A stretch of 64,000 nt of DNA. It comes from Eledone cirrhosa (taxonomy: Eukaryota). The DNA is taken from assembly GCA_964016885.1 (NCBI GenBank), contig OZ024741.1, forward strand, positions 228,346,001 to 228,410,000. Direction: 5' to 3'. Of the stretch, positions 1-64,000 are shown one piece after another. The position numbers and the translations under genes were made by a program. Position 1 is the first letter of the stretch. Each line of letters begins with the position of its first letter. The notes beneath the pieces were generated by a model. That model saw nothing but the letters and a program-made list of their open reading frames with translations. It ran no database searches and was not told the origin of the DNA.

Positions 1-1139
1 ATCTGCTGTTAACACCCTTCGAAGGGAGGGCTGGGATGCCGTGGCTAATGATGCGTAAACACGCATTAAGGCTACGGCACTTCCACGAATTCTTCACCGG
101 TCAACCGGTGTGGGACCCGTTTGTGAGACGAACCTTTCCCAGACTCGTCTCACTCACCGAGCTTCAATCCTGGGTCAAGTAAAGACCGAGAAAACTGGGC
201 GCCTGGCACACTGAGTGTGGCCAGGCGCTCACGGCCCTCTGGCAGGCGGACCCGGTTATCAGTGGAGACTCCACCGCGACATTCTATAGAGGGCTGGTAT
301 GCAGCAGGTGCGACGATGCCCTCGGAGAAGCCCTAGACATGGAGGAAGACGAACTGGCCAGCCTGTTCGGTAGGACATTCAGCCCGGGACCTATGGACAA
401 CTCCGAGAAGTCCCTGGCCTGGCAGTGCTACCGAGGGGCTCTACCCGTTCGAGAAAAGCTCTACAGACACGGGCGCCCGGGTAGGGACCCCGCCAAAAAG
501 ATCTGTCCCAGATGCATGTACGACGAGGAAACCGTTGCACACGCATTGGTACACTGCTAGGGCGTAGCCGATCTGTGGGGCTATGTCGAACGACTGCTTT
601 CACGGGTGGGACCGATCCTGTTGACCACCGAGGTCATTGTAACGATTAAGCCCCCCCCCTTCAAAAATGAAGGAGAGGCGGTGTTTCTGTGCGTAATAGC
701 CATGGTGAAAGAGGTTGTATGGTGGACGCGTCTGAAAGGACTGAGGTCAAGCACCTTTCTCTCTGGCCAACAACTGATCGTTTCTTCCGATATCATTTCG
801 GAAGAAGGATCAGGATGGAGAGAGAGGTGTTCAAACCCAGTCGTTTTTATGAAAGGTGGGTGAAAGTGGTGAGAATGGCCCGTGTGAATGGGCCTTCTCT
901 CTACATCAGCCTGTAGGTGGAAAAGAGGAAGGAACGAGGGAGCACCCTCTCTCTGTGCTCCCGAGGAGAAGGGGTTGCACACTTTTTTCGAGGGTGTGTG
1001 CGACCACCCCAAACCGCCCTATTGAGGACTTTATTGTTAATTTTATATTTGTTATTTGTTTTCTTTACACGCCCTTTTGTGTAAACTCCCCCTTGTATAT
1101 GTCCCCTTCTTTTGCGCCCTAGTGGCAATAAATAGAAAT
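1..1139 (+). mobile_element. Tx1/L1-clade non-LTR retrotransposon, 3' part (ORF2 C-terminus with zinc-binding CCHC region + 3' UTR), runs off the left edge
   Basis: Translates GGLGMPWLMMRKHALRL...SLAWQCYRGALPVR...CPRC...ETVAHALVHC, homologous to 6370-7245 and 61760-62635; ends GTGGCAATAAATAGAAA followed by (TCTA)n. Confidence 0.9.
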
Positions 1140-1160
1140 CTATCTATCTATCTATATATA

Positions 1161-1693
1161 CCACCGAGTCCATTGTCATGATCAAACCGTCACCCTCCTT
1201 CAAAAACGAAGGAGAGGCGGTTTTCCTTTGTGTGATAGCTATGGCGAAAGAGGTTGTATGGTGGCCAAGGTTGAAAGGGCTGAGGTCAGACACCTTTCTC
1301 TCCGGCCAACAACTGATTCTTTTTTTCAAATACCACTTTGGAAGAAGAATCAGGATGGAGAGAGAGGTGCTGTACCCCAGCAAGTTTTATGAAAGGTGGG
1401 TGAAAGTGGCGAGAATGGCCCGAGTGAATGGGCCTTCTCTCTATATCAGCCTGTAGGTTGAGGAAAAGGAGGAGGAGAGGAAAGGAGTACAAACTCTTCG
1501 TACACCTGGAGATGAGGGTTGCACAATTTTTCGGGGGTATGTGTTACCCATATAAACTATCTCCCCTATTGGGGAAAATCGACTAACTTTTTAAATTGCA
1601 TTTGTGATAACATTTTACACGTTTTTATTGTATGTAAACTTCCCCCTTTGTATTTGTCCCCTTCTTTTGTGCCCCCGTGGCTAATAAAGAAAC
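1161..1693 (+). mobile_element. 5'-truncated Tx1-clade copy (last ~100 codons of ORF2 + 3' UTR)
   Basis: Closely similar to 626-1137 (EGEAVFLCVIAMAKEVVWW...GPSLYISL*); ends GTGGCTAATAAAGAAAC then (TATC)n. Confidence 0.9.
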
Positions 1694-1694
1694 A

Positions 1695-1842
<148 letters not shown>

Positions 1843-2142
1843 TTTCTGTCTGACGCGTGAAACATCGTCGGTAAGATTTTTTCTAAATTTATATTCGAAA
1901 AACAGAACAAACTGTTTGAAAAAACATATTATTTTGTAGATTAACCCCCAAGCTGAATTGTCAGCTGGGTGGTAATCCAATTTTTCGCCCCTGTAGGGGC
2001 GAACATCTTATTTTAAAAGTTGTTTTAAAATATCAAATTTTACAAACTAAATAACTTGAACAACACAAGAACGCTGGAGAACGTCAATAGAGAAAAGAGA
2101 GAGAAAGAGGCAGATATTAACGTTATATCTGCTTCTGCTACT

Positions 2143-3582
2143 ATGGACGTCGTCATAGATACGACTGTCAACAAAGAGGAAAAAATGTTACCACTTGAAG
2201 ATTTTAAAATTTCTACCGTCGAACCGGAGAAAAATAAAAATAACACACAGGAAAACACAGAAATTAAACCTATTAACATACATACACATGAAAAAGACAT
2301 CAACAACTCCACAGATACATCTACGCATAATGTTTCACCTCGTCAAGGAACTGAGATTTTCAATACCGAGGCTAACAACGATAACAACAACAATAACAAC
2401 AACAGCAACACCACACAAAAAAGAAAATGTCTTTCGCCTAAACAGTGAACAAAAAACAAGATTTTATAAATCTTGATATCTCCAATGCAAGAGATATGCT
2501 CCAGCAAGGGAAAAAATTTGTAACTTTCAAAGAAAAAGGTGGGTTTAGAATTAACTCACCCCTTGAAATAAAGGAAGACACAATTCGCAGATCAGTCACC
2601 TTTAGGACTGTGTCAAATTCCACAAGAAAACCGACATTTGTTAGCCAAGCAGATATAGAAGCTACTTTCAAGGAAATTCTAGCAAATATCGATTTTCTCC
2701 AGCGAGGAAAACAGTACGGAAGTGTTTCCGTACTGTTTAAAAGCGAGGCACTCGCCCAACAATATTCTGTGACACCAATGGTGTCAAAAGCATACATCTG
2801 TTTCCCTACATACATGGAAAATAGGACACAAAAAAAAATATATATATATACCCCCAAACATTAACATCTGGTGGATCTTCGTAGAGCCAGAAACTGATAT
2901 TCGACAAACGTGGGCGGGTACTGATTTGGAGATTCTGTTGCAAATGAAACCGGAGAGAATCTCCAAAATACCCGAAAGAGTCGTCATCGATGATAACAAT
3001 AAAATAAACATTTCGGTAGAAGGACGAACATTTCATTGCTTTCGCTGTGGTAGCACAGCACACCTAAAAGCCTCTTGTCCACAAACACACAACAACAACA
3101 TCATTAAAAAAGCACTATTACTAACACCAACACCAAAAAAACCACCACCACCACAAGTACAACGACAGACGAAACGAGCAACCACACCAAAACAAACAGA
3201 CACTCAACCAACAACAGAAAAAACAGAGACAACACCTCTGAAGAACACAGCCCCACTCCATCCAACTCCATCAAACACTACCACAAACACACACACCGAT
3301 ATACCAACACCACAACCACACAACATACCCCTACCCCACACACCTGACGATGATTATTCATCGACGGATGAAGCTGCTTCTCGTTCTTTAAGTGAAGAAG
3401 AGGGAGAGCCGTGGAAATCTAAAAAACAAAAAAAGAGACACCACAAAACCCCCAAAACTCCAATCACCAACACCAACACACAACCACAGACACAAACAAC
3501 AACACAAACAACCCCACAGTCAAACATCCCCTATCAGTCAAACCAACACCAACACCACCCCAAACACAAGCACCCACCATAA
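2143..3582 (+). pseudogene. Tx1 ORF1 (gag-like, CX2CX4HX4C knuckle, Pro/Thr-rich tail), disrupted
   Basis: RGKQYGSVSVLF, VEGRTFHCFRCGSTAHLKASCP, W+poly-K motif; parallels family B ORF1 (RGQKYGTVDVFF, VEGRRPRCVVCGEGTHLRAFCP). Boundaries approximate. Confidence 0.85.
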
Positions 3583-3902
3583 AAAGAAAACTCCCGGACG
3601 AACAACAAATTAAAACAACACAACAAAAACACGGTGGAGTAGGAGGGCAAAACTTTCGTCAAGGCAGAATCGTCTCCACATCTTAAACCTATAAGGGTTT
3701 CTATGGAGACCTATAGTGACCTAAAAAATAAATTTTCACAGGACGTGGGCAACCCCTGCCAGAAACCCATCAACCACGTCCTGTTAAAATATTTCTTCAC
3801 CCCACCACTAGCACCCAAATGGAGATTGAACAACCCGATCTCCAGGAAACGAAAAGGTAAGTGCACCATTTCGCCCTTTTTCTTCAACTTTTCTTCACCA
3901 AC

Positions 3903-6900
3903 ATGGCTAGTTTACGAGGTGGAACCGTGAATGTGCGTGGCCTAGGGATGCCCTGGAAACATGGCCAACTTTTAAACGACCTTAGGTCACGCAGTATGGA
4001 TGTGATACCCATCACCGAGTCCAGGATTCACAACAGCAGCAACTAACCCCATCTTCGACGATTTTGAGATCTACGCATCTCTCTGTCAGCCATGAGGTGG
4101 AGGTGGATGGTTGTCATGTTTCGGAAGAACCTGGACGTCGAAATACAGCAAGTACACTTGAACACGGAGGGTAGACTAGTAGTCCTAGACGTGAACAGTA
4201 TTGTAGGTGGAGTCTTCAGACTGGTGGCCGTTTATGCCCCGACCGGATAATCGCAATAACGGCCAGACTTCTGTAAGCGTTTAGAGTCTTTTCTGGGAAC
4301 GTCTCGCTCCTTACTTTTAGTGGGGGACTGGAATGGTATCCTAGATGCACGATGGGACTATGTGGGAGCATGTCCCAGTAGAGCGGGGTGCAACAGCCTC
4401 AAAAGTTTAATCGGCCAATTCCAACTGGCCGATAGGTATCGACTGGATTTCCCGACTGCACCACAGTGGACGTGGGCAAACCGCAGCGGGACATCTAGAT
4501 CGTATTTAGATAGGTTCTTCATTAGAGAAAGGGACAAGGAGTTGTTAAGCTGTCCACGAATGCACATGGTTGCCTATTCAGATCACAAGTTAGTCGTCTG
4601 CTTAGTCAACCGTGATAGAATATATAGACAGAGACCCGGATACTGGAAGGTGAACGTCAACAATAGATGGTGGTACTCTCTCAAGAAAGTAATTAGAATA
4701 GAATCGATAGGGTATAGCAGAGAGTTAGCCTTAGAGAAAAACAGAATAGAAAGAGAACTAGTAGCCAAGGTAGAGGAGGCACTTAGAAGTGGCAACGCGG
4801 CTAGAGTGTTAGCATCGAGAAGGGCACTGGAGCAGTTCTTCGATGCGAAACACGAAGGCTGCGTGGTCAGAAGCAAAACACGTGCTCTAGGAAACGAAGG
4901 AGCGAAAGCTGTCAGCTGGGCCCGAGTGGCGGAGGCAAAAAGTGGCAACAAGTCCACGATTCGGTCTTTGAAAGACCAGAACGGACGCGTGCTACTTGAC
5001 CCCAAGCAAATGTGCGCGGCCTTTCAGCGGCACTTTGCGCGACTGTTTGAGCAGAACCACGGTGGGCCGAACGGAGCAATGGACGTTAGTTCATAACTCG
5101 ACGGCCTGCCGCGTCTCTCGAACACGGACGCCGAGTTCTGCGAAAGACCGATCACGGACACTGAGATTCGGGACGCTCTGGGTCGCTGCGGAAACGCAAG
5201 TCAACCGGTCTAGATGGTCTACCCTACGAGTTTTACATAGGCATGCCGGACTTGTTCTCTGGCGTCCTCGAAGCCGTCTACTGCAATTGACAGCAGAACG
5301 GGAGAATTCCCAGTTCTGCAGGCAAGGGCGTAGTAACGTTGATCAGGAAAGACGAGAACAAGGGGGACAACATTAACAACTTCAGGCCCATAACTCTGCT
5401 CAACACAGAGTTAAAGATTTTGGCCGAGGTGCTAGCGACGGGGTTGGCGCTTGTCGTCGAGAACCTGGTAGGGAAAGCGCAAACGTGTGCAATCCCGACC
5501 AGGTCCATACACGACAACCTCTACCTCATGCGATACATCATAGAGAGGGTGGGTAGTAAACCCGGCTTCGATGTGGCTCTGATCAACTTGGATCAGTCTA
5601 AGGCATTCGATAGGGTCGACCATCGATACTTGGAAGCGGTTCTCAAGGCGGCCGGTTTCGGTCCCGTGTTCAGATGATGGATCGAGGCGATGCACACCAG
5701 CATCTGCTCGAAGGTCAAGGATAAACGGCTACCTATCGGAGCCGTTCGCAATCACGCGTTCCATTCGACAGGGATGCCCTCTCTCCTCCATTCTGTATGT
5801 ATTGACTCTAGAGCCACTACTGCGGAAATTGGAGCTGCTGCAGGGCATCCCTCTAGAACCGGGACTGCACAAAGCCGCGTCGGCTTATGCCGACGAACTG
5901 AAGGTAATGGTGTCGAGCACCTGGGAAATCGGGGTGACCTGCAACTTACTGAAAGAATACGAAACGCTGACGGGAGCAAAACTAAACCCGGACAAGTCTG
6001 TCGGTTTGCAACTCGGTACGTGGAGAGGCAAACCGATGACGTCTGACAGCGTGGTTGGACGCTGGACGGACGGACCGGTAAAATTGCTCGGGGTTTGGTT
6101 CGGCCCAGACCTCCAGGTGGAGAAAAACTGGAACGAGGTCACGGCCAAAGTGTTTGCACTCACCCAGAAGTGGGCAGAGTGCAAACTGTCCTTGAAAGGT
6201 CGAGAAGAGGTTGCGAACGCTTTCATAGCGTCCGTCATCTACTATCGCTTGACTGTCATGCCTTGTCTCCGTGAACAACTCGCCAAGATGGAACGTATGC
6301 TCTTCCAGTTTGTGTAGAAGAAGCAGGCTCCGCTGGTGAGGGGATCCGTCTGCTATCAGCACCCTTCCAACGGAGGGCTGGGAATGCCGTGGCTGATGAT
6401 GCGCAAACATGCGCTGAGGCTGCAGCATCTCCAGGTATTCCTCACCAGTGTGGGCACCGTTTGTGAGACAGGCTTTCCCGCAGCTTGTCTCGCTGACGGA
6501 GATGCAGTCCTGGGTCAAGAAAAGACCGAAAATGATGGGCGCCTGGCACATTGAATGCGCTCAGGCGCTCACAGTTCTCTGGCAAGCAGGCGCAGCAATA
6601 AGTGGAGACTCCACTTCGACATTCTATAGAGGGATTGAACGTTACAAGGGCGACGACGTACTCGGAGAGACTCTGGGCGTCGAAGACAATGAGCTCACCA
6701 GTCTGTTTGGTAGGACTTTTCTCCCGGGACCTATGGACAACTTCCTGAGGTCCCTGGCCTGGCAGTGCTACTGTGGAGCTCTACCGGTTCGTGACCAGAT
6801 CTACAGGCACGTACCTTCCAAGAGGACGTGTCCAAGATGCGCGCAGGACATTGAAACAGTCCTGCACGCAATTGTACACTGCCCTGGCGTAACCGACCTG

Positions 6901-7245
6901 TGGAACTATGCAGAACAACTGCTGTCGCGTATGGGACAAATCCAGTTGACTGCCGAGTCCATAGTAAGCATCGAACCGCCAGCCTCTTTCAAAAACGAAA
7001 GAGAGGCGGTTTTCCTCTGTACAGTGGCTATGGTGAAATAAGTTATATGGTGGACGAGGTTGAGAGGACTGAGGACAGATGCCTTTCTCTCCGGACAACA
7101 ATTGATTCCCTTCTTTAAGTATCACTTTAGAAGGAGAATCAGAGTGTAGAGAGAAGCACTGCACTCCAGTAAATTTACTGAAAGGTGGGTGAATGAAGCG
7201 AAAATGGCTCGAGTGATTAGGCCTTCTCTGTTTATAAGCTTGTAG
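3903..7245 (+). pseudogene. Tx1 ORF2: apurinic-like endonuclease + reverse transcriptase + CCHC, many stops/frameshifts
   Basis: NVRGL, GDWN, YLDRFF, SDH (APE); FRPITLLN, LDQSKAFDRVDH, AYADE (degenerate YADD), KLLG (RT); CPRC...HAIVHC. Confidence 0.95.
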
Positions 7246-7546
7246 GTTAAAGAAGAGAGCAAAAGGAAGAATGGAACACTTGCACAACACGCTCCTGGAA
7301 TTGAGGGTTGTTCTATCGACGGGGTATTAAACAACCCATATGTAGCGCTTCCCCCCTATTGGAGATTTCGATTGTTGTAATTGTTTTTTTATATTTTTTT
7401 TACACGACTGTATGTAAAATCCCCGACATGTGTCCTTGTATTGTCCCCTTTTCTTGTGCGCCCTTGTGGCAAATAAAAAATATATCTATCTGTCCGTCTA
7501 TCTGTCTGTCTTTCTTTCTTTCTCTCAATCTATCTATCACTTTCAC

Positions 7547-7550
<4 letters not shown>

Positions 7551-7606
<56 letters not shown>

Positions 7607-8140
7607 CTCTCTCTCTCTCTCTCCCCCTCTCTCTCTCTCTTTCGTTCTTTCTTTCTTTCATCTTACTCAAACCAGGAACTTTCCCAAAGAAATATGAAAC
7701 CAAAAGTGACAGACAAAGAAGAATTTCACAGTCTAATGATAGCATGTGTAAGATCAATACTATATTTGGGTTAGCACTGATGTGGGGCGGGGTAGCGGTG
7801 GTGGGGTGGTGGTGCTCTTGCTATTGTGGTTGTTGTTGTTGGTGGTGGTAGTGGTGGTGGTGGTGGTGGCTGTGACTGTTGTTGGTGGTAGTGGTGGTGG
7901 CTGGCGGTGGTGTCGGTGTTGTTTTTTGTGGTTGGTGGTCGTCGTTGTCGTTGCTGTTGTTGGTGGTGGTAGTGGTGGTGGTGGTATCGGCGTTGTTGTT
8001 GGTGGTGGTTGTGGTGGCTGGTGGTGGTCGTCGCCGTTGATGTTGTTGTTGGTGGTGGTAGTAGTGATGGTGGTGTTGGTGTTGGTGTTGGTTGTGGTGG
8101 TTGTGGTTGTGACCGTGGAGTTGGTGATGCTGGTGATGAG
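7551..8140. repeat. (TC)n tract (7551-7640) and degenerate (GGT/GTT)n low-complexity tract (7790-8140)
   Basis: Direct reading. Confidence 0.9.
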
Positions 8141-8875
8141 ATTGAAGGAAGCAGTGTCTATTATACTCTTTTTTTCTTTACTCGTTTCAGACTTTTAGAC
8201 TGTGGTCATATTTCCAGCCCCATCTTCAGTATCATCGACGGTAAAAATTGGTCAAATTAGTAGAGCGGCGCACAAAACTACAATATAATGGCAGAATTGT
8301 TAAGGTGTCGGACAAATCGAAGTAAATAGTAATCTATTTTTAACATGAGTTCAAATGCGACCTATATTGACTTTTACTTTTACTAAGAAACAATTAACTA
8401 TTGGTATGGGTGATTAAAATCATCCTTATCCACCACCAGCCCCTACACGCACCCTCATTAAAAATAAATATATGGCCTTGAGTTCGTGTTAGAACCCAAA
8501 TATCAACATTGTTTAATATTCAAGCACAAACATACCCAGATACACAAACACATACGCATACATGCAGACAGATAGACACATACACACATGCACATGCACA
8601 CGCACATACATCCTTCCACACACACACACACACACGCAATTACATATACTCATACATACACACATACATATGTAGTTGAACAAGGTTAAGAGACATATTC
8701 CATCCGACATTTTCAAAATCCTCATCTAGACATTTTCTGACGTGTAACCTATCTGTTCACCTGAACTTAAAACCCCCAAATATAAACAGTCTCTGAGATC
8801 TTATTACCATCTTTAATTTAGTATCTACTTTTCTTCTTCTTTTGTTATCCCCCAGTGCCTTATTATATTCTATTA

Positions 8876-9305
8876 TAAGGGCAGTGAGCGCAGTGGATTG
8901 ACAGTGTCGTTAGAGCATCGGACAACATGCTTTGCGACATAGAGTTACGGTCCTTTCCGTTCTGAGTTCAAATCTCGCCGAGGTTAGCTTTCTTTTTCAC
9001 CCTTAAGGGGTCGATAAAATAAAGTACCAGTAATATACTGGTTCGATATAATGGACATTCTCCGCCCCAAACCTGTTAGTCATGTACCTAAATTAGAAAC
9101 CACTATAAGGGCAGTGGATTTGTAGAGTCATTTGAGCGTCGAAAAAAGGCTTAGAAGTATTTGTTCCAGCCCTTACTTTGTAAGTTCAAATCCTGTCGAG
9201 GTAAACTCTTCCTTTTATCCTTCCGGGGTTGATAAAATAAAGTCCCAGTCAAGTACTTGAGTCTGTATAATTGACAGTCCCTTCCCCACAATTAGAAACC
9301 ATAAT
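8876..9305 (+). mobile_element. Two tandem tRNA-derived SINEs (dominant family); a more decayed copy lies at ~8285-8497
   Basis: A-box-like head, B box GAGTTCAAATC, central TTTCATCCTT..GGGGTCGATAAAATAAAGTACCAG (resembles the Nin/Deu SINE central domain), tail ...TTAGAAAC. Confidence 0.85.
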
Positions 9306-9329
9306 TTTATTCTTATAATATTGGTCTTT

Positions 9330-9520
9330 AAAGGCGCGTGGCTTACTGGTTAGGCTGTTCAGCTAACAATCGTGAGTTCGATACGGGCAGTATGCTGTGT
9401 CCTTAAGAAAGACACTTTATTTCACTTCTCTCCATTCTGCTGCTGAAAATGAGTTGTATTTGTAATTCAAAAGGCTAGCCTTATCATGCTGGATCTCTCT
9501 CAGAACTAGCGGGTTTGATC
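9330..9520 (+). mobile_element. tRNA-derived SINE of a second family (CORE-like GTGTCCTTRAGMAAGACACTTTATTTCA)
   Basis: GCGTGGCTTACTGGTTAGG A box, GAGTTCGATAC B box; same core at 19636-19662 and 21584-21610. Confidence 0.7.
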
Positions 9521-9685
9521 CTATTGCGTGGCATATTGTGTAAGTGGCATTTAGCACAGTCTCCGGTCAACCCATGTCTGGATTAGTGAAACTGGGTAGA
9601 CGGATTATTTTTCTTCAATTCTCCTCTTATCATATATTTCCCACTCTTCACTATTTGCACTTCACCAATATCTAATCTTCAACAC

Positions 9686-11034
9686 CAGAGGTCCCCAACC
9701 TTTTTGTATGAAAGGGCCACATTAACATTCCAAATTTAGATGAGGGCTGCATATTAAAATTATCCATACCATTGAAGACAGTTTACATATTTATGATGAC
9801 AGACTTGCATTGAAAATAGCCGCATTTTCAATCAAAAGTCGTTCGACACATTTTTTCCGAGAAAGTCTTTTGAAGTCTGTCGCGTTATCTATATGTTGAA
9901 TAATATAGAGAAAAACACAGACACACACACGCACACACACGTTTTTTTTTTATCCTTTTTGAAGTTGCATTGCCTTTATGTTGAATTTTTCTACATACAC
10001 ATATATATAAATGAAGTATTTCCGTCGGAAAGGTGCAGGAAAAAAGAGTGCTCTACGTAGGCTACAGAGCTTATTAGTTATGTAATAAACAACATAAGAT
10101 GATTATTTCATTTACCAGTGGTTTCTTGAAGGCAGATGTTTTGTCTGTCTTCAGTCGTCAGAATGAATAAATAACATGGTGTTTTTATTAAATATGGATT
10201 TGAAAACAAAATTTAGGAAATATGAAAGTGAGGCTGAAAAGACGGGCAAAAAGGAACTAGGGGAAAAAAATATATAAATAAATATCCAGAACATAAACAT
10301 ACACACACTCAACCACGCGCATATACGTAATAGTACGAAGACGTATACTTTCTCACATAAGCGTATTTGCGTCTACATGGAAATACGAACAGGAGCATAA
10401 ATACTTACACATACATATACACAAATATATATGCACTCAAATATGTACACACAAATATACACACACACATATAAAAAGGGGGAATACACACACATATATA
10501 CATACATACAAACACAAAAAACACAAAAACAAAAAGCTCTATACATACGCGCACGTGTATATACATATACACACATATATATATATACACACACGTACAC
10601 ATACATACCCATACACACATATATACACGCATACACATACACACATATATATATACATATATATATATGATAATAATGGAGCTGCGGCGTTGCAAATGGG
10701 TTACATATGAAAAAGTTTGTCCTTCATCAGTGGTCTTCCAACCGTCATAGGCATTTCATCGCTTTAAAGACCATATACCTCAGGTTGGTGCGAGCAACGG
10801 CTAAAAAAAGTCGTTGGGACACGTAAATAAAGGGCACGCTAGGGTAAACAAACAAAATGGTTTAAGCAACAGAAAGTGATGAAGAAAGAGACAAGTCCCA
10901 GATTTCTATGAATATAAATTCGGTGAAATATATATACACATACACATACATACATATACATACATATATATATATGAAATGTGACGGACATCAGAGGGGG
11001 CGAGAGACAGAGAAACAGGTTTGCTTTTACGATA

Positions 11035-11084
<50 letters not shown>

Positions 11085-11292
11085 ATACTAATACTACTAA
11101 TACTTTGCAAAGTAGATTGAATTTATATAGAAATAGGCGCAAAGATTTGAAAGAGCAAAAAATCCTGCCATGCAGTTGCTGGCTACATTCAATCTGCTGG
11201 ATAAGAGCATAATTCTTATCTTGTTCTGAGGCCCACACTAAATATTCTTAAGGGTCGCATACGGCCCTAGGGCCACAGGCTGGGGATCCCTG
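9686..11292. mobile_element. Non-autonomous hAT (Charlie-like) DNA transposon with nested insertions
   Basis: TIRs CAGAGGTCCCCAACCT / AGGCTGGGGATCCCTG; 8-bp TSD TTCAACAC (9678-9685) / TTCTACAC (11293-11300). Confidence 0.8.
10103..10170 (-). ncRNA. Type I hammerhead ribozyme, intact core
   Basis: Minus strand: TTATTCATT-CTGACGA-ctgaagacaga caaaaca tctgccttcaa-GAAA-CC ACT GG-TA-AATGAAATAA; stems I, II and III all form. Confidence 0.85.
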
Positions 11293-11502
11293 TTCTACAC
11301 CATTCTTCACCTACATCTCCTTAGGTCCTAAGTTCAAATTAAATCGTGGTCTACTTTTCCTTCGTTCTACCATTGGACTTATATTGTTTTTGTATGTATA
11401 ACGTTCGTCATTCATTGTTCAGTCTAAAAAAAATAACATATGCCACCATGGTCTTTTCTTCCCCCCTCCTCCTTATCCCCATCCCCCCTCATCCCCCTCC
11501 TC

Positions 11503-11600
11503 CTCTTCTTCTTCTTCTTCTTCTTCTTCTTCTTCTTCTTCTTCTTCTTCTTCTTCTTCTTCTTCTTCTTCTTCTTCTTCTTCTTCTTCTTCTTCTTCTT

Positions 11601-11639
<39 letters not shown>

Positions 11640-11660
11640 ATAATAATAATAATAATACCA

Positions 11661-11751
<91 letters not shown>

Positions 11752-11878
11752 CTTTTGTTTCTTTTTCCCTTTTATTTTTGGTGGAAGTTACTGTTATCAA
11801 TTTTACTATAAGGGTCATAACAGCAACAAATTATAGAGCTCTACCTTCTCATCCACCCTCACCTTCTCTACCACCCCC

Positions 11879-11936
<58 letters not shown>

Positions 11937-11975
11937 CATTACCATCATCATTGTCATCATCATCATCATCATCAT
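11503..11975. repeat. Compound microsatellites (TTC)n, (CTA)n, (TAA)n, (CAT)n
   Basis: Direct reading. Confidence 0.97.
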
Positions 11976-12089
11976 CTTCTAAGTGCCCTTCACGATACTT
12001 GTTTTTTTGGTATATACCCAGCACATACCACCGCACACCACTTCACTACTACACAACACCACATCAGAAACCATTACCACACCAATGCA

Positions 12090-12553
12090 CTACACCACAC
12101 ATCAGACCACACCACCACACCACACCACACCACACATCAGACCACCACACCACACCACACCACACCACACCACACCACACCACACCACACCACACATCAG
12201 ACCACACCACACATCAGACCACACCACCACACCACACCACACCACACCACACCACACCACACCACACATCAGACCACACCACACATCAGACCACACCACC
12301 ACACCACACCACACCACACCACACCACACCACACCACACATCAGACCACACCACACATCAGACCACACCACCACACCACACCACACCACACCACACCACA
12401 CATCAGACCACCACACCACACCACACCACACCACACCACACATCAGACCACCACACCACACCACACCACACCACACCACCAGACCACACCACCACACCAC
12501 ACCACACCACACCACACCACACCACACATCAGACCACCACACCACACCACACC
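12090..12553. repeat. (CACAC)n pentanucleotide array with periodic ATCAGAC interruptions (higher-order minisatellite)
   Basis: Direct reading. Confidence 0.95.
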
Positions 12554-12750
12554 GGTCAATCGACATTCTACACTCAACAAAACACACCCAAGGCAAGGCA
12601 GGGTATGGGGATATAATTGTTGACAATTTTCATATTTTAGATGGAGTAGGATGTTTGACGTATATGAGCATATTTATACACCCCCCCCCCCCCCCACACC
12701 CCCACACCCCCACACACACATATATGTATGCACACACACACACACGCACG

Positions 12751-12781
<31 letters not shown>

Positions 12782-13065
12782 GTATGTTTATATTTAAGTA
12801 TATATATATATATATATATGTTTTTTTATAAGTATATATATATATCCTCACACGCACACACACACATATATATGTGTGTGTGTATATACATATATACATG
12901 TATGTGTATGTATAATTTTATATATATATATGTATATATATACATATATATATATATATGAGTGTATGCATGTGTGTGTATGTGTGTGAGTGGATGTGTA
13001 ATAAACCTATTAATTTCCATCAACATAATTTTGCTCGCCTGTCAACTTATCAACCACTACTTCAA

Positions 13066-13156
<91 letters not shown>

Positions 13157-13694
13157 GTTTTTCTTCTTCGTGTTGCTGTTACTGTTGCTATTGTGGCTGC
13201 TCGATGTTCAAATTCTGGCATAGTTGAATTCCTCGTAATCTTGCACTGTGAGTTCAAATCCTAGCAAAATTAACTTTCCCTTGTATCCTTCCTAGGCCAA
13301 TGAATAGAGAAACATTGTACGTCCCGTGAGTTTGAACCGTAGCCATATCTCTTTCTTCGAATTAATATCCCAACACCAATACCAGCACTATGACCATCTA
13401 TCCCACCAACCTGACCACTACAACTACAACGCACATCCTCAACATAGCAATGATTACATCTCAAAGACGAGACTGCTCTCCAAAACCAGAAAGTACTTCA
13501 ACCCCTTATAAAACTTAGATGGGCCTAGACAGAAAACGAGAAGAGAAAATAAACCAATCGATACGAGCCTACGATTTTGAGGGATCCAATTTCTTCTAGT
13601 TCATTTATTCTTTTCTGTTATTTGTGAGAGCACCCTGGACATTACACGTACATGCATACACCTGCAAGCCATGCATAGATCATTATATTTAGTA

Positions 13695-13797
13695 CGAGGT
13701 TGACTTTGCCTTTCATCCTTACGCGGTCGATAAAATAAAGTACCAGTAATGCACTGGGTAATTGCTGGCCTTGTGCCTAAAGTAGAAACAATTATAT
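13695..13797 (+). mobile_element. 5'-truncated SINE (dominant family)
   Basis: GAGGTTGACTTTGCCTTTCATCCTTAC...GGCCTTGTGCCTAAAGTAGAAACAATTATTA. Confidence 0.85.
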
Positions 13798-14034
13798 TTA
13801 GTACTGATTTCTAAAACACTTAATGAGCACATTCAAATGGTATCTAAATTTCACACATAGCCTGGCTCTACTACCAGGTTTAGAAGCTTACATTTTACAT
13901 CAGAGGTGGGTTTATCACTCACTGTTGATGCTTACATTTTACATCTGAGCTGGTTTTCACGGGGCTTAGTGGGATCCACAATCGAGTACTGCTCCCAACG
14001 TTAGGAACAGTGCTGCTACTACACATATAGACAC

Positions 14035-14122
<88 letters not shown>

Positions 14123-14174
14123 GTCTAGTTGACGGCCGAGAGAAAGGAATACTCAATACCTAAATAGAGTTTAA

Positions 14175-14321
14175 ATATTCATTTTATTAAGGCTAAATAT
14201 TACGCCTTGTTACTCTGGGGTTTCACCTGCTTCTCACAGGGTCATCAGGGAAGCAACTATGAGAAGCAGGCAACATTCTTGAGTAACAAGATTCACTATT
14301 TAGCCTTAATAAAATGAATAT
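14175..14321. repeat. Inverted repeat (arms ~65 bp) containing a minus-strand hammerhead core (14205-14255); PLE pLTR remnant
   Basis: Minus: CTGATGA-c cctg tgagaag cagg t-GAAA-ccccagag-TA; the arm recurs inverted at 14257-14321. Confidence 0.7.
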
Positions 14322-14454
14322 ATAAATCAGAATAGAACCAGTTGAAACTAGTTCGACTATTACCCAACAGAATACTCGATACTTGGGGTAGTAGAGTATG
14401 GCTATATCGGGTCCCGGCTCGTTATAAAATGAACACATATATATATATATATAT

Positions 14455-17400
14455 ATAAGGAAAAAAGATGAAATCGAAAATGCAACTGGAGTTTTTTTAT
14501 TTTTAAATATATATTTATTTGGTTCTTTTACCGGTTTCGCAGTTCTTCTGCTTTTCAAAAGTAGAATTGAGATGGAGGGTTTGTGGTTTTTCTTACATCT
14601 GGTTGGTCTTTGAATGTTTCTTTTGTTTTACATGGACAAAAGTGGCTCGAAATGCCAGGTTTTTAGAGAAGTAATTTGATTGGTTGGTGAATAAGTATAA
14701 TAAATTTTGCGCCAGTTCGCGTTACAAAGTTCTTCAAACAAGGAGGGGGGGGGGGGGCAATCAGGTTGTTTTTTCATATATTTGTGAAGTTTGGTTGGAT
14801 GATGCAGTCACGTGAATAAGCACATCAGCTTTCGCGCCAGTTTCTGTTTAAATTTCTTTTTACTTTAAAAAAAAGTGGATCACGAAGGCTTTTTTTCATA
14901 AATGTAATTTGATTGGTTATAAATGAAATTATGACTGTCACGTGAACAAGTACATTAAATTTCGCGCCCATATTTTTGAATTTTTTTATAACCATTTAGA
15001 GAATTTTGTGCCAAACAAAAGATAATGGTCAAGAAAAAGGGATGGAGAGAGTTGTTCTGAGTATGACTGATGTGCTGAAATGTAATTTGATTGGTTATAA
15101 ATGAAATTATGACTGTCACGTGAAGAAGTACATTAAATTTCACGCCCGTATTTGGGAATTTATTTTGTAGCCTTTTAGAGAATTTTGTGCCAAACAAAAG
15201 ATAATGGTAAAAAAAAATGGGATGGGGAGAATTGTTCTGGTTCAGTGAATATGGCTGGTGCGCTGGGGTGTCAGAATTCAGACTTTCTATTGAAATAAAG
15301 AAATTAGAGATATGTATGTTCATTTGTGTGCTTGTGTGTGTGTGAGTGTGAGTGTGAGTGTGTGTGTGTGTGTGTGTGTAGGAAGATGATTCTATTTGTA
15401 AAAATGGGGGAGCGAGTTGTGTGTGTGTGTATGGGTGTTATGTATGTGTATGTGTGTGTGGGAGTATGGTTTGCATGTTAAGATGGAGAGAATATATATA
15501 TTTTGTGTGTGTGTGTAGGAAAATGATTCTATTAGTAGAAATGGGGAGGGAGTTGTGTGTGTATGGGTGTTATATGTGTGTGTGTGTGTGGGAGTATGGT
15601 TAGCATGTTAAGAGGGAGAGAATATATATATTCTGTGTGTGTGTGTAGGAAAATGATTCCGTTAGTAGAAATGGGGGAGGGAGTTATGTGTGTGTGGGGT
15701 GTGTGGTTAGTATGTTAAGGTGTTAGAGTATTAACGTATGTTAAGGTTTATTTACTTCTGGTTTTTATTTTCTAAAGTTGAAGGTGTTATGTGTGTGTGT
15801 ATGTATGTGTCTGTTTGGATGGTTAGCATGTTATGGTGTTGACATAATGTATATTAAACTATATTTAATTGTTTCTACTTTTGGCACAAGGCCATCAATT
15901 ACCCAGTACATTACTGGTACTTTATTTTATCGACCCCGTAAGGATGAAAGGCAAAGTTAACCCCAGCGGGATTTAAACTATATTTAATGCTGGTCTATAT
16001 TTTTGAATAAACATTTTTCTTATTTATTCGTATTTGTTCTGTTGTATTGTCAGCGCAAAGATAAAATGGGAAGACTTGGAATTTGGGTGTCTTATTACTT
16101 GCGCATATGTCTAGATGTGCACTTAGTGTTATCTGTCTCGTGGTTGGATCTCGTAATTGTTGGCGATGAACTGTCATTTTGAGTGTGAGTTAGTTTGTCC
16201 TATATAATCTTCATTGCTCCTTTACATTTAATGGCATAAAGTAGATTTTTTGATTGAAATGTATACGTGTTGCATTCAATGAGGTGAGTGCAGGTTCCAC
16301 AATTAGAGCGACCACATTTTATGACAGTTGGTTGTTGGTTTGTGGTAGGTAATTTGGCATTGGTGAGTAATGTTTTTAGTGATTTCGGTTGTCTTTTGCT
16401 TTTGATTATTTGGTGTGTTTCAAGGGCTTTTTTCATTCTTGGGTCTTGTTTCAATAGTGGGATGTTCTTGTGAATAGTGTTGTAAGCTTCCGCATTTCTT
16501 GGGTTGTGTGTTGAGATATATGATAGAATATTGGACGTACCTTGAATTTGTTTCTGTTTTCGTAATTCATCAATGCCTATTGCTTTAGCGCTTTCTATTC
16601 AATTATTTATTAGTAATGGTGAGTACTGTCTTTCGAGTAGAATTTCCTTTAATTCTTGAAGTCTTTTATTTCGCGTTTCATAATTGGAGACAATTGTGCA
16701 AATTCTTCTTGCTAGGTTAGAAGGGATGTTTGTCTTCGCGTGCTTTGGATGGTTGGAGGTGAATAGCAGGTATTGTTTGGAATCTGTTGGTTTGTAGTGT
16801 ATGTCAGTTTCAATTTGTGTGTCTTATTTTAAGATTAAGATGTCCAGAAATGGGAGTTGATCTTGGCTGTTCCATTGTAAATTGGATGTGCTTATTGATG
16901 CCGTTAATTACATTTTTGAAATCATTTAGTTGGTCGAATGTGTGAGACCAAAGGATGAGACAATCATCCAAGTAACGTTTCCAATTCTCTGATAAATATT
17001 TGTGGAAGTTCAATCCGTATTTTGATTTGGACTGTTCATATATCTCGACTTCCAAGTATGCCATGACTAAGTTGGCATAAGATGGAGCGGCTTTTGTACC
17101 CAACTCTCTCCATCGCATTTTTCTTGACTATTATCTTTTATTTGGCACAAAATTCTCTAAATGGTTATAAAAAAATTCCAAAATACGGGCGCGAAATTTA
17201 ATGTACTTGTTCACGTGACAGTCATAATTTCATTTATAACCAATCAAATTACATTTACAAAAAAAAAAACCTTCGTGAACCACTTTTTTTAAGTAAAAAG
17301 AAATTCATACACAAATTGGCGCGAAAGCTGATGTGCTTATTCACGTGACTGCATCAACCAAACTTCACTAATATATGAAAAAACAACCTGAGCCCGTCCC

Positions 17401-17746
17401 CCTTTCTTTGAAGAACTTTGTAAAGCGAACTGGCGCGAAATTTATTATACTTATTCACCAACCAACCAAATTACTTCTCTAAAAACCTGGCATTTCGAGC
17501 CATTTTTTTCCATATAAAACAGAAGTAACATTCAAAGACCAACCAGATGTGAGTAAAACCACAGACCCTTCATCTCAATTCTACTTTTGAAAAGCAGAAT
17601 AACTACAAAACCGGTAAAGGAACCAAATAAATATATATTTAAAAAAAAAAAAACTCCAGTTGCATTTTCGATTTCATCTTTTTTCGTTATACTTTCACTC
17701 GTGTAGGACACCTCGGTTATTTTTCATTTTGTAAAAAAAACCTCAC

Positions 17747-17752
<6 letters not shown>
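14455..17752 (-). mobile_element. Penelope-like element (Neptune-type) remnant with inverted pLTRs
   Basis: 14455-15045 is the reverse complement of ~17118-17690; minus-strand RT/GIY-YIG fragments lie between; a further pLTR piece sits at 18233-18431. Confidence 0.88.
15995..17105 (-). pseudogene. PLE RT C-terminal half + GIY-YIG endonuclease, disrupted
   Basis: GTKAAPSYANLVM, WKRYLDD, IQFTME, FTSNHPKH, KCGRSNCGTC, KNLLYAIKC, YIGQT, MTVHRQQ. Confidence 0.9.
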
Positions 17753-17778
<26 letters not shown>

Positions 17779-17908
17779 GCAAAGTTTTATTTAAATTGTT
17801 GGGTTACAACGAGTAAATATTTATAACTGATATAAAAGCACTCAACAAGTATTTGGAGTATATTTACGATATTAAATAAATGGAAACTATATTTATAAAA
17901 CCATATTT

Positions 17909-17972
17909 ATTTCCTTATATATATTTCAGGGATATCATATTAAAAATATGGTATGCCTTCTTCAGACAAAAT
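17909..17972 (-). ncRNA. Minimal type I hammerhead (CUGAAGA core, palindromic TATATA stem III)
   Basis: Minus: TATTTTGT-CTGAAGA-aggcataccatatt ttt aatatgatatccct-GAAA-TATATA-TA-AGGAAATA. Confidence 0.7.
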
Positions 17973-18256
17973 ACAATATAAACAATCTTATAAATAGATA
18001 GATTTGACATACCTTACAACTTCAACTTCCATTTAAAAAGTTGATTTGGTAGTGAAAAATGTTAGGGACAGTTATAAAAAGAAAGAAAGAAAGAAAGCGA
18101 AGAAAAAGAAGAAATGCATGCAACGAAAAACAGAGAGAGATAGATATAGAGAGATAGATAGAGAGAAGAAATTCATGTAAAGAAAAAAACAGAGAGAGAT
18201 AGATAGAGAGAGAAAAAATATATATAAATATACCAAAGACCCTCCATCTCAACTCA

Positions 18257-18294
18257 CCTTTTGAAAAGCAGAAGAACTGCGAAACCGGTAAAGG
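18257..18294 (+). ncRNA. Minimal hammerhead-like motif with variant core (UUGAAAA); copies at 14525-14562 (-) and 17583-17620 (+)
   Basis: CCTT-TTGAAAA-GCAG AAGAA CTGC-GAAA-CCGG-TA-AAGG. Confidence 0.6.
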
Positions 18295-18431
18295 AACCAA
18301 ATAAATATATATATTTAAAAAAAAAAAAAGACTCCAGTTGCATTTTCGATTTCATCTCGTTTTCTTTATACTTTCACTCGTGTAGGACACCTCGGTTATT
18401 TTTCATTTTGTAAAAAAAACCTCACTTTCTA

Positions 18432-18796
<365 letters not shown>

Positions 18797-18935
18797 GACG
18801 AGGTTATAATATCATCTATAATCTTGCTTGCACACATTACACACTGAATGAAGTATGGAATGAAGTTTTATCGAAGAAAACCTGTCTCAGAGTGCTAACC
18901 AAGCATATGTTTGCAATGTGGCATGTGCACCTTGT

Positions 18936-18970
<35 letters not shown>

Positions 18971-19260
18971 ACTATTGCAAGCTTTCGAACATATTTATAC
19001 ATGTGTACACATAATCATCGACAATAGATTCAGATAGACAATCAGAAACTCTCGCACATACTCAAAAAAGACATATACAAATACACATTCGCCATCACAC
19101 ATATATACCCACATGCACACACACGCATACACGCACGGACACACACACACACAGACAAACAAACAATGAAAGAAACATGAAAGGGGGTGTTCGGGGAGAG
19201 AGAGAGAGGGAGGGGTGGGGGTGGGGGTGAGAAGTGCTTAGTAAGGCACCAGCCCGTTAC

Positions 19261-19448
19261 CTTCCGAGATTTACAATGTTTGCAAAGAGTCTGTAAGTCG
19301 GAACATTCTCTTGAGAGGAAAGTCGGTGAAGTAGGAAGAAGTAAGAGAGGAGGGAAGTATAGTCATAGTTGACAGGTGAGAGCCTGAGGTAGCTGGTCCT
19401 GGTATAATGGCGATGTCATCCTTTCTATAATGGAACGTCGTTGATGTG
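19261..19448 (-). other. Candidate 188-nt host-gene exon
   Basis: Minus strand: ~55-nt polypyrimidine tract ending CACGCAG, non-repetitive sequence, donor AAG|GTAACG. Product not recognised. Confidence 0.6.
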
Positions 19449-19497
19449 CTGCGTGAGCGAGAGAGAAAAATAGGGAAAAATAGAGGAAGAAGAAAGA

Positions 19498-19682
19498 GGA
19501 AATGAACAGTTGTGTGAAGGAAAGACAATATACAGCGACAGACAGATAAATAAAAAGATAGTGGCTTGGTGGCTGGAGAATTGAATTCACAATCGTTAGG
19601 TTGCGAGTTCAATTCCCGGACCGGGTTATGCGTCATGTCCTTGAGCAAGACACTTTATTTCATGTTGCTCTTCTACCAGGAG
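19498..19682 (+). repeat. ~183-bp segment (unique-looking flank + SINE head) duplicated almost exactly at 21448-21630
   Basis: GGAAATGAACAGTTGTGTGAAGG...CTCTTCTACCAGGAG in both places. Confidence 0.9.
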
Positions 19683-20029
19683 TTGCGACCGGTAGATAGT
19701 ATCAGCAATGGCAATACTAATAGAAACATTGTTTCCTTGGTCCGATTTGACGAATTCCACCCCACCCAGTAAGCAAGTTATGTCTGGCTGGGATCTTGTC
19801 AATCGATTCGATTGATATATATATATATATATATATATACACGGGTGTGTATGATTGTGTATAGAAGATTATATTAATAAAGGAATTCCAACTTTGTCTG
19901 ATTTACTCGTTTTATTTAAAATCCTTTAAAATGATAATGATATTATAATGAAATAGTATGGTAGAATATTAAGTGTTAAATGTTAATTGAACAAGTACTT
20001 TCATGCTTTCGCAATAATAATAGTAATAA

Positions 20030-20216
20030 TTGTTTCTACTTTTGGCACAAGGTCATCAATTAACCAGTACATTACTGGTACTTTATTTTATCGAACCCGT
20101 AAGGATGAAAGGCAAAGTTAACCTCGGCGGGATTTGAACTCAGACCGCAAAGGGACGTGACTATGCTGGAAAGCATGGCGCCCGACCCTCTACCGATACT
20201 GCCAATCTACCGCCCT
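20030..20216 (-). mobile_element. Full-length SINE (dominant family) inserted in (TAA)n
   Basis: Minus: AAGGGCGGTAGATTGGCAGTATCGG...GAGTTCAAATCCC...GTAGAAACA; AATAATAGTAATAAT on both sides. Confidence 0.92.
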
Positions 20217-20524
20217 TAATAATAGTAATAATAATAATATGATTTATTTAAATTCGCTTTTCATTTGGAAAACAAATTTCGATGAAAAAAGACACTTATT
20301 TAAACATTGACAAAAATATTTTAAAGATATTTTTATTATGAATTTCTTTTTTAAACTTTCTCCATTCATGTTTTATCAATCTCATTTTTAGGTGTTTTTT
20401 TTTAATATTTCTTCCATATTTTTCGTTATTTCTTTCCCAAATATTTTCTTACCATGTCAGCACTCATTTTTTTTTATGTGCATATTGATCTCACTGACTA
20501 TTATAATACTTTACTTATGCTGTT

Positions 20525-20567
<43 letters not shown>

Positions 20568-20577
20568 TAAACATATA

Positions 20578-20960
20578 TGTGGATTGGCAGTATCGGTAGA
20601 AGATCGGACGCCATGCTTTGCGACATGGAGTTATGGCCCGTTACGGTATGTGTTCAAATCCTGCCGAGGTTAACTTTGCCTTTCATCCTTACGGAGTCGA
20701 TAAAATAATGTAACAGTAATGCCCTGGTATAATTGCTGGCCTTGTGCCAAAAGTAGAAACATCGATTATTAAAGGCGGTGAATTCGATCGATGTAACTAT
20801 GCTTTACAGCATAGAGTTACGACCCTTTACGGTCTGAGTTCAAATCCCGCCGAGGTTAGTTTTGCCTTTCATCCTTACGAGGTCGATAAAATAAAACACC
20901 AGTAATGTACTGGGGGTTTTTGCTAGCATTGTTCCTAATGTAGAAACAATTATTATTATT
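20578..20960 (+). mobile_element. Two tandem SINEs (dominant family)
   Basis: Same head, B box, central domain and tail; followed by TTATTATT. Confidence 0.9.
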
Positions 20961-21629
20961 TCCTTGGATATCTGGGCATTCACTTATATCCCACAGGGTT
21001 TCAACCGGGAGCCTGGTGTGGGGGATGGTTTATGACGCAATTTTTCTCAGCCCCATAGATGGTATTTTGTTGGGAGTTTGAGAACGGAAGTAGCAGTGCA
21101 TTCTATACGGCGCGCGCGCGCACACAACACACACGCACACACACATATACATACACACATACATACACACACATACATACACATATACACACATACATAC
21201 ACACAATCACACAGAGAGAATATTCATAGATCCAAATAGTCTATATACATTATTTACAGATACATATTCTCAGTAAATCCAATTATTTACACGTTATACA
21301 TTCCTTTTGCAAATGTATGCACATTTAAAGACAGAATTGAATAGATAATAGATAAAGTGCAATCTCTGGTCCAATGATGTGTCACATACGAGATGTGGGC
21401 AGTACTAGCGATCTTTCGACTTTCTTTTAAACAGGTTTTACCTGGTGGAAATGAACAGTTGTGTGAAGGAAAGACAATATACAGCGACAGACAGATAAAT
21501 AAAAAGATAGTGGCTAGGTGGCTGGAGAATTGAATTCACAATCGTTAGGTTGCGAGTTCAATTCCCGGACCGGGTTATGCGTCATGTCCTTGAGCAAGAC
21601 ACTTTATTTCATGTTGCTCTTCTACCAGG

Positions 21630-22410
21630 AGAAGAATTTGTCAGTTCTCTTGTATGTCAGGCCAATTGCTCCAACTATAACTAGGATAGTGATGGCTTTC
21701 ATCTTCCACATATTCTGAATTTATATTTCAATATCCTTGTATTTTGAAATTTTTTGCCATGTTTATCATGAAGCTCATTTTGTTGTTTTTATCTTTTATT
21801 ATGATATCTGGTCTAAGGGCGGTGGATTGGCAATATCGGTAGAGGGTCGGATGCTATGCTTTGCAGCACAGAATTACGGCCCTTTACGATTTGAGTTCAA
21901 ATCCCGCCGAGGTTAACTTTGCCTTTCATCTTTACGGTGTCGATAAAATAAAGCACTAGTAACGCACTGGGCATACTGGGGTCGATTTAATCGACTTTCC
22001 CCTTCCTCCAAATTACAGGCCTTGTGCCTATATTAGAAATCCTTATGATATCTCGTCTATTAGCTTTGATTGTCCTGTCAGTGTGTATTGTAAAATCTCA
22101 CACGTCAATTGGCAGTATCGGTAGAGGGTTGGACGCCATGCTTTCTAGCATAGTTACGTCCCTTTACAGTCTGAGTTCAAATCCCGCCGAGGTTAACTTT
22201 GCCTTTCATCCTTACGGGGTCGATAAAATAAAGTACCAGTAATGTACTGGATAATTGCTGGCCTTGTGCCTAAAGTAGAAACAATTATAACATTACTAAT
22301 TTTTGTAACCGTATCTGGATGGTGTTGATACCAGTTTTGTATTGTTTCTTTTCCATAAAATTTACATATTTTCCAGTGGATGTACTGCCTCACTCTGTCA
22401 TGTCTGTTTT
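21630..22410 (-). pseudogene. Old R4-clade C-terminal (RLE domain) fragment interrupted by two SINEs
   Basis: RQYIHWKICKFY...WYQHHP, DFTIHTDRTIKANR, RPDII, SKYKDIEI, MWKMK, IVGAIG on the minus strand. Confidence 0.8.
21815..22285 (+). mobile_element. Two SINEs (21815-22040 with ~17-bp TSD; 22108-22285)
   Basis: TSD TTATGATATCTGGTCTA (21799-21815) / TTATGATATCTCGTCTA (22043-22059). Confidence 0.88.
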
Positions 22411-22411
22411 T

Positions 22412-22794
22412 GTCTTCGAAATGCTTTTAATTAAGCATACAGTGTATTGCAAAATACATTATATACACATTCATATATATATCGCTATTTCAGAGCGCCA
22501 ATTCTAATTTTCAATTTCTGCTTGACCGGCAACCGCTCTGTATAATCAGTTCCCGATTATTACTAGAAATTCTATAAGAATCAAACATTCATGATTTTCA
22601 GCAAACAGGTGGAGTACTTGGCTATGATAAGTACCAATCAGTACGAAACATAGCTCTGTCAGTTTTATCTCCCCCTGTTTGCTGAAAATTTAAAGTAAGT
22701 GAGACTGTCACTACTCTAAAACAATAGCATAAGGTCTTCGAAATGCTTTTAATTAAGCATACAGTGTATTGCAAAATACACTATATATACATTC

Positions 22795-22800
<6 letters not shown>
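22412..22800 (+). mobile_element. ~320-bp unit with ~67-bp direct terminal repeat and internal degenerate hammerhead (retrozyme-/pLTR-like)
   Basis: GTCTTCGAAATGCTTTTAATTAAGCATAC... at 22412 and 22735; hammerhead-shaped motif at 22594-22689. Confidence 0.55.
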
Positions 22801-22844
<44 letters not shown>

Positions 22845-22859
22845 TATATATAGATAGAG

Positions 22860-22991
22860 AGAGATTACAGTAATCAAAGTTCAGTTTAAGTCATTTATTT
22901 GCTTACAATTGTTTCCTCCAAACCGAGGTTTGGAGGAAACAATTGTAAGTAAATAAATGACTTAAACTGAACTTTGATTACTGTAATCTCT
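22860..22991. repeat. Near-perfect palindrome, 65-bp arms, 2-nt spacer
   Basis: AGAGATTACAG...CCTCCAAACC GA GGTTTGGAGG...CTGTAATCTCT with one mismatch. Confidence 0.95.
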
Positions 22992-23200
22992 ATATAACTG
23001 CTCTGTATAACAACTGATGTTATTACATTGAGCTATTTAACTTACTGGTAATAGGATAGTAATTAAAGACTATCTCTCACTATTTAGGGTTTGTGTATAT
23101 ATAATATATTACCATCAAAGGTTTTATTGCATACATAACCATAAATAGTACCCTTAATACTTATATATATATATATATATTTATTAAAATAATAGATTAA

Positions 23201-23251
23201 AGTTTAAGCAAAGAATCGCTGCTTTCACCCTTAACGGGATCTTCTGAAACT
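23201..23251 (-). ncRNA. Type I hammerhead-like motif with CAGAAGA core; second copy at 33768-33818
   Basis: Minus: AGTTT-CAGAAGA-t ccc gttaa ggg t-GAAA-GCA gcgattctt TGC-TT-AAACT. Confidence 0.6.
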
Positions 23252-23415
23252 AACAAAGTCAATCTGTGAACGCAGAAGTGAATATTTCAAAAAACGTTAT
23301 ATATATATATATATATATAAATACAGAGAGAGAGATAATTACATGCATACCTATGTATAAATAAATATATAATTATATTTACTCATACACACATATCCGT
23401 GTGTATATATTTATG

Positions 23416-23448
<33 letters not shown>

Positions 23449-23677
23449 ATGTGTGTGTGTGTGTGTGTGTCTGTGGACTAAAAATGATTTTAATATTTCT
23501 CTGTTTAAAGTTCAGGATGGTCTGCTAACTGTATTTGAACCGGCAACCTCTGAACTTTCACTCGGGTTGATATTTAACAATATTGGACATAACACTGACA
23601 TATGAAATATATGACAACATAATGATATGTTGTTGTCTGAGCATCAAACAACACACCACCAACACACTATTACTACA

Positions 23678-24800
23678 GGTGGTAGTAGTGGTGGTGGTGG
23701 TGGTTGTGGTGGTGGTGGCGGTTGTGGTTGTGGCGGCGTGTGGTGGTGGTGGTGATGGTGATGATGGTGGTGGTTGTGGCGGTGGCGGTGGAGGTGGTGG
23801 TGGTGCTGGTTATGGTGGTGGTGGCGGTTGTGGTTGTGGCGGCGTGTGGTGGTGGTGGTGGTGGTGGTGATGGTGATGATGGTGGTGGTGGTGGCGGTGG
23901 CGGTGGAGGTGGTGGTGGTGCTGGTTGTGGTGGTGGTGGCGGTTGTGGTTGTGGCGGCGTGTGGTGGTGGTGGTGGTGGTGGTGATGGTGATGATGGTGG
24001 TGGTTGTGGTGGTGGCGGTGGAGGTGGTGGTGGTGCTGGTTGTGGTGGTGGTGGCGGTTGTGGTTGTGGCGGCGTGTGGTGGTGGTGGTGGTGGTGGTGA
24101 TGGTGATGATGGTGGTGGTTGTGGTGGTGGCGGTGGAGGTGGTGGTGGTGCTGGTTGTGGTGGTGGTGGCGGTTGTGGTTGTGGCGGCGTGTGGTGGTGG
24201 TGGTGGTGGTGGTGGTGGCGGTTGTGGTTGTGGCGGTGGAGGTGGTGGTGGTGCTGGTTGTGGTGGTGGTGGCGGTTGTGGTTGTGGCGGCGTGTGGTGG
24301 TGGTGGTGGTGGTGGTGATGGTGATGATGGTGGTGGTTGTGGTGGTGGCGGTGGAGGTGGTGGTGGTGGTGCTGGTTGTGGTGGTGCAGGTGGTGCCGGT
24401 GAAGGTGGCGGCGGTGGCATGTGTGGTGGTGGTGGTGGTGGTGGTGTTGGTGATGGTGGTGATGGTGGTGGTTGTGGTGGTGGCGGTGGAGGTGGTGGTG
24501 GTGCTGGTTGAGGTGGTGCAGGTGGTGCCGGTGAAGGTGGCGGCGGTGGCATGTGTGGTGGTGGTGGTGGTGTTGGTGTTGGTGATGGTGGTGATGGTGG
24601 TGATGGTGGTGGTGGTGGTGGTGGCGGTGGAGGTGGTGGTGGTGCTGGTTGAAGTGGTGCAGGTGGTGCCGGTGAAGGTGGCGGCGGTGGAATGTGTGGT
24701 GGTGGTGGTGTTGGTGTTGGTGTTGGTGTTGGTGATGGTGGTGATGGTGTTGGTGGTGGAGCCGGCGGCGTGTGTGTGTGTGTGTGGTGGTGTGGTGGTG
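23678..24800. repeat. (GGT)n-derived higher-order minisatellite (~115-bp units)
   Basis: Recurring GGCGGTGGAGGTGGTGGTGGTGCTGGTTG...GGCGGCGTGTGG...GATGGTGATGAT. Confidence 0.93.
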
Positions 24801-25400
24801 TGGCGGCAGAGTTGGTGGTAAGAGAGTGGAAGTAGTCGTGGTAGAGGTGAGAGTGATGGTGATTTTAGTGAGTGGTGAGAGTGAAGATGGTGGTGTGAGG
24901 GAGCGAGAGGGTCAGAGTGAGCGAGCGTGGAGGCGGAGGGGTGGGGGTGGGGGGTGATGGTGATAGTGGTAGGGTCGTTATGGAGATGACGTTAGTGGTG
25001 GGGTGGTCATGATGTTGGGGGATTATGGTGGTGGTCGTGATGTTGGGGGATTATGGTGGTAGTAGTGTGATGGAGGTGGCGGTGGAGTGTGAATGGAGTC
25101 GATGACCTTAAGTGAAGGTGGTGGAGCTAGTGTATGTTTGGCTCACTGTTGCTGCTATTGACTTTGTTGTTGTTGTTGTTGTTGTTGCCGTCGTTGTTGG
25201 TTGGTCATGTGATCTCTCTGATCCAAAAGATAGATGATAAAAGACGTTCCAGATGTGACCATCTCCATCTGACGTGTTTGTGTGTATACTGACGACTGGT
25301 GTCTGAATGGTGGTTGTAATTGTTGTTGTTGTTGTTGTGGTGGTGGTGGTGGTGGTGGGGAGGTGATATGAATGTTTATAAGGATGGTGCTATCTGAAGA

Positions 25401-25402
<2 letters not shown>

Positions 25403-25444
<42 letters not shown>

Positions 25445-25790
25445 TGGTAGTGGTAGTAGTGAATATTGGTGATGGTGGCTGCGGTGGTAGTGGCTACAGT
25501 GGTGGTGGGTGTGTTAGTGGTGGTGGCTGCGGTGGTAGTGGATGTGGTGGTGGTGGTGGCTGCGGTGGTAGTGGATGTGGTGGTGGCTGCGGTGGTAGTA
25601 GCTACAGTGGTGGTGGCTGTGGTAGTGGTGGTGGCTGCGGGGGTAGTGGCTGTGGTGGTGGTGGTGGCTGCGTTGGTAGTGGATGTGGTGGTGGCTGCGG
25701 TGGTAGTGGCTGTGGTGGTGGTGGTGGCTGCGGTGGTAGTAGATGGGGTGGTGGTGGTGGTCTACGATAGTGGTGGTGGTATGGTGACTA
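25403..25790. repeat. (GTA)n followed by a GGTGGCTGCGGTGGTAGT-type minisatellite
   Basis: Direct reading. Confidence 0.9.
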
Positions 25791-26029
25791 TGATAGTAGC
25801 AATAATAGTAGTTTTATCGTAATGTTAGTATACAATGTTTGCGAACAAGATGGTGGCAGTTGAGGTTATAAGAGTTGTGTTCGTTGTAATGGTGTGATTA
25901 TACGGTGTGCATGGGTGTGTTTGTTATATGTATATGGCTGTTGTTGTCCAGCTCGATGTTATTTCTGATCAAGGTGACATGTAATCAAAGGCATTCCAGC
26001 CACCACCTCCCATCTTTATCTCATGCGTG

Positions 26030-26500
26030 ATTCACTCTTTTACTCTTTTACCTGTTCCAGCTATCCGGCTGAGGCCATGCTCGGGCACTGCCCTTGTTGC
26101 TACACATTATATCTCCAGTCTGTGTTGGCTGGCCATTGATGCAAGAGGGAGCTCGTCGCTGCTGCCCTTAGATTACCATCGTACCGTGCTGTGGGCTCAT
26201 CCGGGATCCTGAATAGCAGAGTGTCGAGATGTTTCTTGAAAACATCCACGTTCACACCATGCAGATCTCTCAAATTCCTTGACAGCTTGTTAAAGAGTCG
26301 AGGGCCTTTGAACCCCAGGCTATTGCAATATCTGCTCCTTGTTCTAGATGTGAAAGACGGGACCTTTGGCACTACACAGTGACGGCCTGTTCGGGGGTTG
26401 GTCCAGCTCCCAATGCCAACGTTTGGTGCTAGTCCCTCCAGGATTTTCCATGTCTATCACTGCGTATCTCTTTCGTCTTCGTTCCAAGGAGTTGAGTTTG
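26030..26500 (-). mobile_element. CR1-group (CR1/Daphne/Crack-like) LINE 3' fragment
   Basis: SLERRRKRYAVI, WKILEGLAPN, GPRLFNKL, FKKHLDTLL, IPDEP; 3' end with tandem GTAAAAGA. Confidence 0.8.
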
Positions 26501-27339
26501 TGATAGATTTGGCTGCTATTTCTAGCAAGTCAAGTGGTCATGTATGGGGCTCCTACACTTCTTCGAGTACTATATAACGGTGACGGTGGTGATTAGTGCT
26601 TATTCACTACCAACAGCGTCACCATAAATAGGCACTGCAATGCCACCACTAAGCAACACAACACCACCTGGCGACAGCACTAGTCATTTCAATTGTAGAA
26701 GTTTTTGGAAATCCCGAGAAGTAGAGATTGTAAGAATGGTCCATTGACGGAATGGATATGGCGTCGTACAAATACATTTGCATTAATTTTTTTCAGCTCC
26801 TTCTGACCCGAGTTCAAGACCGTTAAAATCAAGAAGTGGAGGCTTTTGATTTTCACTTATAACACCTTCATTTCATTAACGATTGTTAATACCATTGAGA
26901 AAGTTATAAAGGCTTGGTTATCATTATGTCCTTGTACATGAACTATCTTCTTTAGTTTCTTTTATGTTCTCCATGGATCATTGGACAATGGAGGATCTTT
27001 ATTTCACTCTGTTGCAAGCCTTGTCAAAGGTCTAGTCCCAGACCAGGTATCTACATGTCGTTTCTATAACAATTTTGATTAATGGCGGTTACTAACACAG
27101 CGTCCCCCCCCCCCCCTGCCTACTTAACATAGGCCAAAAACTGGCCTAGCGTTTCGAAGTCAATGAGGTGAGTGGATTCCTAAACCTGGATATAGGCTCA
27201 TTTCAGGTACTGAAGATTATACACCCCGCAAAAGATAACTCAATATCAGTGATATACTTTCATTCTCCGATTGCAGATATTTCATATTTTAATAACCATT
27301 CATAACATTGATGACAATAACGAAGAAGACTACGGTTCG

Positions 27340-27580
27340 TGATGATACTAATGATGATGATTGTTTTGATGTTCGTAATTTTGATGGTGGTGATGATGAT
27401 GACGATAATGATAATGGTCATGTTGATGATGATGATCGTCATGATAGTCATGATGATGATGGTGATGGCGATGATGATGATGATGATGATGATGTTGATG
27501 GTCCTGAAAATGATGATGGTCATGAAGATGATGATGATGATGACGACGACGACGACGATGATGATGATGATGATGATGAT
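27340..27580. repeat. Degenerate (GAT)n microsatellite
   Basis: Direct reading. Confidence 0.93.
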
Positions 27581-27599
27581 TTTGATAACATTCTGAGGA

Positions 27600-27900
27600 G
27601 TGAAAGCGGAAGGAGGCCGATAAATACGAAAAGGAAAAAAAAGAATTTGAAAAAAAACCCACAAGATTGCCGTATGGTAAACTGAAGAATTTGAGGAACA
27701 AAGCGGAAGCTCAGGGGAAAGCAATCAGCTAAGTGGTCGGACGCCATCTTGTCTTCTCAGGTTCGTCTCGTTTCCACTGGTTTTTGTCCATGTTCTCATT
27801 TTTCTCTGTCTGACCTTCCACCTCGCTTCAATGGCCATATATGGAGGCTTTCATTGTGGAAGACCATGTTGTTTAAAGATGCTCAAGATGGCTGATGTGA
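27600..27900. promoter_or_regulatory. Candidate cis-regulatory island (ETS-, YY1- and CArG-like motifs)
   Basis: AGCGGAAG x2 (~27605, ~27702), CGCCATCTT (27742-27750), CCATATATGG (27835-27844), AAGATGGC (~27885) in non-repetitive DNA. Confidence 0.35.
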
Positions 27901-28157
27901 ATTGAAAAAAAAAAGTGGAGGGTAGGAGGTGGCATCCCCGCAGGAAGTTGAAAAAGAGGAGAGGTTTTAGAAAACAGAAGAGAGCGGGATAAGGAGGGGG
28001 GTAGAGAGGGGCGGAGAAGAGGATACATTGGAAAGCACAAAGAGGGAAATAGAGAGAGAAAAGTGGAGTGGGAATGTAATGAGAGTAATAGAAATCGGAT
28101 ATGAAGGGGAGAGAAAGGAGAGAGAGATAAGGGTATATCTATATCTACATGTATCTC

Positions 28158-28264
<107 letters not shown>

Positions 28265-28647
28265 AAGAGAGAGAGAGTGAGAGAAAAGAGAGAAAGAGCA
28301 AGGGAGAGGGGGAGTTAAATGGGGTGAAAAAATGAGGTGTAAGGAAATATCTGTTGATGGTGTGAAGGGAAAGGAAAATGGGAGAGAAGGGAGAAAGATT
28401 TAGAGGTATTACGTGAGATATGAGTGAGGCGATGAAAAACAGATAGTAGCAGACAGACAGACAGACAGACAGACAGATAAAAAAGACAAAACAGAGATAT
28501 GAGGAAGTCGAGAAAGTGGTGAGTGCAGAATGCAAAAAAATATTATGGCTGTTCAGCATGTTATCTGTATGTGCGTGTTTAGGTTCCCCATTCACAAACC
28601 AAACTCATATAAACACATAATCAAATATGTACATACTGTGTGTGTGT

Positions 28648-28707
<60 letters not shown>

Positions 28708-28779
28708 ATGTGTGTGTACGCGTGTGCATGTGAGTGTGTGTTTGTGTGTTCGCGAGTTTGTGTAATAGGTGCAAGTAAC

Positions 28780-29080
28780 GAAATGGGTTCGTATTCGGTC
28801 TGCTTGGCTCCTTGAATAACTACCTTGTGAGTGAAATTTGGTAGACCGAAATTGTGTGGAAGGGCATCATATATAATTGTGTGGGGAGTTGAGTGTATGT
28901 GTTTGTTTCTCCGTGCGTGTAATTACGTATTCACCGCCAAACAACCAGTGTTGTAGCAGTTCGACAAATAGATATCGATTAAATATGTAATAGATTTTAA
29001 AATAAAATAAAATAGTGGGGTTGATATGATCTACTAACCCAGCATGATCACTGGGAATGACTACAACCAGTAGAACAATA
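28780..29080 (+). mobile_element. Decayed long SINE of a further family
   Basis: CCTTGTGAGTGAAATTTGGTAGAC...GGGGTTGAT...CCCAGCATGATCAC...GAATGACTACAACCAGTA; tail resembles the LINE 3' end at 26030-26092. Confidence 0.55.
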
Positions 29081-29098
29081 TACATATTTGTACAGCTA

Positions 29099-29228
<130 letters not shown>

Positions 29229-30032
29229 GCGTGTGTTTGTATATATATATATACCTATATAAGTTTTCTCGAAGATTGAGTTGAAGCGCGAGTGTATTAG
29301 AATTCATAGAATAATCAGAAAAAACTCAACGCAAGAATAGCAGTTAAAACCAAAATGCCGTCAATGAGGACGTCGGATAAAATTTACCTCAAAGGACAGA
29401 AATCAGGGGCTAGAAGTGTGTTAGCCCGTATACATGATATGAAGAAAGGAGCAAAGTAAGAAAATGAACGAGACAAGATCACAAAAAACATCATTTCACC
29501 TCTTCAGCTCTCAGACCAGTTGTGGTTTCGCACGATTTAACTTGAGAGGACTGCATAAAATTCCCGGCTCGTGCAACAGAAAATAGATATTTCTGCAGGT
29601 GTGATGTATGAGTAATAAAACGAACAAATTTGTTAGACTGACTGATAGATCGGAGAGAGAGAAGTAAAATGCGTCCGCTCGTCACCAAGTCACCGGCAAT
29701 TTCCTATGAATGTGATAGATGAAAAATTCAGTTGTCTTATATTTCTGGCATATAAATGAAACATAAAATAAATGAAAAAAAAATAGTGAAAAAATCTTGC
29801 TCAAATCATATACAGATGTATTCACATATCACAATCTGTACAATGACTCAAAGAATTGCCTATTAATTCTGTTCATTTTTGTATCATCAGAGAAAGAATA
29901 AATAAGTAAAGAAACAATGTACGTGTAATGGAGCTTGAACAAGTTTTTCCACTGTTTTGGTTTTTCATTTATTTTGTTGTTTATTCTTATATAAACACGT
30001 TTTAGAAACTTAATTTTTCATTTTACCTTTAT

Positions 30033-30142
<110 letters not shown>

Positions 30143-30365
30143 ATGTATGTTAAAGGTAAACAGAAATAACAACACAATCGGTACAGTATATGGAAGGAAT
30201 ATGGAAGGTTAACGCTTGAAATAGCAGGAAGAGGGTCTTAACGTTTCGGACGCTATGGCATATTACAATTGTTTTGATATCGATCAGCTCAGGGTACAAT
30301 TATAATGACGGGGTCTGATTCTTCTCCAAAATCTCTCTAGATATGCGAGATTATATATATATATA

Positions 30366-30550
30366 CTAGATTACCCGTGACCCGTTCCGCCACGTTCACT
30401 TAAAAATAATTTTTAAATAATTAAAATATACACAGACATGTATAGTATATAATATAAAATGAAATTGGAAGGTCATTCTCATTTAAGAATATTTTTTGAA
30501 TATGCCAAAACATATCTTTTTAATCGTATTCACATAAAAATAATTAAAAA
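30366..30550 (-). mobile_element. Possible Helitron 3' end
   Basis: Minus strand ends with a CGTG...CACG hairpin, short spacer, then CTAG|T in (TA)n. Confidence 0.4.
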
Positions 30551-30554
30551 TTAA

Positions 30555-30978
30555 GAAACTGGTACTTTATTTTATCGACCCCATAAGGACGAAATGCAGA
30601 GTTAACCTCAGTGGGATTTGTACTAAGAACGTAATGGGCCATAACTCTATGCTGCAAAGCATGGTGTCTGACGCTCTACCGATACTGCCAAACCACCGCT
30701 GTAATGAAATAATGATTTCTTCTATAGGTACAAGGCCAGTAATTTGGGGAAGGGGAAAGTCGATTAAATCGACCCCAGTACGTTACTGGTGCTTTATTTA
30801 TCGACACCGTAAATTAACCTCGGCAGGATTTGAACTCAGACGGTAAAGGACCGTAACTCTATGCAGCAAAGCCCCCGACTCCAGTACTTAACTGGTATTT
30901 CATTTTATCGACACTGGAAGAATGAAAGGCAAAGTTAACCTCGGTGGGATTTCAACTCAGGAGGTAAAGGGCCGGAAA
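30555..30978 (-). mobile_element. Cluster of three SINE copies (dominant family)
   Basis: Reverse complements of the head, B box and central domain. Confidence 0.85.
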
Positions 30979-31023
30979 AGTACTTCTTATCGTGTCCACA
31001 AGAGTGTCGGTTACAAAGCTTGT

Positions 31024-31700
31024 CTAGATGTGATTCCACCACTGCTGAACACATTGCTGTCTTCTCTCATTAAACTCTGCCAAGTCCAATGCTGTGCAGG
31101 AGTGTTCCAGCAGGGGGAATATCAGGAGGTGCTGTATAGTCTGTGGTTTGATGCCGCCGTCACACACAACGTCCCCATCCTTTAAATATCCCCATTTTGC
31201 CAGATTGACTTTTGCATGCCCAACACCAGATCTTAGTCTGTTAAGGCATTTCTACACTGCATAGTGTGTATCTGCTCCAGGGGGAAGTGCCTTGCTTGCC
31301 TATAGCTCCATTGTTGTTACAGATGGGAGGTTGTTAAATTTTTCTTCCCAGCGAGTGACTCTTTCACTATTTATGCTTGATGTTCCAAGGGTTGTGACGT
31401 TCTTTATGAAACTTTTCCTGGATTTAAGGCGCCTTTTGGCTGGAACATGACCAAAGAGAGGATGTTTTTGATTTGTAATCTGTTGTTGACGCTCTTTCTT
31501 GCTTGCTGCACTTCGTCGTATATCTGGTGGGGCTATGCCTGCCAGGATATGCAGACGGTCCGGTCCGTAGGTGTAGATTTCACGCAGCCTGTGTTGAGGC
31601 GGCAGCTAGCATTGAGGGCGGGATGTAGCTTCACTCGCTCCCATATTGAGCATGCATACTCGGCAAAAGTACTGCTACACATTTATCCGACGTTCTAATG
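31024..31700 (-). pseudogene. Vingi/Ingi-group LINE ORF C-terminal fragment
   Basis: GCVKSTP, LHILAGIAPPDIRR, RLRSGVGHAKVNLAKWG, CDGG..QTIQHLL. Confidence 0.75.
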
Positions 31701-31732
31701 AATCTGCTAATCCACAACCCTTCTAACATAAT

Positions 31733-32182
31733 GATTTCAGATTTAGGCACACAGCCAACAGGTTTGGGGGAGGGAAAAATCGATTAAATCGACCCCAGTG
31801 GTTACTAATACTTTATTTCATCGACTCCGTAAGGATGAAAAGCAAAGTTAACATAGACGAGATAAGAACTCAGAATGAAAGGCACGTAACTTTATGCTGC
31901 AATGCATGTTGTCCCACACTCTCTCGATAGGGCCCATCCTCCGCCTTAAAAGTCAACGTCAATAGCCGTTTCTGATTTAGGCACAAGCCAACAATTTGTT
32001 GGGAGGGGAAGTCGATTAAATCGACCCCTGTACATTATCAGTGCTATATTTTATCGACCCCGTGAGGACGAACAGCAAAGCTAACCCCCAACGGGATTTG
32101 AACTCAGAACGTAAAGAGCCGGAAAAAATGCTGCTAAGTATTTATTCAACGTTTTAATAACTTTGCCAATCCACCGCCCTTT
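31733..32182 (-). mobile_element. Two tandem SINEs (long-tail variant)
   Basis: TTTCAGATTTAGGCAC...GGGGAGGG...TCGATTAAATCGACCCC...CCGCCCTT. Confidence 0.85.
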
Positions 32183-32429
32183 TAACATAAATAACAATGG
32201 TTTCTGTATGATTCATATCATCATCGTCATCATCGTTGTCGCCGTCGTCGTTGTTGCTGTTTCTGTTGTTGTTGTGGCTGCTGTTGCTGTTTCTGTTGTT
32301 GTTGTAGTTGGTGTTGTTGCTGTTGCTGTTGTTGTTTCTAAATTTTAATTGCACAATTATTATTTGTCTCTCCGTCCTCCGTGTCGCATTGCAGTTATAT
32401 ACATAAGACATTTTAAAACTATCGAGGTA

Positions 32430-32575
<146 letters not shown>

Positions 32576-32725
32576 TTCACACACACACATACACACACAG
32601 ACATTCAAACACACAGGCACATTCACATACACACAGGCACATTCACATACATACAAATTCAGCCACATACACATATACATAACACTCTCACTTTATATTT
32701 CTACACTCACACACGTACATACAGA

Positions 32726-32817
<92 letters not shown>

Positions 32818-33169
32818 CTGAAAAATGCGAAAAATGTCAAAAACAGAAATACGTAAAGACATCAAGCCGATGTATATAAAGTTTGTTGTTGTTATTGTTA
32901 TAGCTGTTGTTATTGAGGTTCTAGTAATTTTTGTTTTTGTTATTGCGTTTGTTATTGAGACTGGAGTTGTTTGTCAAAAATAACATGCTCCACAGAAAGG
33001 TTAAAGGTTAAAGATTGTGGTAGTTATTATGGCACCATCACTACAATCTGTCTGTTAAGGGTTGGCCCCTTATTAACTAACAAACCTTTATTTTGAAAGG
33101 TGTGGCTATAAAATGGATTTTGTAATTTCTATTCTAAAGAAGAATGGATGGCCAAAGGGATAGTCGTGT

Positions 33170-33210
<41 letters not shown>

Positions 33211-33211
<1 letters not shown>

Positions 33212-33750
33212 TAGCAGTGGTACCCGGCGTTGCACGGGATAAGGTATTTTGGAACACGGGCCGCTAACAGACCTAATCGTGGAAGAACTGCATGCCTGGA
33301 CAATATGTAAAGAAAATAAACCGAATACTCTGATGGCTGGATAATCTTTAAGATTTTCCTCGAGGAAGCAGGAAAAATGCAGGTTTTCACCTAATGCGGG
33401 CCCTAGGCCATAAAAAAGTTGGATTTTCTTTGCTCACGGTATGAAGAAGAGACTGACTAATACATAGTTACAATTTCAAAGAAATCGGTCTGACGTAACC
33501 CCTCAAAACACCCCTAAAATCTTGAAAATACGCAGTTTTCACCTAATGCGAGCCCTAGGAGATCAAAAAGTTGAATTTTTAATGTGCATAAAACTCCCTG
33601 AAACATAAGTAATACACATGAAAAGTTTGGAAAAAATCGGTTGGGTACTTCTCGGGTTTCACCCCCCCCCACACACATACACACATACACACATAATACA
33701 TACATACATACAAACATCCTTCCTCAGTTTTATATATATACACATATAGA
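33211..33750 (-). mobile_element. Non-autonomous Helitron (540 bp)
   Basis: Minus: A|TCTATATGTGTATATATATAAAAC 5' end; 3' hairpin CCCG TGCAACGC CGGG, 8 nt, CTAG|T; no TSD; internal ~30-bp direct repeat. Confidence 0.85.
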
Positions 33751-34991
33751 TTAAAATAACAGATTAAAGTTTAAGCAAAGAATCGTTGCTCTCACACTTA
33801 ACGGGATCTTCTGAAACTAAAACATCAATCTGTGAACGCAGAAGTAAATATTTCGAAAAACGTTGCAGCCGAAGGGAGACAGGAAGACGATACTTTGGTT
33901 CGTGGAGACGTTCCCTGGCAATGAACGGAAAAAATGAAGATAATACGTCATTATTTGGACCAATGAGAACAATTACACGCAAAGACAAAACCACGTTTAT
34001 GGTGTAACTGAAGTCGTAACTAAAATTCTATTTAGGAAACCGAATGATACTCGGCTTCAGAGTTAAGAATAATGTAAATAAATTACAGAGATTATTGAAA
34101 TCAACAAAAATTATAAACATGCACGCATCCATAATGCATACGCGAAAACACCCGCCATGGGTATGCATATACAAGCACGTACACAAAAACACGCGTACAC
34201 ATACAACCCCCCCCCCCGCCAACACCTGTACCCGCACACATACGAACGTATACACCAAATACACATAAAACATATATAAACAAATATATATACATGTGTG
34301 TGTGTGCGCGTATATATATAATTATATAAACGTATATAAATATACACCCATAAATACGTATATAACGCGCGCACACACACACCTACATGTAAATAAACAT
34401 ATGTTCGCTAAGCGTACGTCAACCAAAACACAAATTACACACATATACACACACCCTACATACGTGCAAACCCGCATACACATACAGACGCAAAACTCAC
34501 GTAAGCGCATAACCATATACACTTGTACAAGTACATATGATATAATATATACGCCTATAACAAATACAAGCAAATATACGTAGAGAAAGTATACCGGCAA
34601 CATCACCAATCATGCTTGGTGAGGAGGGTGATTTTTGACACCCTACGGAATGAAAATTATAACCTGTGAAAGGGTGGAGGAATTTAGGAGAGTGAACGGT
34701 TATCCAAAAGTGTGTTTAAAATAACGACTAGACAAAGTTAATTAGCCTTGGTTGGCATTCTGACTAAGAGAAAGATCATTTTTATTTTGAAAACTGGGAT
34801 AGATTGAAACCCCTAGGATCCTTTGTAACTACTAACAACCTTTCAAGTGACCAACGGCTTCAATCTTCCTGGCTCGGAAGCAGCTTCCGAGTAATGGCCG
34901 CGAACAAAATTCGGAACCCATCGACAACCCCGACCCTCAGGAATGAGGATGGCAAGAAAGCAAGAACCATATATATATATATAGAGAGAGA

Positions 34992-35092
<101 letters not shown>

Positions 35093-35489
35093 GTGTGTGC
35101 GTGTGTGTGTGTGTGTGTGTGCACGCGCGTGTGTGTACGTTTAAATCTGCAAAGAAAATATCACTACATTACATAGCATATATAGCCATAGAAATATTTC
35201 TGATGCAGTGGTCTCCTCCTATAAAAAAGGCCTTTGCCAAGGATGTCTTTAGCATGAAGAATTTCATACATAGTACTTCTAAAATATATAGCAGTCAACC
35301 GTGCCACGATTAGCAAGGGTGTCTACTCGTTATTTATTTTTAACTGGTGTTAATTTCCGAAGCGATTGGGGGCTTTATTTCGGTAGTTGCAGTGAAGTTC
35401 TTGAAGTAGGAATTGCGTATTCAGTTGTGTCATTTAATGTTAGATATGATATTGAACTTGGTGTATATTGAACTATGTATTTATTTTTA

Positions 35490-35682
35490 ACTTAAGCACA
35501 AGGCCACGAAATTTGGGAGAAGGATGGAGTTGAATAAATCAAGCCAGAAGTTGACTAGTACTTTATTTTTGCCGATCCCGGAAGAAAGATCCTGGATATG
35601 AACTCAGGCCATAAAGTGTCGTAATTAAATTCTACAAAGCACTTGGTCTGACGCTCAAACGATTCCACCAATCCACCGCCCT
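35490..35682 (-). mobile_element. Decayed SINE (dominant family)
   Basis: GCACAAGGCC...CCAATCCACCGCCCT. Confidence 0.75.
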
Positions 35683-35721
35683 ACAATTCTAAAATGTCTA
35701 AATTCCGTCTCGAGATAGAAG

Positions 35722-35972
35722 GCTCATCAAGCCAGAGCTTATCTCGGTTTCCGTGACGTGAAGCGACTGTGAGTATAAGACTCCCTACTGGACAGGACAC
35801 CTGTCCATTGCAGGTTTAAAGCCCCAGCTATTGCTGTCACTCATTTTTAGCTTAGTATACTGGAACACGTAAAATGTGGTGTTTTGCTCAAAAACACAAC
35901 ATACAAATCAGTCGAATCCACGACATTATGATTGTAAGTCCAGCACCGTTACCACTAGGCCAGGCGTCTCCC
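35722..35972 (-). mobile_element. tRNA-derived SINE with V/Meta-like conserved domain
   Basis: Minus: TGGCCTAGTGGTAA A box; CCTGCAATGGACAGGTGTCCTGTCCAG...AGTCGCTTCACGTCACGGAAACCGAGATAAGCTC. Confidence 0.7.
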
Positions 35973-36100
35973 TAAAATTGCTATATAAGTATTGCTTATA
36001 TGATTAAGCACCTATTTTTATTAGGAATTCTGTATAATACAGAAGTATTGTCCGTCCATACTGCCTCATCTTACTTTGCTTCATGGTGTGTGGTGCAGTG

Positions 36101-36187
<87 letters not shown>

Positions 36188-36368
36188 TTTGTCTTATTGG
36201 TCGTATTTTTGGCCGTGCGAATGAGTGTTGAAGCATCGTCTCAGTGTGTTGGTATTAAACGTTAGTTATAGCTCTGGTTTATCCAAACTATTGAACACTT
36301 TGCCACACATTTCGAAGATTGTGTTTCGTTATTTCGTGGGCCGAAGTTCCGATTCTCGATAATTTATT

Positions 36369-36419
<51 letters not shown>

Positions 36420-36757
36420 AAAAGTTCTATTTAAATTGTTGGGATACAACAAGGAAATATTTTTTATAACTGATATAAAGCACTCAACAAATATTTGGAG
36501 TAAAAATACGATATTAACAAATGGAAACTATATTTATAAAACCATATTTATTTCATTATACATATTTCAAGGAAACCAAGTTAAATTATGGTGTGCTTCC
36601 AACAGTGATGGTTGCATTTTTTAAGGGTATGTCAATATTTATTTATAAAACTGATCTATATTATATTTTATCTAATGAAAGCACACCATAATTTAAATTG
36701 GTGTCCTTGAAATATGTATAATGAAATAAATATGGTTTTATAAATATAGTTTCCAGT

Positions 36758-36762
<5 letters not shown>
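36420..36762. repeat. Fold-back pair of pLTR ends with degenerate hammerheads (36664-36728 on +)
   Basis: 36524-36600 is inverted at 36677-36755; TATTTTAT-CTAATGA-stem-GAAA-TATGTA-TA-ATGAAATA. Confidence 0.7.
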
Positions 36763-36807
<45 letters not shown>

Positions 36808-36809
36808 CA

Positions 36810-39520
36810 AAAGGGATATTCAATTTGTTGGTAATTCAACAAATATAAATGTTTATAACTGATTCAGAGCACTCGACAAGTTTTCTGGAGTATAATATTC
36901 AATGATATTAAATAAATGGAAACTATATTTATAAAACCATATTTATTCTATTATATATATTTCAAGGATACCAAAACTTTGGTACGCTTTCATCAAATAA
37001 AATAAAAAGTTTGTTTTATAAATTTTGACATAACCAAGAATAGATACCTTAACGGTTCAAGTTTTTCTTGGATAGTGATGGAAAGAAGGGAAAGAGAAGA
37101 AAAGTCAGATATTTCAAATTATTAAAATGAGTATGCAAATGAGGTTGAGGTATAGGGCTGAAAAAACGTTATTTTAGACGGTATGCAGTATTTAAATAAT
37201 TAGGATAAATGTATGTATGAGTAGGAAGAAGAAAAAAGAGAGAAAAGCTTGTATTTACGTTAATTTAGAAGGAATTAACAATTTGCGGGAATGGTGGAAT
37301 ATTATTCCAGAATTTAAATTTATTTAGCTATATTATGAGTTATAATATTGTAAATATAATCAATTAGATTATATGAAGAATTATGGTTGTAAGTAGATTT
37401 TATCTTATTACATTACAATAGGTTGTAAGTATATTAATATTTATATCGATTAATAATTGTGCATGTATAAGTATTATAGAAATAGAAATAAAAATAATTT
37501 ACAATTATTAGTTGTTTACATTTCTCATGAGTTACGAAGGATCTTGATTTTGCATTTTACATAAAAAAACAGGTAGTTCAAGTTGTAAGAGGAGAACAAT
37601 TTGTAAATTCGAATATTTTGTTCCAACATTGAAAATGTTTTCAGAATATTGTTAATTTAGCGACGTTATATAGTTTATCATACATATATTATAATATAAT
37701 GTTTATGTTTTCACGATTGAAAAGGGAAAGATAACTTCAATCTTGTTTGTTAACCGTTAAATTTGATGAATGATTTACTCAGAAAATATATAGAGAAAAT
37801 TATATATTATTTTGTATGAGATTAATTTTAAATATATATTATTTTAGTCGAAAGATGTGTGAAAGTTTGAAGATCAAAAGAAGAGGAAAAAAGTAATGTG
37901 CATTTCGAAGAACTATCGTAAAGAGGATAAAGTTTCAGAATGTCAATTAAAGATTATCAATCTACATAAAAATAAAATATATATTTAGAGGGGTACCTTT
38001 AGGAAAATAATGTCAAAGGGTAAAAATAGTAAAAAAATATATTAAAAAATTAACATAGCACAAAATATAAATAGAATTAATAATAGAAACTTAAATTTAA
38101 ACCCTAACCAAACTAACCAAGATAGCAATAATAATATTTCTAACAACAATATTCAGAATAATAGTACCGTTCCGAACAACAACTCCAGAAAATATAACTG
38201 TAGAATTAAATCAAACTGCCCTTTACAAAATAATTGCTTAGACAAAAACGTAATTTCACAGTTAAAACTAGAGACAAAGTATTGGTGCCACTTCTACAAA
38301 ATTCAAAGAACGCTGGTATAACCATAAACACACATTTAATAGATCCGATAAAAAATCTTCCACTTCACTTTCACATTTAATTTGGAACTTAAAAGACAAC
38401 AATATAGACTATTCCATATCTTGAGGAGCGATTTCGAAAGCACCTGCATACCGAAATATGGCTTTCTCAAGATTCTGTAACTTGTGTATCGAGGAAATGT
38501 TTTATATAATTAACTGTCAAAGCTCTATTAATCTTAAAACAGAATTATTTTCTACTAGCAGACATCGCAAATTTCCGCTTTCAGAAGTATTTTTAATTCA
38601 TGATATTCATTACGCTTCACTATATCTTATACACCTTCAAAATGAACCTATTTCCTTTAAAATTTTTAATTAAAATTTTTAAAATGATCTTCCTTCTTAA
38701 TTTTTTAATATTTCTACTATTTTTACCATTTGACATTAATTTTTTAATTTCAAAAAATTTTTTTTACTATTTTTACCTTTTCACATTATTTTCCTAAAGA
38801 TACCCCTCTCAATATATTTTTTTAGATGCAGATTGATAATCTTTAATTGACATTCTGAAAGTTTATCCTCTTTACGATAGTTCTTCGAAATGCACATTAC
38901 TTTTTTTTCTCTATTTGATCTTCAAACTTTCACACATCTTTCGACTAAAATAATATATAATTGAAATTAATCCCACACAAAATAATATATAATTTCCTCT
39001 ATATATTTTCTGAGTAAATCATTCATCAAATTTAACGGTTAACAAACAAGATTGGAGTTATCTTTCCTTTTTCAATCGTGCAAACATAAACATTATATTA
39101 TAATATATGTATGATAAACTATATAACTTCGCTCAATTAACAATATTCTGCAAACATTTTCAATGTTGGAACAAAATATTCGAATCTACAAATTGTTCTC
39201 CTCTTACAACTTGAACTAACTGTTTTTTTATGTAAAATGCAAAACCAACTTCCTTCGTAACTCATATTAGAAATATAAACAACCTATCCCTCAACCTCAT
39301 TTGCATACTAATCTTAATAATTTGAAATATCTGACTTTTCTTCTCTTTTCCCTTCACTATCCAAGAAAAACTTGAACCGTTAAGGTATCTTTTCTTGGTT
39401 ATGTCAAAATTTGTATCTTATCTGATGAAAGCGTACCAAAGTTTTGGTACCCTTGAAATATATATATAATAGAATAAATATGGTTTTATAAATATGGTTT
39501 CCATTTATTTAATATCATTG
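36810..39520 (+). mobile_element. AT-rich Naiad-type PLE remnant: inverted pLTR + GIY-YIG fragment + pLTR (large fold-back)
   Basis: ~36900-38075 is the reverse complement of ~38700-39520 apart from a ~355-bp indel; centre translates NCRIKSNCPLQNNCL, IGATSTKFKERWYNHKHTF, LSHLIWNLKD, CNLCIEE. Confidence 0.85.
39414..39476 (+). ncRNA. Minimal type I hammerhead, intact core; inverted copy at 36942-37006 (TTGATGA)
   Basis: TATCTTAT-CTGATGA-aag c gtaccaaa g ttttggtac c ctt-GAAA-TATATATA-TA-ATAGAATA. Confidence 0.8.
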
Positions 39521-39699
39521 TATATATATATATATATATATATATTTATTTAGGTTTGTTGCTTCACCACTGGATAGAACTGGTCATTCCGTACGGTCAA
39601 CCTCGATGTAATATTAGAGAGAGCACTCGACGTAATGCAACTCACCCGTCTTCGTTTGTGTTGTTGGTGGTGCGAGTACGGAGTTAATTATTCAAAAAT

Positions 39700-40155
39700 A
39701 ACAGGAGACTGGACTGGTGTAGTTCCTTAAAAGGTTTATTATACTATGATCCTTTCAGTGACCGAGTTCAGTATGAATCCGATGACATCATCAGGTATTC
39801 GAAATTTAACAAAGGAATATAATAGACAAAATCCATGGGCTGAAAAGCAGAGACAGGAGAGCGGCCGAACATTTAGCAGCTTCTAGCCCGGTCAGCCGCC
39901 CTCAATACTATTATACAGAATTCCTAATAAAAATAGGTGCTTAATCATATAAGCAATATATATAGGGCGGCTGACCGGGCTAGAAGCTGCTAAATGTTCG
40001 GCCGCCCTCTTGTCTCTGCTTTTCAGCCCCATGGATTTTGTCTATATTATATTGCTTTGTGAGGATGTCACCGGATTCATACTGAACCCGGTCACTGAAA
40101 TGATCACAGTATAATAAACCTTTTAAGGAATAACACCAGTCCAGCCTCCTGTAAT
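39700..40155. repeat. Inverted repeat (arms ~200 bp), each arm with a hammerhead motif (39741-39798 -, 40059-40112 +)
   Basis: Minus: ATAC-CTGATGA-stem II-GAAA-(T/G)GATCA-TA-GTAT. The spacer 39903-39960 is the reverse complement of ~35988-36045. Confidence 0.75.
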
Positions 40156-40157
40156 TT

Positions 40158-40212
<55 letters not shown>

Positions 40213-40217
<5 letters not shown>

Positions 40218-42107
40218 TTCAAGAGTAACCAATCTTAAAGAGAGAGATGGAGATAGTAGAGGAGATATGAGAGGAGAGATTGGTGAGTTAGGTAGAAGCC
40301 AAAGCGTAAAGGCAGGTGTTCAATGTGCAATATGCAGTGGAAAGCAGCTAGGTGGTTGGGTTCATGCAGAAGGTAGGTGAGAAGAGCTGGACATATTCAT
40401 TAGTTAAGCAAAACAAGACCACAAATTTCACAAGGAAGGCATTGTTAAAAGATTGTCAACATATTTTAGTTTGATGTAAGGAATGTAGAGAATAATAATA
40501 ATAATATTAATAATAATTGTTTCTACTTTTGGCACAAGGCCAGCAATTACCCAGTACATTACTGGTACTTTATTTTATCGACCCCGTAAGGATGAAAGGT
40601 AAAGTTAACCTCGGCGGGATTTGAACACAGACCCTAAAGGGACGTAACTATGCTAGAAAGCATGGCGTCCGACTCTCTACTGATACTGCCAATCCACCGC
40701 CCTGGATTAATAATAATAATGTCCGTTTACAATTGTTTCGTTACTCCATATAATATTTCTGGATCAGATGACTATATATCATAATTGATCTGGTTCAGTT
40801 GAAAATAATTAACATATTTAAAAGACATAGTGACTCATCGGTACTTCAAAGAAATATAAATTAAAATAATGGGATAATGTTACATAATATAATGTTCCAT
40901 ATATTGGTTTTTACTATGGTGTCTTGGTTGCATCAGTTGTCAGCCATAATCAAGCAGTATTCATCTGACGAGGCTGCATTGTGTGAGATCTGCCTATGGG
41001 TAACAAGATGGCTGCCAAAGGGCATATTTACCTTACTAATTAGAGGGTGGTTTCAGGGGAAGTAACTTCTCGAGAGATTAGAAATTGTGGCTGTTTATAG
41101 TTAAGTGCTAATTTTAACATTTTTTTAATTGAGAGACAATATAGGGGAGGTAACTTGTAATTATCGAGTTGTTCATAACAATTTAACTTATTAGCTACAA
41201 GTAAAAATGGGGCTACATGACTGAGTTGGGTCAAACATTCTATTGGCGAAGGAATTAGCCCTTCGATGTTGACAGCTAATGGTTACCTCCGTTCTATCGT
41301 TAATCGGCAGAGGTCGTGATAGAGTTATGTAATATGCTTCCGTAATACAGAGATCACAAGATTTTTTTCGTCCATTGAACGGTTGGGCCCTAGCCACGAT
41401 ATCCCATTTTAGTAAGTGTTGAATGTTGTTTAATTTAAGGTTTTTAATGAGCCTAGCTAGCGATGTCGAACATCTGTTGCTAGGGTCTCGGAAGGAAAAA
41501 GAGTGCGCGTTATAGCGTACCTTAAAATGGTTAGAGGTACACCTGACATAAGAGCTGGTATTCGAAGCAGTCTTAACCGTGCACCTATAGACTATGTTGG
41601 GTGTCAGGCAGTGTCCATTTAATGGGCATGCATTGGGGTAACGGCAGTTGCAGTTGCTTCTGCGGTTAGTGAGAGTAGGATTGTTTAACCTAAGCGGTAG
41701 GTCCGTGCTAGAAGGATTAGATGGGGGAGGTGTGCTACTAGAGTAATTATTGGTATAGTGGCGTGGTGTATTTGATAGTGGTGGTGGTACCGCGGTGTGA
41801 GAGTTATACTGTCTTAGATTATGATGGTTACTGAACGCGATGTGGCTAGCTAGGTTAGGTGTAGTGGAGAATTAGATTTTAATGTTATTTTTATTAAAGA
41901 GTTTGTAATATCTATGGTTGAGGTGGAAGTGTTTAGATAGGATAGAGAAGAAGCGTTTGGGGATATTATTGGCTAGATTAGATGAGAATGGGGAGTTAAG
42001 ACAGGTGATATTTCCGGCGTCAGCAGCAACCGCCCGGTCAAAGTGGTACGCTTTCCATCTTATTCTTCGGATGAAGGAGTTGGCACTCTGTATTAGGAGT
42101 TTGAGTT
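40213..42107 (-). mobile_element. Inverted, internally deleted Naiad-type PLE copy (pLTR + GIY-YIG), with SINE 40518-40703 inside its (TAA)n
   Basis: Reverse complement of 44042-45385 and of 42108-42290/62900-63177; hammerhead motif at 40725-40844. Confidence 0.9.
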
Positions 42108-45100
42108 TTCAGCTCTGCGCACCTAACTTCTGCATGAACCCAGCCACCTAGCTGCTTTCTACTGCATATTGCACATTGAGCACATGGTTTTACGCTTTGG
42201 CTTCTAACTAACTCACCAATCTCTCCTCTCATATCTCCTCTACTATCTCCATCTCTCTCTTTAAGATTGGTTACTCTTGAACTGTGTATACTTGAGCTCC
42301 CGTAGTTGAGCTATTTACTGTTAGAAGTCACCATGTTGAGCAAACAGGAACTCAGAATCTCACTTAAGTCCATACCTATCCCGGACAGGAAGACATACCT
42401 CAAACTCCTAATACAGAGTGTCAACTCCTTCATCCGAAGAATAAGATGGAAAGCGTAACACTTTGACCGTGCGGTTGCTGCTGACGCCGGAAGTACAGCA
42501 AATAGATATGGATTTACCACATGCAAGAACCCCCCACACAACATCCTGCTGGACCCTTTTGAGAAAGATCTATTCAACTTCGTCAGGAGCATTAAGTTCA
42601 AAAAGCATTATAGACACAAGAATAACTTCCTCACTACATTAGCAACAACTATAAACAATTTTAAAGATAGCAACCTCTTACATGTTATGTCTGACAAAAC
42701 TAAAAATCTATACACCATGACTCCTGAAACTTACAACTCTTTCCTTCTTAAAGAACTCAATAAAAACTATAAAAAAATTACACCCTCCAGTGTAAACGTA
42801 CTTAACCGAAAAGCCCAGGCTTTGGTTAAGGACTTGCATCTGGATAGATTTACCCACCCTTATGTACCAACAACCCCAAGGTTCTCTCTCAAGGATCACA
42901 AGCCAAACTTTATAGAGAACCCATCCATTAGACTCATAAGCCCAACCACATCTGACCTGGGCCGCATCAGTAAGAACATCCTTGATAGGATAATCCCTGG
43001 GCTACGGGATGATACAACCCACAAGTTGTGGTCCAACACCGGCCAAGTCATTAGATGGTTCTCCGATCTAAGGTCCAAGCAATCTATGAGGTTCATCCAA
43101 TTTGACATAGACAGCTATTACGCGTCAATAACCCCGGAACTGCTCCACAAAGCATTAGCCCTAGCCACCACCAACTCGGACATAACCAATAATGAGATTA
43201 GCATCATACTTATGGCTAGGCAGACTATCATTGAATTCAACGGAGCACTCTGGACTAGAAAAGATAGAACAGACAACTTTGACATTACGATGGGCTCAAG
43301 TGACTCCGCGCAAATCACCGATTTAATTGGGATTTACGTATTACGTAACATCAGAGCCGAAATCCAACCCATGCAAGGTGGAATATACAGGGACGACGCC
43401 CTATTTGCAGTCCACAATTGCACTAATCGGGGAATCGATTTGCTAAAGAAACAATTACAAAGATTCTTAAAAAATAACGGTCTCTCTATCACCATCGAGC
43501 CGAACCATAAAGTAGTAAACTTCCTAGACGTCACCCTGGATCTCAACAATAACCTATATAACCCTTACCATAAAGCAGGTGAAATACTCACATATATTAG
43601 CCCACACTCTAACCACCCACCGGCAGTCATCAGAGCAATAATCAAATCTATCTCTTATAGGATCTCAATGCTATCAGCAAATGAGGAGATATTTATAAAC
43701 CACGCACAATATTATAATAAGGCTCACTCTGAATCTGGTTATAATCAATCAATTTATTACATACCTAAATGCGATAACACAGCAATTCACAATAATAAAC
43801 TTAACACTAGAACTAGAAATACTTTAGCATATAGCCAGATTCGCCGGAATTTTAGCAGTAACAGCACCTATACAGGGAACTTTAATGGTGGCAGCGGCCT
43901 TCTCCCCACACCAAGTAGCAAACTAAAAATCAACCCAAGAATAGGAATGAGAATGGGATGACAAATAACAATCCCCAGGTAATAATAACCCTAGGAAGGC
44001 CCCTACCAACTCCACTAGAACCCCTAGAAGGAATAGACCTAGAAATATCACCTAGCTTAACCCCCCATTCTCATCTGATCTAGCCACTAATATTTCCAAA
44101 CGCTTCTTCTCTATCCTATCTAAACACTTCCACCCCAACCATAGATATTACAAACTCTTTAATAAAAATAACATTAAAATCTCATTCTCCACAACACCTA
44201 ACCTAGCTAGCCACATCGCGTTCAGTAACCATCATAAGCTAAGACAGTATAACTCCCACACCGCGGTACCACCACCCCTATCAAATACACCACGCCACTA
44301 TACCAGTAATTACTCTAGTAGCTCACCTCCCCCATCTAATCCTTCTAGCACGGACCTACCGCTTAGGTTAAACAACCCTACTCTCACTAACCGCAGACGC
44401 AACTGCAACTGCCGTTACCCCAATGCATGCCCATTAAATGGACACTACCTGACACCCAACATAGTCTATAGGTGCACGGTTAAGACTGCTTCGAATACCA
44501 GCTCTTATATCAGGTGTACCTCTAACCATTTTAAGGTACGCTATAACGTGCACTCTTTTTCCTTCCGAGACCCTAGCAACAGATGTTCGTCTTCGCTAGC
44601 TAGGCTCATTAAAAACCTTAAATTAAACAACGTTCAATACTCACTAAAATGGGATATCGTGGCTAGGGCCCAACCGTTCAATGGACGAACAAAAATCTTG
44701 TGACCTCTGTATTACGGAAGCATATTACATAACTCTATCACGACCTCTACCGATTAACGATAGAACGGAGGTAACCATTAGCTGTCAACATCGAAGGGCT
44801 AATTCCTTCGCCAATAGAATTTTTTACCCAACTTAGTCATGTAGCCCCATTTTTACTTGTAGCTAATAAGTTAAATTGTTATGAACAACTCTATAATTAT
44901 AAGTTACCTCCCCTCCATCGTCTCTCAATTAAAAAAAAATTTAAATTAGCACTTAACTATAAACACCCACAATTTCTAATCTCTCGAGAAGTTACTTCCC
45001 CTGAAACCACCCTCTAATTAGTAAGGTAAATATGCCCTTTGGCAGCCATCTTGTTACCCATAGGCAGATCTCACACAATGCAGCCTCGTCAGATGAATAC

Positions 45101-45390
45101 TGCTTGATTATGGCTGACAACTGATGCAACCAAGACACCATAGTAAAAACCAATATATGGAACATTATATTATGTAACATTATCCCATTATTTTAATTTA
45201 TATTCCTTTGAAGTTCCGATGAGCCACTCTGTCTTTTAAATATGTTAATTATTTTCAACTGAACCAGATCAATTATGATATATAGTCATCTGATCCAGAA
45301 ATATTTTATAGAATAGCTAAACAATTGTAAAGGGACATTATTATTATTGATATTATTATTCTTATTCTCTACATTCCTTACATCAAGCCA
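42108..45390 (+). mobile_element. Near-complete Naiad-type Penelope-like element
   Basis: pLTR end, ORF 42333-~44836, pLTR with hammerhead motif 45213-45332. Confidence 0.92.
42333..44836 (+). pseudogene. PLE RT + GIY-YIG protein (Naiad-type), with point stops and frameshifts
   Basis: SLKSIPIP, RIRWKA, DKTKNLY, LKDHKPNF, FDIDSYYASI, TMGS, YRDD, FLDVTLDL, SNHPP, NPPFS, CNCRYPNACPLNG, NIVY...YI, CDLC. Confidence 0.93.
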
Positions 45391-45561
45391 CAAATTTCAC
45401 AAGGAAGACATTATTTAAAGATTGTCAACATAGTTGTAGTTTAATGTAAGGAATGTAAAGAATAATAATAATACTAATAATGCCCGTTTACAATTGTTTC
45501 GCTACTCCATATAATGTTTCTGGGTCAAATGATTATAGATAATTTTTTATCTGGTTCAGTT

Positions 45562-46665
45562 CAAATACACCACGCCACTACACCAATACTTACTCTAGTA
45601 GCATACCTCCCCCACCTAATCCTTCTAGCACGCACCAACAGCATAGTTTAAACAACTCTACCCTAACTAACCGCAGCAATAACTGCAACTGCCGTTACTC
45701 TAATGCATGCCCACTAAACGGACAATGCGTTACACCCAATATAGTTCAATGGTGCACAGTTAAAACAGCATCGTATACCAGCTCCTATATTGGCTCTACC
45801 TCTAACCCTTTTAAGGTACGCTATAACGCGCACTCATTTTCCTTCCGAGACCCTAGCAATAGATGTTCGACATCTCTAGCTAGGCTCTTGAAAAACCTTA
45901 AATTAACCAACATTGAACACTCACTAACATGGGATATCTTGATTAGAGCCCAACCGTTCAATGGACGAAGAAACTCTTGTGATCTATGTCTTACCGAAGC
46001 CTATTACATAACTCTATCACGACCTCTACCGATTAATGATAGAACGGAGGTAACTATTAGCCGTCAACATCGAAGGGAAAATTCCTTCGCCAACAGAATA
46101 TTTGACCCAACATAGTCATCTAATCCCACTTTTTCTTATAGCTAACATGTTAAATAGTTATAGCTAACTTAGATAATTATAAGTTACCTCACTTACATTG
46201 TCTCTCACTTAAACTCATTAGCACTTCTTAACTATAATAACCTACAATTTCTAATTTCTCAAGGAGTTACTTCCCCTGAAACCAGCCTCTAATTAGTAAG
46301 ATAAATATGTCTTTTGGCGGCCATCTTGTTACCCATAGGCAGATCTCGCATAACGCAGCCTCAACGGAAGAATATTGCTCGCCTATGGCAGAAAATAGAT
46401 AGACTCAGCACACCATAGTCAAATACCAATATATGGAATATTACATGTAACCATCATGTAACCATCATGTAACCATCATGTACCCATCTTTCTTTAGCGT
46501 AATTTATATTCCTTTTGAAGTTCCGATGAACTACTCCAATTTTTCCTAAGTTAATTATCCTCAACTGAACCAGATCAAAAATGATCTATAATCATTTGAT
46601 CCAGAAACATTATATGGAGTAGTGAAACAATTGTAAACGGACATTATTATTATTATTATTATTAT
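45562..46665 (+). mobile_element. Second, diverged 3' Naiad copy (GIY-YIG + 5' part of pLTR); the pLTR resumes at 62900
   Basis: Homologous to 44282-45340; preceded by an inverted pLTR piece at 45388-45561. Confidence 0.88.
46520..46638 (+). ncRNA. Minimal type I hammerhead with CCGAUGA core and long stem II insertion
   Basis: GTT-CCGATGA-ACTACTCCA...TGGAGTAGT-GAAA-CAATTG-TA-AAC. Confidence 0.7.
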
Positions 46666-46997
46666 TGTTCTTTGAGTCTCAGTCATCGATGTTAGTTAAC
46701 TGGAAAGTTTGTTGAAATGAATATCAAGCCACTACCTGCAGCCTCAGATATTCAGGACGTATCGGAGGGTTCTTACTGTTCCCAGCAAGCATGCCTTTTG
46801 AAGCGTTCCAAAAAGCGGGGCGGGGCCCTTTTCTTAAACCATCCCTGGAAACTTTTTGAGATAGTACCTAGTGCGGCTATGACAATCGGGACCACTTTGA
46901 CTTCATGGCAGTTCCAAATCCTTTTAACCTCCCACTGTAAGTCCTGGTATCGGTTGGTTAATTTTCTCCCTCTCCTTCTCTTGCACTCTCGTGTCAA
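46666..46997 (-). mobile_element. 5'-truncated R4/Dong copy between (TTA)n tracts
   Basis: Highly similar to 47059-47382 (RYQDL..EVKRIWNCHEVKVVPIVI). Confidence 0.92.
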
Positions 46998-47001
46998 ATT
47001 A

Positions 47002-47050
<49 letters not shown>

Positions 47051-47058
47051 GTTATTAC

Positions 47059-50000
47059 TCTTTGAACCTCAGTCATTGATGTTAGTTAACTGGAAAGTTT
47101 GTTGAAATGAAAATCAAGCCACTACCTGCAGCCTCAGATATTCATGACGTATCGGAGGGTTCTTGCTGTTCCCAGCAAGCATGCCTTTTGAAGCGTTCCA
47201 AAAAGCGTGAAGGGGCCAATTTTCTTTAACCATCCCTGGAAACTTTTTTAGATAGTCCCTAGTGCGCCTATGACAATCGGGATCACTTTGACTTCATGGC
47301 AGTTCCAAATCCTTTTTACCTCCCACTTTAAGTCCTGGTATCGGTTAATTTTCTCCCTCTCCTTCTCTTGGACTCTCGTGTCGAATGGGCAGGCCACATC
47401 CACAATCAGGCACGATCTTTTTTCTTTGTCCACAACCACCAGGTCAGGTCTATTGTGTTCCAGTTTCTTGTCCGTCTGTATCCTAAAATCCCACAGCACC
47501 TTCACCTGATCGTTTTCTATCACCGCCTCTGGTCTCCCAGCCCTTATAGTGAGTCTGGGCTAGGTGTTTACACTCGGATACAATGTGAGCCACAGTCTCC
47601 TCTCTCTCTCCACAGATCCTGCACAGTGGGCTAGCCTCCTCCTTGTAAATATGGTGTTTCAACCACTTCGTTTTTAGGGCCTGCTCCTGCGCAGCCATTA
47701 ACATTCCTTCTGTAGCCTTTTAAAGGTCTCCTCTTTTCAACCAGTTCCATGTCTGTGGATCTCTAAATTCAGTTTTCTCAAAGAAGGTACTATGAAGGGA
47801 TTTTTCCTGAAGGCTGCTCTTTCTCTTTGATGTTATTTCCTCCTTGGACATCCCTTGGCCTATTGTCCCCTCCTTCAATACAGTTCTGAGCATTGGCTCC
47901 TTACTATCAGTCACGTATTTGTGTAGGTTGTTTTTCTCCATCTGAACACAGTCCTCTATGCTGATAAGACCTCTTCCACCCTTAGATCTCCTTAAGTAGA
48001 GTCTATCGACATCACTCCTCTTGTGGAACATGTAGATAGTCAATAGCTTCCTAGTCTTCCTATCCATTTCTTTCTGTTCAGCAACATTCCATCTCAGAAT
48101 TCCCGCACTGTACCTAATAATAAACACAGCTCGGGAATTTACTGCACTTATGGCATTCCTACTGTTCAGATGTGACTTTAATACGCTCCTTACTCTCCGA
48201 ATGTATTCAGTTCTTATCAATTCCTTCATTTTTTTGTTCTTGATGTCATCAGCCTCCAGAACGCCCAAATACGTGTATCCTTCTTCAGAGTCAATTTCCT
48301 TTATCATCTCACCCGTTGGTACCTGGATTCCGTTACTTCTGCTCAACTTACCCCTCTTCATCACAATGACTCCACAATTACTAATACCAAATTGCATACA
48401 TATATCATTGGTGAAAATACGGACAGTGTCAACAAGCACATCCAACTCCTTCTCACTCTTCCCGAAGAGCTTAAGATCGTCCATGAAGAGGAGGTGATTG
48501 ATGGTAAGCTCTCCCTTTCCCAACCTGTATCCTGCTCTCACTTTTCGCAGTACACTGGTCAGGGGCATCAGGGCAAGGACAAACAACAGCGGGGACAGAA
48601 TATCTCCCTGGAAGATACCTCTCTTGATCTTCACGCTTCCCAAGGATTCTCCAGTTGATGTTAACTCTGTTTCCCAGGACTTCATACTTTTGCCCAACAG
48701 CTGTCTGATGTTATCTGCCACCTTGAAGATCTCCAGGCTTTTGGTGATCCAAGAATGAGGCACCATGTCAAATGCCTTTTTGTAGTCTATCCATCCCATG
48801 GCAAGACCAGTGTGTCTCCTCTTGCAATTCCTCATTACCATCTTATCAATAAGTAACTGGACCTTTGTACCACGTGACTTCTTTCGGCATCCTTTCTGTT
48901 CATCCGGTAACAAGTTGTTTGTGTGGAGGTGATGGTAGATTTCCTCAGACATAATGCTTGTCCTCAGTTTCCACATTACGGACAGACATGTGATAGGTCT
49001 ATAGTTGGTAACATCATTACCCTTGAATCGGTCTTTTATTATCAGAACTGTGGTATCTTTTGTCAACCACTCTGGTACCTCACCTGACATCAAGCAGTCA
49101 TTGAACATGGTTGTCAGTTTCGGGTGGAGGGATGTTATATTTTTAATCCAATACCCCTGCACACCATCTGGGCCTGGTGATTTCCAGTTGGTTAGTTTGT
49201 TGGCCTGCCCCTTAAGAGTTTCAACTGTGATGCTCAAATCAGTTTGTTGGTGTGCCTGTTCACTAATCTCCTTCTGTACTGTCTCAATCCACACTGCCTG
49301 GTCATTATAGTTAACATCCTGCTCCCATATTCCTCTCCAGAATGTTTTAGTTTGTTCCGCCTCAGGGATCAAGTCGTTGCCTCTTTCTTTCCCTTCAAGC
49401 TGTCCAAACAGCATCTTCTGGTTGTTGTCGAACATTCGGTTCTGTCTATACTGGCTGACTCTGTTCTCGTATCGCCTGATTTTTGCACTCTTTGCTACAA
49501 TGCGTTGCTTCAGTTCCTCTATGATAATATTTAGCTTTTTCCTCCTAGTTTTGTACTTTATTTCCAGTCTATTTTTAGTGTCTATGTTTTTTAGTGTCCC
49601 ATTCAGTAGGGACTCAAGCTTTCCAATGTCATTTCTCATTTCCCTGATTTGACCATTCAGTCGTTTCTTCCACCAAAGTTCTGATCTTTCTTGTTTGTTG
49701 TTTCCTCTCGCTTTTATGCCAAGTAATTTCCTCACCGTATTTGCTGTTGCTTTGAGGATATTGTTGCACTGGTGAAGGCTCCTCGCCTCAAGGTATGGGA
49801 TGATTTTGTTTACCTTAGCTGTTGTTTCTTTTAACTTTTTCCTGTCTACAAATCTTAGGTTCATAGGTCTCCCACTATCATTGTTCAATTCATCTACCAC
49901 TAAGTTTAGGATATCAACCAAATCTTGTCCTAGCCCATCAGCATTCATCTCCTCTGTGGCCGTATCTCTGTTCCAGGTATTATTTATTTCAGCATTCAGA

Positions 50001-50597
50001 TCATTGTCTGCTTCGGGTGGTTCCTCCGTTCTCTCGACCTCTTCACCTTCATTTCCCACTGGCTCGTTTGCCTGGCATACTCCACTCTCCATCTCCAAGC
50101 TAATCTCTCTGCTCAGTTCCTCCAGTTCCAGCTCGCTTATCCACCCATTAGTTCTTATTACCCGAGCCTGCCCGGCCAATTTTTGTTCATCTAATTTAAA
50201 TAGACCAATCTCGTTCCAGATGTTATGCATCCGTTTCCTATAGATTTCTCCTTGGGGTTACTCTTCAGGTAACATTGCATAACAGTTCTATTCAATTCTT
50301 TCGTCCAGTTTGTTCTGGTCCCTTTGCTTCTTCTTCTTCCTCCGACACCAGCAGTATTTGGTTGACAGCTAGGTCCCTGCTGCTGAGCCAGAGAGCACCT
50401 GTTGGGTGAGAGTCTGTCACATGACATTCTAGTCTCCATTTCACCGTTATTCGAACTGTTTAGGCTCGACATTTGACACTCTTATCGAGGATTGGCGAAT
50501 GTATGGTTACATAACCACCGGTGAATTCATCGTCTCCGGTGGTTCCGTCACTCCACGTGATTTTTGTGTGGCATTATCACGCTGTAGACGAACATAA
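47059..50597 (-). mobile_element. R4/Dong-clade non-LTR retrotransposon, family 1 (may extend to 51912)
   Basis: Single long ORF with RT + CCHC + restriction-like endonuclease; 3' end abuts (TAA)n. Confidence 0.93.
47134..50472 (-). pseudogene. R4 ORF (RT, CCHC, RLE) with a few frameshifts
   Basis: WKSPGPDG, YRPITCL, WIDYKKAFDMVPH, GIFQGD, HLLFMDD, YLG, GGRGL, CRIC...HIVSEC, RPDL...DV, VIGALG. Confidence 0.95.
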
Positions 50598-50794
50598 ATA
50601 AACAAACAAACAAACAGGCAAAAAACCCCCAAAAAATGAATAAGCATAAGTTTCATTGTAATGTAGTGTTTGAATGTCTGACTTAGTTTTTCCCTTCCCT
50701 TCTCTGTCCGTCTGTTTGTTTTTCTCTTCATTCTTATTTTCTTTACGTTTTTCGTTGTTGCTGTGCTGCTTTGATTTTTATTTTTGTTTTTTTT

Positions 50795-51912
50795 TTATTT
50801 TGACCGGGTCATCAATTCAGTCTATTTATATATTTTGATGCCTTCCTCTGTTAGTGGGGGTTCTACGATGTAGCAGGGGGTAGCGGGAGAGATTAGCGGC
50901 GGTAGTGGTGGTGGTGGTGTCGGTGCTGTGCTAGCAGCAACTAGCAGGAGGTAGTGGGAGAGAATAGCGGCGGTAGCGATAAATCATTATTAGGCAGTGG
51001 TGGTGGTGATGTGGTCGTATTACTGTAGTGATGGTGTTGAAGTTGGAGTAGAAATAGCGGTTGAGTCGACTTAACCAGAGTTTTCATCGTCGTAGTGGTG
51101 GTGGTGTTGGTGGTGAAATTATCTTTAGTTATTTAGTCATTTTGTCATTTTCCTCCTTTTCGATTCTAACATTCCTGATCCAAAATTAAATATTAATCTT
51201 GTTTATTAATATTGTCTAGTGATACCGCCATCTCCCCCTTTCGTAAGTTAACAGGAGGTAATGGGGGGATAGCGGTGGTAGCAATGAAGGAGTGGTGGAG
51301 GCGGTGATGGGATAGTGGTAGTAATGATGGATGGGCGGCGGTGGCGGTGACTGTAGTGATGGCGTTGTCGTTACTGAGTTTTGTTGAATGAGCTGTATTT
51401 TTGTTTGATCGGTGAATCTATGGGGTTAGTCGCGTATATGTGTTGACATATTTACTTAATATTGGAATTAAACATTTTGTTAAAACTTGATACAATAATA
51501 ATAGTAATTACTATTATTATGCTGAGATTGGTGGTGGTGGTGGTGAAATTGCCGTTATCTGGCTGATGTGTTTAGTGTACACAGAGGGGTGATGGGGTAG
51601 GTGGTGTATCTAGTTTCTGGTGTTGGTGAAATTGCTGTTATTTGGCTGTTCTATATAGTGTAGACAGAGGGGGTTTTCTTCCATTTATAACCATTTTCTT
51701 TTTTGAATATAAAATGTATAATACAAAATTGAATATTTGAGCGATATAACAATATATTATGGATCCGAATTTTTTTGGGACTCAAGCCGGATGTTTTATG
51801 TATCATTTGTACTGAGAATTGTTATTTCACAATTGATTTAAATATGTTAAAAAATCAAAACTTACGGGAGCGATTTCACGACCTTCTATCCACCATGTGC
51901 GTCTTCTTCCCT
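50795..51912 (-). repeat. Module duplicated at ~56170-56965; each copy starts at a (TAA)n tract and points toward an R4 ORF
   Basis: E.g. 51641-51770 vs 56691-56820 differ at only a few positions. Confidence 0.85.
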
Positions 51913-51943
51913 ATTATTATTATTACTATTATTATTATTATTA

Positions 51944-54900
51944 CAGTTGCATTTATCTTGCTTTATGTTCATACGAGTTATCACCAAGTCACAACCAGTG
52001 ACCTCAAGAGACAACAAGGTCCGCCATGTTCAAGAAAGAACATACATACTCACACATGCATCGTTAGTGTTTAAACTTGTGATGTACTTATATTGACAGA
52101 ATCTTCCTTAGTATATGGGCAGTTCCCATTAGTACTATCTTTTGTATTTCTCCTATACGCGGGTTTCCTGGGATTTGCGATAAGTAATCATTAGACCCCT
52201 TAGGTATCATTCCCAGAGCGCCTACAGCCACTGGTATTGTTTTAGTTCTCAATTTCCACATTTTTCCAATTTCTATCTCCAGGTCCTTATACTTGCTCAA
52301 TTTTTCAAATGTTTTTATAGATACATTCTTGTCTATTGGAACAGACATATCAATTAGCAGGCATACCCTCTTTTTAAAGTCCTTCAATATTATATCAGGT
52401 CTATTTGCATCTATTTTTCGGTCTGTTTGGATGCTAAAGTTCCACAAGATTGAGATGTGATCTTTTTCAAGTATGGGAGGTGGTTGATGCTCCCACCAAT
52501 TCTTTTGATGGGGCAGGTCAAAATGCTTACACATTATCCAATGTATGTATTGTGCAGCTCTGTCATGCCTGTTTAGGTATTCGGTTGGAGCTATTGGACT
52601 GCACATTGAAATTATATGGTCAATGGTCTCTGGTTGTTTTTTGTATACACGGCATAATGGGCTGCATCCATTTTTTATTATGTTGGCTTGGTAATTTTTT
52701 GTTGGCAGACACTGATCTTGTGCTGATATAATCAGTCCTTCAGTTTCCGATTTCAGTCCAGAGGATGCCAACCACTGATGGGTTAAAGTTTTGTCAACAT
52801 CAGGATTGTTAGCTCGCTCTGGGTATTTTCCATACAGAGGCTTTTCTTGCCCTTTCGTAGCCAGTTTCTATAGCAGTTCTTTCTTTGCAGTTACTTTTAC
52901 CTGCTTTGCTTTTTCTGTGTTTTCCATTTCAGCAGTAAATGGGACTTCTGAAATTTGTAGTCCATTACTGTATCTTTGTGCATCTTTTGTAATGGAATAT
53001 GATCTTTTGATGCTTTCGTGTTTCAAAACGAGTTTGATCATCCAATCATGTGATTCCCTTAGATATGTAGATAATCCAATTGTTGCAGTTTTCAACGCAA
53101 TGTCTAACTGGATTAACCCACGTCCTCCTTCTTTCCTAGGGAGATATATTCTATCTATATCTGCCTTAGGGTGATGCATTCTGTGCATGGTTAAGGATTT
53201 TCTAATTTTTGTATCGAGCCTACGGATCTCTGTGCTTGACCAGTTGATGACATTGTAACTGTAGGGTACTACTGGTATGGCAAGCGTGTTTATGGCATCG
53301 ATCCTAATCCTTGCATTCAATTCCGTTCTTAAGATTGCTCTTACTCTGCGGTAACATTCCTTCCTTATCCTTTCCCTCATTGTCGAGTGCTTGATTCCGT
53401 CTCCTTCACAAACACCTAGATATTTGTAAGTTTTTTCTTGATCAAGTTCTCTTATCACGTTCCCCCGATCAAGATTAATGTCTGAACTCTTCAGCAGCTT
53501 TCCTCTGGTGAACGTTGCTTTGGCGCATTTATCTAGTCCAAACTCCATTTTAATGTCATCACTGAACTGCTCCAAAGTGGATAATAACCCTTGCAATTGT
53601 TCATCATTTTTTGCAAATAGTTTCAGGTCATCCATGTAGAACAAGTGATTAATGGTTTTGTCATAGACTTTATATCCATGTTTTGTTTCATTGAGCATTT
53701 TACTTTATGGTATAAGTGCGATGCAGAATAAAAGCGGTGATAAAGAGTCACCCTGAAAAATTCCACAATTAATATTAACTTCTCCAGCTTCCAGTGATTT
53801 TGTTTCACTATTCAAAAGGAGTGTCGTTTTCCATGTCTTCATACTAAATGACAAAAACCTCCTGACAACGGGGGATATTTTGAAAATCTCTAAACATTTT
53901 TCAATCCAACTGTGTGGCAAACTATCGAATGCTTTTTTTATAATCTATCCAAGCAATCGATAGAATATTGTGTCTATTATGACAATCTTCCAGTATCATT
54001 TTGTTAACCAAAAGCTGATCCTTACAGCCATATGAGCCTCGTTTACATCATTTCTGCTCAATGGGAAATAGGTCATTTGTTATCAGGTGGTCATATGTGT
54101 ATTCAGTTAGGACTGATGTTAAAATTTTATACATTGTGGTCAAGCAAGTTATCGGTCTGTAATTTTTGGGATTGTTTGCCTCATCATTCTTCGGAAGCAG
54201 GAATGTAATGCCGTTAACTAGCCATGATGGTCTCTTTTCTGGCTCCTTAACTATTTCATCGTAAAGTTGGGCTAACAGCTCATGAGACTCTGTGAAGGCA
54301 TTTATCCAAAAACTTTGTATTTTGTCTTTTCCTGGGGATTTCCATTTGCTGGTTTTTCTTAGAGGCAAGCGCAACTGTTCAACTGTTATATTTTCCCATA
54401 TTTGTTCTTCAAGGTGAGCTGTATCTTTCATTTGTCTGTCTATCCATGGGGCATGTATGTTATGAACTTTTTCTTCGGCCCAGATCTTTTCCCAGAATTC
54501 TTGCACTTCCTCCTTGGGTGGTATTGATTTAGCAGTTATTGTTGACTTACCATTTTTCTGTAGAAGTTTCTTTGGTTGTTTTTGAACATATTATTGTCCT
54601 TATAGAATCTAGATCGTTTTTCAAAGCGCCTTATACGAGCAGCTTTGGCCGACACTTTTTGCTTGATTATTTCTATCAGCATGTCTATGTCACTTGTTGA
54701 TTTTATACTGTATTATATTTTCAATTTTCTAAGTTTAGTTTGTTTAACATGTTCACCTCCTTTGTAGTTTGTTAAAATTTCTATATCAGATCGGAGAAGG
54801 TTTATTTGGCGATTGATGTTCTCTTGCCAAATAGATTTCTTGTGGGAATTCCTTTGTTTTTTCATTTTCACTCCACATAAGTGAGTGGTGACTTTAGCCG

Positions 54901-55920
54901 ATGCATAATAGAGATGATTTAAATCAGTAATGTTAATTTGTTTGTGATGATAATGTTTTTGAGAATTATGTTAGTCATGTGTATTATCTTTTGGTTCTGT
55001 TTGGAGTTCTGGATCTTAGGGAGGGTGTCTCGTTCCCCCATGTCAGATTCTTTCATTTTCATCCATTCGATCATAATTTCATCCTTCAAGTTGGCAAGTT
55101 CATTCTCATTCATTTCTTTATCATTTACGATCTCATTGTTTTCATTTTCAGTTTCATCTTGAGCATGCACTCCCTCCACTTTTTCGATCCTTTCTTTAAT
55201 TTGTTCTGTTGTCAGTGATTCCGCCCCAACCCTGGGATTCGAAGTGTTACAATTTACCTCGTTTTCACTGACACATGTTTTATTTTCCCTTCGCTGACTT
55301 TGTGCTAATAGCTTGATCTGATCAATTTCTATATCAGTTAGTAACTTTTTTTTACAATATTTCTTCGTATATTGGCTAGTTTGTTACTGTCAATATAGCC
55401 TCTGTTTTCGGGATGTTTCTTTTTCCAGTTGATATATGTCTGTTCTGTATTCGATGTATTTGATGGGTAGTACATGGCAGTGTAGAAAGCCTCAAGGACT
55501 TCTTTATTATCTTCCCTTGACCATTTTTCTCTCTTTTTCTTTGGATTTCTTGGTGGTGAGCATGGAGGGCCAACAGTAGGAGTATTCCGGTTATGGGATG
55601 TCTCCAGCTCCGAAGTGATGGGAAGGTTTGAACCATTAGCTGATTTTTCGACCCCAGTCTGGTTCCTCTCTGAGGGACGCGGCCCTTTTTTATCCGGGTG
55701 ACGGCCGATCCGGTATGAGATTTTATCATTTGACATTTACTTTATTTTGTCGCGTTTTATCCTTATCCGCCAAGGGGTAATCATTTCGTGTTACCACTTC
55801 TAGAACGACTGTCAACCAAGACTAGAGGGGTCGTTCTCCCCTAGAGACACGGCTATTCCCCGCCGGCCGCCATCCCGGTATTTCTTGGTCACGGGGTTTT
55901 CTTTTTTGTTGTTTTTTTAA
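51944..55920 (-). mobile_element. R4/Dong-clade element, family 2 (may extend to 56965)
   Basis: 3' end abuts (TAA)n; ORF fragments 52088-55736. Confidence 0.93.
52088..55736 (-). pseudogene. R4 ORF (RT, CCHC remnant, RLE), several frameshifts/stops
   Basis: WKSPGKD, YRPITCL, GIFQGDSLSP, HLFYMDD, KYLG, GGRGL, RHD, RPDII, KLSKYKDL, VGALG. Confidence 0.95.
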
Positions 55921-56964
55921 ATTGTTATTATCATGAGTGGTTCCTTAATGTGAGCATTGCGTGGCTTAAGATGAAATTATTAATAATTGTCTCCACTCCA
56001 GGCACAAGGCCAGCAATTACCCAGTGCATTACAATAATATAATATACTTTTTGCTGAAGTTGCCTGTTATTTTTGTTGGCTATGTCGGTGGTGGTGCTGG
56101 GGCTTTTTATATTGCTGGTGAGGAAGGGGGGAGCCAGCAGTGCCATAGTTGTTGACGTTTGGCCTGTGGCCAGGTCACTAAGTCAATCTATTTATATCTT
56201 TTGCTAGCCTCTCCCTTGTCTAGTGATACCGCCACCTTCCTCTTTCTTAAGTTAACAGGGGAATAGTGGTGGTAGCAATGAAGGAGTGGTGTCGGCGGTG
56301 ATGGGATAGTGGTAGCAATGATGGATGGAGTGGCGGCGGTGGCGTTGTCGTTACTGAGTTTTGTTGAATGGACTAGTTTTTTTGATATGTACTATCTATG
56401 CGTTTGTGTCGCGTATGTTTAATATATGTGTTGAATAGACTAGTTTTGTTTGATCTGTAGTATCTATGCGTTTGTGTCGCGTATGTTTAATATATGTGTT
56501 GACATATTCCCGTAATATTGGAATTAAACATTTTGTTAAAACTTGAGACAATAATAATAGTAATTATTATTATGATGCTGGGATTGGTGGTGGTGAAATT
56601 GCCGTTATCTGGCTGTTATATTTAGTGTACACAGCGGGGTGATGGGGTAGGTAGTGTATCAAGTTTCTGGTGTTGGTGAAATTGCTGTTATTTTGCTGTT
56701 CTATATAGTGTCGACAGAGGGGGTTTTCTTCCATTTATAACCATTTTCTTTTTTGAATATAAAATATATAATACAAAATTGAATATTTGAGCGATATAAC
56801 AATATATTATGGATCCGAAATTCTATGAGACTTGATTCGGTGGTTTATGCATCATTTGTACTAAGAATTGCTATTTCACAAGTGATTTAAATATGTTAAA
56901 AATCAAAAACTTACGGGAGCGATTTCATGACCTTCTACCACCACGTGCGTCTTCTTCCCATATC

Positions 56965-57011
<47 letters not shown>

Positions 57012-57222
57012 GGCGACCTACGTAGTAAATCGTATCATCGTGAGCTCCGCAAAGGTTTGTTATTTCCGTTTGTTAAAAATTGCCATTTATGGAAAATTTT
57101 TATTGTTAACTATATATAAGCGCACATACATTGTTTTCCGAAAAGGACACCCGAAAAGATTGGGGCCTTGTGCCCAAAATTTAAACTTTTATGATTGTCA
57201 AAAAATTTCTTTGAAAAAAAAA

Positions 57223-59113
57223 ATGGCTAATACACCTCTGCACCAAGCAGCTGAGAGCCTTCCTCACAAACTAACACCTCACACCGACACCACCATTGTA
57301 AATGTTACTACGTTTGCCAACACTAAAAAAAATATAAGCAGTAGCAATATTTTAAATTTGTCTCAGGCAGACATTCATTTCCCGCCATTACCAATGACTG
57401 CAGGTGTTAAAGCCGCCACCACCACCATCACCGCGACAACAGAAACAAAAGGAGAAAATAAATCAACGCGTGATGTCGAAATGTTTTCAACCAAAATGGA
57501 CTCTTCCACACCGAACACCACTGACGTCACCACCACCACAACTGAAACTAAAATTAATAATAACAAAAATAACGATAACAACAACAGCAACAATGACATA
57601 AAAAAAACCACACTGAGTTTTGCCAGAGTAGCAAAACAGTGCGAAGCATTTACGGTAACTCAGGAGGAATTAGAAAATGCCCAAAAAATGGTAAATAAAG
57701 ATGGGTACAGGGTCAGCCTCCCCCCCACACCTAATAAAATGTAGCATCGGCGCCTATGCACCGTGTCGTATCGAACAATTAATGTAAAATCGCGCCGAGT
57801 GGAACGGGCATCCGAGTCCCAAATCCAAAAAGCTTTGGGACATGTGTGGGTAAGAAAAACCCACATAAGACGTGGGCAGAAGTATGGAACCGTGGACGTG
57901 TTCTTTGAAACACCAGAGGAGGCTAGAGAACACTCCATGGCCCCATTAAGAAGTGACGACTTCACACTCGTCCCAAGCTATTGTGGCCAGAGACTCGTAA
58001 AGATCAGGGTGACCCACGTTCCACCGGCCATCGAAATTCCCTGGCTAATAGCGGCCGTCCTCGCCGGCATCGAAGCCAACACCAAAATAATAGCAATAGC
58101 AAAAGAAAAGTAGGAGAACTGGTCCGGATCTGGGATGGAGCTCCTGATCCAAGCGGACCAAAAAAGCATTGAGGAGATCCCAGAGGTAATAGACCTCACT
58201 GACGGCAGCCAGCTCACCGTAATTGTCGAGGGCAGAAGGCCTAGGTGTGTTGTTTGTGGTGAAGGAACCCACCTAAGGGCTTTCTGCCCTCAGGCTAAAA
58301 GGTTGAGGCCACCTCTCCTACCCACACCAGTGACTCAACCATCAACACCACCAGTAGCAGAGATGGCAGCAACAACTGTAGCAGCAACAACAGAAGCAAC
58401 TATAACAGCAACAACCCCATCAACAGTAGCAAAACCAACACCACCACCACCACCAGCAAAACCAACACCACCACCACCCAACGCTTCAGAACTAGCACCA
58501 GCGCCTACACCATCCACCACGCCACAACCAAAACTAACGCCTGTGGAGGATTTTCCACTCCTCGGCCTATCACAACTGGAGACAGATTGTGACGACGAGG
58601 AGTGGGAAACGGTATCAGGAAAAAAGAAAAAAAGGAACCAAAAAAGAAAAAAATTATCTTCCTTCCTCCTCCAAAAACAAAATACAGAGGGAAACAAATA
58701 AATTAACAAACAAAAAAGTTAGGACAGATATGCCACCATCCACACTAGCATCACCAACCCCATCACCCATAACACCAACGCCATCACCATCATTAACCCC
58801 AACACCATCATCACCTACACCACAAAAGTCACCAAAATGCGAAATAGAAACAATCCCACAACAAGTGCAAACAAAACGAAACAACCAAAACGATACACAC
58901 TACACAGCATTAAATTTGAACAATAACCAATTATTACACTACATCCAGCACAACACCAGCATCACAGAAAAAGACTACACAACAACCCAAAAATTCACAC
59001 CACCTCCACACATACGAATCACTCGCATCACACAGAAAACGTACATGACACTAAAACAAAAATTCCCCAAAGACATCGGAGACTTCCGACAAGCACTCTC
59101 CAGGAGGATTTAA
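57223..59113 (+). pseudogene. Tx1 ORF1 (zinc knuckle, Pro/Thr-rich), in-frame stops and a frameshift
   Basis: LSFARVA, RGQKYGTVDVFF, CVVCGEGTHLRAFC, EEWETVSGKKKKR. Confidence 0.87.
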
Positions 59114-59225
59114 AAGGACATCCTTCCTGAGGAGGCCACAAGCAGTGAAAAGGATGGAAAACCCATCCTTCCTCTACGAGAAGTAAGGTATGTGGTCTTT
59201 CCCATCTTTTCCACTCCATTTCAAC

Positions 59226-62200
59226 ATGACCTCACTCAGAATAGGCAGTATAAATGCGCGTGGCTTGGGGTCGTCATGGAAGCAGGGCCACCTCCTCAAC
59301 AACCTCAGGTCACTAAACATAGATGTAGTGGCCATCAGCGAGACCAGAATTTCCGAAGCACGGGCCTTCGCACCGATCTTCGGCGGCTATGATGTGTACG
59401 CATCTCCCAGTCGTCCGGGATCGGGGGAGGAGCTGCTGTGCTTTTTCGGAGAGGTTTGGATCTTGCCATACGGGCCATCTTCCTAGACCCAGAAGGTAAG
59501 TTAGTGGTGCTGAAAGTGACCAGCGGAGACGGGCAAGCTTTCAGGTTAGTGGCCGTCTATGCCCTGACAGGAGCAGGGCGGCCTGATTTTTTCCGGCGTC
59601 TGGAGACCTTTCTTGGAACGTCCCGCTCTTTAGTGTTAGTGGGCGACTGGAACGGGATCTTAGATGCACGCTGGGATTGTGTGGGATTAGTGGATAGGGG
59701 AGGAGGGTGCAAGAGTCTCACCAACCTGCTCAGGCGTTTTGAACTGTCTGACAGGTACCGATTGGATTTCCCGAATGTACCAATGTGGACTTGGACAAAT
59801 CGCATAGGGTCATCCAGATCATATCTAGATAGAGTATTTTGTAGGGAAATAGATAGGTCTAGCATAGGCTGTCCACAATTCAAGATAGTCAGCTACACGG
59901 ACCACAAATTCGTGATCTGTGTGCTTGACTTAGATAGGCTTCATAGACGAGGACCCGGCTACTAGAAGCTAAACGCGTCCTTACCAGCGCGCAAGACCTA
60001 CAGAGACCGGATTAGCGAACTAGTAAAGCGGGCGTTGACGGGGGCCATCGTCAACAACAAGTGGTGGTTTGCTCTGAAAAGAGCAATTAGAATAGAGTCC
60101 ATTAGGTTTAGTAAGGCTTTAGCAATAGAGAAAAATAGAGCAGAGGGAGAATTAGTTAGAAAATTAGACGAGGCGCTTTGCAAAGGCATCGCGACCGACG
60201 TACTTGCGGCGAAATTGACCCTTGTCCCAATTCTTCAATGCAAAGCACGAAGGCTGCGTTGTCAGTGCTAGGGTGCGTGCTCTCAGACACGAGGGGATGA
60301 AAGCCGTTCAATGGGCCCGAGTGGCGGAGGCGCGTCGTGGCAACAAAGCCTCGATCCCGTCTTTGGTGGACCACGACGGGCGCATGCTACTCGATCCCGG
60401 GTAAATGTGTGAAGCTTTTCAGCGACACTTCACTCAACTGTTCGAGGGCAGTGGCGGGCCGGATAGAGGGATGAACTTTAGTGTCTAGCTCGACGGACTG
60501 CCGCGGCTCTCGGCCACTGAGGCGGAGTGTTGCGAAAAGCCGATAACAGCCGCTGAAGTACGGGAGGCAATGACTGGCTGCACCAGGGGTAAATCGCCTG
60601 GTTTGGATGGTCTGCCCTATGAACTTTACGTACAAATGCCAGACTTGTTCGGAGGCCTCTTGGCGGACGTCTACTGCAACTGGCAACAGAACGGGAGAAT
60701 TCCCAGCTCTGTGAGCCGAGGAGCGGTGGCGCTGCCGAGAAAGGATCCGAACAAGGGGGATAACAGATAATTTTAGGCCCATAACTCTGCTAAACACAGA
60801 GTTCAAGATTTTGGCCAATGTGCTAGCAAAGAGGTTGGCGCTTGTCGTTGGTGGTCTGGTGGGAGAGGCGCAGACATGCGCCATTCCCAACAGATCCATC
60901 CACGACAACCTCCACCTCATGCGATACATCGTAGAGAGGGTAGCTAGGGAACCTGGCGCGGGTGGGTCTTTGATCAATTTAGATCAGTCGAAAGCCTTCG
61001 ATAGGGTCGACCATCGTTACCTAGCGGCAGTCCTGAGGGCGGCTGGCTTTGGGCCCGTCTTCAGAGGCTGGATCGCTGCCATGCACAGCGACATCTGCTC
61101 TGTGGTGAGAGTGAACGGTCACCTTTCGGAACCGTTCAACATCATGCGCTCGGTCCGCCAAGGATGTCCCCTCTCGTCCCTCTTGTACGTATTGACTCTC
61201 GAGCCATTACTGCACAAACTGGAGACGTTGAGGGGGGTTCCGCGCGAACTAGGATGCGGAAGATCCGTGTCAGCATATGCCGACGATGTCACCGTAGTGG
61301 TGTCGAACGCCAAACACATCGAGGCGATCGGCACTACACTAAAAGAATACGAAGCGGTGACAGGAGCAATGATCAACCAGGAAAAGTCAGTGTGCCTGCA
61401 GCTCGGCACCTGGAGAGGCAGGTCCATGCCGTCCAACAGCGTCGTCGGACGCTGGACGGACGGACCGGTTAAATTGCTAGGGGTCTGGTTCGGTCCGGAC
61501 CTCCAGACGGACAAAAACTGGGACGAGGTGACGAGCAGTGTGGCTTCTCTGACCCAGAAATGGGCCGAGAGGAAGCTATCCCTAAACGGTCGAGCGGAGG
61601 TGGCTAACGCGTACATCGCGTCCGTCATCTACTACCGGCTGACCGTCGTACCTTGTCCTAAGCCCCGCCTGACTGCGCTGGAGCGTTTGCTCTTTAGCTT
61701 TTTGTGGAAGAGACGCGCTCCGATGGTCAGGCGGTCCATCTGCTGTCAACACCCGCTACGTGGAGGGCTGGGCATGCCGTGGCTGATGATGCGCAGACAC
61801 GCGCTCAGGCTACGACATCTCCACCTCTTTCTCGACGGTGATCAGGTGTGGTCGCCATTTGCTAGACACGTCTTTCCCCAGCTCGTCTCCTTGATGGAGC
61901 TGCAGTCCTGGGTCAAGCGAAGATCGAGAGGGAGCGCTTGGAGACTGGAATGTTTTCAGGCGCTCACAGCCCTCGACCAATCGGGCAATGTGATCGGTGG
62001 AAACTCCACCTTGGCGTTCTATAGAGGATTAGTGGAGGGGAAGAGCGACGACGTACTTGGAGAAACTCTAGGCGTCGACGAAAAATCAACTAGCCAATCT
62101 CTTCGGAAGGACTTTCGGGCCGGGTCCTATGGACAACTTCCAGAAATACCTGGCCTGGCAGTGCTACCGGGGAGCTTTGCCAGTTCGGGATAAACTCTAC

Positions 62201-62635
62201 AGGCATGGAGGTGCCGTCAGCCGGGCATGTCCGAGATGCGCGCAGGGCGACGAAACCGTCCTGCACGCACTCGTCCAGTGTCCGAGCATTGCTGACTAGT
62301 GGGTTTATGTCGAACACCTGCTGTCACGTGTAGGACCGATCCGGCTATCAGCTGAGTCCATCGTGAGGATTGCCCCGCTGTCTTCCTTTAGCCGGGAAGG
62401 GCAGGCAGTTTTTATCTGTCTGGTGGCCATGGCGAAAGAGATAGTATGGTGGACACGTTTGAAAGGGCTGAAGACGAGCACTTACCTCTTCGGTGATGCC
62501 CTGATTAACTTTTTCAAATTTCATTTGAAAAGGAAAATCAGGGTAGAGAGGGAAGTGCTTTCTTCCCAGCATTTTGTTGAAATATGGGTGAGAGAAGCAG
62601 GTATGGCCCGAAGCAGGTATGTGTCTGTAAATTAA
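59226..62635 (+). pseudogene. Tx1 ORF2 (APE-RT-CCHC), disrupted
   Basis: INARGL, SET, GDWN, YLDR, TDH, KSPGLDG, LDQSKAFDRVDH, VRQGCPLS, AYADD, KLLG, GGLG, CPRC. Confidence 0.95.
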
Positions 62636-62899
62636 AGGTGGAAAACTGGGAGACGGCACTTGCCCTGGTGGTCAGGGTCACTGTGGTCTTTTAATGGGCT
62701 TTCTCCACAAATGTCCCTCGGAAGTCTCCCCCCTATTGGGGAATCTTTTCTTTGTTATTTTATTACATCCTCTGTTTTTTTTTACACGCAGAAATGCCCA
62801 TTTGTACCGTCCTGTATTGTCCTGTACTGCCCTTAATGTCTATTTTATGTAAACCCTTGTGGTTAATAAAGAAAACATTATTATTATTATTAATATTAT

Positions 62900-63169
62900 T
62901 TACATTCCTTACATTAAACTACAACTATGTTGACAATCTTTAAATAATGTCTTCCTTGTGAAATGTGTGGTCTTGTTTTGCTTAACTAATGAATATTTCC
63001 AGCTCTGTGCACCTAACCTCTGCGTGAACCCAGCCACCTAGCTGCCTTCCACTGCATATTGCACATTGAGCACATGCCTTTACGCTTTTGGCTTCTAACT
63101 AATTCACCAATCTCTCTTCTCCTCTCCTATCTCCATCTCTCTCTTTAAGATTGGTTACTCTTGAACTGG

Positions 63170-63177
<8 letters not shown>
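62900..63177 (+). mobile_element. Distal part of the Naiad pLTR interrupted at ~46665
   Basis: TACATTCCTTACAT continues as in the uninterrupted pLTR at 45370; matches 42108-42290 and the reverse complement of 40213-40490. Confidence 0.88.
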
Positions 63178-63223
<46 letters not shown>

Positions 63224-63229
<6 letters not shown>

Positions 63230-63428
63230 CAACTAGAAATTGATTAACATATGAAACAATCACGGGATAATCTTTACAAATGTGTAAGCACACGTATCTA
63301 TTTTTGAAGTTCTAGTTAACTTTATTTAGTTACCTACCTAGCTATGTGTGCTTACACACTTGTAAAAATTATCCCCTGTGATTGTTTCATATGTTTATTT
63401 ATATGTTAATCAATTTCTAGTTGTTATA
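63224..63428. repeat. Fold-back (MITE-like) element with ~70-bp imperfect arms
   Basis: TATAACAACTAGAAATTGATTAACATAT...GTGTAAGCACAC / GTGTGCTTACAC...ATATGTTAATCAATTTCTAGTTGTTATA. Confidence 0.8.
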
Positions 63429-63544
63429 AAATGCTCGGACCTATTCATTATAATCTTGGAGCTTATTTTACGGGTGATATGGCGCATGCCTTTCTGGCAT
63501 GACACCCATAATTTTGATTTAGATTAAATTCATTTTGATTTATC

Positions 63545-63608
<64 letters not shown>

Positions 63609-64000
63609 GATGTTTTTGCATTCTTGCAATAACATACACAACTGAATTCATTCGCCTGATATAGGGATTGCCTCCCTTGCCGATCCCCACGTGGCGTCAG
63701 TAACAGTCAGTCCTTGTATTAACATTGAACTAAAACCTGTTGAGAAAGTGGCTTCCTTGTTCAATAATCTTTCCAGAAGCCTAACATTATTTATGTAAGC
63801 GGACAGTATTTGATTTAGGAGCCGCAGAAACCCAAATGCTGGATTTTACCAACCTTCCAGGGGTACGGGTAAATTTTCAATCACAGATATTTTTTATTTG
63901 TTTGACCCGAATTACTTGATCGTTTTTTGGGCTATGCGAATGATTGTTTAACCATCGTCTCAGTGTGTTTGGCCTTTAACGTTTGTTATAGCTCTGGTTC

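Follow-up and report, generated by a model that had tools for sequence, protein, structure and literature searches.

The 64,000-nt stretch of Eledone cirrhosa DNA analysed here (the window) raises the question why the pLTR of a Penelope-like element (PLE) breaks off within a (TTA)n tract and continues only behind other retroelements, and what role the PLE plays for these families. According to the original prediction the PLE disperses a target site just 3' of its ribozyme cleavage site, feeding other retroelement families and seeding nested arrays, an interpretation that is partly supported by our analysis. The PLE complex and its inserts are composed as follows.

40161..40212, no strand assigned: (TA)n run of the PLE target type, bounding the PLE complex on its outer side
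40213..42014, minus strand: inverted 5'-truncated PLE copy of subfamily A, its tract split by a SINE
40518..40706 (approximate), minus strand: full-length tRNA-like SINE within the tract, its sense being that of the pLTR
42106..45391, plus strand: near full-length Hydra-like PLE of subfamily A with 5' leader, ORF and 3' pLTR
45339..45366, plus strand: built-in (TTA)n tract of subfamily A, empty
45384..45561, minus strand: inverted, 5'-truncated arm belonging to the subfamily-B insertion; its tract at 45458-45485 is empty
45561..46643, plus strand: left half of the interrupted pLTR of subfamily B, with EN-coding 3' end, 3' UTR and hammerhead-like motif
46520..46638, plus strand: predicted type I hammerhead, predicted cut after 46635
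46644..46664, plus strand: left tract remnant and R4 tail, (TTA)7
46665..47003, minus strand: 5'-truncated copy of R4 family a, 92% identical over 358 bp to 47033-47386
47049..51911, minus strand: full-length R4/Dong-type element of family a, 5' region at 50600-51911
51944..56964, minus strand: full-length R4/Dong-type element of family b, 5' region at 55950-56964
57010..62877, plus strand: full-length L1-group (Tx1-like) element with a (TTA)n tail
62878..62899, plus strand: Tx1 tail and right tract remnant
62900..63176, plus strand: right half of the split pLTR, comprising the PLE 5' leader (269 nt), followed by (TA)n at 63177-63228

As had been described, the PLE copy at 46640 breaks off in the tract, visible as (TTA)7 at 46644-46664, and continues at 62900. 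The 16.2 kb array between the pLTR halves indeed consists of a truncated R4, two R4 families and a full Tx1, all four carrying stops or frameshifts and being separated by TTA tracts (at 47004, 51912, 56965 and 62878). The SINE in the tract of the inverted pLTR copy (about 40518-40706) was likewise found and is presumably of tRNA origin; around it, 40706-42014 is 96% identical to 44042-45351, and 40157-40511 is 89% identical to 62877-63232. The number of two occupied tracts was correct, but the window contains four tracts instead of three: the one at 40491 is occupied by the SINE, those at 45339 and 45458 are empty and the one at 46644/62878 is occupied. The copy at 45330, regarded before as an uninterrupted pLTR, does have an empty tract, reading GGGACA-(TTA)n-CTCTACATTCCTTACAT at 45333-45385, but a letter of its GAAA core is altered and the copy is cut about 20 nt past the tract. 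The ORF of this subfamily-A element (about 2.5 kb, from the ATG at 42333 to about 44836) encodes RT followed by EN and is broken.

The left half (to 46643) and the right half (from 62900) appear to form one pLTR because the inverted arm of the same insertion (45384-45561) retains the pre-insertion join, sharing 95% identity with 62876-62975 and 93% with 46563-46666. Subfamily-B diagnostic letters are common to the inverted arm and both halves and are absent from the copies at 45330 and 40490, and the left half shares 81-82% identity with subfamily A. In another copy (L275) tract, leader and ORF are continuous without a break. Judged by these sequence comparisons a misassembly of the 46640/62900 join is disfavoured.

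The tract is a feature of the PLE family, as had been presumed: it precedes the right border in all 100 sampled position-ordered arms, is 23-38 bp long and shows subfamily-specific interruptions. Three of 100 right-anchored arms begin inside the tract and were set aside, leaving 97 scorable arms, of which 35 are occupied (95% CI 27-46%), 32 by a SINE beside the right border and three by Tx1; eight right-anchored arms were classed by hand (one SINE, four empty, three cut in the tract). Among the left-anchored arms 10 of 30 are occupied and one more (L272), ending at the tract, is ambiguous. Genome-wide, exact pattern matches (gap of at most 30) revealed at least 318 empty arms, and SINE-filled arms number at least 419 of 2,733, corresponding to about 150 times the genome-average SINE density; due to the unequal gap limits no ratio was taken between 318 and 419.

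The tract is occupied by independent SINE, R4 and Tx1 insertions. The SINE 5' ends and the cut points differ among occupied arms; among the 32 inverted-arm pairs listed, seven combine a SINE-bearing arm with one whose tract is empty, and in pairs with a SINE in both arms the two SINEs differ. Descent from one chimeric PLE-SINE master was rejected on account of this variation in SINE 5' ends, cut points and arms. The insertions are specific to the motif: apart from the tract, 86 kb of PLE sequence contained just six SINE insertions, all of them at one AATAAT site located about 60 bp upstream of the tract inside a hairpin of the same pLTR. Further PLE copies host arrays, one of about 12 kb with six elements and another with two R4s in about 8 kb; at L007 both arms are affected. 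These arrays bear out the proposed seeding of nested arrays. Comparing four contig sets with an intact copy, tract-spanning contigs of the PLE family were found in two organisms.

Domain order and motifs assign the PLE to a Hydra-like and not a Naiad lineage. In its translation the RT motifs come first and an EN-like domain last within a single ORF, and IRWKA (RWK) and SDKTK (DKT) are present; inspection by eye further showed a CNCRYPNAC linker (CxCX5C), CDLC (CxxC) and CQH (CxH), with no CCHH in the EN. The short and long arms of the genome-wide copies end in (TA)n, the Hydra target type, and do so at either of two fixed positions, 97 or 269 nt beyond the tract. According to the accessible text of Craig et al. 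2021 (PMC8557442), the Hydra clade is characterised by a C-terminal EN, RWK and DKT, CxCX5C, CxxC and CxH without CCHH, a hammerhead in the pLTR, a (TA)n target and an inverted 5'-truncated arm; the present PLE shares these features, its hammerhead being a predicted one with a variant core. Unlike the Hydra elements described there, the present PLE carries (TTA)n inside the element, behind a predicted hammerhead whose core is of the U4C type and whose stem-loop II is long, and one end has a 172-nt extension, the PLE tail being stated as 30-40 bp; its unit of about 3.3 kb is slightly above the stated <3 kb.

The earlier Naiad label had to be given up. The same text describes Naiads as having an N-terminal EN and lacking canonical hammerheads; (TA)n bias, pLTR and inverted arms are common to both, whereas EN position and hammerhead are reversed in the present PLE. 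The N-terminal GIY-YIG EN, the DKA motif and the lack of a canonical hammerhead expected of a Naiad were all not found: RT precedes EN, the motif reads DKT and a hammerhead-like motif is present. A Pfam search with three PLE fragments gave no match, and the protein matches in the Atlas were HTH_animal/DUF8422 clusters. No PLE with an internal TTA landing site was found in our literature search, the scope of which ended before most subscription papers, Repbase and the supplements of PMC8557442. These supplements may hold related Hydra sequences.

The predicted hammerhead at 46520..46638 comprises a GTT/AAC stem I, the core CCGATGA (a U4C variant, present in 72 of 88 PLE copies), a long stem-loop II and GAAA-C-AATT-G-UA, and the (TTA)n tract begins 8 nt 3' of its predicted cleavage site. 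An Rfam scan of 39500-64000 detected no hammerhead, only chance miRNA hairpins, and the fold of 46505-46664 was not unusually stable (z -0.72), stem I being mis-registered. The accessible text of PMC3088659 describes the U4C core as weak in vitro. A sister Hydra-like family has a hammerhead with CTGAAGA and a palindromic stem III and lacks a (TTA)n tract in 20 loci; hence the sequences give no sign that the position of the tract beside the ribozyme matters. Terminons/Athena, as far as described in the accessible text of PMC6431247, carry reverse-complement telomeric repeats directly after the hammerhead. A short simple repeat immediately 3' of the hammerhead is thus shared, but theirs constitutes the 3' terminus and pairs with the telomere, whereas the repeat of the present PLE, an EN-bearing element with (TA)n at its end, is internal.

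Both R4 families have a single ORF with RT and C-terminal CCHC and RLE motifs and no N-terminal zinc fingers; the best PDB matches of their proteins are R2 proteins, with relatives of 1,050-1,200 aa. The family a element contains RT, CCHC and RLE motifs, an in-frame stop and a 3' deletion, and family b, with many stops, shares 29-43% protein identity with it, although the 5' regions of the two are 81-94% identical. The blocks 50600-51911 and 55950-56964 were considered as a separate element and rejected, being these R4 5' regions. A (TAA)n flank on the sense strand adjoins 28 of 30 sampled R4 3' ends and is short or broken in two, in agreement with the (TAA)n target of Dong/R4 elements, which likewise have a single ORF with RT and RLE (accessible texts of PMC7998251 and PMC3774820). 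In contrast to the elements described there, the present R4s occur almost only in tails of other retroelements and two families share a 5' region.

The Tx1-like element was assigned to the L1 group by its APE, RT and ORF1 CCHC knuckle; its frames are broken, its PDB matches are LINE-1 and R2 only, and 28 of 30 copies of the family have a (TTA)n end. The target-specific Tx1-clade elements of PMC4640811, whose targets include microsatellites and transposons, share the L1-group APE and RT, the ORF1 knuckle and the strong repeat association; the accessible text presents no (TTA)n-specific family, whereas the present one is (TTA)n-tailed.

Exact patterns with a 30-base gap limit, which undercount long tails, place at least 419 of 196,366 SINE ends (0.21%, counted by the SINE 3' 15-mer), at least 5 of 1,703 Tx1 ends (0.29%) and at least 6 of 4,572 R4 ends (0.13%) in the PLE. 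The PLE hosts under about 1% of the counted copies of each insert family and is therefore likely one ordinary hot spot among many. With about 0.1-0.3% of SINE, Tx1 and R4 ends hosted, the claim that the PLE feeds other retroelement families is weak. Most R4 and Tx1 insertions have landed in tails of one another or of SINEs: a library element follows in 15 of 30 Tx1 ends and 27 of 30 R4 ends, none of either 30 tails leading into a PLE. Of 51 Tx1 ends, 15 have an R4 end nearby (1.1 at random). Another SINE comes next in 4 of 8 SINE tails of at least 15 bp and in 6 of 35 tails of 3-8 bp. A special status of the PLE tract over other (TTA)n was not supported, other tails adjoining elements at least as often; PLE tract occupancy was lower than that of other tails (Fisher p 0.03, computed with 18/30). 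Tracts beside elements overstate background occupancy because inserts make their own tails, and the comparison does not control for tract age or for an earlier empty state.

In evenly spaced DNA totalling 860 kb, a hand count gave 20 non-PLE loci whose tract is at least 20 bp long, 16 of them adjoining a retroelement end and four naked. PLE arms represent about 7 of 58 tracts of at least 15 bp in this sample, more than predicted from the count of 2,733 arms. Since naked long tracts are rare and PLE arms exceed prediction, a notable share of the long tracts that newly arise empty may come from the PLE.

Taken together we consider it probable that the PLE tract is hit like any other TTA run, the PLE being a passive carrier and minor supplier. 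The Hydra-like PLE inserts into (TA)n and brings (TTA)n just 3' of the predicted hammerhead, and about one third of the sampled arms were later hit there by a TTA-tailed SINE and by R4 and Tx1-like insertions. The reason is probably no more than that these families favour every TTA run in this genome as a hot spot. Every insert leaves TTA on both sides, as tail and as duplicated target, so that a tract, once hit, probably offers a longer target with several sites and the array expands; the array of 16 kb is a long example. The tract is probably a passenger confined to this family and may stem from an old tail in its master copy. Nested insertion into the tails of earlier retroelements occurs for example with Alu or L1 in poly(A) tails, where the simple repeat of one element likewise is the target of the next one; here, however, the carrier targets a different repeat and thereby converts (TA)n sites into (TTA)n sites. 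Against such a generic hot spot, two subfamilies that differ by about 18% have both retained the tract despite the one-in-three hit rate, which drift may not suffice to explain.

It seems unlikely that the pLTR context, with its transcription, adjoining (TA)n and long hairpin, raises the hit rate of the tract above that of other TTA runs and that the PLE is a main founder of new arrays. The occupancy (36% at a 30 bp site of a young family), the visible share of PLE arms among long tracts and the second SINE hot spot at a mere AATAAT, where context could raise the rate, would fit this reading. However, of 100 R4 ends one has a PLE border within 10 kb (1.3 at random) and of 92 Tx1 ends none, PLE halves were found at none of the nine tract loci with a LINE in the 860 kb, and other tails precede elements as often or more often.

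That (UUA)n serves the PLE itself in annealing or priming or as a spacer for ribozyme folding, with insertions as a side cost, is very unlikely, although the tract takes the position of the Terminon repeat (accessible text of PMC6431247), is retained in subfamilies A and B and coincides with the end of one of 30 left-anchored arms (L272). The sister family lacks it in 20 loci, the U4C core has been described as weak in vitro, and copies end beyond the tract in (TA)n. Priming at the tract was rejected as the normal mode. We regard it as highly improbable that selection keeps the tract in a loop of four cross-feeding retroelement families, in which the (TA)n-targeting PLE would found fresh long (TTA)n where naked ones are rare and (UUA)n, as a Terminon-like annealing stretch, would let PLE RNA use R4/Tx1 endonuclease nicks in (TAA)n. 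Misassembled halves or a single chimeric master as the source of the filled tracts are extremely unlikely, given the join retained in an inverted arm matching both halves, similar arrays at other PLE copies and junctions varying among copies and arms.

With about 2,700 or more sites of known empty state, the PLE offers a countable system for niche making by transposons, in which one site in three is hit, the paired arms serve as internal controls and the target preference and timing of the SINE, the two R4 families and the Tx1 family can be read from PLE sites. The wider pattern, (TAA)n-specific R4 lying almost wholly in the tails of other retroelements, may matter more, the PLE being a small part of this TTA-tail economy. 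Annotation should allow for pLTR halves that lie 6-16 kb apart on account of such arrays.

In this animal genome of 3.0 Gb, the window (C2:228,346,001-228,410,000) contains a complex of Penelope-like element (PLE) copies, one of which is split within its terminal repeat (pLTR) at an internal (TTA)n tract, and 16.2 kb of DNA separate the two pLTR halves:

40161-63228: complex of PLE copies
45384-45561: inverted arm, 5'-truncated, tract empty
45561-63177: split PLE copy, reaching GGACA at 46643, passing into (TTA)n, resuming at 62900 and ending in (TA)n at 63177
46665-47003, minus strand: R4, 5'-truncated
47049-51911, minus strand: R4 family a (R4a)
51944-56964, minus strand: R4 family b (R4b)
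57010-62877, plus strand: L1/Tx1-type element

Every joint within this array has a TTA run, and the reading frames of all four inserted elements are broken. The window sequence thereby bears out the original observation of a pLTR that halts in (TTA)n near 46640 and restarts at 62900 with three R4 elements and a Tx1 between; two blocks it had left unnamed (50600-51911 and 55950-56964) are the 5' regions of R4a and R4b, respectively.

The inverted arm is 95% identical to the right half and 93% identical to the left, and diagnostic letters of subfamily B are common to this arm and both halves. Based on these matches the halves at 46643 and 62900 are assigned to one pLTR, and the suspicion that they derive from different subfamilies was checked and can be set aside. 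The copies at 45330 and 40490 belong to subfamily A (81-82% identity to subfamily B across the left pLTR). At 45367-45400 the right end of copy 1 runs directly into the inverted arm of copy 2, and ~100 bp are missing; this is what one would expect had copy 2 landed in the terminal (TA)n of copy 1 and the palindrome centre then been lost.

The PLE open reading frame places the reverse transcriptase first and the endonuclease last, its translation contains RWK, DKT, CxCX5C, CxxC and CxH motifs, and the arms have two fixed termini, which lie 97 and 269 nt beyond the tract, both within (TA)n. These features agree with those described for the Hydra clade (PMC8557442), and the element thus appears to be Hydra-like. 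The initial label Naiad is wrong, since the same source describes Naiads with an N-terminal endonuclease and without a canonical hammerhead. The two end points (62900-63176 in the window) imply a one-sided extension of 172 nt, exceeding the 30-40 bp tail given there for PLEs (PMC8557442).

Genome-wide exact-motif counts were 2,733 for the right border (PLE sequence 3' of the tract) and 2,017 for the left border (5' of it). When the DNA upstream of the first 100 of 312 matches to a longer right-border pattern was read in positional order, the TTA tract was present in all 100 arms, as claimed for a built-in (TTA)n. Empty tracts mostly measure 23-38 bp, and their interruptions are subfamily-specific. 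Some empty tracts show pure-TTA expansion to 56-90 bp (L049, L060, L063, L073, L095, L023), perhaps through slippage or tail-only insertions. The tract is family-specific, since no TTA tract follows the hammerhead (CTGAAGA core) of a sister Hydra-like family in 20 loci (L302-L321). This AT-rich sister family (~2,300 candidates, 97-99% identical) has a canonical hammerhead core, and its 3' UTR contains an internal (C)n-(TA)n run.

Among the right-anchored arms 62 were empty and 35 occupied by another retroelement, an occupancy of 35/97 (95% CI 27-46%) with three arms starting within the tract set aside; the occupant next to the right border was a SINE in 32 arms and Tx1 in 3. Of the first 30 of 2,017 left-anchored arms, 10 were occupied, 19 empty and 1 in neither class. 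The insertions are independent: SINE 5' ends and cut points vary among occupied arms, in 7 of the 32 pairs listed one arm holds a SINE while the tract of its partner is empty, and where both arms carry a SINE, the two differ. Orientation is fixed, SINE and Tx1 always being in TTA sense and R4 in TAA sense. In line with the expectation that the tract seeds nested arrays, there are further PLE-hosted arrays:

L110: ~12 kb, five R4 pieces and a full Tx1
L286: ~8 kb
L080: ~6 kb
L007: both arms

A type I hammerhead-like motif, not detected by the Rfam scan, lies in the pLTR; its stem III is palindromic and its stem-loop II is long. Its core is CCGATGA in 72 of 88 copies, a U4C variant reported to be much weaker in vitro (PMC3088659), and the predicted cut lies 8 nt 5' of the tract. 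Terminons are likewise described with a repeat directly after the hammerhead (PMC6431247), but the tract is not the terminus of the PLE copies here, with one possible exception among the 30 left-anchored arms. In 86 kb of PLE sequence outside the tract, all six SINE insertions passing a strict filter lie at one AATAAT site. This second SINE hot spot, within stem-loop II (equivalent to window ~46575-46590), holds antisense SINEs with differing truncations (L008, L022, L023, L026, L031, L108, L109, L114).

The further proposal that the PLE feeds other retroelement families found little support. Of 196,366 SINE ends, 419 adjoin a PLE border, 5 of 1,703 Tx1 ends lie in the PLE and 6 of 4,572 R4a ends at its left border, all lower bounds because exact patterns were used and the gap was limited to 30. 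A (TTA)n tail was present at 28 of the first 30 Tx1 ends (three of which are one tandem locus); a library element came next in 15, or up to 19 with recurring unnamed starts. For the first 30 R4a ends this number was 27, or 29 with an unnamed family, and a PLE followed the tail at none of the 30 Tx1 and none of the 30 R4a ends. On C1, a PLE border is found within 10 kb of 1/100 R4a ends and 0/92 Tx1 ends (1.3 per 100 expected at random), while 15/51 Tx1 ends are that close to an R4a end (1.1 expected at random).

An evenly spaced 860 kb sample contained 20 non-PLE loci whose tract measures ≥20 bp; 16 of them adjoin a retroelement end (hand count), R4 or Tx1 at nine, and none of these nine has PLE halves. 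Another element follows the SINE tail in 6/35 cases at 3-8 bp, 3/12 at 9-14 bp and 4/8 at ≥15 bp; most SINEs have a short tail and unique flanks and therefore need no long tract. The PLE tract is often occupied, but so are the tails of other elements. Some results point the other way: these backgrounds are inflated and no clean test, since the inserts themselves make the tails; long naked tracts are rare and PLE arms provide ~7 of the 58 tracts of ≥15 bp in the 860 kb, so that new sites may owe more to the PLE than its share of insertions indicates; and the tract persists in two PLE subfamilies although it is hit so often. At L233, a 556-bp tandem repeat has a built-in 17-bp TTA run, occupied in 0/10 listed units.

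Endonuclease cutting and target-primed reverse transcription are established for the R4, Tx1 and SINE groups, and TTA flanks the inserts on both sides. Presumably (TA)n is the site cut by the PLE endonuclease, and the PLE RNA is copied through the hammerhead, the tract and the leader; the endonucleases of R4 and Tx1 would next cut the TAA or TTA strand of the tract, where the TTA tail of a SINE could pair during target-primed reverse transcription, and each insertion would lengthen and double the target. As a guess, the tract originated as an old tail. At the sequence level, a nested array in a Hydra-like PLE with a (TTA)n tract of one-in-three occupancy is real and well supported. It extends the known nesting at microsatellite targets; arrays mostly lack the PLE, and the PLE is probably not a privileged feeder. 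The literature searched, of limited coverage, included no paper describing an internal TTA landing site in a PLE.

Dong elements are reported to target (TAA)n in insects, molluscs and cnidarians (PMC7998251). R4a and R4b share 29-43% protein identity and a common 700-bp 5' region (51212-51911 and 56216-56964 in the window; L133, L179, L194, L198, L202), 81% identical overall and 86-97% across the first 400 bp. L194, a family a copy, and L202, a family b copy, carry a variant of this region with 96% identity between them, suggesting that the two families have exchanged 5' sequence. The R4b 5' region includes a fixed SINE 3' piece. Another retroelement adjoins 29 of 30 R4a 3' tails (L191-L220), a Tx1-type end meeting the R4a tail-to-tail in 12 cases and a SINE in 6; judged from these, the (TAA)n-specific R4 appears almost wholly confined to the tails of other elements. 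R4a also lies within the tails of an unnamed repeat family with (ATT)n after its 3' end (L129, L159, L235, L211, L216). Older Tx1-like pieces in the window (1-882, 1208-1423, 3930-7212) show 66-72% identity with the L1/Tx1-type element of the array (57010-62877), and a MITE-like self-complementary element of ~460 bp (39695-40158) lies immediately left of the PLE complex.
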